DNA of 64,000 bases from Macrostomum lignano (taxonomy: Eukaryota), in contig NIVC01001411.1 of the NCBI GenBank assembly GCA_002269645.1, positions 1 to 64,000 on the forward strand, in the 5' to 3' direction. The number at the start of each line of letters is the position of its first letter. The stretch's first letter is position 1. Both the position numbers and the translations under genes were made by a program. Below are positions 1 through 64,000 of this stretch, one piece after another. The notes below the pieces were generated by a model. The model worked only from the letters and a program-made list of their open reading frames with translations. It made no database searches and was not told where the DNA came from.

Positions 1-467
1 GGCGCTACGTGGGGCCTCACCCCCGCCGCCTCTGGTGGATTTACACTGCCATTGTAGACGGCCATCTCCTTCGCCGCTTCATTTGAAACAGTGCCCTAAG
101 TAAAGGTGAAAGGGGTTCTTGAGGTTCTAAATAGGGTGCAAGGCCGCGCTTGTCGAGCATTCATGAGCGCGGCTCCCTCTACGCCCTTCACTTTTATGAA
201 CTCCATATTGGACATTCCCCCTTGACCTCTTTGTTAGAGGGAGGCAATGAGACCACCCCGCCGTCTGCTTGACGCGGGTGTCCCCATCCAGAAGCAGTTC
301 ACCTTCAGAAAGCGGAACCTCCGGCCGCATGGCGACCTCAGTCTGCGAGACCTGGAAGCAGCGAGAGGCCTGCTGACCCTCTCGGACGGAATTCCGTCCA
401 CGCTCTGCCCTCCGCTCAAATTAAAAACCAGCATTCCACCACGTCATGAAGCAAGGGACAACTGGAA

Positions 468-820
468 CCCCATGAAATCCACTGCTTCACTGACGGGTCC
501 CAAATCAACTCCGCCTCTGACTACGGCTACTGCATCGTATCTGGAGGGAGAACTGTGGCGACCTTCTCCAACACACCGGCACCTACTCCACCGTCTTCCA
601 GAACGAAGTTCTCGCCATCAGCTCCTGCGCCATGGAGCTGTACAATCAGTGCATCTGGGGGAAGGAGATTACCCTCCACTCGACAGTCAAGCGGCGGTTC
701 ACGCCCTTGAGCGCACCACCACCTGCTCGCGTACAGTCCTCGACTGCATCGACTGCATAGGGTGCATCCCTGGGCACTCGGCCACCCGGCAACGAGCTGG
801 CCGATCGCCTGGGCAAGACT
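468..820 (+). pseudogene. Frameshifted RNase H domain of a non-LTR retrotransposon
   Basis: Joining frames gives PHEIHCFTDGSQ...GYCIV...YSTVFQNEVLAI...DSQAAVHAL...IPGHS/PGNELADRLGK, containing the D-E-D-D RNase H motifs typical of LINE-borne RNase H. Several frameshifts. Confidence 0.8.
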
Positions 821-1207
821 GGCTCGACCGGTTCTTTTACTGGTCGCCTGCCCGTGGCCCCCCCCCATCGCCGTTGTCGCCAATTTATTTATTTCCACCC
901 GGTGCAAGTAAATGCCGCGACCTCCAAATGGTCAAGATGGTGAGCTGCGCTTAACTGCTGCGCGCTTTCGCTCACAGCGGCAGGACCCAGCGAGGGCAGC
1001 GGAGCGAGCGTCGGCGTGTTGAGCATCGGTGTGAGCGAAATCGGCGCGGTCAACGACATGGTGCTGCCCGCTTAGCTGCAGCTGCGCTGGCCCATACAGA
1101 TCTTCTGGGTGGCGCCAGGACAGAGAGGCTTATCTACATCGAGTCCCAGCCGTACCACAGAGCACGCTACCATAGGACGCTGAACTCCCCTGCTGTCCTC
1201 AACTGTC

Positions 1208-1560
1208 GTGGGGGCCCAGCGAGAACTGGACAAGCTGGTTACTTTTGCGGCAAGTGTCGGCCTGGTGGTCAACGCGCAGAAAACTGTCATGCCCTGCGTG
1301 CCGGACGACATCGAGGCTGCAATTTTGTTCCGAGGCGCTGATGGACTGGCGACAGAGCTTCCGTGTTTTCAGCAGTTCATCTACCTTGGCGGTCTGGTTT
1401 CCGGCGTCCGCGAGGATTTGCAGCGTCGCCGCGGGCTTGCCTGGGCTGCCTTTCGTTCTGTGAGCACAGTTCTACCAGGGGGGCAGGTCCGCACTCGGCG
1501 TTTTGTCGACTGCCTGCTGGCTGACGCCAGCGCCCCCGGATTTGGTTCGGCGACGAGGCG
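1208..1560 (+). pseudogene. Non-LTR (RTE/CR1-like) reverse transcriptase C-terminal fragment
   Basis: QRELDKLVTFAASVGLVVNAQKT...FIYLGGLVSG...DLQRRRGLAWAAF matches the RT domain 6/7 and thumb region (GL.vN..KT; F.YLG; R...Aw.af). The YADD motif is absent. Confidence 0.7.
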
Positions 1561-1739
1561 TTCGTTCGCGACTTGGCCCTACGGCGTGCCCTGAGACGCT
1601 GACCGCTTATTTTGTTGTTGTTGGGTGCCCGTCCATCTGTCTATGTGAAAGGAACCAGTCCAGTCATCGATCTGAAGTTGGATGACCGAAGAAGGGATAG
1701 GGACCAGGGGCTCAGGGCCCCAGAAATGAGCCGGAGCCG

Positions 1740-2060
1740 CCCCTCTTGGCGAAGGTGTCTGCCAACTCGTTCCCCGGAAACCATGCGTGCCCTGGGATCC
1801 ACTTCAGCCTGACAGTATTGCTACTGGCCAGGAGGTTGAGCTGCCGGGTGCAGTCAGCGACTGTCCAGGAGTTCGCAGTGGTGTGGCAGAGGGTCTGTAC
1901 GGCCGCTTGTCTGTCAGAGTGGATGACGATAGTCTCTCCTCTCGTACCCTTGGCGTTCAGCTCTGCAGCGCAGGAGCTGATAGCAAGGACTTCATTCTGG
2001 AAGACCGTGGAGAATCTGCTAGTGTACTGGGCATGCGTGTCAATGACGCGGCCGTTAATG
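1740..2060 (-). pseudogene. Second non-LTR RNase H remnant, opposite orientation
   Basis: Minus frame reads CIIINGRVIDTHAQYTSRFSTVFQNEVLAISSCAAEL...IVIHSDRQAAVQTL...VRLKWIPGHAWFPGNELADTFAKR, homologous to the copy at 468-820. Confidence 0.8.
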
Positions 2061-3579
2061 ATGATGCAAACCTAAAGGGAGACCGACAATTGACTGCCAC
2101 AGGCGGCAAGCGCTTAGCAAAGGCGTCAGAAAGCCCTAAGATCACCGTGGCTCCCTTCTCCTAGCGGGAAGTGGCGTGGTGCAGAAGCCCATTGACCTCG
2201 AGGTCAAGGTGCAGCTTTGGCAGAATCTGCTCAAATTTTAGCTCACGCAGGCAGCCGAAAAAACGCAGAGTCAACTGAGCGAGACGCCAATAAAAAGGGC
2301 GACGGCCCAGAGGCTAAAGCCCACCCCACCAAGCCACCACCCCACGCACGCAGAGCCAAGCACCCCAACACAGCGCGGACAAGGGAGAGAGAGAACGTAC
2401 GCAAGGCGACACAAGGCGTGGCAGATGAGAGGGGTTTAAAACTGGTTATTGACTAGTCAAAACCAGTCACAAACCAACACAATACTCGTACGGACCCATT
2501 GCTTTGCATTTGAAAAGAAGTAAGACAGTGGCGTACTCATTTGGCGGAAGGAGGTGGCACAAGAGGGCGAGACGACGAGGTCCTCTCGATTTTTTAACTT
2601 CTGTCGAGTTTACAGTTGTAGGATCATATTTTTGCGCTAATTTTCCTTTGTTTTTGATCAACTTTTTCTGGTTAAGAATCTAGCCGAAGTTAACAAAATA
2701 TTTTTTCTTTCGCCAAAAATTATCGTAAGTCAAAATCCTTGAACTTAATCGTTAGCTGTTGCTGTCAATCATAGCCATTGACAGCTGCCTAGATGTCATA
2801 AAGAACATTGTTATTAATAAACATACTCATACGAGTAGATACGCAATTTTTTAATCCATCCGGCCATCTCTACGGACTAACGCACACGTGTAATGAAGGT
2901 CTTTGCTTTGATTGAACAGTTTTCACGTGATAATGCGTGCATGATCTAAGCTGATGGCTGACGACACCGCTTTTTACCAAAAGTGTAGTTGATACAGAGA
3001 GAGACAGGCGCGTGCTTAGTTGATAGAGATGGAGAGCAGATCATGGGGAAAGACTCTACAATTCCAGCTATCAATTCGTTATCGAGCCCTCAAACCTGCC
3101 CAATGCTTTATCGCATCCGAATAATATGCGGAGCGCCGCTTTGTAACGGCGTTGCTTTCAAGACCAGTTAGAACCGATTCGGCATAAAAATGATGTCGCT
3201 GATTTATCGCGATTCGCGCGCAATGAGCCGTTATAACTTTCCTCTTATTTCCCACCGCTGTTTCTGCCAGTTCGCACCTTCCGCCTCGGTGCGACGCTCG
3301 GTCGCAGCAACTCATCCGTGACCGGTCTCTGTGCAATGTTGTGACAAGATCAAACTTGTGACAAGTTGTTGGAACAATTTGATTTAGGAAGGGGCTCGCA
3401 AATTTTCTGTCGGAGCCTTTATCTGTCGGAAACAGAACAAAATTTACACAATTTAATTTTTTTGGATAAAATTTCTTACAAATGCTGAAGTGAAAACGTG
3501 ATTTTTCATTGTATGTCGCATATGTGATCTGATTGTCAATTTAATGGCAGTGTGAACCAAGCCTTTTGGTGAGGATGGG

Positions 3580-3792
3580 GCGAGAAAAAGCTGAAAAGAG
3601 AGAAGAGGGAGAGAGGAGAGAAGAGGGGAGAGAGGAAAGAAGAGGGGAGAGAGGAGAGAAGAGGGGAGAGAGGAGGGGAGAGAGGAGAGAAGAGGGAGAG
3701 AGGAAAGAAGAGGGGAGAGAGGAAAGAAGAGGGGAGAGAGGAGGGGAGAGAGGAGAGAAGAGGGAGAGAGGAAAGAAGAGGGGAGAGGAGAG
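3580..3792 (+). repeat. Purine-only (GAGAG/GGA/AAG) low-complexity repeat
   Basis: About 210 bp composed almost solely of G and A. Confidence 0.95.
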
Positions 3793-3809
3793 ACGACACA
3801 AACCTCGAG

Positions 3810-5130
3810 TTGGCCGGATTCCTAGTGAAGTTTCGGTTAGAGAAGCTTCATAAGCCGCATGCGTTTGCTTTTTTATGTTTGAGTTTGCTTACCCCTGATT
3901 TAAAGTTTCGCTCGACTCTGGTCAATACCAAAGTTGTGGTGTACTCTGATAGTACCGCCGCTCTCGGCATGATAAAGTGCTTGTCCTGCAGTCATCCTGA
4001 TCTCCTTCGGATCTATCAAACTGTGCCTTGGTTCTGCATTCGTGATGGTATTTGTATTGAAGCTTATCATCTGCCGGGTCGTATGCTTGGCTCTCTGCTG
4101 GATTGCTTACTTTTGCTTTCGTTTTTACTGCCATATCTGCCTTTTGCCTGACAATTTTGCCATGCACGCGCTCTCGGTGTCTCTCGCGCTGCCCTCCGCT
4201 TTCGGGTCGCCTCCGCTCTCGGGACGGCCCGCCCAGTCTCCGCCGATTTGCTCTGCCGCCTCGCCCTCGCAGACAGTTCCGGGAAATCCTACCGCAGCCA
4301 ATTCAAGGCCTGGCGTGCGTTCTGTGATCTGGCGGCCATCGATCCGACCACCGCCAGCGAGAGCGACCTGTGCCAGTACGTCGTCCACCTGGTGCAACCA
4401 CGGATCAGCGCCTTCTCGGCCCTGCGGTCTTACATCAATGCCGTCTCGGTGCCCCACCAGCTGGCCTGCTCGCCAGACTCAGCTCGAGGGGCGGCACAGC
4501 TGCAGTTCCTTTTGAGGGGCGCTCGGCGCTTCTTGGGGTTTCAGACCAAGCAGGCGACGGCGCTCGAGCCTGCTCACCTGCGGCGGCTTGCGGGCGACCC
4601 TGCGGCCCGTCGAGGCTTCGCCCCGAACTTGTGGTCTGCATTCTTACGCCGCCTTGCTGGTGGCCTGGTGGGGGCTGATCCGAGTCGGCGACCTGCTGCC
4701 GGACTCTGGAGCTGCTGAGCTGCGCTCTAGCCATCTGTCCTGTTCCGGCTCCAGGCTGGTGCTGCAGCTGTAGCGGTCCAAGACCAACCATGCAGTTCGC
4801 GGGCAGCGTGTCCACACGGTGCAGCTGCAGCTGCCCTGCCTGGCCGGCGTGGCCTGGTGCCCTGTCACAGTGCGGCGTTGCACCACCTGCGCCACCGTCC
4901 CGTTGTTCTCCTACCTCGTGGGCTCGCGGAGGCTGCATTTGAAGCCTCGTCTGCTGATCTCGCTTCTGCGGCAGGCACTGCGTAACTGCGGTTTCAACCC
5001 GTCCGCCTTCTCCGGCCACAGCCTGCGGCGCGGTGGGGCCGGCTTTGCCCTGCAGGCGGGGCTTGGCCTTGCCTGATATCATGGCCCTGGGTGACTGGCG
5101 CTCTGACTGTATGAAGCGCTACTTCAGTGA
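3810..5130 (+). mobile_element. Decayed DIRS/Ngaro-type tyrosine-recombinase retrotransposon (RNase H + YR)
   Basis: RNase H tail VVVYSDSTAA...IEAYHLPG (3810-4100). YR N-domain ALADSSGKSYRSQFKAWRAFC...YVVHL...LRSYINAV. Catalytic motifs LIRVGDLL, RSKTN, SGHSLRRGGA, LGDWRS..MKRYF are spread over frames with frameshifts and a TAG at about 4770. Confidence 0.85.
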
Positions 5131-6783
5131 CGGTGCTTCTGTGGCCCGCAAGTCTCGGACGGTCGGTCAGATGGTGTCGCATTTTTAATTTTCCCCGTCT
5201 CTACTCTGACTAACTGTCTTATCATCTTTAGGCTTGGGAGTTCGTTTGCTGCTCCCCATTTAATGCTTCGTTGCGCTATTGCCGCCTCTTGCTCGCCATG
5301 AAACGCCGCTTTGTTTGCCTCCTTGCCTGTCCATCCTCATGGTTTAACCAGGGATTTGCTGAACTGTCAAACTGTGCATGTCCTCTTGCTGTTGAGAGTA
5401 TATAGGACTTTTACCTAGTGTCAAACTCAAACTGTTTGCCGTACACCCACTCACACAGTAATGAGGAATGTTTATGGATCTACATCCACAACCAGCACAG
5501 CAGCCAACCATGAAAGAACACTGTAGTAGATTCTACTACCAGTGTGGTCCTTTAATTTGTTTCATAGCAGCTAACAAACTGACAAATAGAAGCTTGCATC
5601 TAGAGTTAACTAGAAAGACGAAAGAATTGTTTAATTTAATGAGCGTCCCGGAAATTAGTCATACCCGAACTTTTCTATTGCTGTGAGTAGCGATTAGATT
5701 TTTCAGCAGTGATTCAAATAAGCAATTCCAGATTTAGCAATTCAGTAAGATTTAGTAAATGTAGATTGATTTTTTGGTTAGAAATAGCCTTAGAAGCAGT
5801 AGGAATAAACAACTGAAGTATCATTTTGTTTTAAAGTGCTTTTAATTCAAACAGTATAGTCACTCTATCTAAGAGGTGAGCTCTTTCCCTCATTCCTACA
5901 TGTAGTTAACCTTGATATTCACAGTTAAACTAGGAATCTAACTAGGAATAGGCCTCTATGTTTGTAAGCGGGAGGCTATTGCCAATGGTGACCGGAAATT
6001 TAATCAACCGGCCATTTCGTCAACCGCGGGATTCATCAACCAGACATTACGGCAACTCAACAAATTGTAGCTGATTATAGCCGCCAGCCAGAGAATGTGA
6101 GAAGTAGTAATGCGATGTCAAATTTTTTTAGACGTGTACACTTCTTGGAAGTAAATTTTCGTAAAACATTCAGTCCTCATGGTGTCGCGCCTTGGGGTTG
6201 CATATCGTGCAGTGAACAATGCGTCGCGGGCATTTTAACATACTGGAAAATACATGTATGTTAACGTTAACGGCTAACATGACGGACGAATAATTTTGGC
6301 TTGAACTAATAAAGTCCGGTTATCGTTATGTCGGCTACAGGTCAAAAGGGCGACAAATCAAAAGGGCGACAGTCAAAAGGGCGACGCAGTCACAATATTA
6401 TATTTATTAGAATTACAATTTCACATGTATCAGAATTCCATGTGATAAAATGTATTTGTAAAAGTGTACGAGTAGTTAAAATTAGGCCTAGACTTGTGCG
6501 AGCGTGTTTGTTAAATTAGTTAAAATGTATATATACGAGTAGCAGTTGAAACTTGCGATCTGTTTTATGATTATTCTTAGCCGACTGTTGCAAAGCTTTA
6601 TAAAAATCAATGGGGCTAAAGAAAGACAGAATATAGCAAAAGATAAACATTGTGTCTTCCAGCTTCTATATCGAAACCAATAAAAAAAATTGTGCTTAAA
6701 AATGGAAACTTCAATTCCTATCTCCGTAGTGTATTTTTCGAAAAAACCTGCCTCGTAAAGTTTTCTAAGAAACGGGGTTTTCC

Positions 6784-7430
6784 GGTTTTTGATACTTGAG
6801 CCTCTTCACGGGAATCGGTTCTAGAACCAGAATAAATTCGAGTTCTAGAACCAGAACCAGTGTGAAATGAGGAGCTTCGAACCCATTCTATGTTTGACAG
6901 TTCTATGTACTTGCAATCTATGCTTAACATTTTGGAAAATTCTGCCCATAACATGCCCTTTGGACTGTACAGTTAACATTTGTTCACTTATAATTATAAA
7001 GTTGTGTGAGTTAAAAATACACCAGACCCTGAAGATGGTCATTGTTGGACCGAAACGCGTCGGAAGAAAGAACTTATTATAATCTATGTTGATTTTAACT
7101 TTTGTATTTCTCTGCCTGCTAAAGCGTGCTACCTTACCTTTACAATTTAATTTTGTCGTTCCTTGACTTTTTTCCTCTTGGAAATGACAAAAATGGAATA
7201 ATTATATAACAATAATAAAAAATTGACGATTTCAAATATATTTTACTGTTAAAGTGTAAACATGACAAGACAACGGTTCGAGAAAATTTCTCGAACCATA
7301 TTCCAGAACCAGAACCATGTTCCGGAACTGATTCTGTTTTTCGAACCATCAATATGAAGAGTGTCAAACCGGTTCGGAACCGGTTCCGTTTTTTGAACCA
7401 GCGATATGAAGAGGCTCAGTATCAAAATCC
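6784..7430. mobile_element. MITE-like element with ~25-bp imperfect TIRs and GAACC(G/A) subterminal repeats
   Basis: Left end GGTTTTTGATACTTGAGCCTCTTCA. Right end reverse-complements to GGATTTTGATACTGAGCCTCTTCA. Repeated agaacc/ggttc motifs inside both ends. No TSD recognised. Confidence 0.6.
7025..7063 (+). ncRNA. Minimal type-I hammerhead ribozyme motif (Penelope-like element end)
   Basis: CTGAAGA(7029-35)-t-GGTC-loop-GACC-GAAAC-GC-GTC. Conserved cores, stem II, palindromic stem III (ACGCGT) and GUC cleavage triplet. Stem I is only 2 bp. Confidence 0.6.
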
Positions 7431-8466
7431 ATATTATTATTCTACATAATATGTAATTTTCAATATAATAAATCAAAATTCTAATGAATGTGAAAAGTGG
7501 GGTATGCCTGGATGCCCAATCATTATGACTTATGTACCTAATTCCTATAAATCTGCCACTTTACAAATTAGCAATCAAGGATTCATTAAGCATTGTTTAT
7601 AAAGATGGCAATATTTTTATATTGATTAGGTTATTTAGGTAGGTCTAATGCTTAAACTAGGCCTAGTTACCCTTTTTTATAATTTTTGGCGTTTAGAATT
7701 TTGGCATTGCTATAGGCCTATTATCTGTTTTATAATCTTTGTTTTTGATATAGTCTTTATAGTTGTCTTTTTAAAAGTTTTTTTGTTGTATTTTGTTTTT
7801 ATTTATATATATAATATAATATAATTATAAAATGTATTTACATATTATTACTAATATATATATTTATATTGCCATCACAAACTTTTGAACAATAGGCTAT
7901 CAAACTCGTAATAAAGCAAATTAGAGCACCTTGCTATACAAATCTAGTTTAAAGCAGTATATTATACTTTTAAAATGACTTTGAATTTTGACTAGATGAT
8001 ATATAAATTGCCATTGTTAGCATGTACATTTTCTATAATTGTATAGTAAATACTATGTAGCTATTTTAACGTAGGGCCTAGCATATATTCATACTTTTTA
8101 GAAATAATCCTAGAGCCAAACTCTAGCTCTAAGCTAAGCTAATCTTAAAGTGATCAATTTTTCAAAATACTAAATATTTGTTCTGTCTCTAGTATAATAT
8201 TTAAAGATTCTATGCTAACTTAGCAACATTAAAAAGTTGCTACTATACACTAGTAGTGAGCAATGTCTTATGCTATTTTGAAATAAAAGATATAAGAAAA
8301 CTGAGATATAGCTTTAATCTGTCTCTTTATTGGAATAAGTTAACAAATCATGGATTACTATCCATTGCATTTTCAATATTTACTAGTGTTATGTTAAGTA
8401 GATTTAAAAGGTAGGTAGCTGCATTATGGTAAAGGGCAGCATGCTTGGGCACAACCTAGGGATTCA

Positions 8467-8485
8467 CCTGGCCATTTCTATTGGC

Positions 8486-8521
<36 letters not shown>

Positions 8522-8533
8522 GACACACACACA
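8467..8533 (+). repeat. (CA)n microsatellite
   Basis: Run of CA dinucleotides. Confidence 0.95.
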
Positions 8534-9167
8534 TGTAAGTCGCTATTGGACGGAAGAGTAGTCAAATGTGACTGCTATCAGCCAATAGCAACTTACATGT
8601 GTGTATTGCCAATAGAAATGACTGAGTGATTCCCAAGGTTGCGCATATATGGAGGGCAGTATTGCATGTTGCAGTGCATTATAGTCAATAGGTAGTGGCA
8701 TTAGAAGTGTAGTACATATGCAAGACCACAGGAGTAACATAGTTGTCATTCAAGACTGAGTAGAGTTTCAGAATGTTTGTACAAGACTTTATTGAATGTC
8801 TATACAGAATGTCTGTACAAGACTTTTTGTATTTTATTTTCTAGGTTTTTTATTTGCCATTATTTGTCATTTTCTGCCATGCTTTGTAATTTCTGTCTCT
8901 ATGGGTTTTGAGACTTATTCCAATAGGGATCTATCAAATCTTTGCAAACTGCAATCCCCCACTTCATTCCTTAACCCAAATCTATCACAGTGTAGCTAAG
9001 TTATATCACTTGCAAGACTGAAAGACTTTATCTGCACTCTCAAAAGTGGCAACCACAGACAGAATATTCTGTGATAGTGACTTTCAATGTTGCTGAGTAT
9101 AGATATTAACTATAATGGTAGATAAAGGTCAATATCAACATTAAGTATTAGTTATTTATTTAAGTTG

Positions 9168-9205
9168 CTGATGCATTTCGTCTAATATTGCACATCTTCA
9201 GGGTC
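9168..9205 (-). ncRNA. Degenerate minimal hammerhead motif (Penelope-like)
   Basis: Minus strand GACC-CTGAAGA-tGTgcaatattagAC-GAAAT-GC-ATC has the same layout as 7025-7063, with palindromic ATGCAT and a weakened stem II. Confidence 0.45.
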
Positions 9206-10183
9206 GAAATTTATTTGAACCAAATTATTTAATGCAAACAGTATATATAGTGAGTGGAGAGAAGTATGAAAGTACATGTAATTTTGATGGTTTAAAGCTT
9301 GCACATATTAATCGAAAGTGGAAGCATTATTGGTAGGGGAGAGTGCATGTTGGTTTCATTCTAGTCCAGTTATTAGCAAGGTAAACGCTGCATATTTTAG
9401 CCCTCAATTGCAAAAAGGTTGCCGACCCCTGAACTAAATGTTTTTTTATAAGCCATCAAATTTTACTGATTGTAAAAGCCATGTGATGTGATCACTCAAA
9501 ATTGGTCTCATTTGTTGGTGGTGTGGAAGAGCCTTAACTTATAAAATAGAGAAGCAGATTTTCAAGATATAAAGTGAATTTGAACCTTTTTGGCATCTAA
9601 ACTTGACCTTCTTGTATGCCAAAAATTTTGTGCAGCCTTGGTTGAGTTATAAAACTCGTGAGTCGTGACCTTTGATACTCTCTGTCTCTGCCTTTATCTA
9701 CCATCAACTATCAATCAATGAGTCAATAAACATAAGTCTCGGCTTTTTCCACATTTGATGAATTTCTCACCATAGCAGTAGCAGTGTGTGTGTGACAGTG
9801 AGTACTCTGACCCGATTGAGCTGGTGGGCAATGTTTCTGCGAGTGCGATACTTATGGGAAAGGCCTGGTGCTAAAAATAGCCACTCTAGTTTACTAGAGA
9901 TTTCTTCACATTTATTACCCATTCTCAGGCGAGAGTAGAAAATTGTGGCGGAGAGTGGGGCGCTGCGGCACTCTCTTGCCTAATGACTGCGTGCCTGACT
10001 CTCATTGGCTGGCTGTTTGGCCGTGAACCCTTAATAGGTATAATAGAAGCCTTGCGTAGCTTCGGTTTGTTGAGGCCTTTGCTTAATACTCGTGTTCTAG
10101 AAATTTCTCTGCTTGCTTTACACATAAATAAAACATTTCCAGCTCGTGGTCGAATTGATCTGACCAATCTCTCCGACTTTTCA

Positions 10184-13100
10184 ATGGCATCAGACTTAGC
10201 TTGCAACCGGGACAAGGCAATAGCCACGAAACTTGTACACTGCTACCTGTATCACAGGTATCAGCTTAATGGCAATAGTGGTATTAATCCTCATCGGGAG
10301 CTGGATCCCATGATGTCCGATCTGCTGCGCTGCCTGCTGACCCTCACCAAGGACTACGAACAGCGGTATCGGAAGCCGCTGACCGAGCTGTGCAATACCT
10401 GGATGATGGACGCCGAGCATCCCAGGCAGAGTTTTGAGCAGGTGTTAGACACGATGCTTGCTGACGGCTGCAACTGGGGCCGGGTGGTCACCATGTTCAT
10501 CTTTGTTGGCATGTTCATGGACAAGTGCACCAGCCAGGGCGTGCCGGTGTCGGCTGGCGACGTGGCCGGCTGGACTGTCGATTATCTGGTGACAAAAGTG
10601 GCACCCTGGATTCACAGCAACGGCGATTGGGTGAGCGCCAGTTTTACTTTTAAGTAATGAAGTCTGGAGATATTGGAAGCCGTGTCCTTAGCTCAGCAAG
10701 AAGGGTAGTGGCTAGTGGAGAGGTTTGGATAGATAAGACTGAAGGCATGGGAAGGAAAAGGCATGAATATATGATAAGGGCGCAGTTGCCGAAAGCATTG
10801 CAGCAAAAAAAAACTTTAATTCCTGCCTTAAGAAAGAACCTGAGCCGTAGCCCTGAACTGGGATTCTTGCATGTCTGTAAATCCAATTTGCGGCGGGCGG
10901 TCACCGCTGTCTTGTGCTGTATATTACAGATAGCATATTCAACCATGCAGTGTTGAGTTCCGAGTCAGTCGTTAACGCTATGCGCATACTGTAGATCACA
11001 GGAGATCTACACTGTAGGTCAAAGATCTTGGCTGCTATTAGTAAGACAGCGTTTTTTCAATTCTTCAAATATCTTAGTTCAGGTAGAACCCCCTCTCAAC
11101 CATAAAATACTCATGGGCGGGCAGAATCGCTAAGTTGTCGAGGCTCAGAGGGAATTGCTAAGATGTCAAGGCTCATAGGGGGAATTGCTAAGATGTCAAG
11201 GCTTTGGCTCATAGGGGGAATTGCTAAGATGTCAAGGCTTTGGCTCATAGGGGGAATTGCTAAGATGTCAAGGCTTTGGCTCATAGGGAGGGATTGCTAA
11301 GATGTCAAGGCTTTGGCTCATAGGGGGGATTACTAAGATGTCAAGGCTTTGGCTCTTAGGGGGGGATTACTAAGATGTCAAGGCTTTGGCTCATAGGGGG
11401 GGGATTACTAAGATGTCAAGGCTTTGGCTCATAGGGGGGGATTACTAAGATGTCAAGGCTTTGGCTCATAGGGGGGGATTACTAAGATGTCAAGGCTCAT
11501 AGGGGGGGATTGCTAATGTCAAGGGGGGATTGCTAGTGTCCCCCTTAATGTCAAGGGGAATTGCTAGTGCCCCCCTTAAAGTCAAAGGGGAATTGCTATT
11601 GTCCTCCCTTAATGTCAAGGGGGAATTGCTAGTGTCCCCCCTTAATGTCAAGGGGGAATTGCAATTGCTAGTGTCCCCCCTTAATGTCAAGGGGGAATTG
11701 CAATTGCTAGTGTCCCCCCTTAATGTCAAGGGGGAACTGCTAGTGTCCCCCCTTAATGTCAAGGGGAATTTCCTACATGTCAAGACTCATGTGGGCTGAA
11801 TTGCTAAGATGCTGTGGCTCATGGGGATGGGGGTTGCTAAGATGCCAAGGGGCGATTGGTAGTTGTTGGTAGGCCAATCATCAAAGGGGTGGTAAGAGTT
11901 TAAGTTAAGCCATGGCTTAAAGGGAGGCTTTAATGCCAACACTCAAAGGGGATGTTGATATCTTAGCCCAGGCTAGATTGCTGGCTTTCAGGCCCGATGC
12001 TTTTATCTATCTATTTTAAGCCGTAGTATTGGTTAAGGAAGCACCAAAATTATAACTGCTGCTGACTGATCATGCATCTCTGCATAGACCTGGCTTTACT
12101 ATATTGCTCTATTAATGCTATATCTGGATTCTAAATATTCTATCATTTTATGCGTCCTGGGCTGTCTTTCTTTTAGATATAGCTAATATTTAACTATTAA
12201 TTGGAGTTAATAGCCATGTCCTTGGCTTCAACGCTCTTATAGTATCGCCCAAACCATGTCCTTAGCTTCAATGCTATTAGAGAATCGCCCCTAACCGTCT
12301 CCTTAGCTTCAAGGCTCTTAGAGAATCGCCCAAACCATGTCCTTAGCTTCAAGGCTATTAGAGAATCGCCCCTAACCGTCTCCTTAGCTTCAAGTCTCTT
12401 AGAGAATCGCCCGAGCCATGTCCTTAGCTTCAATGCTATTAGAGAATCGCCCCTAACCGTCTCCTTAGCTTCAAGTCTCTTAGAGAATCGCCCCTAACCG
12501 TCTCCTTAGCTTCAATGCTATTAGAGAATCGCCCCTAACCGTCTCCTTAGCTTCAAGTCTCTTAGAGAATCGCCCGAGCCATGTCCTTAGCTTCAATGCT
12601 ATTAGAGAATCGCCCCTAACCGTCTCCTTAGCTTCAAGTCTCTTAGAGAATCGCCCGAGCCATGTCCTTAGCTTCAAGGCTCTTAGAGTATCGTCCCGAA
12701 CCATGTCCTTAGCTTCAAGGCTCTTAGAGTATCGTCCCGAACCATGTCCTTAGCTTCAAGGCTCTTAGAGTATCGTCCCGAACCATGTCCTTAGCTTCAA
12801 GGCTCTTAGAGTATCGTCCCGAACCATGTCCTTAGCTAAGGCTTTTAATTAATCGTGTTGAACAATAGTTAGAGTAAGTTTCCAATCCATATTTTATATT
12901 AGTTCAAGGAGTCCTTGTCTTGATGAAGACACGAACAATCGGTGGGAAAAATCGTGTTATTTATTTGCAGAGAAATCTGTGAGAATTGCACCTAAGCCGG
13001 GTTCCCACGTCAGATCGATATCAGAGACAGACAGCCAGCTGCTTGACTTTGCAGGCATTCAGCTGTTGTTTTTTGTGCGTGGGCGTTTCTTTGTCGTCAA

Positions 13101-15487
13101 TCTCGTTCTGCGCGCCCCGAGCGCCTGCCCGCCTATCTGCCCGCGGGCGACCGGAAATGCAGTTGTAAAGAAGTGAGTGATGAACATTGGGTCCTACCTT
13201 TATAGAGAGAACTTGGATTGTATGGCTCACTCCGTTTCCTTAATACATGTTTCGGCTTCAAATTCGAATTCGTGTTGGTCCGAATTGTGAAGAGCCGTTT
13301 TTTCTGTAATCGATCACAGATACAAAAGCTACCTACCGACAAACCACTTTTAGCAAATTGGATTGGAGCAAGCAAATAACTTTCGAGAGTGGGTTCCAGT
13401 CGTGACCTTCAGTCTTGAGTCCGACGCTCAAACCACTCAACCCCTAGTTGGCTAGCAAACAATTGGCGTCAAGTTGCTGAAAAATGCACCCAGTCATAGA
13501 GCTCTTGTTACCGACCAGATGTAGCTTGAGTCGTCCATGATGATGCATAAGAGAAAGGTGCTGTCCATTCTCACCGGTAATTATCATTTTATGTGTCTTC
13601 CAATTAAAAGAGGGGCGCAGCTGCGGCCTCTGACGACCCCGCAGACCTCCGACCAGCCGATGAATCTTAGCACGGGATAGCGAATAACATTTTGTTGCGC
13701 ACCTTTTCAAATATCAAGTCGCCAACCCTCCGGACCGTCGAGTGCGAGCTATTTTAACGATCTTCGAAAGTAAAGAGATTCGCCAAAGGGTGTCTCTACC
13801 CCCCTGGGTTATCTTAAAACGAATTCAGAGCTGATGCCAGGTCGACGTGCTGATGAAATTCGGAGGCCTGGCAAGGCCGCACTAAGGCGCAGTGCTGATT
13901 GGCTCACGGGGTTGAATTGAATGCACTTGGCGCTTATGGGAAAACCCGACTTTCCGACAGAGTTGTTGGAATCTCTACGGTCCCATTGTAGTTTCACTGC
14001 TAAGGAGTGCCAAATTTGTCAATCAGGCGTATCGTTTTGAAATCTTTGGTGTACTTTTTTTTCTACAAAACTTTGCCAAAAAGTTCCAGCTTATAAGTTA
14101 TCAACCTGCTATCTGCCAAGGCAGGTGACTTTTCTAGTGCGTGGGCGGGCAGGCTGGCACTGGTACGAAACTAGAAGAATGCGCTGTTGAAACAGCCTTG
14201 TGCATAGTTTAATATTTAATTTAGAAGCTCGTTGCACATTGAGAGAGCCATAGGGGTCAGCTGACGAGTCTTCCAATTCTTTGCATTCCAATCTCTGCCC
14301 CCTTTTATCTGGCCTGCTCGTACTCAATAGAGCTTATCATTTTTTATCATTGGAAACTCAGAGCTGGCAAAATATTGCTTTGTGAGCAAGCATTAAGAGT
14401 ATCCGACAACAGGGTGCGTCACCGTGCGTGCTGTTTATAGCTGCTAGGAATGCGCGGGGCTTAGTGCGGTACGAGTGCACAGTCGCTTTACGGTTGTTAT
14501 CTTGCATTGCTGAGCAGCCAGTAACTGACATTGCTTTTATCCCGTACGGCTGGGTCGCCCTCGCCCTCCTCAGTTGCTGAGCCATCCTCCCAGATCCTGT
14601 TGCTGGGCCAGCCTCCCAGATCCTGTTGCTGGGCCAGCCTCCCAGATCCTCAGTTGCTAGGCCAGCCTCCCAGATCCTCGGTTGCTGGGCAAGCCTCCCA
14701 GATCCTCAGTTGCAGGGCCAGCCTCCCAGATCCTCGGTTGCTGGGCCAGCCTCCCAGATCCTCAGTTGCAGGGCCAGCCTCCCAGATCCTCAGTTGCTGG
14801 GCCAGCCTCCCAGATCCTCAGTTGCTGGGCCAGCCTCTTAAATCCTCAGTTGCTGGGCCAGCCTCCCATATCCTCAGTTGCTGGGCCAGCCTCCCAGATC
14901 CTCAGTTGCAGGGCCAGCCTCCCAGATCCTCAGTTGCTGGGCCACCAGCCTCCCAGAGTGTCAGTTGCTGGGCCAGCCTCCCAGATCCTCGGTTGCTGGG
15001 CCAGCCTCCCAGATCCTCAGTTGCTGGGCCAGCCTCCCAGATCCTCAGTTGCTGGGCCAGCCTCCCAGATCCTCAGTTGCTGGGCCACCAGCCTCCCAGA
15101 GTGTCAGTTGCTGGGCCAGCCTCCCAGATCCTCAGTTGCTGGGCCAGCCTCCCAGATCCTCGGTTGCTGGGCCAGCCTCCCAGATCCTCAGTTGCAGGGC
15201 CAGCCTCCCAGATCCTCAGTTGCTGGGCCAGCCTCCCAGATCCTCAGTTGCTGGGCCAGCCTCCCAGATCTTCAGTGCAGCCAGCGGGCCCATCAACCGC
15301 ACCCGCCCCCCCCCCTTGCCCGCAGGTCGGCCTGATCAGATTCTGCGGCACCGGCGACGCGACGGGCGCCCAGCAGCGGGCGGAGGCGGACGAGCAACAG
15401 AGCCGGATGTTCCGCCGGGTGCTGACGGTGGGCGCGGCCGGCCTGGTGATGCTTGGCCTGACTTCGCTGCTAGTGAAGAGGGCGTAG
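10184..15487 (+). CDS. Bcl-2 family protein, 2 coding exons (10184-10630, 15326-15487), ~202 aa
   Basis: BH4-like start (ATKLVHCYLYHR), BH1 NWGRVVTMF and BH2 WIHSNGDW|VGLIRF. GTGAGC donor at 10631 and TTGCCCGCAG acceptor ending 15325 are both phase 0. C-terminal TM anchor VLTVGAAGLVMLGLTSLLVKRA. Confidence 0.9.
11150..11790 (+). repeat. Intronic minisatellites (~36-bp gctaagatgtcaaggctttggctcataggggg.. followed by ~31-bp ccccttaatgtcaaggggg.. units)
   Basis: Visible tandem units with variable G-runs. Confidence 0.95.
12215..12840 (+). repeat. ~40-bp minisatellite (ccatgtccttagcttcaaggctcttagag..)
   Basis: About 15 tandem units. Confidence 0.95.
13388..13452 (-). mobile_element. Possible tRNA-derived SINE head
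   Basis: Minus strand GGTTGAGTGGTTTGAGCGTCGGACTCAAGACTGAAGGTCACGACTGGAACCC resembles A-box/B-box pol III promoter spacing, but is degenerate. Confidence 0.4.
14590..15275 (+). repeat. 28-bp minisatellite (gctgggccagcctcccagatcctcagtt) abutting the Bcl-2 intron acceptor
   Basis: About 24 tandem units. Confidence 0.95.
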
Positions 15488-16429
15488 GTGCGGCAGCGGC
15501 TTCATCTGCGTGTCGGGGCTGGGATCAGTGACTCACCCGCCAGAGCTTGCCAAACCCCACAATGCACAGAGTACTCGTGAACTTTTGAAGAAGTTTAGTC
15601 GTACTGGACGGTAATCATTTATTGTTGATATGCCATTAGCATATACTTAGCCTATACAACAATAGCCTAGATCCATAAAGCGGTTACCTATAAAAGAAAA
15701 AAATCTATATTTAGTTCTTTCAAGAAAGATTTCAAGCCTCCCAGGCCCAGCCGCCCAGATCCTTAGAGCCTGGATGCAGGCGCAGGGTGTCATGATTTTG
15801 CACTTGATGATGTATTTTTATATTTTAGCAATGCTAAATTTTAGCCGTGTTTGCCGCTTGGCAATTTTCTATTCGACAATTCGCGCGGTCGGATCCAGTG
15901 GCGATGTTGGCCGGATTTTATTTGTCGTTTCTATGCTCGCATTGTTTTATTCCGGCTCTTCGCTAATCAGCGAATCGATAAGACTGCTTACAAGTACTGT
16001 AGGAGTTTTCACACCCATGGCCCAAGTCTAGTCTACGAGTATTGTCATTCAAGTTGCAGTATGTTTCTCGTGCCATTGTGACTTGGCGCTGTTTGTGTTC
16101 CATTTTGTGTTTATTTGCGTCACTTCACCTCTTTATTTTATTTTATTTGCTTATATGAGCGTATTGCTTCACCATTCATATTTTTATAATTGTTCTATGA
16201 ATCATCCATTTGCATCCTTCACTTTGATTTGTAATCTTTTGGCACCTCCGTTTATTTTGCATCGCCATGCGTTTCATTTCTGTGCTCAAATAAACTGATG
16301 TGTGAGGAGCTTTTGTGTTTCTGCATGTTTGTGCATGATATATACATTACTGATGTTCTGTCTGTCATGTGATCTCAGTTATTTCATACTTTTCTTCATG
16401 AATAACTTCAGACAGTCCACTGTGCTTGC

Positions 16430-17602
16430 CCTAACATTAGCCCTAATATCGCCCTGACAGTAGCCCTAATATCGCCCTGACATTAGCCCTAATATCGCCC
16501 TGACAGTAGCCTTAATATCGCCCTGACAGTAGCCCTAATATCGCCTGACAGTAGCCCTAATATCGCCGACAGTAACCCTAATAAAGCCCTGACAGTAGCC
16601 CTGATATCGCCCTGACAGTAACCCTAATATCGCCCTGACAGTAACCCTAATATCGCCCTGACAGTAACCCTAATACCTCCCTGACAGTAGCCCTAATATC
16701 GCCTGTCAGCCCTAATATCGCCCTGACAGTAGCCCTAATATCGCCTGACAGTAGCCCTAATATCGCCCTGACAGTAACCCTAATAAAGCCCTGACAGTAG
16801 CCCTGATATCGCCCTGACAGTAACCCTAATATCGCCCTGACAGTAACCCTAATACCTCCCTGACAGTAACCCTAATATCGCCCTGACAGTAGCCCTAATA
16901 TCGCCCTGACAGTAGCCCTAATATCGCCCTGACAGTAGCCCTAATATCGCCCTGACAGTAGCCCTAATATCGCCCTGACAGTAGCCCTAATATCGCCCTG
17001 ACAGTAGCCCTAATATCGCCCTGACAGTAGCCCTAATATCGCCCTGACAGTAGCCCTAATATCGCCCTGACAGTAGCCCTAATATCGCCCTGACAGTAGC
17101 CCTAATATCGCCCTGACAGTAGCCCTAATATCGCCCTGACAGTAGCCCTAATATCGCCCTGACAGTAGCCCTAATATCGCCCTGACAGTAGCCCTAATAT
17201 CGCCCTGACAGTAGCCCTAATATCGCCCTGGCAGTAACCCTAATATCGCCCTGACAGTAACCCTGATATCGCCCTGACAGTAGCCCTAATATCGCCCTGA
17301 CAGTAACCCTAATATCGCCCTGACAGTAGCCCTAATATCGCCCTGACAGTAACCCTAATATCGCCCTGACAGTAACCCTGATATCGCCCTGACAGTAACC
17401 TTAATATCGCCCTGACAGTAGCCCTAATATCGCCCTGACAGTAGCCCTAATATCGCCCTGACAGTAGCCCTAATATCGCCCTGACAGTAGCCCTAATATC
17501 GCCCTGACAGTAGCCCTAATATCGCCCTGACAGTAGCCCTAATATCGCCCTGACAGTAGCCCTAATATCGCCCTGACAGTAGCCCTAATATCGCCCTGAC
17601 AG
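16430..17602 (+). repeat. 23-bp minisatellite (gccctaatatcgccctgacagta)
   Basis: About 50 near-identical units. Confidence 0.97.
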
Positions 17603-18131
17603 ATCGCAATGCTGTCCGAGGCCGACAGTCGCCCTGCCTTCTCAAAAGCATCCAGTTAGTAAGCTATGCTATTGCAGTGCAGAACAGCCGTGCCAGCGCT
17701 TGTTCCGTGTTTGAAGCTGAGTTGGCGACAAAAATAATTGCAGCTGGTTCACGTCATCGATCCAGGCAGCGTCACGTTCAGCTGGGCAGTGTACTTTGCA
17801 CTGTCACATGACTTCCCTCTGCGCTCCTAGGGTAAGGGAACTGTTTTAACGCGGCACGGGCTTGGGGTGTCCCTTCTGTTTGCCTTGCGTTGCCTTCGGG
17901 TGCACAGCAGAGCTTCAAGTGTTTTTCTCCCGGTCTGTCAGTTTTTGTCTCCAGCTTATGGCTAATGGGTTTTTGTTGGGTTTGGCAGCCGGCCAGAATT
18001 CCAAAAAATATACGACAGCCAAGGACTACTGAGTAGAACATTTTCCTGTATGAGTTGCCTTTTTAGGGAGTTTCTAAATTCTAATCTGTGCATTACAGCC
18101 TACAGGCCTTGCGAGGTTAGGCCGGTTTCTG

Positions 18132-19140
18132 GGCCACCGCTGCTCCCTCAGGTCCTTCAGTGCACCACCGCTGCTCCCTCAGGTCCTTCAGTGCACCACC
18201 GCTGCTCCCTCAGGTCCTTCAGTGCACCACCGCTGCTCCCTCAGGTCCTTCAGTGCACCACCGCTGCTCCCTCAGGTCCTGTACTGCTCCCTCAGGTCCT
18301 TCAGTGCGCCACCGCTGCTCCCTCAGGTCCTTCAGTGCGCCACCGCTGCTCCCTCAGGTCCTTCAGTGCACCACCGCTGCTCCCTCAGGTTCTTCAGTGC
18401 ACCACCGCTGCTCCCTCAGGTCCTTCAGTGCGCCACCGCTGCTCCCTCAGGTCCTTCAGTGCGCCACCGCTGCTCCCTCAGGTCCTTCAGTGCACCACCG
18501 CTGCTCCCTCAGGTTCTTCAGTGCACCACCGCTGCTCCCTCAGGTCCTTCAGTGCGCCACCGCTGCTCCCTCAGGTCCTGTACTGCTCCCTCAGGTCCTT
18601 CAGTGCGCCACCGCTGCTCCCTCAGGTCCTTCAGTGCGCCACCGCTGCTCCCTCAGGTCCTTCAGTGCACCACCGCTGCTCCCTCAGGTCCTTCAGTGCG
18701 CCACCGCTGCTCCCTCAGGTCCTTCAGTGCACCACCGCTGCTCCCTCAGGTCCTGTACTGCTCCCTCAGGTCCTTCAGTGCGCCACCGCTGCTCCCTCAG
18801 GTCCTTCAGTGCGCCACCGCTGCTCCCTCAGGTCCTTCAGTGCACCACCGCTGCTCCCTCAGGTCCTTCAGTGCGCCACCGCTGCTCCCTCAGGTCCTTC
18901 AGTGCACCACCGCTGCTCCCTCAGGTCCTGTACTGCTCCCTCAGGTCCTTCAGTGCGCCACCGCTGCTCCCTCAGGTCCTTCAGTGCGCCACCGCTGCTC
19001 CCTCAGGTCCTTCAGTGCGCCACCGCTGCTCCCTTAGGTCCTTCAGTGCACCACCGCTGCTCCCTCAGGTCCTTCAGTGCACCACCGCTGTTCCCTCAGG
19101 TTCTTCAGTGCGCCACCGCTGCTCCCTCAGGTCCTTCAGC
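18132..19140 (+). repeat. 31-bp minisatellite (caccgctgctccctcaggtccttcagtgcac) with interspersed short units
   Basis: About 33 units. Shortened gtactgctccctcaggtcct units at about 18281, 18580, 18754 and 18929. Confidence 0.97.
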
Positions 19141-19266
19141 AGACCTGTGGTGCCTTCTTTCTGGTATCATTAGGCAGCTAAAATCAGATTCTGCTTATTA
19201 AGCAAAAATATCAATTCTTTGTTTTAACTAAAAATTACAGAATTTGCGTACGCTTGTGTTCACTGG

Positions 19267-19542
19267 ATGGCTAAACTGCTTGTGAAAGCATGGAAAGGCT
19301 ACAATGCCGTGCTAATTAGCAAACCAATTCTGGCTCCAGCAGTATCCACAGGTGAGAACCCATCTCATGTTCGAATGGGCTAGCTAACTAACTAGCTAAC
19401 TAACTAGCTAACTACGAGCGAAGCTAACTAACTAGCTAACTAACTAGCTAACTAACTAGCTAACTAACTAACTAGCTAGCTAACTAGCTCGTAGCTAACT
19501 AAGAAGCTAACTACGAGCGAAGCTAACTAACTAACTAACTAG

Positions 19543-19573
<31 letters not shown>

Positions 19574-19574
19574 G

Positions 19575-19621
<47 letters not shown>

Positions 19622-20202
19622 GCTAACTAACTAACTAACTAACTAGCTAACTAACTAACTAACTAACTAACTAGCTAACTAACTAACTAACTAACTAGCT
19701 AACTAACTAACTAACTAACTAGCTAACTAACTAACTAACTAACTAGCTAAATAACTAACTAACTAACTAACTAACTAACAGACTAACTAACTAACAGACT
19801 AACTAACTAACTAACTAACAGACTAACTAACTAACTAACTAACTAACTAACAGACTAACTAACTAACTAACTAGCTAACTAACTAGCTAACTAACTAACT
19901 AACTAACTAGCTAAATAACTAACTAACTAACTAGCTAACTAACTAACAGACTAACTAACTAACAGACTAACTATCTAACTAACTAACAGACTAACTAACT
20001 AACTAACTAACAGACTAACTAACTAACTAACTAACTAACTAACAGACTAACTAACTAACTAACTAGCTAACTAACTAGCTAACTAACTAACTAACTAACT
20101 AGCTAAATAACTAACTAACTAACTAGCTAACTAACTAACAGACTAACTAACTAACAGACTAACTAACTAACTAACTAACAGACTAACTAACTAACTAACT
20201 AG

Positions 20203-20237
<35 letters not shown>

Positions 20238-20434
20238 GCTAAATAACTAACTAACTAACTAGCTAACTAACTAACAGACTAACTAACTAACTAACTAACA
20301 GACTAACTAACTAACTAACTAGCTAACTAACAGACTAACTAACTAACTAACTAGCTAACTAACTAACTAACTAACTAGCTAACTAACTAGCTAACTAACT
20401 AGCTAACTAACTAACTAGCTAACTAACTAACTAG

Positions 20435-20469
<35 letters not shown>

Positions 20470-20550
20470 GCTAACTAACTAACTAACTAACTAGCTAACT
20501 AACTAGCTAACTAACTAGCTAACTAACTAACTAGCTAACTAACTAACTAG

Positions 20551-20589
<39 letters not shown>

Positions 20590-20742
20590 GCTAACTAACT
20601 AACTAACTAACTAACTAGCTAACTAACTAACTAACTAACTAGCTAACTAACTAACTAACTAACTAGCTAACTAACTAACTAACTAGCTAACTAACTAGCT
20701 AACTAACTAACTAACTAGCTAACTAGCTAACTAACTAACTAG

Positions 20743-20785
<43 letters not shown>

Positions 20786-22402
20786 GCTAACTAACTAACT
20801 AGCTAACTGCACTATTGTGTTGCGCATTTTTCTTCCTCCTCAAAACAGCAGAAGATTGCTAGGGGGGTGTCTAATTTGGCAGTTCTGCCTTTATGGCGTT
20901 TTACAGCCAGCCTAGCGGTCCTTGGTTCGTTTCAGGTGTTTTGATGGGCGCAGGTGATCTACTGGCGCAGTCGGTCGAAGCGAGCCAGCAGGCCGCCAAT
21001 GCGAAGGGCACCGAAGGCGTCAACTGGCGCCGGACAGCTCGACTGTTTACGCTGGGCTGCTGCCTCTATGTGAGCCATTTGCCGATGCACCAGCATCACG
21101 GACACATTCACATCACGGACACATTGACATCACAGACACATTGACATCAAGGACACATTGACATCACAGACACATTCACACCATGGACACATTCACATCA
21201 TGGACACATTCACATCACGGACATATTGACATTACATACACATTGATATCATGGACACACTGACATCACGAACACACTGACTTAAGATCGGACACATAAA
21301 CATCATAGAAAGTAATTAATTAACTAAATAAATAATGAATTTTGTGTCATTAACGCCTCAGACACACCCAATTACTGAAACATAAAGACATCGTCATCGC
21401 AGATACACAGTAATTGAAACCGCAAAAGACTTGTACTGAGGGACACAGCGCACAAATCAAAACGATAGCAACAGGGAAACCTCCAGTCATAGGGCACAAA
21501 ACTAACTTTCATATTATTTGTAACGAGCTTTCCCAACAGTTTCACTAATTATCGCATCCAGGGTCCTTGGCTGAACCAATGGTACAAGTTCCTGGCAACC
21601 AGGTTCCAAGGCCAGCGACTGGCCCTGGTCAAGATGGTGTCAGCTGACCAGTTGGTCATGGCGCCCTGCGTGATTGGCTCCTACCTGACTGTTGTCACCT
21701 ATCTGAATACGGCCGATGCGACCAAAGTTTCTCAGCAGTTGCGCCTCTTTCCCGAGGTGTTGCTCAATAATTACAAGGTGTGGCCTGCAGTGCAGACTGT
21801 CAACTTCTTGTTCGTGCCAGTCCACTTGCGGTGAGCTGCTTGATCATCTCTGATTGGCTGCAGAGACTAGCTTGATCATCTCTGATTGGCTGGAGAAAAT
21901 AGATTGATCATCTCTGATTGGTTGAAGAGAATAGCTTGATCATCTCTGATTGGCTGGAGAGAATATTAATCATCTCTGATTGGCTGAAGAGAATAGCTTG
22001 ATCATCTCTGATTGGCTGAAGAGAATAGCTTGATCATCTCTGATTGGCTCGAGTGAATAGCTTGATTTTCTGGGGAGAATAGCTTGATCATCTCTGATTG
22101 GCTGGAGAGAATAGATTGATCATCTCTGATTGGCTCGAGTGAATAGCTTGATTTTCTGGGGAGAATAGCTTGAGCATCTCTGATTGGCTGGAGTGAATAG
22201 ATTGATCATCTCTGATTGGCTGGAGTGAATAGATTGATTATCTCTGATTGGCTGGAGTGAATAGCTTGATTTTCTGGGAAGAATAGCTTGAGCATCTCTG
22301 ATTGGCTGGCCTGTATAATCCCGCAGGCTAATCCTGGCCAACTGCGTGGCACTGCTGTGGAACACGTACATGTCCTGGATGGCGCACCAGGCTAGTCATT
22401 GA
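19267..22402 (+). CDS. MPV17: Mitochondrial inner membrane protein Mpv17, 4 exons (19267-19351, 20936-21069, 21562-21830, 22327-22402), ~187 aa
   Basis: Spliced product MAKLLVKAWKGYNAVL...TGVLMGAGDLLAQ...RRTARLFTLGCCLY|GPWLNQWYKFL...KMVSADQLVMAP...NNYKVWPAVQTVNFLFVPVHLRLILANCVALLWNTYMSWMAH follows human MPV17 along its full length. All introns are GT-AG with matching phases. Confidence 0.92.
19379..20807 (+). repeat. (CTAA)n microsatellite with TAG/CAG variants filling MPV17 intron 1
   Basis: About 1.4 kb of ctaa units. Confidence 0.98.
21090..21300 (+). repeat. ~17-bp degenerate minisatellite (cacattcacatcacgga) in MPV17 intron 2
   Basis: Tandem units. Confidence 0.85.
21835..22310 (+). 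repeat. ~32-bp minisatellite (ttgatcatctctgattggctggagagaatagc) in MPV17 intron 3
   Basis: About 14 units plus shorter variants. Confidence 0.95.
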
Positions 22403-22624
22403 TTACCAGAGATTAAATTAAGTTTTCACGTCTGATCGAATTTATAACAGTTACGCAATTGTATTTCAAAGTAGTTCAGTAGCTGTGCAAACTTTTAAAT
22501 GCACTTTTAGTGTGTTTAAGACTTATAAAAATCGATTAGCAATATATGTTAATGATTTCTTTCAGTTTTTATCGTAAAATGCATTAATCTGTTTCATAAA
22601 ACCCATCAGGGGATCAGGAGGTAG

Positions 22625-22737
22625 CGGCTGGCTCAGGGTGTGGGGAGTAGCGGCAGGACCCTGAAGGCTCAGAGTGTGGGGAGTAGCGGCAGGACCCTGA
22701 AGGCTCAGAGTGTGGGGAGTAGCGGCTGGACCCTGAA
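22625..22737 (+). repeat. 36-bp x3 tandem repeat
   Basis: gtgtggggagtagcggcaggaccctgaaggctcaga occurs three times. Confidence 0.9.
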
Positions 22738-23349
22738 GTACATAAGCGATTATGACAGGAACTTCTACCATTTTATTCTACCTATAACTTGCATAAGTTA
22801 TCTGTATATGCACTACAGAGCGATATGCACAATCTCTATAGTTCATTTTAATTTAACTTAATATTTGTGCAAATGAATTTTACTGCGAACAATCTATACA
22901 GTAATTAGAATTGCGAATATTAATTTATTTCTGACCGCACGGAAGCTTGCAGCTTCGTGGTGATTTTATAACAATGCACTACTTTTTAAAAAAAAAAACA
23001 AATGAGTCTTTTTTTCGTTTTTTGCATCTTTGTGTATTAGCAGCAGTAAGCTGGAGTCTTCGACTAAGATTATGTATTTTAGTTGATGGAAAGCAGGAAC
23101 AACACTTACAAGTGGTAAAACTCTTACTGCAGTTTTTGACTGCTGAATTCGCACATTCTACAAGCCAGTGCAAAATGAGGCCTATCCGCACTATACTAAT
23201 AGCTGACACAAAAAGTTAAAATTCCAATTATTCTATAATTACGAGTATTTTAGCGCATGAACTAGTTTACCTATGTCCCTCATCATCATTACATCATGCC
23301 CCGATCTCTGTCTCTCCCAGGCAACTTGTATAGTCTGCCTAATCATGTC

Positions 23350-23822
23350 TAGTCTGCCTCATCATCATCATCATTCTCTGCACCACTCTCAGTCTCCCTC
23401 ATCATCATCATCATCATCATGCTCCGCACCACTCTCAGTCTCCCTCATCATCATCATCATTCTCTGCACCACTCTCAGTCTCCCTCATCATCATCATCAT
23501 CATCATTCTCTGCACCACTCAGTCTCCCTCATCATCATCATCATCATGCTCCGCACCACTCTCAGTCTCCATCATCATCATCATCATCATGATTCTCTGC
23601 ACCACTCTCAGTCTCCCTCATCATCATCATCATCATCATTCTCTGCACCACTCAGTCTCCCTCATCATCATCATCATCATGCTCCGCACCACTTTCAGTC
23701 TCCCTCATCATCATCATCATTCTCTGCACCACTCAGTCTCCCTCATCATCATCATCATCATGCTCCGCACCACTCTCAGTCTCCATCATCATCGGCATGA
23801 TGCGCCACTCTCAGTCTCCCTC
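23350..23822 (+). repeat. Compound (CAT)n + tctctgcaccactctcagtctccc repeat
   Basis: About 12 units with variable CAT runs. Confidence 0.95.
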
Positions 23823-23848
23823 ACTATTAAATGATGATGCCCCCAGCC

Positions 23849-24511
23849 TCAGACTCCTGTCAGCCATTGCGATGCGAAGACGCAGGCGCACAGCAGCTGC
23901 AGCGTCATGGCCACGCAGCCGGACACCAGCAGGGCCATGTTGAATGGCCGGTTGCTCGTCAGCTCGTGCTTTCTTTCGCCGTGCAGCACCCCGCAGAGTC
24001 CAGCGAACACCGCCAGGCAAACCAGGGCCACCGCCAGCAGCACGGCAAGCCAGTCGTCCAGGGTGAATGCATCGGTGCAGGAGTTCTGCGGATTGGGCGG
24101 CGAAGGCATTGGCTAATCTCCTGGTGTCTGTGCAGTTCTCACCGCTCTTCTCTTGACACCTCTGGGCTTCAATGCCTAAAAATATCTGCATGTACCATGG
24201 AGCTCATGCAGCTCGGCCAGATTCGGCGCTTATTGGACACCCGGACACCGATTTGGCGACAACTGACACCAAGAGTCCACGCGCCCCAAGTAGGCAGCCT
24301 CTCCCTAAGAGCTCACCGAGGTCTTCTGCTTCATGCTGAGTCTTCGGTCTGAGCCGCGCGAGGTCACCGAAACCATCTCGACAGCGTCCTCGTCCTGCTG
24401 ATCGTCCGCTTGCTTCTGGCCATCCGCAGTCCTCTGCGACTCCGCGCCATTTCCAATCTGCGACAGGCGCTTCAGCGGCACCTTCTTGACCGGAGGCTGC
24501 TGACTCGCCAT
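23849..24511 (-). CDS. Putative small two-TM membrane protein (exons 24511-24317 and 24112-23849, ~152 aa)
   Basis: ATG-initiated hydrophilic exon ends at a GTGAGC donor (24316). A TAG acceptor at 24113 puts it in frame with two hydrophobic segments, WLAVLLAVALVCLAVFAGLCGVL and FNMALLVSGCVAMTLQLLCACVF. The acceptor lacks a clear pyrimidine tract and no family was recognised. Confidence 0.45.
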
Positions 24512-26029
24512 CTCTTCTGGTAATTTGGCCCCGGAAAGCTGCGGTGCGCATGCTTAAAGTGGCAAAGCGCGGAACAAGAGAAACCGAGGATTGCAGAGCT
24601 GCGAGTTGTCTATGGCCGAGCAGTTTGGGTGGCAGACTTACGGATTTCAAGGAAATACGTGTAGATTATAAAAATGAATGCGCTGAACATACTACTCAAT
24701 TTTTCACCAGAAGCAACCGATGCAACGATATAATTCTGATGCAAAACGTCTTTATACATCCTTATACATTACATGTACATGCATACTGGGAAGCCTGACT
24801 GCCCTGTAAAGTTGAATTAGCAAGTCGGGGCCACTACTATACCCTGACCCTGAATAGGCGCTTGTATGCGCTCAGGTGTCAACGGAATGTACCCTGCGGG
24901 TACATATGTACGATATTATGCATACAAATGTGCATTAACATGAAAGCAACGGTTGTCAGGTGATGTATCTTGATATAGCCTTCAGTCTAGTGCAGTGATA
25001 GCCGATTTTGCTGATTTTGCGAACTATACCAAGAGGGGAAAAATTCATCACACTTTTGCTGCGCCGAAACGGAGCATGAACGCAGGCACCCGAAATTCAA
25101 GACCACGGGCCAACTTGTTGTTGCGCACCTTCTCAAACAATGATCAAGTCGCCAGCCCTCCGGACCGTCGAGATACTCGTATTCGACGATTCTGCCAGTA
25201 GGTCGGATTTAATTATTTCCATAAGCACCAGTGTATTCAGCACACCCCTGTGCGCCAATCAGCAGTGCCTTGCCAAGCCTCCAAATTTCATCAGGACGTC
25301 GATCACATGTGTCTGCATCAGCTCACCGACTTCGTTAGTCACTGGCCTTCACCCAGGCGGAGCTTCTGGATCTTCAACAGGTGGCACCAGGTGACTATGA
25401 ACACCCTGGTGCGAATTTCTCTAGTTTCGCTGATCAAGCCTCAATTGCTGGGCATCCTCAGCCAGTCTCTTAAGCATTCCGTCTTGAGAGCAAAAAATTT
25501 TCAGGGCCAGGAATCCCCCCCCCCTTGGTAGTTCTACTGTTAATACACCTACCGAACCATTGTTATTGGAATTTTCGAACCTTTAATTACTTACAACGCG
25601 ATGCCTGAGCAGAAGTTGCATGTACATTTATGCTGTACAGGTATGCCCTACTTCGCATAAAACAATTCTATTACATTTGTGTAAGCACATGCATGTTTCT
25701 TATCCCTGTTATTCAATAGGCAGAATTTGCATGCATATTGGAGTAAGTTTTTTTAAAACACATGATGTACCTTTAATATCTTTGTGGATGGTGCGACAAT
25801 TTTTATTTCATTTTCAATACGTTTTTATTCCAAATGAGATTACCAATAGGCACAGAAAGAAATGTATCAATGGCAAAAAAATTGACTAAAATAATATTTA
25901 AAGCAATGGATGCATTACAGCTCGACAGCGAATGCTATACGAGCGAAAAAGACTGCTTGAGCGACCGCGGTCCCGCAACTTCTGCTTTTGCCATTGAAAC
26001 TCTGCTGAAAACTGGACGTGCATGTATCT

Positions 26030-26820
26030 CCGACCCCCATTCCAGCCACCTCACTCCCTGGATCTCTCCGACCCCTATTCCAGCCACCTCACTCCCTGGA
26101 TCTCTCCGACCCCCATTCCAGCCACCTCACTCCCTGGATCTCTCCGACCCCTATTCCAGCCACCTCACTCCCTGGATCTCTCCGACCCCTATTCCAGCCA
26201 CCTCACTCCCTCCCTGCCCCTCTCCGACCCCATTCCAGCCACCTCCCTCCCTCCCTGCCCCTCTCCGACCCCATTCCAGCCACCTCACTCCCTCCCTGCC
26301 CCTCTCCGACCCCATTCCAGCCACCTCACTCCCTCCCTGCCCCTCTCCGATCCCCATTCCAGCCACCTCACTCCCTGGATCTCTCCGACCCCTATTCCAG
26401 CCACCTCACTCCCTGCCCCTCTCCGACCCCATTCGAGCGCCTCACTCCCTCTCTGCCCATCTCCGACCCCCATTCCAGCCACCCCATTCCCTGGATCTCT
26501 CTGACCCCTATTCTAGCCAGCTCACTCCCTCCCTGCCCCTCTCCGACCCCCATTCCAGCCACCTCACTCCCTGCCCCGATCTCTGATCCCCATTCCAGCC
26601 ATCTCCCTCCCTGCCTCGATCTCCGATCCCCATTCCAGCCATCTCCCTCCCTGCTCGATCTCCGATCCCCATTCCAGCCATCTCCCTCCCTGCCCCAATC
26701 TCCGATCCCCATTCCAGCAACCTCCCTGCCCCTCTCCGACCCCATTCAAGCGCCTCACTCCCTCTCTGCCCATCTCCGACCCCCCATTCCAGCCACCTCC
26801 CTACTGCCATCCCCATTTCC
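26030..26820 (+). repeat. ~38-bp pyrimidine-rich minisatellite (ccattccagccacctcactccctggatctctccgaccc), degenerating 3'
   Basis: About 20 units. Confidence 0.93.
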
Positions 26821-27093
26821 AAGCATGATAAAGTATACGGAGCTAATACACGGAGCCGGATACTCGTACGACACTATTTTTGAAAAGACGCTTTCTTCAA
26901 ATAGTACTGCTGGCTTCCAACACGCAGAGTAAGTCGACCCTCTCACTAAAGCTGACAGTTATCGTTCGGAGTTTCGTCACATTCCGCACCGTTATCCTAG
27001 ATGATGTGGAATGAGAGATGCTTGTTACTAAGAAACTGCCCCATATTAGGATTATAAAGTACACAAAAATCTGACCTGCAATGCCAGAAGCTC

Positions 27094-30000
27094 TTATTCG
27101 TCCATGTTGTTTAAACTCTCGATTGGAAAAACATCAATAAATTTTATGTTGCGCTTAGGATCCAGATAAAAATACTTTAACACGCCAAGCTTCTCCAGGT
27201 AGGGAGCCATCAAAAGCCTGTACCTGTTGATTGAATTTCAGCGTTCAATTAGTTCCATTGGCTCTGCTTTAGTCTGGCTAATTTGCCCTAGTCTGGATAA
27301 TGTACTACAGTCTGGTTAAGAATGTCCTTCAGTCTGGCTAAGAATGTGCTCCAGTCCTGTCTAAGGATGTGCACTAGTCTGGCCGAGATCCGATTTACCT
27401 GGGAATGGCCGGGCCCCAGGTGTAGGTAGGAATGGACAAGTCCCGCAGCCGGCGCCACCAGGAGATGCCGACGGGCTCCATGAGCAGCCGGCTGATCCCC
27501 GTGCCGACAATGATGAGCAGCGGAATCACCGACAGCAGCCAGCCCAGCGCGTCCGCCCAGATGGGATAATAATCCCCTTTTCCCTTGGTGTACTCGGTGC
27601 GCCCCAGATCAGCAACGCTGGCTAGGAGAGTGAAGAGGATCAGCGCAGGTGTGACGTATTGCCACATGTACCTCCAGACCGGCCTTGTCAAATTTAATGA
27701 TCAATTGATTTATCGGTAAGAATGCAGCATTAACTTTAATTATTAAGTGAAGTGGCGATAAAACACGACTGTTGATCTTATAATGATTGCGCTTACTTTT
27801 AAGTCATTAATTCCCCGTTAGATCATGTGGGCAATATAGTTCTCAATCACATTTGCTCAATACCAATTCAACCTCCCGATGGGTTTCCTACTCTCTTCTT
27901 TCCGTGGGTTTTTTCAATTCCAGGTAAGCTATCGATTTTGGTTGCTGACTATACTCAGCAACATTGAGAAGTCGCCACCCTTTGCCCCAGTGAGCAGTTC
28001 TTTCGACCAGCGTCTATCACCTGGCCAACCATTTTGATATTAAAAAATGCTTGAAAAAAGCAATGAAAACCGGGCGGAAGCTTCAATCCATCCAATCTTC
28101 GCCCTCCGCTCTTCCCAATCCCTCCTCACCCAGCCCAACTCTGCTTGGCGTGGCGCAAGTTGCGTCACTCAAAAGTCTATCCTGAGCTGGAATTTACTGC
28201 GCACTCTCAAAGGTGGCGAATTTTTAATGTTGTTGAGTACACATACAGCACATGTTCCACAATTTACACTCGAATACCATGAATAGAACTCACGAAATGG
28301 ACTGACGCATCATGAGCGCGATGTCCTCGGTGAACCGGTGGAACTTGCCGAACCCGGGCCGGCCGTAAACCCAGCCCACTAAAATGCACTCCATGAAGCC
28401 CACGAGCAGCACTATCCAGCCGCTCAAATATCTGTCGAAGATGTTCATCAGGTATAACCCGCCCGAACAGGTGAACGGCAGGCCAAGGAGGAACATCACG
28501 AAGCACACAGCCCCGATCAAGGGCAGCCGGTGGCGTCGAAGGACGAAAAATTTATCGCACAGAGCTGTGATCAGCGTTTCAACAAGCCCGAACTGTAAAA
28601 GGTGATCACGCAGGGTTAGCGTATTCAGAGATCCAAAGTTTTCAAGCTTGCGATGAGAAACCCGGCGCTCAGTCATTAGTAGTGAGGAGTATCGGAGGAA
28701 CCCGTAATCATTATTTCACCATCCTAACGGAGCAACACACGCTCACAAACATTGACAATCAATCAATCAAACCAGAGCGTCTTGGATGTACCTCAAAAGG
28801 CAGTCTCCCATTAATTCCTTACTGACTGTCACAGACAGACCTAAGACTTTCGAAACGATCATATTTGGTACTGAGCTCTACGAGTCAGGTTTAGTTCACC
28901 CCTTTCTGGAATTCCGTTCGCCTGAAAGGTATTTTGAATAGCTGCTCCGGTATAGTCAAAATTTTCGCTCGTAATAAAAAGTACAGAGAGAGCCACAGAA
29001 GTTACAGGATACACTCTGCAAGCAGTAAAAGACCCAACAAATGGACAAAAAACTTAATATTGTAAATTTACCTGACTGTCGATTCCAAGACTAAAAATCA
29101 TGATAAAGAATAGAATTGACCAGTAGTTGCTCCCTGGCAGCAGATTCATAACCTCAGGGTAAACGATGAATGCAAGCCCGAATTCTGAAGCCGGATAGAT
29201 TGCTCGTCATCAACTATCACTTCTTCAAAATATTTTATTTGTATTGTATTTTTAAAAAATAAATTGCCTTGCCTGAGCGAGTCACGTCGCTCACGGGCAC
29301 CCTTAGATTGCCAGCCAGGTGACCGATGAAGCTGAATATGACGAAGCCAGCGAACACGCTCGTCAGGCAGTTGGCCGAAGTTACAAAGAACGTGTCCCGG
29401 ATGACGTTGTTATGAAATCGATTGTAGCTGGAGAGCGACATCAGGCCGCCCCAGCTGCAGGACAGCGAGAAGAAGATCTGGCCAGCCGCGTCCTTCCAGA
29501 CCCGAGCTTTGCCGAGCGCGCTGAAGTCCGGGACGATGTAGAACCGGATGCCCTCGATCGCGTTTTCCAGGGTGACACCTCTGATGAAGAAGATCAAGAG
29601 GATCACGTAGGGAAACAGGGCGGTGAAGTACACCACCTTGCCGGATGACTTGATGCCACGAATCATGCTTAAGAAGATGACAATCCAGGAAAGCAGCAGG
29701 CACATCACCAGCTTCCAGTCCGGCGAGCCAAACTTGTTGATGTCGCCGCTGACTTTTAAAACCTCGCGGCTGCATTAGGAAGACAGAGAGTGGCATTGAC
29801 ACAGATCCTAACCTAACCCTAATCTCAGGACACTGCAGTGCTCAAGCGCTCACTTGAAGTACTCTTCCGACGCTAGAATTCGTCGAAGCCCTGTCGTCTT
29901 TTGAAATAGGCTTTCGTTGTAGATGCCCAAGAAGATGGTGCCGTTGTAGCAGGTGCCATTCGGCTGTGGCTGGCCCTCTCCACAGGACACAAACGGCAGG

Positions 30001-31232
30001 CGATCGGTGCACGCTAAAAGTAAAAAAAACGGTTTCGTTAGTATGATTCTTGCCTTTTGAAAACAAAGTGAGATTGAATACACTCGCAGAATTTGATTCA
30101 AAAATCACAGTTGGTGTTCCAATGGTGACTGCAGTTATTCCAAGGCAGAGTTGACGTCATTGATGCGAAGGTGTAGTATATAGAAATGGATATTATTATG
30201 TTGTAGTAGGTTGACACTGTTGTGGACAAGAACACCATCGAGTAGCCAAGACCTGTGGAGGATGCGAGGATAAGGAAATATTTTTTTAAAAATAGGTTCG
30301 CTAAAGCGGACCCTTCTTTGTACTGACTGACGAGTCAAGTGCTAAGAGTTAGAACTGCCGCGCCCGTACAATGACTAGCGGATTCTAGACTGCACTAAAA
30401 GGTGTTAAGGCAAAGCGAAATCGATCATACGGGTTGGTGACTAAAATTTTCCTATTTCTAACGAACTATTTGATCCATACGAAATCACAGACAGGCTAAT
30501 TCTAACTCGGGAGCAGACTTAAAAACTTCAGGTAAAACAACTCTCAAGCGTCGATTTGTGCACACCGGTAAAGATGGGCGCGAACTCCCAGCAGGTCGCC
30601 GGGCCCTCGCTGGTGAACTGTCCCAGGCTGAGGTCCAGCAGGAACACAGGAATGCCGCACAACAGCAAAAGGATGGCGTAGGGTATCAGAAACGCGCCAC
30701 CGCCGTTGCTAAAGCAGAGGTAGGGAAAGCGCCAAAAATTTCCCAGACCGACCGCGTAGCCCAGGCAGCTGAGCACGAAGTCCAGCCGGCCCGACCAGTT
30801 GCCTCTTTCCGGGTTCTCGTCCACGCTGTAGTTGACGGTGGACCGGTGATCAGCCTCCCTGGAGGCCCTGTCCCGACTGCAGCTGCTCCCGATCCCATTG
30901 ATGCCGCTGCCGCCTCTTTTAAAGGGTTGCCTAGCGACCCCGCCGCCTCTGCCGCCGTCCGAGGCCTTGACAGTGAGCTCGGCGCGGAGCTGACGAATGA
31001 ACCGCTCGCGTTGCTGGGCCGGGGTTTCCTTCAGCCACTTGATCTGCTTTTTCTTTTCCTTCCGCAGGTTGCATTGTTGGCTTTCATTAGAAACAGATTC
31101 CTCTTTATTGCTTATGGTGTTTTTTTGATCCGGCTTTTGCTGCTGATGCTGCTGCTGTTGTTGTTGCTGCTGATTATCATCGGTAGTCAAATCGATTGGT
31201 GGCAAGTTATTGGATGATTTTTGCTCCGGCAT
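27094..31232 (-). CDS. SLC6 Na+/Cl- dependent amino-acid transporter (GlyT2/PROT-like), paralog A; exons 31232-30566, 30252-30109, 30013-29854, 29769-29273, 29184-29072, 28592-28294, 27683-27399, 27223-27094; ~764 aa
   Basis: [43 protein letters not shown]; [17 protein letters not shown]; [19 protein letters not shown]; GLAFIVYPE; LGIDSQF. All exon phases join without stops. Intron 4 uses a GC donor. Confidence 0.92.
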
Positions 31233-33410
31233 TTTTGTCCGGTGCTTGTCATTTTTCAGTTATGAGATTTTAAAGCCGCTTTGCTGATTTACACAAACAG
31301 TTTATGGTAAATCCCTGCAGATTAAAAATGCTAGCTTTCAACGGCTGGTCAGTTCCTCCGTAGAACTAATATATATATTGTCGTCCTTGAGTTACTTAGG
31401 CTTTTTGCAGTGTAGTGTGTTGTAGAACTTTCAGACAATGTTTACTAACCGTAGTGACATTTTTCAAACTTGGTGGCCAGTCAAAATAGCCTATACATGT
31501 ACCTACATGTACCTCTATTGGTTCTCCTCGTTCAATTCCTTCCCAGTCCTTTTCTACTACTGTCCACTTTAGAAACTTTAGCCTGAGAGCCGGGTGCGTT
31601 ACTGCACAGCTACCGACCCTCAATCACTGACTAAACAGAAACAGAATAATGTAGACTGCCAGCCAGCGGCTGCCTAGCTCTTTTCTCCTGCACCAGCTGT
31701 GAGCAGTACGACTCAGCGCGGATAAAGCGTCTTACCTGCTGTCAGTTTTATGCGCAGAATCAGAACACGGTCGTGGCTCAAGAGGTCAGGCGCGCCGCGT
31801 TTACCACGGACTGCGGTGGCCCTCGCCCTTAATTTAGGTGGCAGCACGAATTTATCTGCTCCACAATGTAGCTGGTGGTGATTGTGGCATTGGCAGGATG
31901 AGTTGCAAGCCGCGACCACAAAAGCCAGTTCAGATGGCGCAATCTTATAGTTACAGTTTGAATTGAGCCAGTTAAGTTTTGACCTAATTTGTTCACCCAT
32001 CTAAAACAGTAGGGAATCTCGCTTTCGTATATTCAATTGTTCCTTTTTGAAGTTTTCTAGCCAGAGCTGCAGCGATTCGGGAAAATTTTGGATAGTATGC
32101 AATAGTATGCAAGTTTGAAAAAATATGAAAAATGCTAAAGTTTGTGTCCTCGGTAGGTGTTGCGCATTGAGCTGCAGCTCGTCGACGTTGATGATTGAGG
32201 TAGACAGAGGGTCTGTGACCGGCGGGAGTCCAGCCAGCTCGCTGACGGAGGGTCTATGGGCGCAGGTGACGAAATAAATTTCGAAAAATGTGTCATAAAA
32301 TGTTTTTTTTAGACAGAAATTAAGTGTGGCTTCGCTGGGGCCTCGATTATTTCTTCTTTCTCACCCTATCGAAATTTCCACCAAGCCTCTCCTTTTCTTG
32401 TCCTTTGTTCTTCTGTCCGCTTGCACACTGGTTTTACGTTCCTAACCCGCCTGGATAAGTGGTCCGGCAGTTTGTCCGTATACACGTCCGGGTGTCATCC
32501 GGGGTTGTAATGTATTTTTCCCATTTGATTCGTCCGGAAAAAACCGGAGGAAAAGTTTAAAATCGGACCAAAATGTCTGGAAAAAAACCGATTGGTCCGG
32601 TTGAAATCCGGACTGTCATCCGAAAACTTGTCCGGAAGTTCATCCAGAATTAACCGGACCACATGGCGGGTAATTTTCCGGACAAAACCGGACGACTGCA
32701 TCAGACGCGTAAACCAGATGACTACCCGGATCAAAAAGCGGACGAAAACCGGGCAAAGAGAGATTCACGTGATCCGGACGAAAATCCGGGAGAACATCCG
32801 GATGGAAAGCGGAAGTACATACTTAGTGCACTGATGAAAGTCACGCTGACTTTAATTCATGGCGAGGCCTTTAAATGCAGACGCGAAATCCAACGAGATT
32901 TGTGTTGAAATGTTTTAAATAAAAAAGAAGCTTTACAAAGACATATTCACGACTGGTTTCCAGTAACATTTTTTGTTTCCAAGTGGCACAGCTGAAGCTG
33001 CTTGTAGTTATGCTGCACGAACACCCAAAGCAGGGGCTTAAACCGGCAAGAACACTTTGTATTTTACGAACATTCATCATCGTCACATCATCTCACAAAA
33101 TGCTAATATAGTAGGTGCAAAAAGTCACACTGACCACAATCACCTCTCAAATCACGAAATACAAAAAGTTGGTGCATAAAGTCACACTGGCCACAATCCC
33201 CTTACCCCAATCCTCAAAGGGCCAGAACCACCCTGCTCCAATATTCTCAAATGGCCAGAACCACCCTGCTCCAATATCCTCAAATGGCCACAATCCCTTT
33301 CCCCCAGTCCTCTCTCCGTCTATCTCGAGATCTGTCCATGTCTGTGATCTGTCCCCGTCAGTCAGCTCTATCGATCACCAGCAATTCACGACCCTGTTCG
33401 TCCCTGATCA

Positions 33411-35374
33411 TCAATCGTTCAGCATCTCCAGCAACAAGTCACTTGGACGACTGTCGCCGTCCAATTCGCCTGCGTTGAGAAACTGCGTCCCAGTGTTATG
33501 AGACTCCTCAGTCTGTTCGGTAATTATGCGCAGAACATGTTCTGCAGAGGTGGTAGCCTTCGAGCGAGATGACTGGCCAGGTGTGCGGGCCGCAGTCGAA
33601 CGCTTGGGTCGGCTGCGCTTCGGCAGTCCCAGCTGCAATCTCGCCGTCTCGCCGCACCGAGTGAATGCGCGATGCAGTTCGTTGCGGTAAATTGGCACCT
33701 CGGCGTTCTGCAGCCACTGCCTCGCGACAGCAACTTTGGCCGGGTTCGCCGGCGCCGAAACGTACCCAGCAATTCTTCGGCCTGACAGGGATGAGTTCGC
33801 CAATTCTTGCGACGTAAAGACAGCCCTAAAGACAGCACGCAGTAGCGCCAAGCGCGTATAGCGCCGCATGGCAACTGCGTCTAGGTCGACCGCCTGCTGA
33901 TCTTCCATCGCCTTCTTATATTCTTTGTGTCGGTCTTCAAGTTCAGACCGGAGTCGCAAAGGTACAGAAAAAAACTTCTGGCTGTCGGAAAGGGCGACCA
34001 GTCCGCCGGTAGCAGAGCTAGTGGCGGTCCCTTGCTCCGCGTCACATGCGCGGATTAACGCGCGCGTTTCGGCAACAGACAGGTTGCGATCAGCGGAGAA
34101 GGTTGCCTGGTCGCCAAATGCGTCATCGTCAGCAGACTCGTCCGCGGAGGAGTGCGCGCTAGAAACAGCGTCACCAAAGGTATAATCGGGGCGCACATGT
34201 GATGCAGCTGCAGCAGCACCTGAAGTGGTTGCACTTGCGGCCGGCAAAAGGCAATTTGACGCCCTGGCGAGCAGCGCGTTGGCGGTGTCGACATTACGCA
34301 GTAGGCAATTGTTGCGCGCTTCGGCCTGCTCGACCTGCATGACCAGCTTCCGCTCCATTTTGGCCTGCACACTCGTCTTGTGCAGGAGCGTGCGGTTCTG
34401 TGCCAGCAGGTTGGTCTCAGAAGTACGGAGGAGCTTAAGTTCGCCACCTGCGTATTTATTTGAATTGGAAGGATTGACAGGTGAATCAGCTAACTTATGG
34501 TTTGCTTCTGCTTATATATGTGGACGGAATGCGTCAGTTGATGAATCTAGATGCATGCAGAATACGTATTCATCTAGATTCATCTAGATTCATTGTCGTA
34601 CGACAATGCAGATCGATCTGATGACCCCATGAGTAACTTAATCAGAAACTTACGCAGGGATTCGGTCAAGGCCTTCTCCCTTTGGAGCTCAAGCACGAGA
34701 CCGCGACAGGAGCTGCAGGACCGCGGCAGCTCGGCGGGTGCCGCGTGGACGTTAGTCAAGCTGGCAGCACCAGCAGCCTCCCTTTTCTTGTCGAATGGGC
34801 CCTTTATTAGTGTGCCCAGATAGCGCCGGGCCGTGCTACGCTTGCTCCGAGCTGTCACGACAGCGACTACGGCGCCGGTGTTTAGAGGCAGCTGCACATC
34901 CGACCGACGCGAAATGATGGCACTGGTGGACATCAGGCCGGAGTCTGTTGACACTACCTCTGTTCGCTGGTGGAAGTCGGTATACTGAAATACAAAAAAC
35001 CGGGCCTTGGCTTCGGCTTTAAACGGCACCAATTCAGGTTCGTTATCTTCTTCGGCGGCGAGTCGATTCCGCGGAATCGGAACTTCTTCCGAATGAGCAG
35101 TGCTATCGATGGCAGTCGGATTAGCGACGCTTAATCCACCTGGCGGATTTAAATCCGCATCTGCCACAGCTGCGGCGGCGGCGGCGGCGGCGGCGGCTCC
35201 AGTCGGGACGTTGGCACCCGAATCGGTTGCCGTAGCCCGAGCCGACACCTTGGCGACACTGAATGGTACTCCTATTTTCTTAGAAACACCAGACGGCTTC
35301 TTTATTGTTGCATGCGTTTTTTTTGCCTCTTTACGTCTTTCTTTCTCCGAAGCGTCGCGACACGTGCGGCCCAT
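33411..35374 (-). CDS. Transposon accessory protein with coiled coil and C-terminal BEN domain; exons 35374-34654 and 34447-33411, ~585 aa
   Basis: GTAAGT donor (34653) and GCAG acceptor (34448), both phase 1, join the two ORFs through a heptad-like stretch (LELQREKALTESL|RGELKLL...). LLRAVFRAVFTSQELANSSLSGRR...NPAKVAVARQWL...RCGETAR fits the BEN-domain pattern (ll..vFt.eEla.ss..G...L.p.kv..i). Confidence 0.75.
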
Positions 35375-35930
35375 GATGGCAGTTCTCGTGAACGCTGGAA
35401 AAGATATGACATGAGGTTTGCATTTCCGCGAGATCTGTACAGGAGTCATCGTCTCTGATCCTCGAGCACTATAGGTGACTGAGTACTTGGTTATGTACAA
35501 CGGGTTCGTAAGGAGTTAGCAGCGGGACGGAATGAAATAACAAACAAGACTGACGGATATCACAAAGCCAAAAAAGCGCCGGTCCTTTTATATGTGTTTG
35601 CACTACAGCAACCTCGACACCATTGCACTTCAGCAACCTCGACACCATTGCACTTCAGCAACCTCGACACCATTCAACTAAAAAGTTTAAACTAAAACTA
35701 AATACTAAAAATTCAACTAAAACAGAAATCGTCAACACAAGTAGAAAAAGTGTGGAAGGATGAAACAGCATATGAACAAGAGTTGCGCAGCAGTTCTTCT
35801 AATATAAAAAACGATTTCACCTGTCCCCACATGTGGGGAAATATTTCTATCCCTATCCCTATGATATCCCTATCCCCATCCTATTTCAACTAGTCCCCAT
35901 GGCGCGACCATGGTGGGGAACCAAAGCAAT

Positions 35931-36701
35931 TCAATCCTTCTTTGCAGACTTAGGTTTCGGCGCATCATAGGGAGCAAGGCCGCGAAGGGGCCGCATACGG
36001 CGCCTGCCTACTCTCATCAGCTCCACCGGAAGTGGTGGCGGACTGGGGGGCATGTCGATGGAAAAAAAGTTTGGCGCCTGGATAATCGGACGATGCCGAT
36101 GGCGCCCATGGCGCTGCTGGCGCTGGTCGCGAACTTCGGCGGGCAGGTTGGCGTACCAGGCTTCACAGTCTGGGCAAGTTTGCGCAGGAAGGCGCTGCCT
36201 GTCATACCGCCGGCGTGAGTCGAACGTCGGCGGCGGCTCGTCCGGAAGCCTATTGTAGTCAGCAGCGTACTGCTTGCGTACTTGCGTACTTGCGTCAACT
36301 TGCGTACTGCTAGCGACTGGCGTCGGACGGCGGAGCTCTGAGGGCGACAGGACTAATTCCTGGATCTCCTCCTGCGCAACTGCATCTTCGGACTCCACGG
36401 CTTGTGGAGACGAGTCCCAGGCCTGACTGTCCAACTGCTGGACATGGGCGACCGGTGAGCCTAGAGTAGTATGTGTGTCGTCCGACTCGACCTCCGAATC
36501 TACCTGGGCGGCGGGTGAGCCTAGAGTAGTATGTGTGTCGTCCGACTCGACCTCCGAATCTACGGAATCTCCTAGTAGCTTATCAACCCCTTCGCCGATA
36601 AGTCCGTCCAAAATCAAGGACCAGTCTGGAGTCCCGGATAATTGACCCGTGCGCCGGGACATGTAGCTGAAGTGTAAGGCGGTGGAACCCTTTGTACTCA
36701 T
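35931..36701 (-). CDS. Transposon-borne protein with CtIP/Sae2 C-terminal domain, 256 aa
   Basis: aa 163-218 RRRYDRQRLPAQTCPDCEAWYANLPAEVRDQRQQRHGRHRHRPIIQAPNFFSIDMP aligns with human CtIP [58 protein letters not shown] (CxxC and RHR motifs). The acidic N-terminal part contains a 60-bp duplication (DSEVESDDTHTTLGSP x2). Confidence 0.82.
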   Translation of the reverse strand: MSTKGSTALHFSYMSRRTGQLSGTPDWSLILDGLIGEGVDKLLGDSVDSEVESDDTHTTLGSPAAQVDSEVESDDTHTTLGSPVAHVQQLDSQAWDSSPQAVESEDAVAQEEIQELVLSPSELRRPTPVASSTQVDASTQVRKQYAADYNRLPDEPPPTFDSRRRYDRQRLPAQTCPDCEAWYANLPAEVRDQRQQRHGRHRHRPIIQAPNFFSIDMPPSPPPLPVELMRVGRRRMRPLRGLAPYDAPKPKSAKKD

Positions 36702-37337
36702 ACGTGCTAAGCAATTACTTGAACAACCGTTTGCAACCCGTTAGTGCATGTACAAGAGGGCTGCAGAAAAGAGGAAAAACGTATACATAGTTACAGTGCA
36801 GCGGCAAATACAACTGTATTTCTAATTAATCAGTTATACACATACGTATACGTAAGTAAACCAAACATTCAGTAATATGGAAACCGGTAAGGTATGAAAT
36901 AGTACTGCACCATTCGTGCAGACGTATCAATAATAATTTAAGTGATTATGAAATTATACTGCCTCATGTGTAATGTTTGCGAAACGAAATATTTATTATA
37001 TAATGAGATAATTAGTAGAACAATTTCAGTGCAGCTGACGTCTTCAATTATATACTCGAGTATTGGGGGATCACAAGCTGAGAGGAAACAAATTCCAAAT
37101 TTGCCTCTAAATTAGCTAAAGAGTTGAGAGCGCGACACAAGAATCATCGATGAAACAAAATCGTCCGACATGCAAAAAAAGCGACAGTCGCCACAATATT
37201 ATAAAGGGAATTATGTGCTTGAAATGAAAATTTTACACTACTTTCATGGACCGCTATTTTCAATTCCATTGATATTATACTTATACTATTGAGGCGGTGA
37301 TGATTAAACAGAAGCAACAGCTAATTAATACTGGAAG

Positions 37338-40162
37338 CTACTGGAAGCCGATCTGCGGGTGTGGCATAACGCATATTTTTGTGTCCGAAACGACGCACGA
37401 CCCAACGATGGCAGTGGCGTGAACTCGAACGGTGCGCTCATGTGGTAACGGACCGAATGGATTGACTAAGAGGCCTCGGATGTGCGCAAATCTGGCACCT
37501 CGGTTCTCCGAGTTGGCATGTACGGCACACAAGGCCTCCAGTGGGTCCACGACAGCGTCCTGTACGGGTAGGATGTGAAGGTTGACATACACCTCATCGT
37601 TGTCGCACTCGATTGCTAGAACGCGGCCGAACTGAAAGCTCGTCGGCTGGCATCCGGCAATGGCTACAAAGGCAGATGACGCCCGCGTCTCAATCTCCGG
37701 TAGATACTCCTCGAAATACAACCCTGACGGGAGAGACGCCGAACGCCAGCCGTGGGCCATGTTGTTAGGACGCCGTAGTAGAATGCCAGACGCCGCGCGC
37801 ATGCATGTCGTTCTGTGCCGCGCGCGTGGCTGCTGGTCGTTGTCGCGGAGAAGCTCCTCAGCCTGCATGACTGCCAGCTCGCGCTCAACGGCTCCGACAA
37901 TCTCCACATCCGTGCGGCGGGACCCGTGAATCTGGCGACGCAGTCTGGTATGCATCGATTCAAACAGCCCGGCGGATTGACGGTTCAGAGGACCTGCCAG
38001 TATGGCATACGGCAGCATGTGGCAGCAGACTTGATGGGCGTTGTATGACAGAAATCGCAGCGAATAAAGGCGCGACAAGTTCGCGTGAAAGTGTCTCAGC
38101 CCGATTTCAACGTGGCGCAATTCTGCACGCGGCGCACCTTCTAAGGACATCCAGAAGATGCACGTGGAGAGGATTAAAATGTGCCAGTAGTGTTCCTCTG
38201 GCAGGAAGTCATCAAGGACGAAAGGCGCGAACGCCAACAACCACATTGCGTATTCGTGGCCGCGCATGTGTCTGATGTCCTTGAGAAGCCTGACAGTGTG
38301 ACGCTGAACAGTGCGAGGAACGCGAATGCGCCGAAGACGCTGGTCGATGTGGCTCAGCCGCGCGTGCAGGTCCGGACAATTTGTGGCGCCTCGATCCGGT
38401 TTTTCATGACGCACGAGGAACAGCTGGTACAAAATATTGCGTACCAGGCCGGAGCACAACTGGTGCAGGAAACACGGTGGACAGCCGCGGACAAAGTCAA
38501 ACCCGTGCAGTCGAGACAGCGGTGACAGGCCACGGACACCGAGGACGTCAGTCCGAATGTCGCCACCCTGCTGTGCGTGCTGCTCAGCGAGAGTGTGAGT
38601 GTCGCTGGTCGACCGCACTACAGTCTGAACGCATCCTAGACGTCTGGCCTGATTAAGCATCGCGTCAGTAACCCCGACGCCGTAGACTCGTCCATGGCCT
38701 GATGGATGCAATGATGTCCGGATGTAGCACTTCTCGCATCCGTAGATAGCCGAAAAACGCTTCATGCACAGAGCGTCCGCTCTCGCTGGAGCGTCGAACA
38801 GCGCCATTAGCGGATGCAGATGCAATCGACGCTGAACCCCGAGGCTGTCGATATACTGTACACCATCGAAGCGCAGAGTATTCAGTGCATTTACGACGAT
38901 TGGCAGAAAGGCGGCGGCATGGACCTTTTTCTTGCCGGCCCACACGCCACACTTCATCACGAATCGGAGCTTCAGCCGCTCGTGCACTTCGTTAATACTC
39001 AGATAGACGGGGCACACCTCGACATTGCTAGTGCAGAAAAGAGGAAATCCGTCTGCACAGATGGTGTATGTAAGGTCGCTCCGAGTCTCGGGTTCGATGT
39101 TCTCGAGAAACGACTTGTACAGTTCGCTGTTGGCAAAGTGCAGCTTCTCTTCGTCCAGTGCAAGCCGTTCAATCGGAAATGTTACGCTCTGTAGAAGACC
39201 GCGAGATTCAACGAATGTTCGGATCTGCGCAGGTATATCGAATAACCAGAAGTTGGCCACATTTTCCGACGTACAGTGCGCACAATTAGAGTTTCCTGGA
39301 TCGCAGCGCTGCTCGGAATGTAGATAACAGTCGTTGCAGACAGTGTAACATGTTGACGACCCCGAGATTGTTCCCCTCTTCTTCAAAGTTTCACGCAATG
39401 TTCGTCCGTGCTGAGGAAGGCGGTTGTCGGGTACTAGCCTGTGCAGTAGTGAAAGCAGCCTTGTCGTCCCGCTAACTGTCAGGTTCAGTTTCCTCGCGCA
39501 GGAGCTGACCTCACAAATCGCCTCTCCGAGCGAAACGGGCAGAGCGTCGTGCCAATTGACTCCTGGAAACCCCGGGACGTCCTCGTCGTTGTCGGAGTCT
39601 GTGCTCTGGCCGTCATCAGACTGCGAACCTGGGAGGAATATATTGTGTGTGGTGAGCGTAGTGCGCATGTGTTCGGTGGACAGTGTGAGTGCAACGTGCA
39701 GGTAACACAAAAGTATCAAACATGAGCCATTGGGATGGATCCACAATCCACGATAAGCCAACTCTCTGACTGGGACTCACCACTAGAGGAAGAATCCCCG
39801 TCCGAAGTGCTGTCAGAGCTCGACACCGGGTCCCCATTGCGGCCATCGGCCTGTGCGCCACCGTCGTCGGACTCTGGATTGTCTATAGGCAGGTATACAG
39901 ACTGCTCATCTCGAGATCGAGATACTGTAGATGTAGAGGCGGATCCGCTTGCAGCTGCGACGACTGCAGCAGTCCCACTGGTGCCTGCGCCGCCGGACTG
40001 GACTTCGCCGGAGTCGACATCTGCAGAAGTTCCTGCGGTTGGACGCAGAGGTGATCGCGAACCTTCTTGTTGACTATTTGAATTGGCCAACGCACGCTGC
40101 CGCATGTACTCTCGCATGTACTGCCTCCGCTGTAACCGCGGCGGTAAATCTGAATTGTCCAT
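37338..40162 (-). CDS. EnSpm/CACTA-type DDE transposase; exons 40162-39781 and 39628-37338, ~890 aa
   Basis: Uninterrupted frame with a zinc-finger-like C-x2-C...C-x2-C, CADGF (D1), FDAPAR (D2), GCEKC, CFLH (C/DxxH), RVPRTVQR, YNAHQVCCH, GPL and LFESM (E). A strong GTGAGT donor (39780) and CCTCCCAG acceptor (39629), both phase 1, join the Ser-rich ORF 39716-40162 to the main ORF. Confidence 0.9.
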
Positions 40163-41029
40163 GCAGTTTGCGAGTCGTGCAGTACTGAAAGAGATTGGGT
40201 TGGTTTATGATGTCTAGATGCGCATATTCACTGTAGCACTATCTGCTGTGTGACCTATTCATCTATCCACGTATAGAATGGACGACATGTTTCTGAATTT
40301 CTGAATTTCAGTAACAACTCGGACGAGACCAATTTTGTCCAACAATACCCGCTGTTTCCAAGACCTCTATGATCCCTATCTAACATAGTGTACTATCTAA
40401 TGTGTTGCACACATGCAAAAGATGCGAAGGCATCGAACAACATCGAAGTCTCCCATCAAAATCAGAACGTGGGAAATGTCATACGGAGAAGTATATTTTT
40501 CTGTAGAACTTGGAGCATAAGAAATAGAACACGTTGTGCTGCTGTTTCTGGAACATGTGTTACAAACTGTGGGCATACAAGTAGGAGAAAGGTGCCATTT
40601 TCCACTATTCAATTCCACGTGCTCCACTATCACCCGGAAACATATCCGCTCTTCGTCCGGTTGTTAGGCGGGCGACAGCCCGGATTAAAATGCGGATGAC
40701 TTTCCGGACGACAGTGACAATTCATCCGGCTAGTCATCCGTAAAGTCATCCGACGCTTCATCCGGTTTTTGTCCGGGTAAACAAGCGGATATAATTCCGG
40801 ACTAAAATGGACAAATTAAGTAAAAAAATCACCACTTTGTCCGGCTCTGATCCGGAAACTGGCCCGCTACTTTGTCCGGCAGCTTAAACCGGATGAATAC
40901 CGGACGAAAAGCTGCATTTGTCCGGAATCGACCACCAAACGCGGACCAATGCGGACGACGGCCGGACGACAACCGGATCGGCTATCCAGGCGGGAAGGTT
41001 ATGTGATGCGGCTTCTGACTTTAGAAGTG

Positions 41030-41350
41030 GTCTTCTCTCCCTGTCCTCTCCCTGTCGTCCTGTCCTCGTCTCCCTGTCCTCTTCTCCCTGTCCTCTTCTC
41101 CCTGTCCTCTCCCTGTCCTCTTCTCCCTGTCCTCTTCTCCCTGTCCTCTTCTCCCTGTCCTCTTCTCCCTGTCCTCTCCCTGTCCTCTTCTCCCTGTCCT
41201 CTTCTCCCTGTCCTCTTCTCCCTGTCCTCTTCTCCCTGTCCTCTTCTCCCTGTCCTCTTCTCCCTGTCCTCTTCTCCCTGTCCTCTTCTCCCTGTCCTCT
41301 TCTCCCTGTCCTCTTCTCCCTGTCCTTCCCTCCCTGTCCTCTTTTCCCTG
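41030..41350 (+). repeat. 14-bp pyrimidine repeat (ctccctgtcctctt)
   Basis: About 20 units. Confidence 0.95.
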
Positions 41351-42479
41351 TATTTTGGTTATTACTATTTTTAGCCATATTTTTCCAGAGTGCGTTTAGA
41401 TTAATTATTGTGTTAGGATTTCAAAATAGGTCAAAATAGTTAGGCGCAATTCCAGAACCAGTTTGGCCAAAGCCGAGGGGTCGACGCGGCTTGCAACTCA
41501 TCGATGTACCCCGGCTTAACGCGGCCAGCCAATCAGATTCGGCCTGAGAACGCGCCGCCGCTCCAGTGCAATCGGAATTACTGACCGGCCAGTCAGACAC
41601 CCACCACCCGGCTTGAGTCTTTTTCGTGTTGCCCGTCTCACCATCATCTGAGCAGCGAAGATACCGTTGCAATCTCCTTTCTTTGCCCCCAGCCCGACCA
41701 CATTCCGCCTGCCGATTAGGCAGCTTTCGGCGTTCTGCGTCTTGAGAGTGCGCCGCTGGTCAAGCGTGGTCTAGATAGGCGACTGTTGTTGTGAAGTCAG
41801 TACGTGCTCTGTTCGGAGACTCCGCCATCTGGCAGAAGGAGTGCCAACCTATAGGAATTTGTCGGCGCAGCGCTGACAGCTGAGACAACAGGAGCCTCGT
41901 CCATAAAGTAGCGCCCCGAATTAGGCCAGAATTAGGAAAACTTCGCAGCGTTCCTTTTAGCCGTTTCTCCCCGGTTTTAATAATCTCTATCTGCCGCGTC
42001 AGTCTTTACTTATCGTGAGATCTACCAGTAAAACCAGAAGATCTTGGCAAGCCCTACAGTGTACTGTGTCTCCCCGTTCGTGGGAATTAATCATGAGTCA
42101 CCGCGTTTTATCGCTAATTTTAGCATCTTGGCCAGTCAGTCAATCAAGTCATCAGAAGAGAAGGGCTCTTTGTGGTCTTACTTAAGTTTAGAGCTTGTTT
42201 GTAACCTGACCAAATCCTCTCAGAACAGCTTCTGCATCAAATGGTCTCAGCATAGCTTGGCCATAGAGAAATTTCCGATCCTTTTTCCATGGAGTCTTCT
42301 GCATACAGGGTGTGGAAAATTGATTGCCTCAGTTGGAAAACTGATTGCGACTTTAAGCCACTTTTGTTTGGGCCATAGACTACTTTGACTAAGCGAAGCC
42401 ACCGAGTCTCTGTATACTTTTGAAAGCTCAGAGGGAAAATTGACTGTCCTATTTGCCGTATCGCAATTGCATTCATCAC

Positions 42480-43445
42480 ACTCTCCTTCCCTCCCTGTCC
42501 TTCCCTCCCTGTCCTTCCCTCCCTGTCCTTCCCTCCCTGTCCTTCCCTCCCTGTCCTTCCCTCCCTGTCCTTCCCTCCCTGTCCTTCCCTCCCTGTCCTT
42601 CCCTCCCTGTCCTTCCCTCCCTGTCCTTCCCTCCCTGTCCTTCCCTCCCTGTCCTTCCCTCCCTGTCCTTCCCTCCCTGTCCTTCCCTCCCTCTGTCCTT
42701 CCCTCCCTGTCCTTCCCTCCCTGTCCTTCCCTCCCTCTGTCCTTCCCTCCCTGTCCTTCCTTCCCTGTACTTCCCTCCCTGTCCTTCCTTCCCTGTACTT
42801 CCCTCCCTGTCCTTCCCTCCCTGTCCTTCCCTGTGTCCTTCCCTTCCTGTCCTTCCCTCCCTGTCCTTCCCTCCCTGTCCTTCCCTCCCTGTACTTCCCT
42901 CCCTGTCCTTCCCTCCCTGTCCTTCCTTCCCTGTACTTCCCTCCCTGTACTTCCCTCCCTGTCCTTCCCTCCCTGTCCTTCCCTCCCTGTCCTTCCCTCC
43001 CTGTCCTTCCCTCCCTGTCCTTCCCTCCCTCTGTCCTTCCCTCCCTGTCCTTCCCTCCCTCTGTCCTTCCCTCCCTGTCCTTCCCTCCCTGTCCTTCCCT
43101 CCCTCTGTCCTTCCTTCCCTGTCCTTCCCTCCCTGTCCTTCCCTCCCTGTCCTTCCCTCCCTCTGTCCTTCCCTGTGTCCTTCCCTTCCTGTCCTTCCCT
43201 CCCTGTCCTTCCCTCCCTGTCCTTCCCTCCCTGTACTTCCCTCCCTGTCCTTCCCTCCCTGTCCTTCCTTCCCTGTACTTCCCTCCCTGTACTTCCCTCC
43301 CTGTCCTTCCCTCCCTGTACTTCCCTCCCTGTCCTTCCCTCCCTGTCCTTCCCTCCCTGTCCTTCCCTCCCTGTACTTCCCTCCCTGTCCTTCCCTCCCT
43401 GTCCTTCCCTCCCTGTCCTTCCCTCCCTGTCCTTCCCTCTCTGTT
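42480..43445 (+). repeat. 14-bp pyrimidine repeat (ccctccctgtcctt)
   Basis: About 65 units. Confidence 0.97.
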
Positions 43446-43800
43446 CTCTTCAATAAAAGAAAGGAAGCAGTACGAACAACAGGACTTTTTATAAGTAGTT
43501 GTTATTCGCTCATAAAGCTAGAGTAAAAGTCATCCTTGCGCAGTGTAAAACTAAAATGAAACATGCTTTGCGGAAATATTTGCTTCAAGTAAGCAGGAAT
43601 GTATTATTGGCTTTTATTAAGACATTTGAGGTGCTTTAAAAGTGTGGCAACTAAAAGTTCATTCTTTAGTGGAGGTGAAGTTAGCAAGTATAATTTGCAT
43701 AGAGAATATTCGATGAAAGTTAAGCAAAGATATTACGGCAAAGTGATTGGCAATTTTGAAGAGAAAAGCGTAAAAACTAAACCTCCCGACAAACATTCCG

Positions 43801-46800
43801 TCAAATATCTGTGGAGCCGCCGCCTCCCCCAGGAATCGAGTGCAGGGAGCCACCCGCGTTGAAGCCGGGGTTCGAGTGGCTCTCTCTGTTCGCACTGGCG
43901 ACTCGCCCTCCATCACGTCTCTACAATATACAATATACGGGAAAGTCTTAGCAGCTGTCCCGGTTTATCGGTGAAGAAGCAGTTTTTATGGGAGGCTGAA
44001 GGCTTCGTGAGAGTAAAAATTTTAATTTACTTACCTGCGCTGCTGAATCCAAGTTTTGGAACTCCTGCTCGCTGGGGAAAACATCCGTGTACTTTATCAG
44101 CTTCACCGGATCGAGGTAGAAGTGTCGCAGAGCGCCAAGTTTCTCCAGGTAGGACGCCATCAACAGCCGGTGACTGTATATTAGAGAAGGCGTAAATTTT
44201 GTTTGAATTGGGAAAATCAGAGACTACAAGGACCGCTAGAAGCAACAGGGTAAAAGAAGTTTCTCAAGACTGAAGGTTGAAGGAGCTTTTATAATGCGCA
44301 GAAATTTTAATGAATGCACAAAAACAATTCTGAAAATTCTTGTACTCGTATCGTAATACAGGCTCAAATGTTCGAGTGCATGTTCGTACCAACCTCATTC
44401 AGACTTCATGCGCATTGCGCTCTTCATGAACTCTTAATGAAATATGTAAATTTTGTGCGCAGTGAAATTTTGCAGCTGACCTGCCAATGACCAAGGCGGA
44501 ATGCTGACCTGCCAATGACCAAGGCGGAATGCTGACCTGCCAATGACCAAGGCGGAATGCTGACCTGCCATTATCTAAGGCGGAATGCTGACCTGCCAAT
44601 GACCAAGGCGGAATGCTGACCTGCCAATGACCAAGGCGGAATGCTGACCTGCCATTATCTAAGGCGGAATGCTGACCTGCCAATGACCAAGGCGGAATGC
44701 TGACATGCCAATGACCAAGGTGGAATGCTGACCTGCCAATGACCAAGTTGGAATGCTGACCTGCCATTATCTAAGGCGGAATGCTGACCTGCCAATGACC
44801 AAGGCGGAATGCTGACCTGCCAATGACCAAGGCGGAATGCTGACCTGCCAATGACCAAGGCGGAATGCTGACCTGCCAATGACCAAGGCGGAATGCTGAC
44901 CTGCCAATGATCAAGGTGGAATGAGACTTTTTGATTTTGTATTTTAAAAGCATTTATTTATTTCCCGTCGCCTCCCCAACGACGGGCGAAGATTGCTAGT
45001 TTCGTCTAATTTTATAAACCGTTATACCCACCTGGGCAGTGCCGGTCCCCACTTGTAGGACGGAATCGACAGGCCGAGCAGCCGCTGCTTCCACGGAGTA
45101 CCCGAGGGCTCCATGAACAGCTTTAGCAGCCCGGTGCCGAAAATGATGAGCACGGTGGCGATGGCGATCAGCCAGCCGAGCGCGTCCGCCCAGCCGGGAT
45201 AAAAATCCCCGGCCCCCGCCGTGTACTCGCTCCGCCCGTAATCAACCCAGTTGAAGATGATGATTGCCATGATTAGTGCCGGCGAGATGTATTGCCACAG
45301 GTATCGCCAGATGGGCCTGAATGTGATCAATAAGGCTTAATTAGCGCCAAGACGCACTACACCTGAACCTTGAGTCGTACATTCAAAGTAGCAAGCCAGA
45401 ACCGCAAACTTACGAAATTGGCCTTTGCATAATGAGCCCGATGTCCTCGCTGAACCGGTGGAAATTCCCGAATCCGGGCCGGCCGTAGACCCAGCCGACT
45501 GTGACGCACTCGAAGAAGCCAATCAGCAGGATTGTCCAGCTGCCCGCGTAGCTGTCAACAATATTCATCAAGTAGAGGCCGCCCGAGCAGGTGAACGGCA
45601 GGCCCAGGAGGAACATCACCACGGAGACCACAGCAATTACTGGCGGCTTGTGCCGTCGGAGGCCGCGAAACTGGTCGCAGAGCGAAGTGATCAACGTCTC
45701 CACCATGGCGAACTGTGGTTGGGGCGTAGATGAATCGAATTTAAATTAAGAATACTTTTATTACTAATAAAATGCTATCGAAGTGTAGCGCGATAGTGAA
45801 CGCTTCCAATCTCCATTTACCGACTGTGATAATTAATAATAACCTACTAGCCTCGGTCACTGCAAGTAACTGCTAATGAGCTGCTAATCAATGAGCTACA
45901 ATGTTAGTAACACAACAAACCTGACTGTCCACTCCGAGATTGAGAATCATGAAGAAGAACAGAATGGCCCAGAAGGTGCTGCCAGGAAGCAACTTCATGG
46001 CTTCGGGGTAGATGATGAACGCCAGTCCGAATCCTACAATATAAAGTTATTCAGTTATTTAGAAACCGAACTAACCGAGGCATCGATATTTTTCTTGAAT
46101 GCAGACCTCAAAACTCACCTGACTGCGAAACGTCCTTGACGGGCACCTTCAGATTGCCAGCCAGGTGACCGATGAAGCTGAATATGACGAAGCCAGCGAA
46201 CACGCTCGTCAGGCAGTTGGCCGAAGTTACAAAGAACGTGTCCCGGATGACGTTGTTATGAAATCGATTGTAGCTGGAGAGCGACATCAGGCCGCCCCAG
46301 CTGCAGGACAGCGAGAAGAAGATCTGGCCAGCCGCGTCCTTCCAGACCCGAGCTTTGCCGAGCGCGCTGAAGTCCGGGACGATGTAGAACCGGATGCCCT
46401 CGATCGCGTTTTCCAGGGTGACCCCGCGGAAGAACAAGATCAGCAGGACCACGTAGGGAAACAGGGCGGTGAAGTACACCACCTTGCCGGATGACTTGAT
46501 GCCTTTGACCATGCAACAGTAGATGACAATCCACGAAAGCAGCAGGCACAATACCAGCTTCCAGTCCGGCGAGCCAAACTTGTTGATGTCGCTGCTGGTC
46601 TTCAAAACCTCGTGACTGTTGTGCATTGAAGGAGGATGTAGAGTTGCGTTAATGACGATCGCAGGAGCGCGTGGTTCCGCATATATTTCAACAATTAGTT
46701 TACAGGACGTAGATAAGAGTTCAGTTATTATCAAGATATGGTTTATTAAGAATGCCAAGTCAGATTGAAGACTTAAAAATGCAATCAAAATAATCCAATA

Positions 46801-49686
46801 AAGACTTTAAATGCACTTATTGAAGGAATAAGTGTTAAGGAGCTTATAGGAGATCATTTAAAAGCAGAAGTTCATTGAAGACACTATTTTATTTCGTTGG
46901 AAGAGAAGCAGTTGTCCAACTTACTTGAAGTATTCATCGGCAGGCAGAATCCTATGCAGTTTGGTCACCTGGGTGAATAAGCTTTCGTTGTACAGACCCA
47001 ACAGTTTGGTCCCATTGTAGCAGGTGCCGTTGAGCTGCTGATCACTGAGGTTGCATGTCACCAAAGGCAGCCGAGAGCTGCAAACTGGAAGGTCGGTCAG
47101 GCACCAATGAAAAACATTATTTTGCAATGGTCATGATCTGAAGACAAAGGGCTTACGGGGCGTATTCCAGGCATTGTCGCAGCTGCTCCATGGCAGGTCA
47201 CTGTTCATTGAGGCAAACAGATAGTAGATCGATATAGCAATTATCATGTTGTAGTAGATGCCAACGATTGTGGACAGGTAGGTCATAGCGTAACCGACTC
47301 CTGAAAACACATTCAAGGATTTAGCATTGTAAATTTCTTTAAAGTACAAAGTAAACAACTCGCAGAGCTCAGATTCAGGAATTAGCTCGTAGAATTATTG
47401 CAAAATTTGAGAAAAAAGACGGAGACAGATTTCAGGACTGGTGAGTAGAAAAGAGGCGGATTTGAGCACTGAGAGAGGGGCGGATTCTAGTACTGAGGGA
47501 GGGGCGGATTGAAGTATTGAGGGAGTTGTGGATTCAAGTACTGAGGGAGTGGTGGATTCAAGTACTGAGGGAGGGGCGGATTCAAGTACTGAGGGAGGGG
47601 CGGATTCAAGTACTGAGGGAGGGGTGGATTCAAGTACTGAGGGAGTGGTGGATTCAAGTACTGAAGGAGGGGCGGATTCAAGTACTGAGGGAGGGGCGGA
47701 TTCAAGTACTGAGGGAGTGGTGGATTCTAGTTCTGAGGGAGTGGTGGGTTCTAGTTCTGAGGGAGTGGTGGATTCAAGTACTGAAGGAGGGGCGGATTCA
47801 AGTACTGAGGGAGTGGTGGATTCAAGTACTGAGGGAGGGGCGGATTCAAGTACTGAGGGAGTGGTGGATTCAAGTACTGAGGGACGGGCGGATTCAAGTA
47901 CTGAGGGAGTGGTGGATTCAAGTACTGAGGGAGGGGCGGATTCAAGTACTGAGGGAGGGGCGGATTCAAGTACTGAGGGAGGGGCGGATTCAAGTACTGA
48001 GGGAGTGGTGGATTCAAGTACTGAGGGAGGGGCGGATTCAAGTACTGAGGGAGGGGCGGATTCAAGTACTGAGGGAGGGGCGGATTCAAGTACTGAGGGA
48101 GGGGCGGATTCAAGTACTGAGGGAGTGGTGGATTCAAGTACTGAGGGAGTGGTGGATTCAAGTACTGAGGGAGGGGCGGATTCAAGTACTGAGGGAGTGG
48201 TGGATTCAAGTACTGAGGGAGGGGCGGATTCAAGTACTGAGGGAGTGGTGGATTCAAGTACTGAGGGAGTGGTGGATTCAAGTACTGAGGGAGGGGCGGA
48301 TTCAAGTACTGAGGGAGGGGTGGATTCAAGTACTGAGGGACGGGCGGATTCAAGTACTGAGGGAGGGGTGGATTTATGTAGTGGGGGAGGCGGCAGATTA
48401 AAGTCCTGAGGGAGGGGTGGAACTGAGGGGGCGGATTCATGTACTGAGAGAAGGACGAATTCAAGTACCGAGGTAATGTCAAATTTATAACTAGAGGTCT
48501 AAGAAGTACTGAATCACACAAACCGGTAAAGATGGGCGCGAACTCCCAGCAGGTGGCCGGGCCCTCGCTGGTGAACTGTCCCAGGCTGAGGTCCAGCAGG
48601 AACACTGGAACACCGCAAAGCAGCAAAAAGATGATATAGGGAACAAAAAACGCGCCACCGCCGTTGATGAAGCAGAGGTAGGGAAAGCGCCAGACGTTGC
48701 CAAGGCCGACCGCATAGCCCAGGCAGCTGAGCAGGAAGTCCAGCCGACCAGACCAGTTGCCTCTCTCTGGGTTCTCATCCACGCTGTAGTTGACCGGAGC
48801 TTCGCCGGCGCTAGCAGCCGCAGTAAAGTTGCCGAGGCCCTGCAGCGGCTCCTTCGGGGCCAGCTGCGCTCGAAGCTCTCGAATCTGGCGATCTCTCATC
48901 TGCGTGGGCGTCTCTCGGTGAACGCTGCTGCTGCTGCCATCCACGGAATCCTTGGAGGCAGCCGTGGCAAACACTTGCCGGCCACCGCTGCTGGTCGCAC
49001 TGTAGCGCCGGCTGGAGCGCCGCCGCCGCTGCTGCTGGCCATGCGGGCGCTGATGTTGTTGCTGTTGTTGCTAAAGTTGAGAAAGGTGGGAATCGAATTA
49101 TTTTTTCTGCTGTGGACACCTGGCACTGAATAACTGACCTTGACCCCAGACTGCAAGGCTCAGGACATGAGACATGGGAAAGCTGAAGAACACGTGAAGA
49201 ACACAAGACATAAGGCGCAATGGACAGGACATTGGATACAGGGAACGGGGCATAGGACTCTGAGCACAAGACAAAAGACACGAGACACAGGGGATACGAC
49301 ATGGGACACAGGGGGCACTGGACACAGGACTAGACGCATTATGAGACACGTGAAATTGGACTTGGCTAGGAGTCATGGACGGAGTTATAGGACCCCCATA
49401 GAGCATAGGACACGAGACGCACGCATGCAAACAGGAAACACAAGAAATAAATGCAGTGCAGATTGAAAAAATACTTAAACTACAGTCATGGCCTGCTCGA
49501 ATATGTAAAAAAGATGTGTACGCTGTTTAAGGAGAATCTCAGCGGTTACCGAAAATCGACTCTCCTAAAAGTCACCTCAAAGTCGACAGCACCGCCTCCG
49601 TTCTCGAAATTTCTGTACCGAGCGGCCCTGGCCAGAGGGGCCAGCAGCTGCCTCAGTTTGCTGCTCTTGGGCTGGTGCTCCGTCAT
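43801..49686 (-). CDS. SLC6 transporter paralog B; exons 49686-49576, 49070-48524, 47300-47157, 47084-46925, 46615-46119, 46033-45921, 45712-45414, 45316-45032, 44173-44035, 43920-43801; ~804 aa
   Basis: Same SLC6 motifs ([29 protein letters not shown]; [19 protein letters not shown]; LGVDSQF). Internal exon lengths 144/160/497/113/299/285 are identical to paralog A. All introns are GT-AG with consistent phases. The first and last exons are less certain. Confidence 0.9.
44470..44915 (+). repeat. 28-bp intronic minisatellite (gctgacctgccaatgaccaaggcggaat)
   Basis: About 16 units. Confidence 0.96.
47460..48440 (+). repeat. 24-bp intronic minisatellite (ggattcaagtactgagggaggggc / ..gagtggt)
   Basis: About 40 units in two main variants. 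Confidence 0.97.
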
Positions 49687-51804
49687 GCCGATGAGTTCCT
49701 ATCGCCCCTTAGCAACTTAGTTTCGAAATCAGCTCACTGAATAAACATGCTTTGCCTGCTTCAATCAAGGAGAAACTAACTGGCGGATTCCTGAGGAATT
49801 CAGTCTCCTGATCTGAAATTTCAAACCCATCCCATAGCAGCTAGACTACTGTACTTTATTGATTCCCCAGCCAGGTGAAGGAAGGGTTGAGCAGGGAGCT
49901 AAAGAAGAGAGCTGAAAACTCCTGCGCCTCTCCGCCAACAGCAGGACCGTACACTGTACAGGACGCCAAGCAGGACAAACCCACCACCTCTGCCGCATTT
50001 CCTTTACTTTTCTGTCCAACAGTGTACAGAGCCGCTAGATTCTCTGACCTGCACAGTGGATGAATGCCTGGGAAGCGGCTGACTCACTCGCCGCTGCGCG
50101 AAATCTATTGTACTTGAGCTACTGGTTGGCTAGTTGCTATAATGGGCGGTGTGCCTTTGAAATACACAAGAGAAAGCACAATAGTGAATGCTCTTTATTT
50201 CATAGGCTAGATTAATCTGCAAAAGCACCGTTAACAGCAGTTGTTGGACTTCAAGCATGCAAAGCATGCCTAGAGATGTTCATGGACTAAAAGCATTCCA
50301 GCCATATCGTGGCAGTTTTACACATTTCAAGGGCCTGTCTAGTTAATTAAAGGCAGGTAAAACCACAGCGTGAAAATGAGCTGTTCCCTTCTTCTTTAAT
50401 CCTAAAGCTAATGGCGTAAAGCCTTATTCTTCAGCTAAATTTAGTAAATTCGATGAACACAGCACTCACCAAGTCTGAGAATCCGTCTTGCTGCCTGGAA
50501 AATCTCGCCAAGAGGCTGCGCAGTTTCTGCATTCGTTTGTCGCAAAACTCGCATGCAAACTATATTACTCAGAGCGGTTTTGAGTTGCACTGCGCTGCGC
50601 CCAGCGAGCCACCCCTGCTGATGCTTATGTATACACCGTGAGAATATGAATTCAAATAAGCTGGCTCAGAAACTTTTTGTGCATTGTACAGGGCCTCGAG
50701 CACGCTTACAAGACCGGCTTGAGTTAATTGGGCCACTGCACTGCGCAACAAGTACTCGTGACTGAAAATCGTTTAAACCTCTGACTTCATCTCTCTGTTT
50801 TGTGCGAGTATATGCAAATTGATTGGAGCCAATTAGTCAGATTTGTAAAAAGTTGATTCTCATTCCACTTGAGACTACTTATTTTCTGTTTTGAAAAGTA
50901 GTACAGCAGGGTTAGAGACAAGCAACAATTATTTCATAACTAAGGCTTCATAAGAATGGTTCACGAGTAAACCAACTGCCGAGGCTGTCTAGTGCGAACG
51001 GCTTAGCGATCTGGGGGGTCTTTCTCGAAAGCAACTTACGATCGACCATAGACGTAAGTTGGGTAAGCTACACTTACGGGTTGCTCGAAGGGCTCGCAAG
51101 TTAGCTATGCGTAAGATTGATCGCAACTTTACGAGTTCGTAACTTTGCGAAAGACTGTTTTTCGAAACGTTCGTATGTCTATGGTCTTTCGTAGGGTTGA
51201 TCTTAACCCTACGACTGCTCGGTATCAGTCGTAAGACGCACTTAAGTACTAATCGCATGATAAATCGAGTGAAGCTTTAGTCAAGCCAAGTCAAGTTAAA
51301 ATATCGAAGGTGGGTCTTTCTCTAAAGCAACTTACGATAGACTAAGTAAAGATATTTGCAGATTTATGACCATAGACATGCAACTTTTCGTTTCAGATAC
51401 GACTTACGAACAGCGTAAGCCACGCAAAGTCTAAGTGAGTTTTGAAAAAGCGTCTTACGAGCAAACTTACGCTACACGTAAATTTCTTTCTTACGATGTA
51501 ACTTACCATAAAACTTACGTGAGTTTCGAGAAACACCCCCCTGGGGTTGGTGCAGTCAGCTAGATGGGCTGCGTCAGTTTGCATTGCACCAATCCCATAT
51601 GCGCTCATAGACGACCGCCACATCCTTGAATGTATCCCCCACTTGCCCCGGGCGAACGTCTATGGTCTCAGTGTAAATTTTATTTACTTGCATCGGTGCA
51701 GATAAACGGTTTATTTCACTCGCCCAAAAACAATATTAAAACGCTGCTTCTAACTGCTCACTTGGCTACATAGAGAGAATTGTCTGAAACAGCTAATTCA
51801 TCAA

Positions 51805-52214
51805 GCCACCAAGCCACCTTGATTGCATTTGCATTGCATAAGCCAGCACCCTTACCTTCAGCGGTCGACAGCTTCATAGAGCCGGCGATGTACAAAACGC
51901 ATTTGATATTGTATGGACGAAAAACAGTCCTTCAGAGTGCTAGCAGAGTAGCGTTCATTGCGCTTTGTACGCACCCCCAGAATGAAACTTTTAAGGAGGT
52001 AATTTAGATCACTCTTCGACATTTCGCTGATCTCCTTCAAAACCATTAGCGAGGATCCACCTCCAGTGCACCAGGCTGCTTTCTTCGCTTCGTGACATTC
52101 TTTAAACGTTGTAAACATCCAGCGACATTTTTTTAATGTATTTGGTGGAACCGTGCCTACGATTAGTCCTTCTAGTTCGTCTTCAGTCAGATTCACAAAT
52201 CTATCACTAGCCAT
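51805..52214 (-). pseudogene. Crypton-type (DUF3504/ZMYM-QRICH1-like) tyrosine recombinase N-terminal remnant
   Basis: MASDRFVNLTEDELEGL...PPNTLKKCRWMF...EMSKSDLNYLLKSFILGVRTKRNERYSASTLKDCFSSIQY fits the Crypton N-terminal pattern (NT.k.t.w; eLn..L..Fi..vRk..g..Y...tL). A shifted frame continues SMKLSTAEGKGAGLCNANAI (mk.l...G.G...A). Catalytic part absent. Confidence 0.7.
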
Positions 52215-53026
52215 CGCAGTTGATTTTTTTTTTTCAAAACTAAGCAAAACCTTTTTCTCTGCATGTATATGTAAAGAAACTCTTTCCTTCTTGTCCTTCT
52301 CTGAGTAACAGCACATTTTGTGGCCATAGACAAAAACAGTATTCACCGCATGCAAGGAATTCTAAATCCTTAAAGGATATAGAATTCCTTGACCGCATGT
52401 CTGAATCTGCAGAATATGGTATAGAAATTCTGCTATAGACCATAGACATCAAATCATTTTTAAAAAATTGTCTTCACTTTCTTAAATTTGAGGGCTCTGC
52501 CCCCACACCCCCGCAGGGGGGCTAAGCGCCCCTTGACCCCGCTTTCCCTGTTACGCTGCTTCTACTTTTTTGTGTTTCTCTTCGGATGTCGGCTCTCATT
52601 GAATTCCCCGTCCTTCCAGAGGTTCCATGTCTTTCCGCATTGGTTGAACAAGTAGTATTGCAGCATGCTGAAATTAATCCTTGAACGTAGAAGCGCCATA
52701 GCGATCACCACGTTAATTTCGGATCTCTAAGATAAAACACTTAAGAACGTAGTTAAGATCGCGCTTGATCAAACTCGGATAGTCGGTTGCGGGTGCCAAT
52801 GGCAAGTCACTTAAGACAGCTTCGACTTCAACAAGACTAACTGATTAAAAGCAAATAGCTCGAAAATGTCACATAAAAGGTTTAGTAGAGATGGAGACAA
52901 CTACTCACTCTTAAATACCCAACACAGTCGTTTTTGTAAACGGCATCAAATCAACATTTTTCTATGGTTAAAATGTACAAAGTTACATTGAATATGGCCA
53001 AGCGGGGAATACAAGTAAATATGTTA

Positions 53027-53153
53027 TTTCCGTTTATTTTAGTCTATGGTCTGAAGCAAAAGCTTCTGACTCGCATCCAGGCCTTGGGCTCGCCTCGGCC
53101 ATGAAACAAGACCTCTGCTTTTGCTTCAGGCCAAAGAAATAAATAAACGGAAA
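53027..53153. mobile_element. Small fold-back/MITE-like inverted repeat
   Basis: TTTCCGTTTATTTTAGTCTATGGTCTGAAGCAAAAGC pairs with GCTTTTGCTTCAGGCCAAAGAAATAAATAAACGGAAA. Confidence 0.65.
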
Positions 53154-55174
53154 TTAACTTTAATTAAATGCCTTGAGAATTAGAGTGAGCTCCACGCGTC
53201 GAGGATTGCTCAAGTCAATGTACAGTTGGTTCAGACGGTCAGAGGTCACCAAGAGAGAAGAATGACGCACTGTTCAGCATGTTGGAATTCCATTGTCGAT
53301 TGACCCCTAATAGTACTTCGTAGATAAGACATTTGTACACCAGGCGGTAAATTTTGGTCATCTTATGGTTCCTATCTTTTCAATTTCCCATTGCGGGGTC
53401 AGAGGAGGGCGTAGCCCTCATATTTTATGAGCTAAATCAATTACTGTTTTTAGTTTACAGATTCTTTATCACGTAAGTTATCTGCGCCCCATGAGTTTGC
53501 TTTAATTGTATAAATAAATTATACATTGATTATGATCTGCTCTTATCTCTCTAATCTCGCAATTGGAGTTATAATAATCAACCATGTTGATACAATGTTG
53601 GAGACCTCCTGAGTGGGAATTTCGCAGTTCCTCCTTTCATTTTTCCAACATTTCGCTGTATAATGTTACATGTAATTGCCGTATACTCCTTATTGAAAAC
53701 TGAGCCTTGCAGTTTTTACATGACAAATATGGAACATCACAGTCACAGTATATCACCCTTTTATCCTCTCTCTCAACAGTATATCACCCTTCTATCCTCT
53801 CTCCCGAGTATATCACATTTCTATCTCCCTCTTTCACCAGAAATTATGGGGCGTGAACTTTTTGGTTGCTTGTGCAGCCCAGCAGCATCACCGTGAACCT
53901 CATGGGAAATTTCAGTTACTTTAATCGTTAAAAAACTTTCTGTGCACGACTGACTGCCATCGAAAGCTTCATGTGAAGGCAACAAAAAAGATGCTGGAGC
54001 GAAGTGATGTTGATCGAGAAGCCATATGCTGCGAAACTCCAAAAAGATAGGAAAAATTCATTTGAAATTCCCAATTAGCTGCGCCCTCCATTCGGTTGGG
54101 TGGTTGGAACAGCCTTGCCTCTTGTACCCAAATATTGAGGAATCGGTGCGCAGATGAGAAACAGATGGGCTGGAAGGTCATTCACAAGATCTGGCAACTG
54201 CATTTTTTGCAATCGGAGGCGCCAAAAGTCAGAAAGCAACAGCCGACAGCGTCTTCAAGTCGCAGACAGCTTCCCAACAAAATAGGGAAATTTTCCCACT
54301 TGGTTTCCAACAAACAGAAATGGATTCCCTATCCGAACGCCTGTCTGATAAACTTCTGCTGCTCCCTCACGTCTCTGCTTCCTTCGGTTCGAGCCCAACT
54401 GGCTTGGAAATGAAAACCGGGTTGGTTTGCTGACTCCGATTTCTCGTTCCGGCATCGCGCCCATTGAATTCCCAGAAGAGGATAAAGATGGCAGATTGTC
54501 AAATCTCTCCCCCCGGCCTCCGAAAGAACTTGGCAGAAATTGGAGAAGCGAAGCGGATAAGCCTAATGGCTGAGTGACAGCCACCCTGATTGGCAAATGG
54601 CGGCCTTGTTGGAAATGCCAGATCCCGTTTACTATCGGGTTAAGCACCCGTCTGGCAGACTGGCAGAGCTCGCATGCTGGCTTACTAAATACCAACTGAA
54701 CCAGCAACCGATGGGAAGCCCGTGCCCGGACCCATCTGGCTCGGATTCCATTCTGTCTCCATCTATAACTGGCTAGATTAGCAATCCATTTCAGTCCCTA
54801 ATTTGTAGGCTACGGCAGCAGGTTGTGCTCCTTCATTCAGTGGCCGCATTTAGGATCAATATTGCGCATTGTTTTATTTTATTGGCCCCTAATTTTTATT
54901 GCTTATAGCTGCCATCGCATTCTGATATTACTCGTAATCCGGCGTGGTTAACTTCCCAGCTCCCCAATGGGAAGGGCAAGCCGAGTCCAAATGTCACGAA
55001 ATTAGATTTCAGAAAAATGGCCGAATCAACCCAATGTTCGCCTTGGCAACTAAACTGTGTGTCCAACACTCGGACAGACAGACAGGTCCCTGGGGTGCCA
55101 ATTTTTGAGCAGTTGCAATTCCATGGAATAGATTTAGCAAACTTAAAACTGTAGGTTTGATACCGTGCGTGACC

Positions 55175-55288
55175 GAGCTGCAGATGAGCTGCAGATGAGC
55201 TGCAGATGAGCTGCAGATGAGCTGCAGATGAGCTGCAGATGAGCTGCAGATGAGCTGCAGATGAGCTGCAGATGAGCTGCAGATGAGC
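55175..55288 (+). repeat. 11-bp tandem repeat (gctgcagatga)
   Basis: About 10 units. Confidence 0.95.
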
Positions 55289-56198
55289 ATGCATTGAGGT
55301 GCCGGTTACTATCCAATTTGCTTTTTCTGCAACAATTTTTTCAGAAAAAAATTGCATCTCGGCACCTAGGTGTGAAGAGCGTGTGGGAGAAATTTTTGTT
55401 GCAGTTTTTTCTCGCGGCAATTTCTGCCACGACAACCCGGAAACCGTGAAAATTGTGGAATCCCTCGGGATTTCCGGTTTCGAATGACATCCCAGCCTGA
55501 AAAAACTCGCGGCAGACTGCAGATGCGCCAGCGATTCAATTTATGGACGGTTGCATTATTGATGCCTGCCCAAAATTGCTGGTCCAGTGCAGCGCTGCAT
55601 GGTGTGACGGCATGGCAACTCGAACTGCGCTGCTCTGCTTTGTACACGGCAATGAGTAGCATTTTTGAATAAAATAATTCTTTGAGGATTAAACAATACC
55701 TGCTCATCAAACTGTTTCGAGATACTTCAGTAATAAAGGTGTGCCCAGCAACACAGATGCCGCAGTCTTAGTATAGTAAAAGCAAGTAGAATAGGTAAAA
55801 ATTTGTTTTTAATGGGTAAAGCAGTTTTAACTTTCATCGCTTCATCGCAGTGCAAAAATGATAATCAAAAAGTGCAAATAGGCGGTCCGTTCAAAAGACA
55901 AAAGCAGATATTAGAAATAAACTTGAGAAAGAGGCATGACGTGTCGGAGCAAAAACATTCTCCAAGGCTGCGTTCGAAGAGTTTGAACCAAGTCTAGATT
56001 AGCATTGAGCGCCAATGCTTTCTAGCGAACCCAAACGGCTGGTGAGTGACTGGCATTGCGCTTCCGCCCTACCACCTAGAAAATACCACCTAGATTAGGC
56101 TGCGACGCTCCAATTCTTAAGCGTCTGCATTTTTCAGCAGTAAACCGCGCGCCCGACACATCCACGTCGAATCTGCTGTGGATGTAATCTGCATCCAC

Positions 56199-56592
56199 AG
56201 AAAGCTCTGTCTAGGGTAGTCCGGTCTTGAAAAGCTAGTCTGGACTTGGATTTGGTATGCAGAAACACTAAGTTAGATCGGTCAACTATAGACAGAACTA
56301 AGGTAGCTAGACCATAGACTATAGACTGAACTACCCAAGTCTGGACTAGCTAGTCTGGACTAGGCTTTATACATACGGCCCAATAGGTATAAAGGCCAAT
56401 AGGCCCAATAGGCCGTATGCAGAAAGCTTAGTCCAGACTAGCTAGTCCGGACTTGGGTAGTTCAGTCTATAGTCTATGGTCCAGCTACCCTACTTCTGTC
56501 TATAGTAGACCGGTCTAACTTTGTGTTTCTGCATACCAAATCCAAGTCCAGACTAGCTTTTCAAGACCGGACTACCCTAGACAGAGCTTTCT
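56199..56592. repeat. ~394-bp palindrome (fold-back element)
   Basis: Arm AGAAAGCTCTGTCTAGGGTAGTCCGGTCTTGAAAAGCTAG... is the reverse complement of ...CTAGCTTTTCAAGACCGGACTACCCTAGACAGAGCTTTCT. Arms are ~175 bp with few mismatches around a short ccaatagg-repeat loop. Confidence 0.95.
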
Positions 56593-56860
56593 ACATACGG
56601 CCCAATGTCTCTGGCATTTCACTTGCTGGCGCGCGAAAAATTCTAAATGGCCTGTCCCGAATCCCCCACCGCTGAGCGCTCTGTTGCTGAAGAACAAAAT
56701 GCATGAAACAAAAAACTTAGTGCTCTTCCACAAAAAGTCATTTGTTTTCGTGTCTGACAAGCGCTTAAGCAATTTTTGAATTCACATGTACAGTATATTC
56801 TAGCGGTGCAGGTTCTCATGTTTGTCCTAAACGGAGGGCAGTGTGCGCAGAGAACACACG

Positions 56861-58597
56861 TCAGGTATGCGGCAGCTGAGCAGCCACAGTCCGCTTGCCC
56901 ACCCGGGCAGCAGCGTGGTTTGGCTGTGTGCCAAACTCTGCACAGACGCCCTTCTCCCATGGATCGACGCTAGGCATCAGCGGGGTCGCCTGCTCGAGGC
57001 CGATCGCTTCGACTCCATCTCCGCGGACGTCGCCGCCACCGCCATTGCCACCGCCGCTGCTACCGGCCCTGAACCCGTCAGTTCCTGGCGTCGGCGGTGC
57101 GACGGGTTGGAAGCTGAGGTACACGAATTCGATCATCTCAACCAGAAAGGCAGCGGTAAGGCCGATGCACAGGGAGCAGAGGCCGCCAATCCGACTCAGC
57201 AAAATGTTGATGTCCAACGTCAACTTCTCAATCTTTTTGATGACGTCCCAATTTTTGCGTCGAATCTTGATGTAGGTGTAGGAGTTCTGCTGCGACAAGC
57301 GGCTGTTGTAGGTCTTGGACTTGTATTGAGACACATTTTTGCGGAGGGTTTCCAGTAAATGGCGCGCTTCGTTGCTGTTCTGCGCTTTGTACTGGTCAGC
57401 CAGAGCCTCGATCTTGTTTGGCGACGGAATCCACTTGGTGATGGAGAGTGTCGATTCGTAGGTAAAGTATTTACACCTGGGAAAGCAGACCGAGGCTGAT
57501 AAGTTAGCCTTGAGCTTTGCCTCATTCTCCAGGGTATGCAAAACGCAATCTAACTTCTTTGACAGCTTCTCGAGGTCTTCGTTGTCGGACGTATCGATGC
57601 AGTAGGGCACTGTCGGGCTCGGTACCTGGATCACCGGCCCCAGGGAGTTGAGACAGCCGCACTGTTTCAGCAGGTACTGCTGCAGCTGAGCGTTGGCGCA
57701 GTGGTGGTAGTCGGAGAAGTACTCCCTGTCCAGATGCTTGATGTACGGCTGGTTGTCGCGGCACTCTTGTTTCGGGGTGCGCAGCTTCTGCCAGGCAGTG
57801 GTGGCGTAGTTCACCTCGTTCATTCGGCCCGGCTCCACGTTGAAGCCGCTCTGCGCAAAGTCTGGTATGACTCCTTGCTCGTGGACCGTGACCTTGACAC
57901 CCTCGCCTTTATTTAGAACGTCATAAAGAAAGCTATGGTTCAGCTGCTCAAGATCCTGAGCTGGCACTAGAGACATGACCACAACGATGGACTCGAAATT
58001 TTGGCTATCCTTGCTGTCCACGGTGAAGCAGTTGAAGAACTCACTGTGCGAGAACAGATTCACTGTGAGATTTTCATAGATGCAGTTTTCAGCAATAACC
58101 TGTTGACCGGGGGACATGACAACACAAAAGAACAAACTGCTCCTGTTGTGACTGATGGCCACGGTGTCATTGTAGCTCAGGTGCTGGTAGTACGTATCGA
58201 CGTTATCATAGGCGAACAACGAGGGCAATATGGTGTCGAGCAGGTCCTGGCTGATTGCCCGTTCAGAAATGTTGCGCAGCATTCGCTGGAACTTCATCGG
58301 CGTGAGCACGGCGCCGCTCTCCCAGGCAGCCTTGGCGGCCTGGCTGAACGGATTGTGAGAGCAGAGCGTGAAAGAGGGGAATGACGGCTTGTTGTCAAAC
58401 TCCGTCGTCGTGTGCCAGGCGGTGTCGTAGTTGAGGAAATCGCGCACAAGCAGCGCGGAGGTGATCACGAGCACGAGCGTCATCACAACGACGAAGATTG
58501 TCCACAGCGAGCGGCTGAACATCGACCGGGCCTTGGTGATCTTCTGCATGCCCCTGATGGACGAGGCCTCGCAGAACATCGCCCAACGGGTAGACAT
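56861..58597 (-). CDS. DEG/ENaC (amiloride-sensitive channel) family subunit, single coding exon, ~578 aa
   Basis: FCEASSIRG pre-TM1, TM1 (LWTIFVVVMTLVLVITSALLV), FPSFTLCSHNP, FFNCFT, GVKVTVHE...GFNVEPG, Cys-rich thumb (CANAQLQQYLLKQCGC...CFPRC) and TM2 LLSRIGGLCSLCIGLTAAFLVEMIEF. First ATG at 58597; the ORF track starts at TTG. Confidence 0.92.
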   Translation of the reverse strand: MSTRWAMFCEASSIRGMQKITKARSMFSRSLWTIFVVVMTLVLVITSALLVRDFLNYDTAWHTTTEFDNKPSFPSFTLCSHNPFSQAAKAAWESGAVLTPMKFQRMLRNISERAISQDLLDTILPSLFAYDNVDTYYQHLSYNDTVAISHNRSSLFFCVVMSPGQQVIAENCIYENLTVNLFSHSEFFNCFTVDSKDSQNFESIVVVMSLVPAQDLEQLNHSFLYDVLNKGEGVKVTVHEQGVIPDFAQSGFNVEPGRMNEVNYATTAWQKLRTPKQECRDNQPYIKHLDREYFSDYHHCANAQLQQYLLKQCGCLNSLGPVIQVPSPTVPYCIDTSDNEDLEKLSKKLDCVLHTLENEAKLKANLSASVCFPRCKYFTYESTLSITKWIPSPNKIEALADQYKAQNSNEARHLLETLRKNVSQYKSKTYNSRLSQQNSYTYIKIRRKNWDVIKKIEKLTLDINILLSRIGGLCSLCIGLTAAFLVEMIEFVYLSFQPVAPPTPGTDGFRAGSSGGGNGGGGDVRGDGVEAIGLEQATPLMPSVDPWEKGVCAEFGTQPNHAAARVGKRTVAAQLPHT

Positions 58598-59639
58598 CTT
58601 GCGGAGCAGGCGTCGACACCGGAGTCTGGGTCTGGCTGAGGAGCGGCCGTCACTGCTGGCTGCGGCGTCTGCTGCGGAGGTCAAAGAGGGTAAATTAGCG
58701 ACCAGGGGAAATTAGGCCGCTTGATATTGGCTTGGCGTTCTCTTCTGCCCCAGAAGAAGCCAGTGAGAGTGTCGAATTAAAAAGCAGAACTGACAAGAGT
58801 TGGCGAGCTCGCCATCCAAGCGGCTTTCATTGGCCGCTCCCGCCCCCCATGCGTCTGTCGTGCAGGGATTGGCCCCTGGGGCCTCTGCTTGGCAACACTT
58901 GGAATTCCGTCAGTGAATTTTCTTTCATTTCCTGTCTTCCTCTCCAAGTTCGGGGGTGAGGCGAGCGATTCCTCACATAATCATTTCGCCTCTTTCGATT
59001 TTCTCGACGAAGGGAAAGTCAAATATAGATTTTTTGGATATTGTTTTTCACTACGCCAGTAGAAAATATTCCATGAAAAAGCCTTCGCGGCACAGGTTAC
59101 TGTAACTAGCAGCTATCGCGGCAGCGGCTGCGGAGGCTGCGACTCCGATCCCAGAGTAAATAATTGGCTTGCCAACATAAGGTCGAATTTGCTCAGCGCT
59201 AGCGGGGAAAAGTTTCCAGATTGCTCAAGCTCAGGGAAGATGCTTAGATGGAATAATAACTGTACTGAACTTGCTCTGGAATTTCGGTCATAGGAAGCAC
59301 AAAGCCGAGTTGGGAGCAAACTATTGTCACAGGGAAATTGCCAAAACCGACTGGAGCTTCTATGTAGGTGGCTTAGAAAGCTGCTCAAAAGCAGCTCAGC
59401 TTCATCGAGAGCTGCTGGGTGCCCGTAGCCAGCCGATGTGATTGGCTAATTAAAGTTGACAGGAGAGACGCTATCGATGGGGGAGACAGGCGGAACAGGG
59501 CAGAGTCCGGGGTCAGCGGACTCAGTGCAGAGAGAATTCAGTCTTCAGCAGACTGTCGTGAAAAAACACAATGCATCCATAGTGAGCTCAACAGCCTTGC
59601 ACTTTGCTGAGGCAAGTGCGCTCCGAATAGAGCATGCAC

Positions 59640-60200
59640 TGTGCTCTAACACCCCGGTCTCATTGTCTAACACCCCAGTCTCACTGTGCAACACCTCAGT
59701 CTCACTGTCTAACACCCCGGTCTCACTGTCCAACACCTCAGTCTCACTGTCTAACACTCAATCTCACTGTCAAACACCCAATCTCACTGTCAAATACCCA
59801 ATCTCACTTTCTAACACCCAATCTCACTTTCTAACATCCAATCTCACTGTCTAACACTCAATCTCACTGTCAAACACCCAATCTCACTGTCAAATACCCA
59901 ATCTCACTGTCTAGCACCCAATCTCACTGTCTAACACCCAATCTCACTGTCCAACACCCCGGTCTCACTGTCTAACACCCAATCTCACTGTCTAGCACCC
60001 AATCTCACTGTCTAACACCCAATCTCACTGTCCAACACCCCGGTCTCACTGTCTAACACCCAATCTCACTGTCCAACACCCAATCTCACTGTCTAACACC
60101 CCGGTCTCACTGTCTAACACCCCGGTCTCACTGTCTAACACCCCGGTCTCACTTTCCAACACCCAATCTCACTGTCCAACACCCAATCTCACTGTCTAAA
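59640..60200 (+). repeat. ~19-20-bp minisatellite (ccaatctcactgtctaacac)
   Basis: About 28 units. Confidence 0.95.
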
Positions 60201-60876
60201 CCCGCTTACCAATTATCAAATAGAAATATTTAACCCAGAGTAGCGAGAATGAGCGAACTGCAGACGTATTTTTGGTGCATAACTCATTGTTGTTAGTTTG
60301 GCGGCTTGCTTTGAACAGAAATATTGAAAAATTGTGTCCTAATTTTTTTAAATAAAGATCGAAAAGCCGAAAAGCTACTAAAAAGGAAAGATGAACCAAT
60401 TAATTTTTCAAAAAACAATTCTGCAACAAAAAATCATTCTGGGCGAAATGAATTTGGCTGGAAATCAATTTTGTTTTAAACGAAAAAGCAACTCATTACG
60501 TCGAGTGCTCAGCCTGGGCCGCCCGGATACTCTGGCCGATCTCAACCCAGCAATGATTTGCACGCGGTAGCAACTTTCTTTAGTAGCAAAAGCTGTCTTG
60601 GCAAACCGGGGCTCAAGCCTGTGAGAGCTGAGCTCCGGTGAGCAGCAAAGGCCGCCCGGCCCGAACTCCATTCCGAGCTCAGCTTCCCGGCCCCTCCATC
60701 TCCTCGGCATCCTTAACTGGGGATCTGGCAGGGCCTGGCGATGCCTACCCCCCCCCCCCTCCACCCAGCGGCCACCCCGAGTCTGGAGTCATCAATAATT
60801 AAAAGACTAGCGGTTTGGGCAGCAAATTTGCGTCTTGATTGCTTCTGCCCCGGAGCTTCTACAGTTTCTTTCGCGG

Positions 60877-61137
60877 ACGGCTGCCTGACTCCAGAATAAC
60901 ACATGAGAAAACACTAATACGGCTGCCTGACTCCAGAATAACACATGGGAAGACACTAATACGGCTGCCTGACTCCAGAATAACACATGAGAAGACACTA
61001 ATACGGCTGCCTGACTCCAGAATAACACATGAGAAGACACTAATACGGCTGCCTGACTCCAGAATAACACATGAGAAGACACTAATACGGCTGCCTGACT
61101 CCAGAATAACACATGAGAAAACACTAATACGGCTGCT
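60877..61137 (+). repeat. 42-bp x6 tandem repeat
   Basis: acggctgcctgactccagaataacacatgagaagacactaat x6 plus a partial copy. Confidence 0.96.
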
Positions 61138-61236
61138 CGCTGTCACAGTTGCGATTAAAAATTTATGATTGCGGCAAGATTTTAATCGCAATCATGGAAT
61201 CGCAAGGAAAACTGGTGAGGCGGCTGAAGGGCAGCA

Positions 61237-61604
61237 CTCTAGCAGTGGCTCTAGCAGTGGCTCTAGCAGTGGCTCTAGCAGTGGCTCTAGCAGTGGCTCT
61301 AGCAGTGGCTCTAGCAGTGGCTCTAGCAGTGGCTCTAGCAGTGGCTCTAGCAGTGGCTCTAGCAGTGGCTCTAGCAGTGGCTCTAGCAGTGGCTCTAGCA
61401 GTGGCTCTAGCAGTGGCTCTAGCAGTGGCTCTAGCAGTGGCTCTAGCAGTGGCTCTAGCAGTGGCTCTAGCAGTGGCTCTAGCAGTGGCTCTAGCAGTGG
61501 CTCTAGCAGTGGCTCTAGCAGTGGCTCTAGCAGTGGCTCTAGCAGTGGCTCTAGCAGTGGCTCTAGCAGTGGCTCTAGCAGTGGCTCTAGCAGTGGCCTT
61601 AGCA
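61237..61604 (+). repeat. 12-bp x~30 perfect repeat (ctctagcagtgg)
   Basis: Perfect tandem array. Confidence 0.98.
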
Positions 61605-62530
61605 GTTGAAATATCAGTACGGGACCCCATTAATCCCTTTAATTCACCAGTTCCATGGCCTGTTGACCCCGCCAGGGAGATGGCACCCCGAATCGGCTGG
61701 GGAAAGTACATGGTAACTGTTTTACAGAACAAGCTCTGGCGCTCCTGGCACTGACGCCCAGTCAAATGAAATGGCGCCAACTAATATCCCTGCCAGCGCG
61801 TCAGGCCCGCTGACCGTTGAGCATGCGAGCACATTCAAGTTTTCTCGTTGGCATTCATTCACACCTTTCTGTACACACATTGGCCTTCATGGGCGTGAAA
61901 ATGATAAAAAAAGGTCAAAAGTTAATACGAAAATGCGAGGCTGAACCTGAATACGATGCTTGCTAAAAAGTCCATTAATAGTCCGGTAATTGGCGTTCAA
62001 AAAGTAATTTGGCATCAATTTGAAACAGATAACGGGACCCAAGGGACTGAAGCTGGTAAGGCGTCTGCTCAGAAGAACACTGAACTAAAGATACACATTA
62101 CACATCAATAAAATGCCCAGAAAAACACTGCCCGGGCCTGCAAATGGTACTCAGCAAAAAGTGCAGCGATCCTTCTCTATTCTTCATTTTATTTGGCTTT
62201 GGCCCCGTGCGGCTATCCGCGGCACGACTCGCCCCATCCGGGTCTACTTGAGATTCCAATATCCGGTTGATGGGGCCGCCCCTCCTTTAGTTCTTTCATC
62301 CCGCCGAGGCAGCAGCTGCGGGGCGTGAGCTGCTGTTTATCACCCCGTGAGCATTGAGCTGGGAGCTGCTGGCATGCCTCTGATTGTTCGCACAGGCTGC
62401 TGGTGTTCGCTGCCAGTTGGCTCTAATTTTGGGACTGCAGTCAGGCTTTCCAGGCTAAAATATGCCTCAGCACTAGAAAACGGTTGCGATTGTTGGATTC
62501 AGAGATTATCATAGTCCGTTGATTTGATGC

Positions 62531-64000
62531 CTCTAGCTAGCAGTATGCGAACTTGGTGAGCTACAGAATGTCGGGAGTCAAGAGACAGGAGTGACTCTAG
62601 CTAGCAGTGTGCGAACTTGGTGAGCTACAGAATGTCGGGAGTCAAGAGACAGGAGTGACTCTAGCTAGCAGTGTGCGAACTTGGTGAGCTACAGAATGTC
62701 GGGAGTCAAGAGACAGGAGTGACTCTAGCTAGCAGTATGCGAACTTGGTGAGCTACAGAATGTCGGGAGTCAAGAGACAGGAGTGACTCTAGCTAGCAGT
62801 ATGCGAACTTGGTGAGCTACAGAATGTCGGGAGTCAAGAGACAGGAGTGACTCTAGCTAGCAGAGTGCGAACTTGGTGAGCTACAGAATGTCGGGAGTCA
62901 AGAGACAGGAGTGACTCTAGCTAGCAGTATGCGAACTTGGTGAGCTACAGAATGTCGGGAGTCAAGAGACAGGAGTGACTCTAGCTAGCAGTGTGCGAAC
63001 TTGGTGAGCTACAGAATGTCGGGAGTCAAGAGACAGGAGTGACTCTAGCTAGCAGTGTGCGAACTTGGTGAGCTACAGAATGTCGGGAGTCAAGAGACAG
63101 GAGTGACTCTAGCTAGCAGTGTGCGAACTTGGTGAGCTACAGAATGTCGGGAGTCAAGAGACAGGAGTGACTCTAGCTAGCACTATGCGAACTTGGTGAG
63201 CTACAGAATGTCGGGAGTCAAGAGACAGGAGTGACTCTAGCTAGCACTATGCGAACTTGGTGAGCTACAGAATGTCGGGAGTCAAGAGACAGGAGTGACT
63301 CTAGCTAGCAGTATGCGAACTTGATGAGCTACAGAATGTCGGGAGTCAAGAGACAGGAGTGACTCTAGCTAGCACTATGCGAACTTGGTGAGCTACAGAA
63401 TGTCGGGAGTCAAGAGACAGGAGTGACTCTAGCTAGCAGAATGCGAACTTGGTGAGCTACAGAATGTCGGGAGTCAAGAGACAGGAGTGACTCTAGCTAG
63501 CACTATGCGAACTTGGTGAGCTACAGAATGTCGGGAGTCAAGAGACACGAGTGACTCTAGCTAGCAGTGTGCGAACTTGGTGAGCTACAGAATGTCGGGA
63601 GTCAAGAGACACGAGTGACTCTAGCTAGCACTATGCGAACTTGGTGAGCTACAGAATGTCGGGAGTCAAGAGACACGAGTGACTCTAGCTAGCACTATGC
63701 GAACTTGGTGAGCTACAGAATGTCGGGAGTCAAGAGACAGGAGTGACTCTAGCTAGCAGAATGCGAACTTGGTGAGCTACAGAATGTCGGGAGTCAAGAG
63801 ACACGAGTGACTCTAGCTAGCACTATGCGAACTTGGTGAGCTACAGAATGTCGGGAGTCAAGAGACACGAGTGACTCTAGCTAGCAGAATGCGAACTTGA
63901 TAAGCTACAGAATGTCGGGAGTCAAGAGACACGAGTGACTCTAGCTAGCACTATGCGAACTTGGTGAGCTACAGAATGTCGGGAGTCAAGAGACACGAGT
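62531..64000 (+). repeat. 64-bp minisatellite, ~23 copies, runs off the window end
   Basis: ctctagctagcagtatgcgaacttggtgagctacagaatgtcgggagtcaagagacaggagtga repeated head-to-tail with no spacers. Confidence 0.98.

Follow-up and report, generated by a model that had tools for sequence, protein, structure and literature searches.

A transposon-borne open reading frame in the flatworm Macrostomum lignano raises the question of whether a mobile element has taken up part of the machinery that processes broken DNA ends. The CtIP domain is what allows MRE11-RAD50 to cleave ends that are blocked or form hairpins, and cut-and-paste transposition is thought to make such ends. That DNA transposons can capture fragments of host genes is itself well known. 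The sequence analysed here, referred to as the window, is a 64,000-nucleotide stretch of contig NIVC01001411.1 (assembly GCA_002269645.1). A first-pass annotation, made from the letters of the window, had described an intact 256-aa ORF (ORF256) as a CtIP/Sae2 domain carried by an element of CACTA/En-Spm type. We asked whether the domain is genuine, whether it belongs to the element, where it came from and whether the element is likely to use it.

The element, its genes and a complete relative

The ORF map and the positions of the terminal inverted repeats (TIRs) confirmed that ORF256 is intact, lies inside the element and is read from the minus strand, as is a large transposase-like ORF at 37338..39761 (Table 1). 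The sequence CCCGCCTGGATA has two matches only in the 64-kb window, which are the two TIRs, and a longer imperfect terminal inverted repeat covers 22 nt (82%). The termini of the element are CCCGC...GCGGG. Motifs of the TCCGG/CCGGA type, presumed to be binding sites for the transposase or an accessory protein, have densities of 2.1 per kb inside the element, away from its ends, and of 1.2 per kb elsewhere in the window, so that the ends are enriched 25- to 45-fold. The element is flanked by AA on both sides, a 2-bp match for which the chance probability is 1/16, and a 3-bp target site duplication (TSD) was not seen. Two tandem SNF transporter genes enclose the element, one on each side, and further out the region is also flanked by an unrelated inverted repeat of 18 nt. 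Rfam and tRNA scans of the 64-kb window were empty.

Table 1. Location of the element, its genes and associated signals within the window.
Feature	Position	Strand	Details
Whole element	32446-40994		8,549 bp (~8.5 kb), TIR-bounded
TIR, gene-3' end	32446..32457	+	CCCGCCTGGATA, 12 nt, perfect; imperfect extension to 32467
Subterminal TCCGG/CCGGA-rich region, gene-3' end	32446..32830		54.6 motifs per kb
Gene B exon 2	33411..34447	-	Splice joins frames without a stop
Gene B intron	34448..34653	-	206 nt, GTAAGT...CAG; donor at same codon position in L001 (intron 8185-8566)
Gene B exon 1	34654..35449	-	From first ATG of ORF 34580..35500; tblastn to L001 7869-8198, E 2e-18
ORF256 (CtIP-like ORF)	35931-36701	-	Intact, ATG to stop, 256 aa; between transposase gene and gene B
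CtIP/Sae2 C-terminal (Sae2-like) domain	35973..36284	-	ORF256 aa 140-243; CxxC, RHR, basic tail RRRMRPLRGL
Tandem duplication in ORF256	36445..36563	-	60-nt unit, in frame, 2 copies, 96% identical; encodes DSEVESDDTHTTLGSP twice
In-frame TAA	36741-36743	-	Between acceptor-like site and ORF256 ATG
3' splice-acceptor-like site	36761..36778	-	TTTTCCTCTTTTCTGCAG, strong, 60 nt upstream of ORF256 ATG
AATAAA polyadenylation-like signal	36992..36997	-	Downstream of transposase stop
Transposase exon 2	37338..39628	-	Catalytic-core motifs
Transposase intron	39629..39780	-	152 nt, GTGAGT...CAG
Transposase exon 1	39781..40162	-	ATG at 40162; acceptor-like ...ctctttcag upstream, ending at 40185
Subterminal TCCGG/CCGGA-rich region, gene-5' end	40620..40994		53.3 motifs per kb
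TIR, gene-5' end	40983..40994	-	CCCGCCTGGATA

The spliced transposase is an uninterrupted protein of 890 aa. Its N-terminus aligns with P0001, the transposase of a related element (L001) from a marine metagenome; the identity to P0001 is 45.5% over 800 aa (about 45.5-47%), and that to one M. lignano protein is 35%. Motifs picked by inspection (spliced numbering) are D318 (CADGF), D406 (LFDAPAR), C(2)C at 425-428, H(4)H at 659-664 and E684, in that order, and they are conserved in P0001. The order D...D...C(2)C...H(4)H...E has been given for EnSpm, Mirage, Chapaev and Transib, and is a criterion of the CMC/CMCT group (PMC12730594). Pfam assigned no transposase or DNA-binding family to the transposase, P0001 or P0002, a PDB search with the transposase profile returned no match, and an AlphaFold model of the transposase core, built from three sequences, was unusable (pLDDT 36).

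Spliced gene B encodes 610 aa, of which the middle part is a coiled coil and the C-terminal domain is conserved and of no recognised family, and it matches gene B of L001 (BLASTP E 1e-28). No match to gene B was found in Pfam or PDB. A BEN-like character of its C-terminus, suggested by its appearance, was not confirmed by Pfam.

The large size of the element, its short TIRs, its dense subterminal repeats, its two intron-bearing genes on one strand and the apparent motif order of its transposase all recall En/Spm (CACTA) and the wider CMC/CMCT group. However, its termini differ from CACTA or CA..TG, its TSD is unclear, with AA/AA flanks and no 3-bp duplication (2-5 bp for CMCT), and no similarity of gene B to TnpA or any family was detected. 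The CACTA/En-Spm label of the first-pass annotation is partly supported, by the motif order picked by inspection but not by the termini or a Pfam transposase family, and the transposon family appears undescribed.

L001 is a complete element with 33-nt TIRs starting CCCGC and the same subterminal repeats. Its transposase and gene B are syntenic and co-oriented with those of the window element, and the spacer between them is about 1 kb long, AT-rich and non-coding, with no CtIP-like sequence in any frame of the element. It is flanked by AAT on one side and CCT on the other, with no duplication, although a metagenome contig may mix the flanks of different copies. As L001 is complete without a CtIP ORF, ORF256 is accessory cargo within a TIR-bounded element, in line with the cargo status first proposed for it; this comparison of full elements is one of two (the window element and L001). 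Relatives of the family were limited to a single element from a marine metagenome and a single M. lignano protein. Searches of the JGI metagenomes (with the transposase and the CtIP domain as queries) and of IMG/VR gave no further elements or cargos, and exact-protein look-ups of the window ORFs gave no record, one of the queries being TTG-started and a poor test.

The CtIP/Sae2 domain of ORF256

The N-terminal ~139 aa of ORF256 are acidic and predicted to be disordered, and the C-terminal part is the CtIP/Sae2-like domain. Residues 163-218 (nt 36048-36215), which read RRRYDRQRLPAQTCPDCEAWYANLPAEVRDQRQQRHGRHRHRPIIQAPNFFSIDMPP, had been singled out as the conserved CtIP C-terminus. This assignment was upheld, with CxxC (C176-P-D-C179) and RHR (R200-H201-R202) both falling in invariant columns of a 17-sequence alignment, and the homologous stretch proved longer, at aa 140-243. 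The residues that are invariant across the CtIP alignments are all present in ORF256.

The proposed profile check upheld the match, although not with the Pfam family itself. The Pfam SAE2 family (PF08573) scored 15.1 bits (E 0.051) against a cut-off of 19.8 and was sub-threshold; it was equally weak, and also sub-threshold, for the Macrostomum host CtIP-like proteins. An independent profile, built only from CtIP C-termini that were Pfam-SAE2-positive or RBBP8-named and excluding ORF256 and its nearest relative, scored 48.4 bits (E 5.3e-14), the runner-up among 1122 six-frame window segments having 8 bits. When ORF256 and its nearest relative, P0003, were aligned with 10 CtIP C-termini by hhalign, the probability was 99.3% (E 7e-21, 102 columns). 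BLASTP of aa 140-243 against P0003 (PAA54340.1) gave E 2e-36. A phmmer search with aa 131-256 of 1.84 billion representative proteins gave five matches in all (E <= 0.001). Three of the five (P0004, P0005 and P0006) have a significant Pfam SAE2 domain, which provides a transitive link from ORF256 to the Sae2 family, and one of these three also has CtIP_N. The relatives surfaced only in this exhaustive HMMER scan; a word-indexed homologue search with the whole of ORF256 gave no match, and PDB sequence searches with ORF256 and with the CtIP profile gave nothing useful and no solved structure with the domain. Judged by these sequence comparisons, residues about 140-243 are a genuine CtIP/Sae2 C-terminal domain.

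The domain is not unaltered. ORF256 is without four residues that are present in all compared CtIPs, among them the near-invariant VV of the VVRKK motif; this 4-aa deletion precedes RRR in the VVRKK-type motif, and another deletion, of 2 aa, follows RHR. All indels relative to its relatives are in frame, the 60-nt duplication included. The equivalent of the CDK site (human T847 / yeast S267; T/S-P before NFW) is Ala in ORF256 (Q-A-P-N-F-F). An S-P site (PPSPP) was observed 8-9 residues downstream of that position.

ORF256 was said to lack the N-terminal tetramerising coiled coil of CtIP, and we agree. No CtIP_N or coiled-coil family was matched in Pfam, and the AlphaFold model of aa 1-145 has one 3-residue helical turn as its sole secondary structure, with pLDDT mostly <55 (block means 43-53). 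By comparison, aa 150-235 were modelled with block means of 63-94, exceeding 70 for most of 150-200 and 210-230. A coiled-coil exon, or any other CtIP sequence, was absent from the rest of the 64-kb window, as was a second copy of ORF256.

The GC content of ORF256 is 57-62%, an island between AT-rich spacers of 35% and 42% GC. The codon-usage score was best in the ORF256 frame for both halves, and the usage resembles that of the genes of the element. Homologue searches with the N-terminal 139 aa found none, and to call this part a host exon is a label that rests on size, composition and the splice acceptor. A BLASTP similarity between the N-terminus and the coiled coil of P0004 (E 0.03, a single comparison) gave mutually inconsistent alignments and was discarded as noise.

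The acceptor-like site upstream of ORF256 is one of seven as strong in the whole 64-kb window, both strands counted. Acceptors just upstream of start codons were seen for other element genes too, in the window element and in L001. No polyadenylation signal was found between the ORF256 stop and gene B. A cis-spliced leader exon was considered and rejected, as 40163-40994 has no GT[AG]AG donor. In M. lignano, spliced-leader (SL) trans-splicing and operons are common (PMC8629364).

A flatworm CtIP-like gene as the nearest relative

The nearest relative of ORF256 among the 1.84 billion proteins was the M. lignano CtIP-like protein BOX15_Mlig004387 (PAA54340.1, P0003), with 55% identity over 110 aa. 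Other CtIPs were far more distant (25-40% identity). The DNA of ORF256 and that of the last exon of the M. lignano gene are 70% identical over 141 nt, and their pS is 0.82, so that synonymous sites are saturated and dN/dS is uninformative. Both proteins have QAPNFF, a lineage-specific form of the TPxNFW of other CtIPs, and CPDCEAW is also among the flatworm-specific residues in ORF256. As the Ala at the CDK-site equivalent is present in the M. lignano host protein too, loss of this site is a trait of the lineage and not of the cargo.

The PAA54340.1 gene has three exons and is flanked by acetyl-CoA synthetase and EMP24 genes, with no transposase close by. A paralogue or allele, PAA88737.1 (P0072), has an N-terminal coiled-coil-like segment. 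The entire region that aligns with ORF256 falls within the last exon of the M. lignano gene, which bears out the earlier statement that a whole gene was not captured. The genomic context could be viewed for four of the five phmmer matches; none of the four was next to a transposase, three of them being on contigs of 0.9-1.6 kb, which are too short for neighbours.

Compared with the host CtIP/RBBP8-Sae2-Ctp1 family, ORF256 keeps RxxxxRxxL, CxxC, RHR, P-N-F-(F/W) and the basic RRxRPL tail almost to its stop codon, which is near the end point of the host proteins. It differs in that the M. lignano gene has an N-terminal coiled coil and sits among host genes, whereas ORF256 is without the coiled coil, is the counterpart of the last exon only and lies inside a transposon. 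An origin of ORF256 as a retrocopy was rejected, as no poly(A) tract or flanking duplication follows the ORF and the part that aligns is in any case confined to a single host exon.

Host-derived sequence inside the ends of an element, its absence from L001 and its correspondence to part of a gene only were all seen for ORF256, and are features of a transduplicate. The accessory piece of a host gene between element ends, in a chimeric ORF, resembles the transduplicates of Pack-MULEs, plant CACTA elements and Helitrons. The differences are that the host is an animal, that the carrier is apparently autonomous and not a non-autonomous shell, that the fragment forms a self-contained functional domain whose frame is still open, from its own start to a native C-terminus, and that the cargo is a factor for the processing of double-strand break (DSB) ends. 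A DSB-end-processing factor is not known to have been described as transposon cargo, and our literature searches found no paper on CtIP or Sae2 in this role. Genes for TET/JBP dioxygenases ride in KDZ, Plavaka, EnSpm and other fungal elements (PMC12730594). They too are cellular-type extra genes beside a transposase in some family members only, but they recur over many families and copies, whereas the CtIP cargo is a single instance.

Probable capture of a host exon and its possible use

Taken as one reading, it is probable that 32446-40994 is a structurally intact and apparently autonomous cut-and-paste DNA transposon of a little-described family, and that it carries a captured host exon. A piece of a host CtIP gene would have been transduplicated into the element, between the transposase gene and gene B. 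The piece would be essentially the terminal exon, probably taken up as genomic DNA with the 3' splice acceptor of the intron. The outcome would be a stand-alone 256-aa ORF, in which a disordered acidic N-terminal half is joined to a complete Sae2-like domain without the tetramerising coiled coil. If translated, the product would be expected to act like the isolated CtIP C-terminal domain, as a monomer that binds DNA via RHR and does not bridge it, and its C-terminal segments would carry the RAD50/MRE11 contacts. We infer the flatworm-type source gene, the capture of the acceptor and this biochemical behaviour, and we assume that the parental gene is in the same genome.

That ORF256 is a captured exon without a demonstrated or selected role is, in our judgement, the probable state of affairs, and use by the element is an unlikely but serious prospect. 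A selected function would require that the element expresses ORF256, by SL trans-splicing or by alternative splicing at 36761, and that the monomeric domain acts on MRE11-RAD50(-NBS1) at the ends generated by transposition; we hold this proposal only tentatively. The product could be a decoy on the CtIP site of RAD50, which would shield transposase-bound or hairpin ends from cleavage by MRN and from resection and bias repair to end joining, or it could be a cell-cycle-independent activator, which would help to open hairpin-capped or protein-blocked donor ends. Tetramerisation is required for CtIP/Ctp1 function in vivo, and binding needs the C-terminal region only; we therefore lean to the decoy.

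Several observations are consistent with use by the element: the intact ORF with its own ATG and a stop near that of the host proteins, the retention of the family-invariant residues and of the basic C-terminal tail with in-frame indels only, the rare strong acceptor together with those before the other element genes, the common SL trans-splicing and operons of the species, and the lack of a polyadenylation signal from ORF256 to gene B. The CtIP delta-N790 construct, an isolated C-terminal domain, is monomeric and binds DNA but cannot bridge it (PMC11317151). The C-terminal segments of CtIP/Sae2/Ctp1 have been placed by modelling on a site of RAD50 whose blockage by telomere proteins inactivates MRN (bioRxiv 10.1101/2023.03.25.534200), and a C-terminal Ctp1/CtIP peptide stimulates Mre11 (Zdravkovic et al. 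2021, as cited in bioRxiv 10.1101/2023.03.25.534200). The blocking proteins include TRF2, through its iDDR, and Rif2/Taz1, through their MIN, both short RAD50-binding motifs that bar the access of CtIP/Sae2 (bioRxiv 10.1101/2023.03.25.534200). Only under the decoy idea would ORF256 be like these, as a small polypeptide on the CtIP surface of RAD50 that shields ends from MRN; the motifs are unrelated to CtIP in sequence, whereas the candidate here is CtIP's own domain. In yeast, hairpins remain after the hAT element Ac/Ds is excised, and revertants are abolished when mre11 or sae2 is deleted (PMC3299998). The transposase of the window element has its motif signature in common with Transib/RAG1, but hairpin formation by this family is an assumption. 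Further points stand against a selected function. The element is young-looking and intact throughout, and an open ORF256 would thus be expected even without selection; ORF256 is single-copy in the window, and the saturated comparison with the host exon gives no informative dN/dS; the 4-aa deletion takes out part of a conserved motif; and L001, the closest complete relative, manages without the ORF. Captured gene fragments in DNA transposons (Pack-MULE, CACTA transduplication) mostly have no protein function. On balance, it is doubtful that ORF256 is kept under selection, is expressed from an operon-like transcript and controls MRE11-RAD50 at transposition intermediates, the decoy being the likeliest version of such a role.

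Two other accounts would change the origin of ORF256. A CtIP-like ORF might have belonged to the transposon family from early on and been lost in the L001 lineage: with two complete elements only, synteny leaves the polarity of gain and loss unfixed, and the ~1 kb AT-rich spacer of L001 could mark a deletion. This is very unlikely, as ORF256 is closest to a host gene of a flatworm (55% identity) and has the flatworm-specific QAPNFF and CPDCEAW in common with it, which fits an acquisition that came late, from a host within this lineage; moreover, none of the four viewed contexts of the five proteins at E <= 0.001 is beside a transposase (three being on the short contigs). It is scarcely credible that ORF256 is not cargo at all but belongs to the CtIP gene of the host itself, or is an assembly chimera, with the inverted repeats coincidental. 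The available data show a single copy of ORF256, the evidence for a TSD is weak and the 18-nt inverted repeat flanks the region further out, but the two genes on either side of ORF256 are syntenic and co-oriented in the independent, TIR-bounded L001, the TIRs and the subterminal motif enrichment are found at both ends, the window holds no other CtIP sequence or coiled-coil exon, and the region sits between the two tandem transporter genes.

If ORF256 is merely a recent transduplicate, the locus is a tidy, ordinary case of exon capture in an animal genome. The carrier is of interest in itself: its 890-aa transposase has CMC-type motifs but is not matched by Pfam, its CCCGC termini are unusual, and its relatives come from a flatworm and a marine metagenome only. 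A captured, still-open copy of the domain that licenses MRE11-RAD50 is not described in the literature searched. Were ORF256 a selected regulator, the element would be the first transposon to encode one that acts on the end-resection machinery. Should the domain be in use by the element, the locus would be a natural experiment on how a mobile element steers the repair of its own breaks, and on the effect of a monomeric, tetramerisation-free CtIP C-terminal domain on MRN.

The CtIP-like domain of the cargo ORF

The first-pass annotation had placed a CtIP/Sae2 C-terminal domain at residues 163-218 of the cargo ORF (the CtIP-like ORF), and these residues matched nt 36048-36215 exactly (RRRYDRQRLPAQTCPDCEAWYANLPAEVRDQRQQRHGRHRHRPIIQAPNFFSIDMPP). 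The Pfam SAE2 profile (PF08573) matched aa 163-194 with 15.1 bits (E 0.051), below its cut-off of 19.8 bits; taken alone this was close to a refutation, but the other profile comparisons were strong. An HMM of ten CtIP C-termini, with the CtIP-like ORF and the M. lignano host protein P0003 left out, gave the ORF 48.4 bits (E 5e-14) among 1122 six-frame segments of the window; the second-best segment reached 8 bits. The hhalign comparison of the ORF and P0003 with the ten C-termini had a probability of 99.3% (E 7e-21, 102 columns).

A phmmer search of 1.84 billion representative proteins with aa 131-256 (E <= 0.001) matched five proteins only: P0003 (56% identity, E 1e-23); P0004 (E 2e-10), which has an N-terminal coiled coil and a Pfam SAE2 match (5e-9); P0005, a fish CtIP (Pfam CtIP_N 4e-32, SAE2 7e-10); P0006 (Pfam SAE2 8e-13); and P0007, without a Pfam family match. 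A profile seeded with these sequences recovered 66 proteins, nearly all Pfam-SAE2-positive, with RBBP8 or "Ctp1 C-terminal domain" as the name of many. In pairwise BLASTP, aa 140-243 aligned to P0003 with E 2e-36, and the match to P0004 had E 1e-19. Given the agreement of the phmmer, HMM, hhalign and BLASTP results, the CtIP/Sae2 C-terminal domain is real, and the homologous stretch (aa 140-243) is longer than that first annotated.

All of the alignment-invariant residues were present (two Arg, a Leu, the CxxC and the H-R of RHR), and so was the basic RRxRPL tail close to the C-terminus. An unusual 4-residue deletion takes out VV, which is near-invariant in the VVRKK-type motif. The ORF is a GC-rich island (57-62% GC, with flanking spacers of 35% and 42%), and in each half its codon-usage score was best in frame, a pattern similar to that of the transposase. 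No homologues of the N-terminal 139 residues were found by searching, and AlphaFold predicted this region to be disordered and without helices; the CtIP coiled coil is therefore absent, as had been claimed. The ORF shares the Sae2-like domain with the CtIP family but lacks the N-terminal coiled coil that also characterises it, and "CtIP-derived fragment" is the most fitting description of its product.

The element and a relative without the cargo

The CtIP-like ORF sits between the transposase gene and gene B, in an element whose coding capacity is entirely on the minus strand. The 12-mer CCCGCCTGGATA has two occurrences in the window, inverted, at the element ends (0.22 expected by chance). 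TCCGG/CCGGA was present at 53-55 per kb in the ~380 bp inside each end, compared with 2 per kb in the element interior and 1.2 per kb elsewhere in the window. The element appears young, with all genes open.

Coordinates of features in the window and in the related marine contig L001
Feature	Position	Strand	Description
CtIP-like ORF	35931..36701	-	ATG-to-stop, 256 aa
Element ends, CCCGCCTGGATA	32446-32457; 40983-40994	inverted	12-mer
Transposase large ORF	37338..39761	-	807 aa; joined to upstream ORF by splicing
Transposase intron	39780-39629	-	152 nt, GTGAGT...CAG
Gene B	33411-35449	-	two exons, 610 aa spliced; from ORFs 34580..35500 and 33411..34370
Gene B intron	34653-34448	-	206 nt, GTAAGT...CAG
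TTGCACTTCAGCAACCTCGACACCA repeats	35598-35674		25-bp unit, three tandem copies
Lone TAA	36741-36743		13 codons before the ATG of the CtIP-like ORF
GATGAGTTGCAAGCCGCG pair	31897-31914; 41485-41502	+; -	18-nt perfect inverted repeat
CCTGTCCTCTTCTC satellite	41059-41351; 42473-43451		14-bp unit; 21 copies; about 1 kb
SNF genes	30528-31232; 45022-48974	-; -	sodium:neurotransmitter symporters, tandem
Bcl-2-family ORF	9983-10657		animal gene
ASC ORF	56861-58684		amiloride-sensitive sodium channel; single-exon, long
L001 element	97-10043		complete, 9.9 kb
L001 TIRs	97-129; 10011-10043		33 nt
L001 gene B	7509-9342	+	483 aa, two exons; intron at same codon position

The spliced transposase is an uninterrupted 890-aa protein. 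It had no Pfam match and no PDB relative, and AlphaFold, given three sequences, yielded no usable model (pLDDT 36). By inspection, it contains CADGF (D318), LFDAPAR (D406), C-E-K-C (425-428), H-QVCC-H (659-664) and LFESMH (E684), the same motif order, D...D...C(2)C...H(3-4)H...E, that is a signature common to EnSpm/CACTA, Mirage, Chapaev and Transib (PMC12730594). The earlier CACTA label is weak: the termini are neither CACTA nor CA..TG, and the flanks carry at most a 2-bp AA duplication, so that this is not a strict CACTA element. It is classed here, from its sequence features, as a CMC-like DNA transposon whose family is undescribed.

The transposase had only two relatives in a collection of 5.8 billion proteins, P0001 (47% identity, 92% query coverage) and P0002 from M. 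lignano (35% identity). P0001 is encoded on L001, a contig of 10,198 bp from the Tara Oceans marine metagenome (ENA ERZ976238) that holds a complete relative of the window element. The L001 TIRs start with CCCGC like those of the window element (CCCGCTGAAAAAATCGTCCGG...), the subterminal TCCGG density is 61-63 per kb, and an 863-aa transposase and a gene B homologue are encoded. The two elements and the M. lignano protein define a transposon family without a Pfam transposase match. The L001 gap between transposase and gene B, about 1 kb and AT-rich, contained no CtIP-like sequence in any frame (tblastn E <= 10; motif search). The CtIP-like ORF is thus inside the element but outside the family's common gene set, which upholds its description as cargo.

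The gene B product is coiled-coil in its middle part and conserved in its C-terminal domain (...FTSQELANSSLSGRR...PANPAKV...); a resemblance of the latter to the BEN domain was unsupported by Pfam and PDB searches. The spacer that separates gene B from the CtIP-like ORF holds the TTGCACTTCAGCAACCTCGACACCA repeats, which are directly upstream of a TATAAAAG-like box and may be a gene B promoter element.

Outside the TIRs, by ~550 and 510 bp, lie the two copies of GATGAGTTGCAAGCCGCG (~0.01 such pairs expected by chance). No TSD was seen at this pair, which may delimit an older element of ~1 kb that was the target of the 8.5-kb element's insertion. The CCTGTCCTCTTCTC satellite arrays beside the element yield long spurious ORFs in three frames. 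The SNF genes flank the element, and the window holds further animal genes, the Bcl-2-family and ASC ORFs; the host is presumably flatworm-like.

Origin and possible constraint of the cargo

P0003 (PAA54340.1, 395 aa) is the product of a three-exon M. lignano gene between acetyl-CoA synthetase and EMP24 genes; nothing similar to a transposase was present in 23 kb. PAA88737.1 (481 aa), a second M. lignano sequence in the same 90% cluster, adds an N-terminal coiled-coil-like segment, and the flatworm gene is therefore a CtIP-like host gene of ordinary, full-length type; the PAA54340.1 gene model seems to be without this upstream exon (L002, NIVC01002929.1, about 9600-10000). Both proteins fall below the Pfam SAE2 cut-off, so the CtIP of this lineage is easily missed in annotation.

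The last exon of the P0003 gene covers the whole stretch aligned with the CtIP-like ORF, with 70% DNA identity over 141 nt. The two share the lineage-specific residues CPDCEAW and QAPNFF, the latter replacing TPxNFW; identity to other CtIPs was only 25-40%. The ORF's ATG is preceded at 60 nt by a strong acceptor-like site, TTTTCCTCTTTTCTGCAG, whose end is at 36761. This site, one of seven so strong when both strands of the window are counted, may be a captured host-intron end, a working acceptor for element transcripts, or both. A retrocopy origin is unlikely, as there is no poly(A) tract after the ORF.

Comparison with the M. lignano exon gave pS 0.82 and dN 0.45; with synonymous sites saturated, constraint in the host lineage is inseparable from constraint inside the transposon. 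Neither the two small indels nor the 60-nt duplication shifts the frame; together with the intact invariant residues, these are mild hints of constraint, though the changes could predate capture. No second copy of the ORF was found in the window, and none elsewhere by exact-protein look-ups or collection scans.

Expression and possible role

In both elements, gene starts are preceded at 4-60 nt by strong 3' splice-acceptor-like sites, including an AG at 40185, 22 nt before the transposase ATG, and sites at ~3918 and ~7490 in L001, 4 and 18 nt before the ATGs of both genes. No matching donor was found in the element 5' region, and the stretch from the CtIP-like ORF to gene B has no polyadenylation signal. 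M. lignano makes common use of SL trans-splicing and operons (PMC8629364), and the acceptors without a donor suggest that the transposon is expressed by spliced-leader trans-splicing or in an operon-like way; an operon-like, trans-spliced transcript would allow translation of the cargo. Splicing from the transposase exon-1 donor (39780) to 36761 would be in frame with the ORF, save for one TAA. The frame match could be fortuitous (1 in 3) or a relic of an earlier fusion of the transposase N-terminus with CtIP.

The cargo is probably a transduplicated terminal exon without a selected role for the element. As the element looks young and all its genes are open, the cargo frame would be expected to be open even in the absence of selection. 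The proposal of the first-pass annotation, that the ORF is expressed and modulates break repair, here through MRN at transposition ends, is the less likely reading. In yeast, the hAT element Ac/Ds leaves hairpins when it excises, and revertants are absent in mre11 or sae2 deletion strains (PMC3299998). CtIP/Sae2/Ctp1 C-terminal segments have been modelled onto RAD50, at a site that telomere proteins occupy in switching MRN off (bioRxiv 10.1101/2023.03.25.534200), and stimulation of Mre11 by a C-terminal Ctp1/CtIP peptide is reported in a study cited there (Zdravkovic et al. 2021). On its own, the human C-terminal domain (delta-N790) is a monomer that binds DNA via the RHR region and is unable to bridge it (PMC11317151). 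If the cargo does act on MRN, a decoy or protector is preferred, since its product lacks tetramerisation. The small remaining probability is shared by two readings, an ancestral core gene lost from L001 and an ORF that is not cargo at all.

Gene-fragment capture by DNA transposons is a known kind of event, but the cargo here is undescribed, and literature searches found no paper joining CtIP or Sae2 with transposon cargo. From a single copy, the idea of a role in break repair is attractive and the cargo observation itself solid: a captured CtIP C-terminus, fragmentary but domain-complete, resides inside a transposon.
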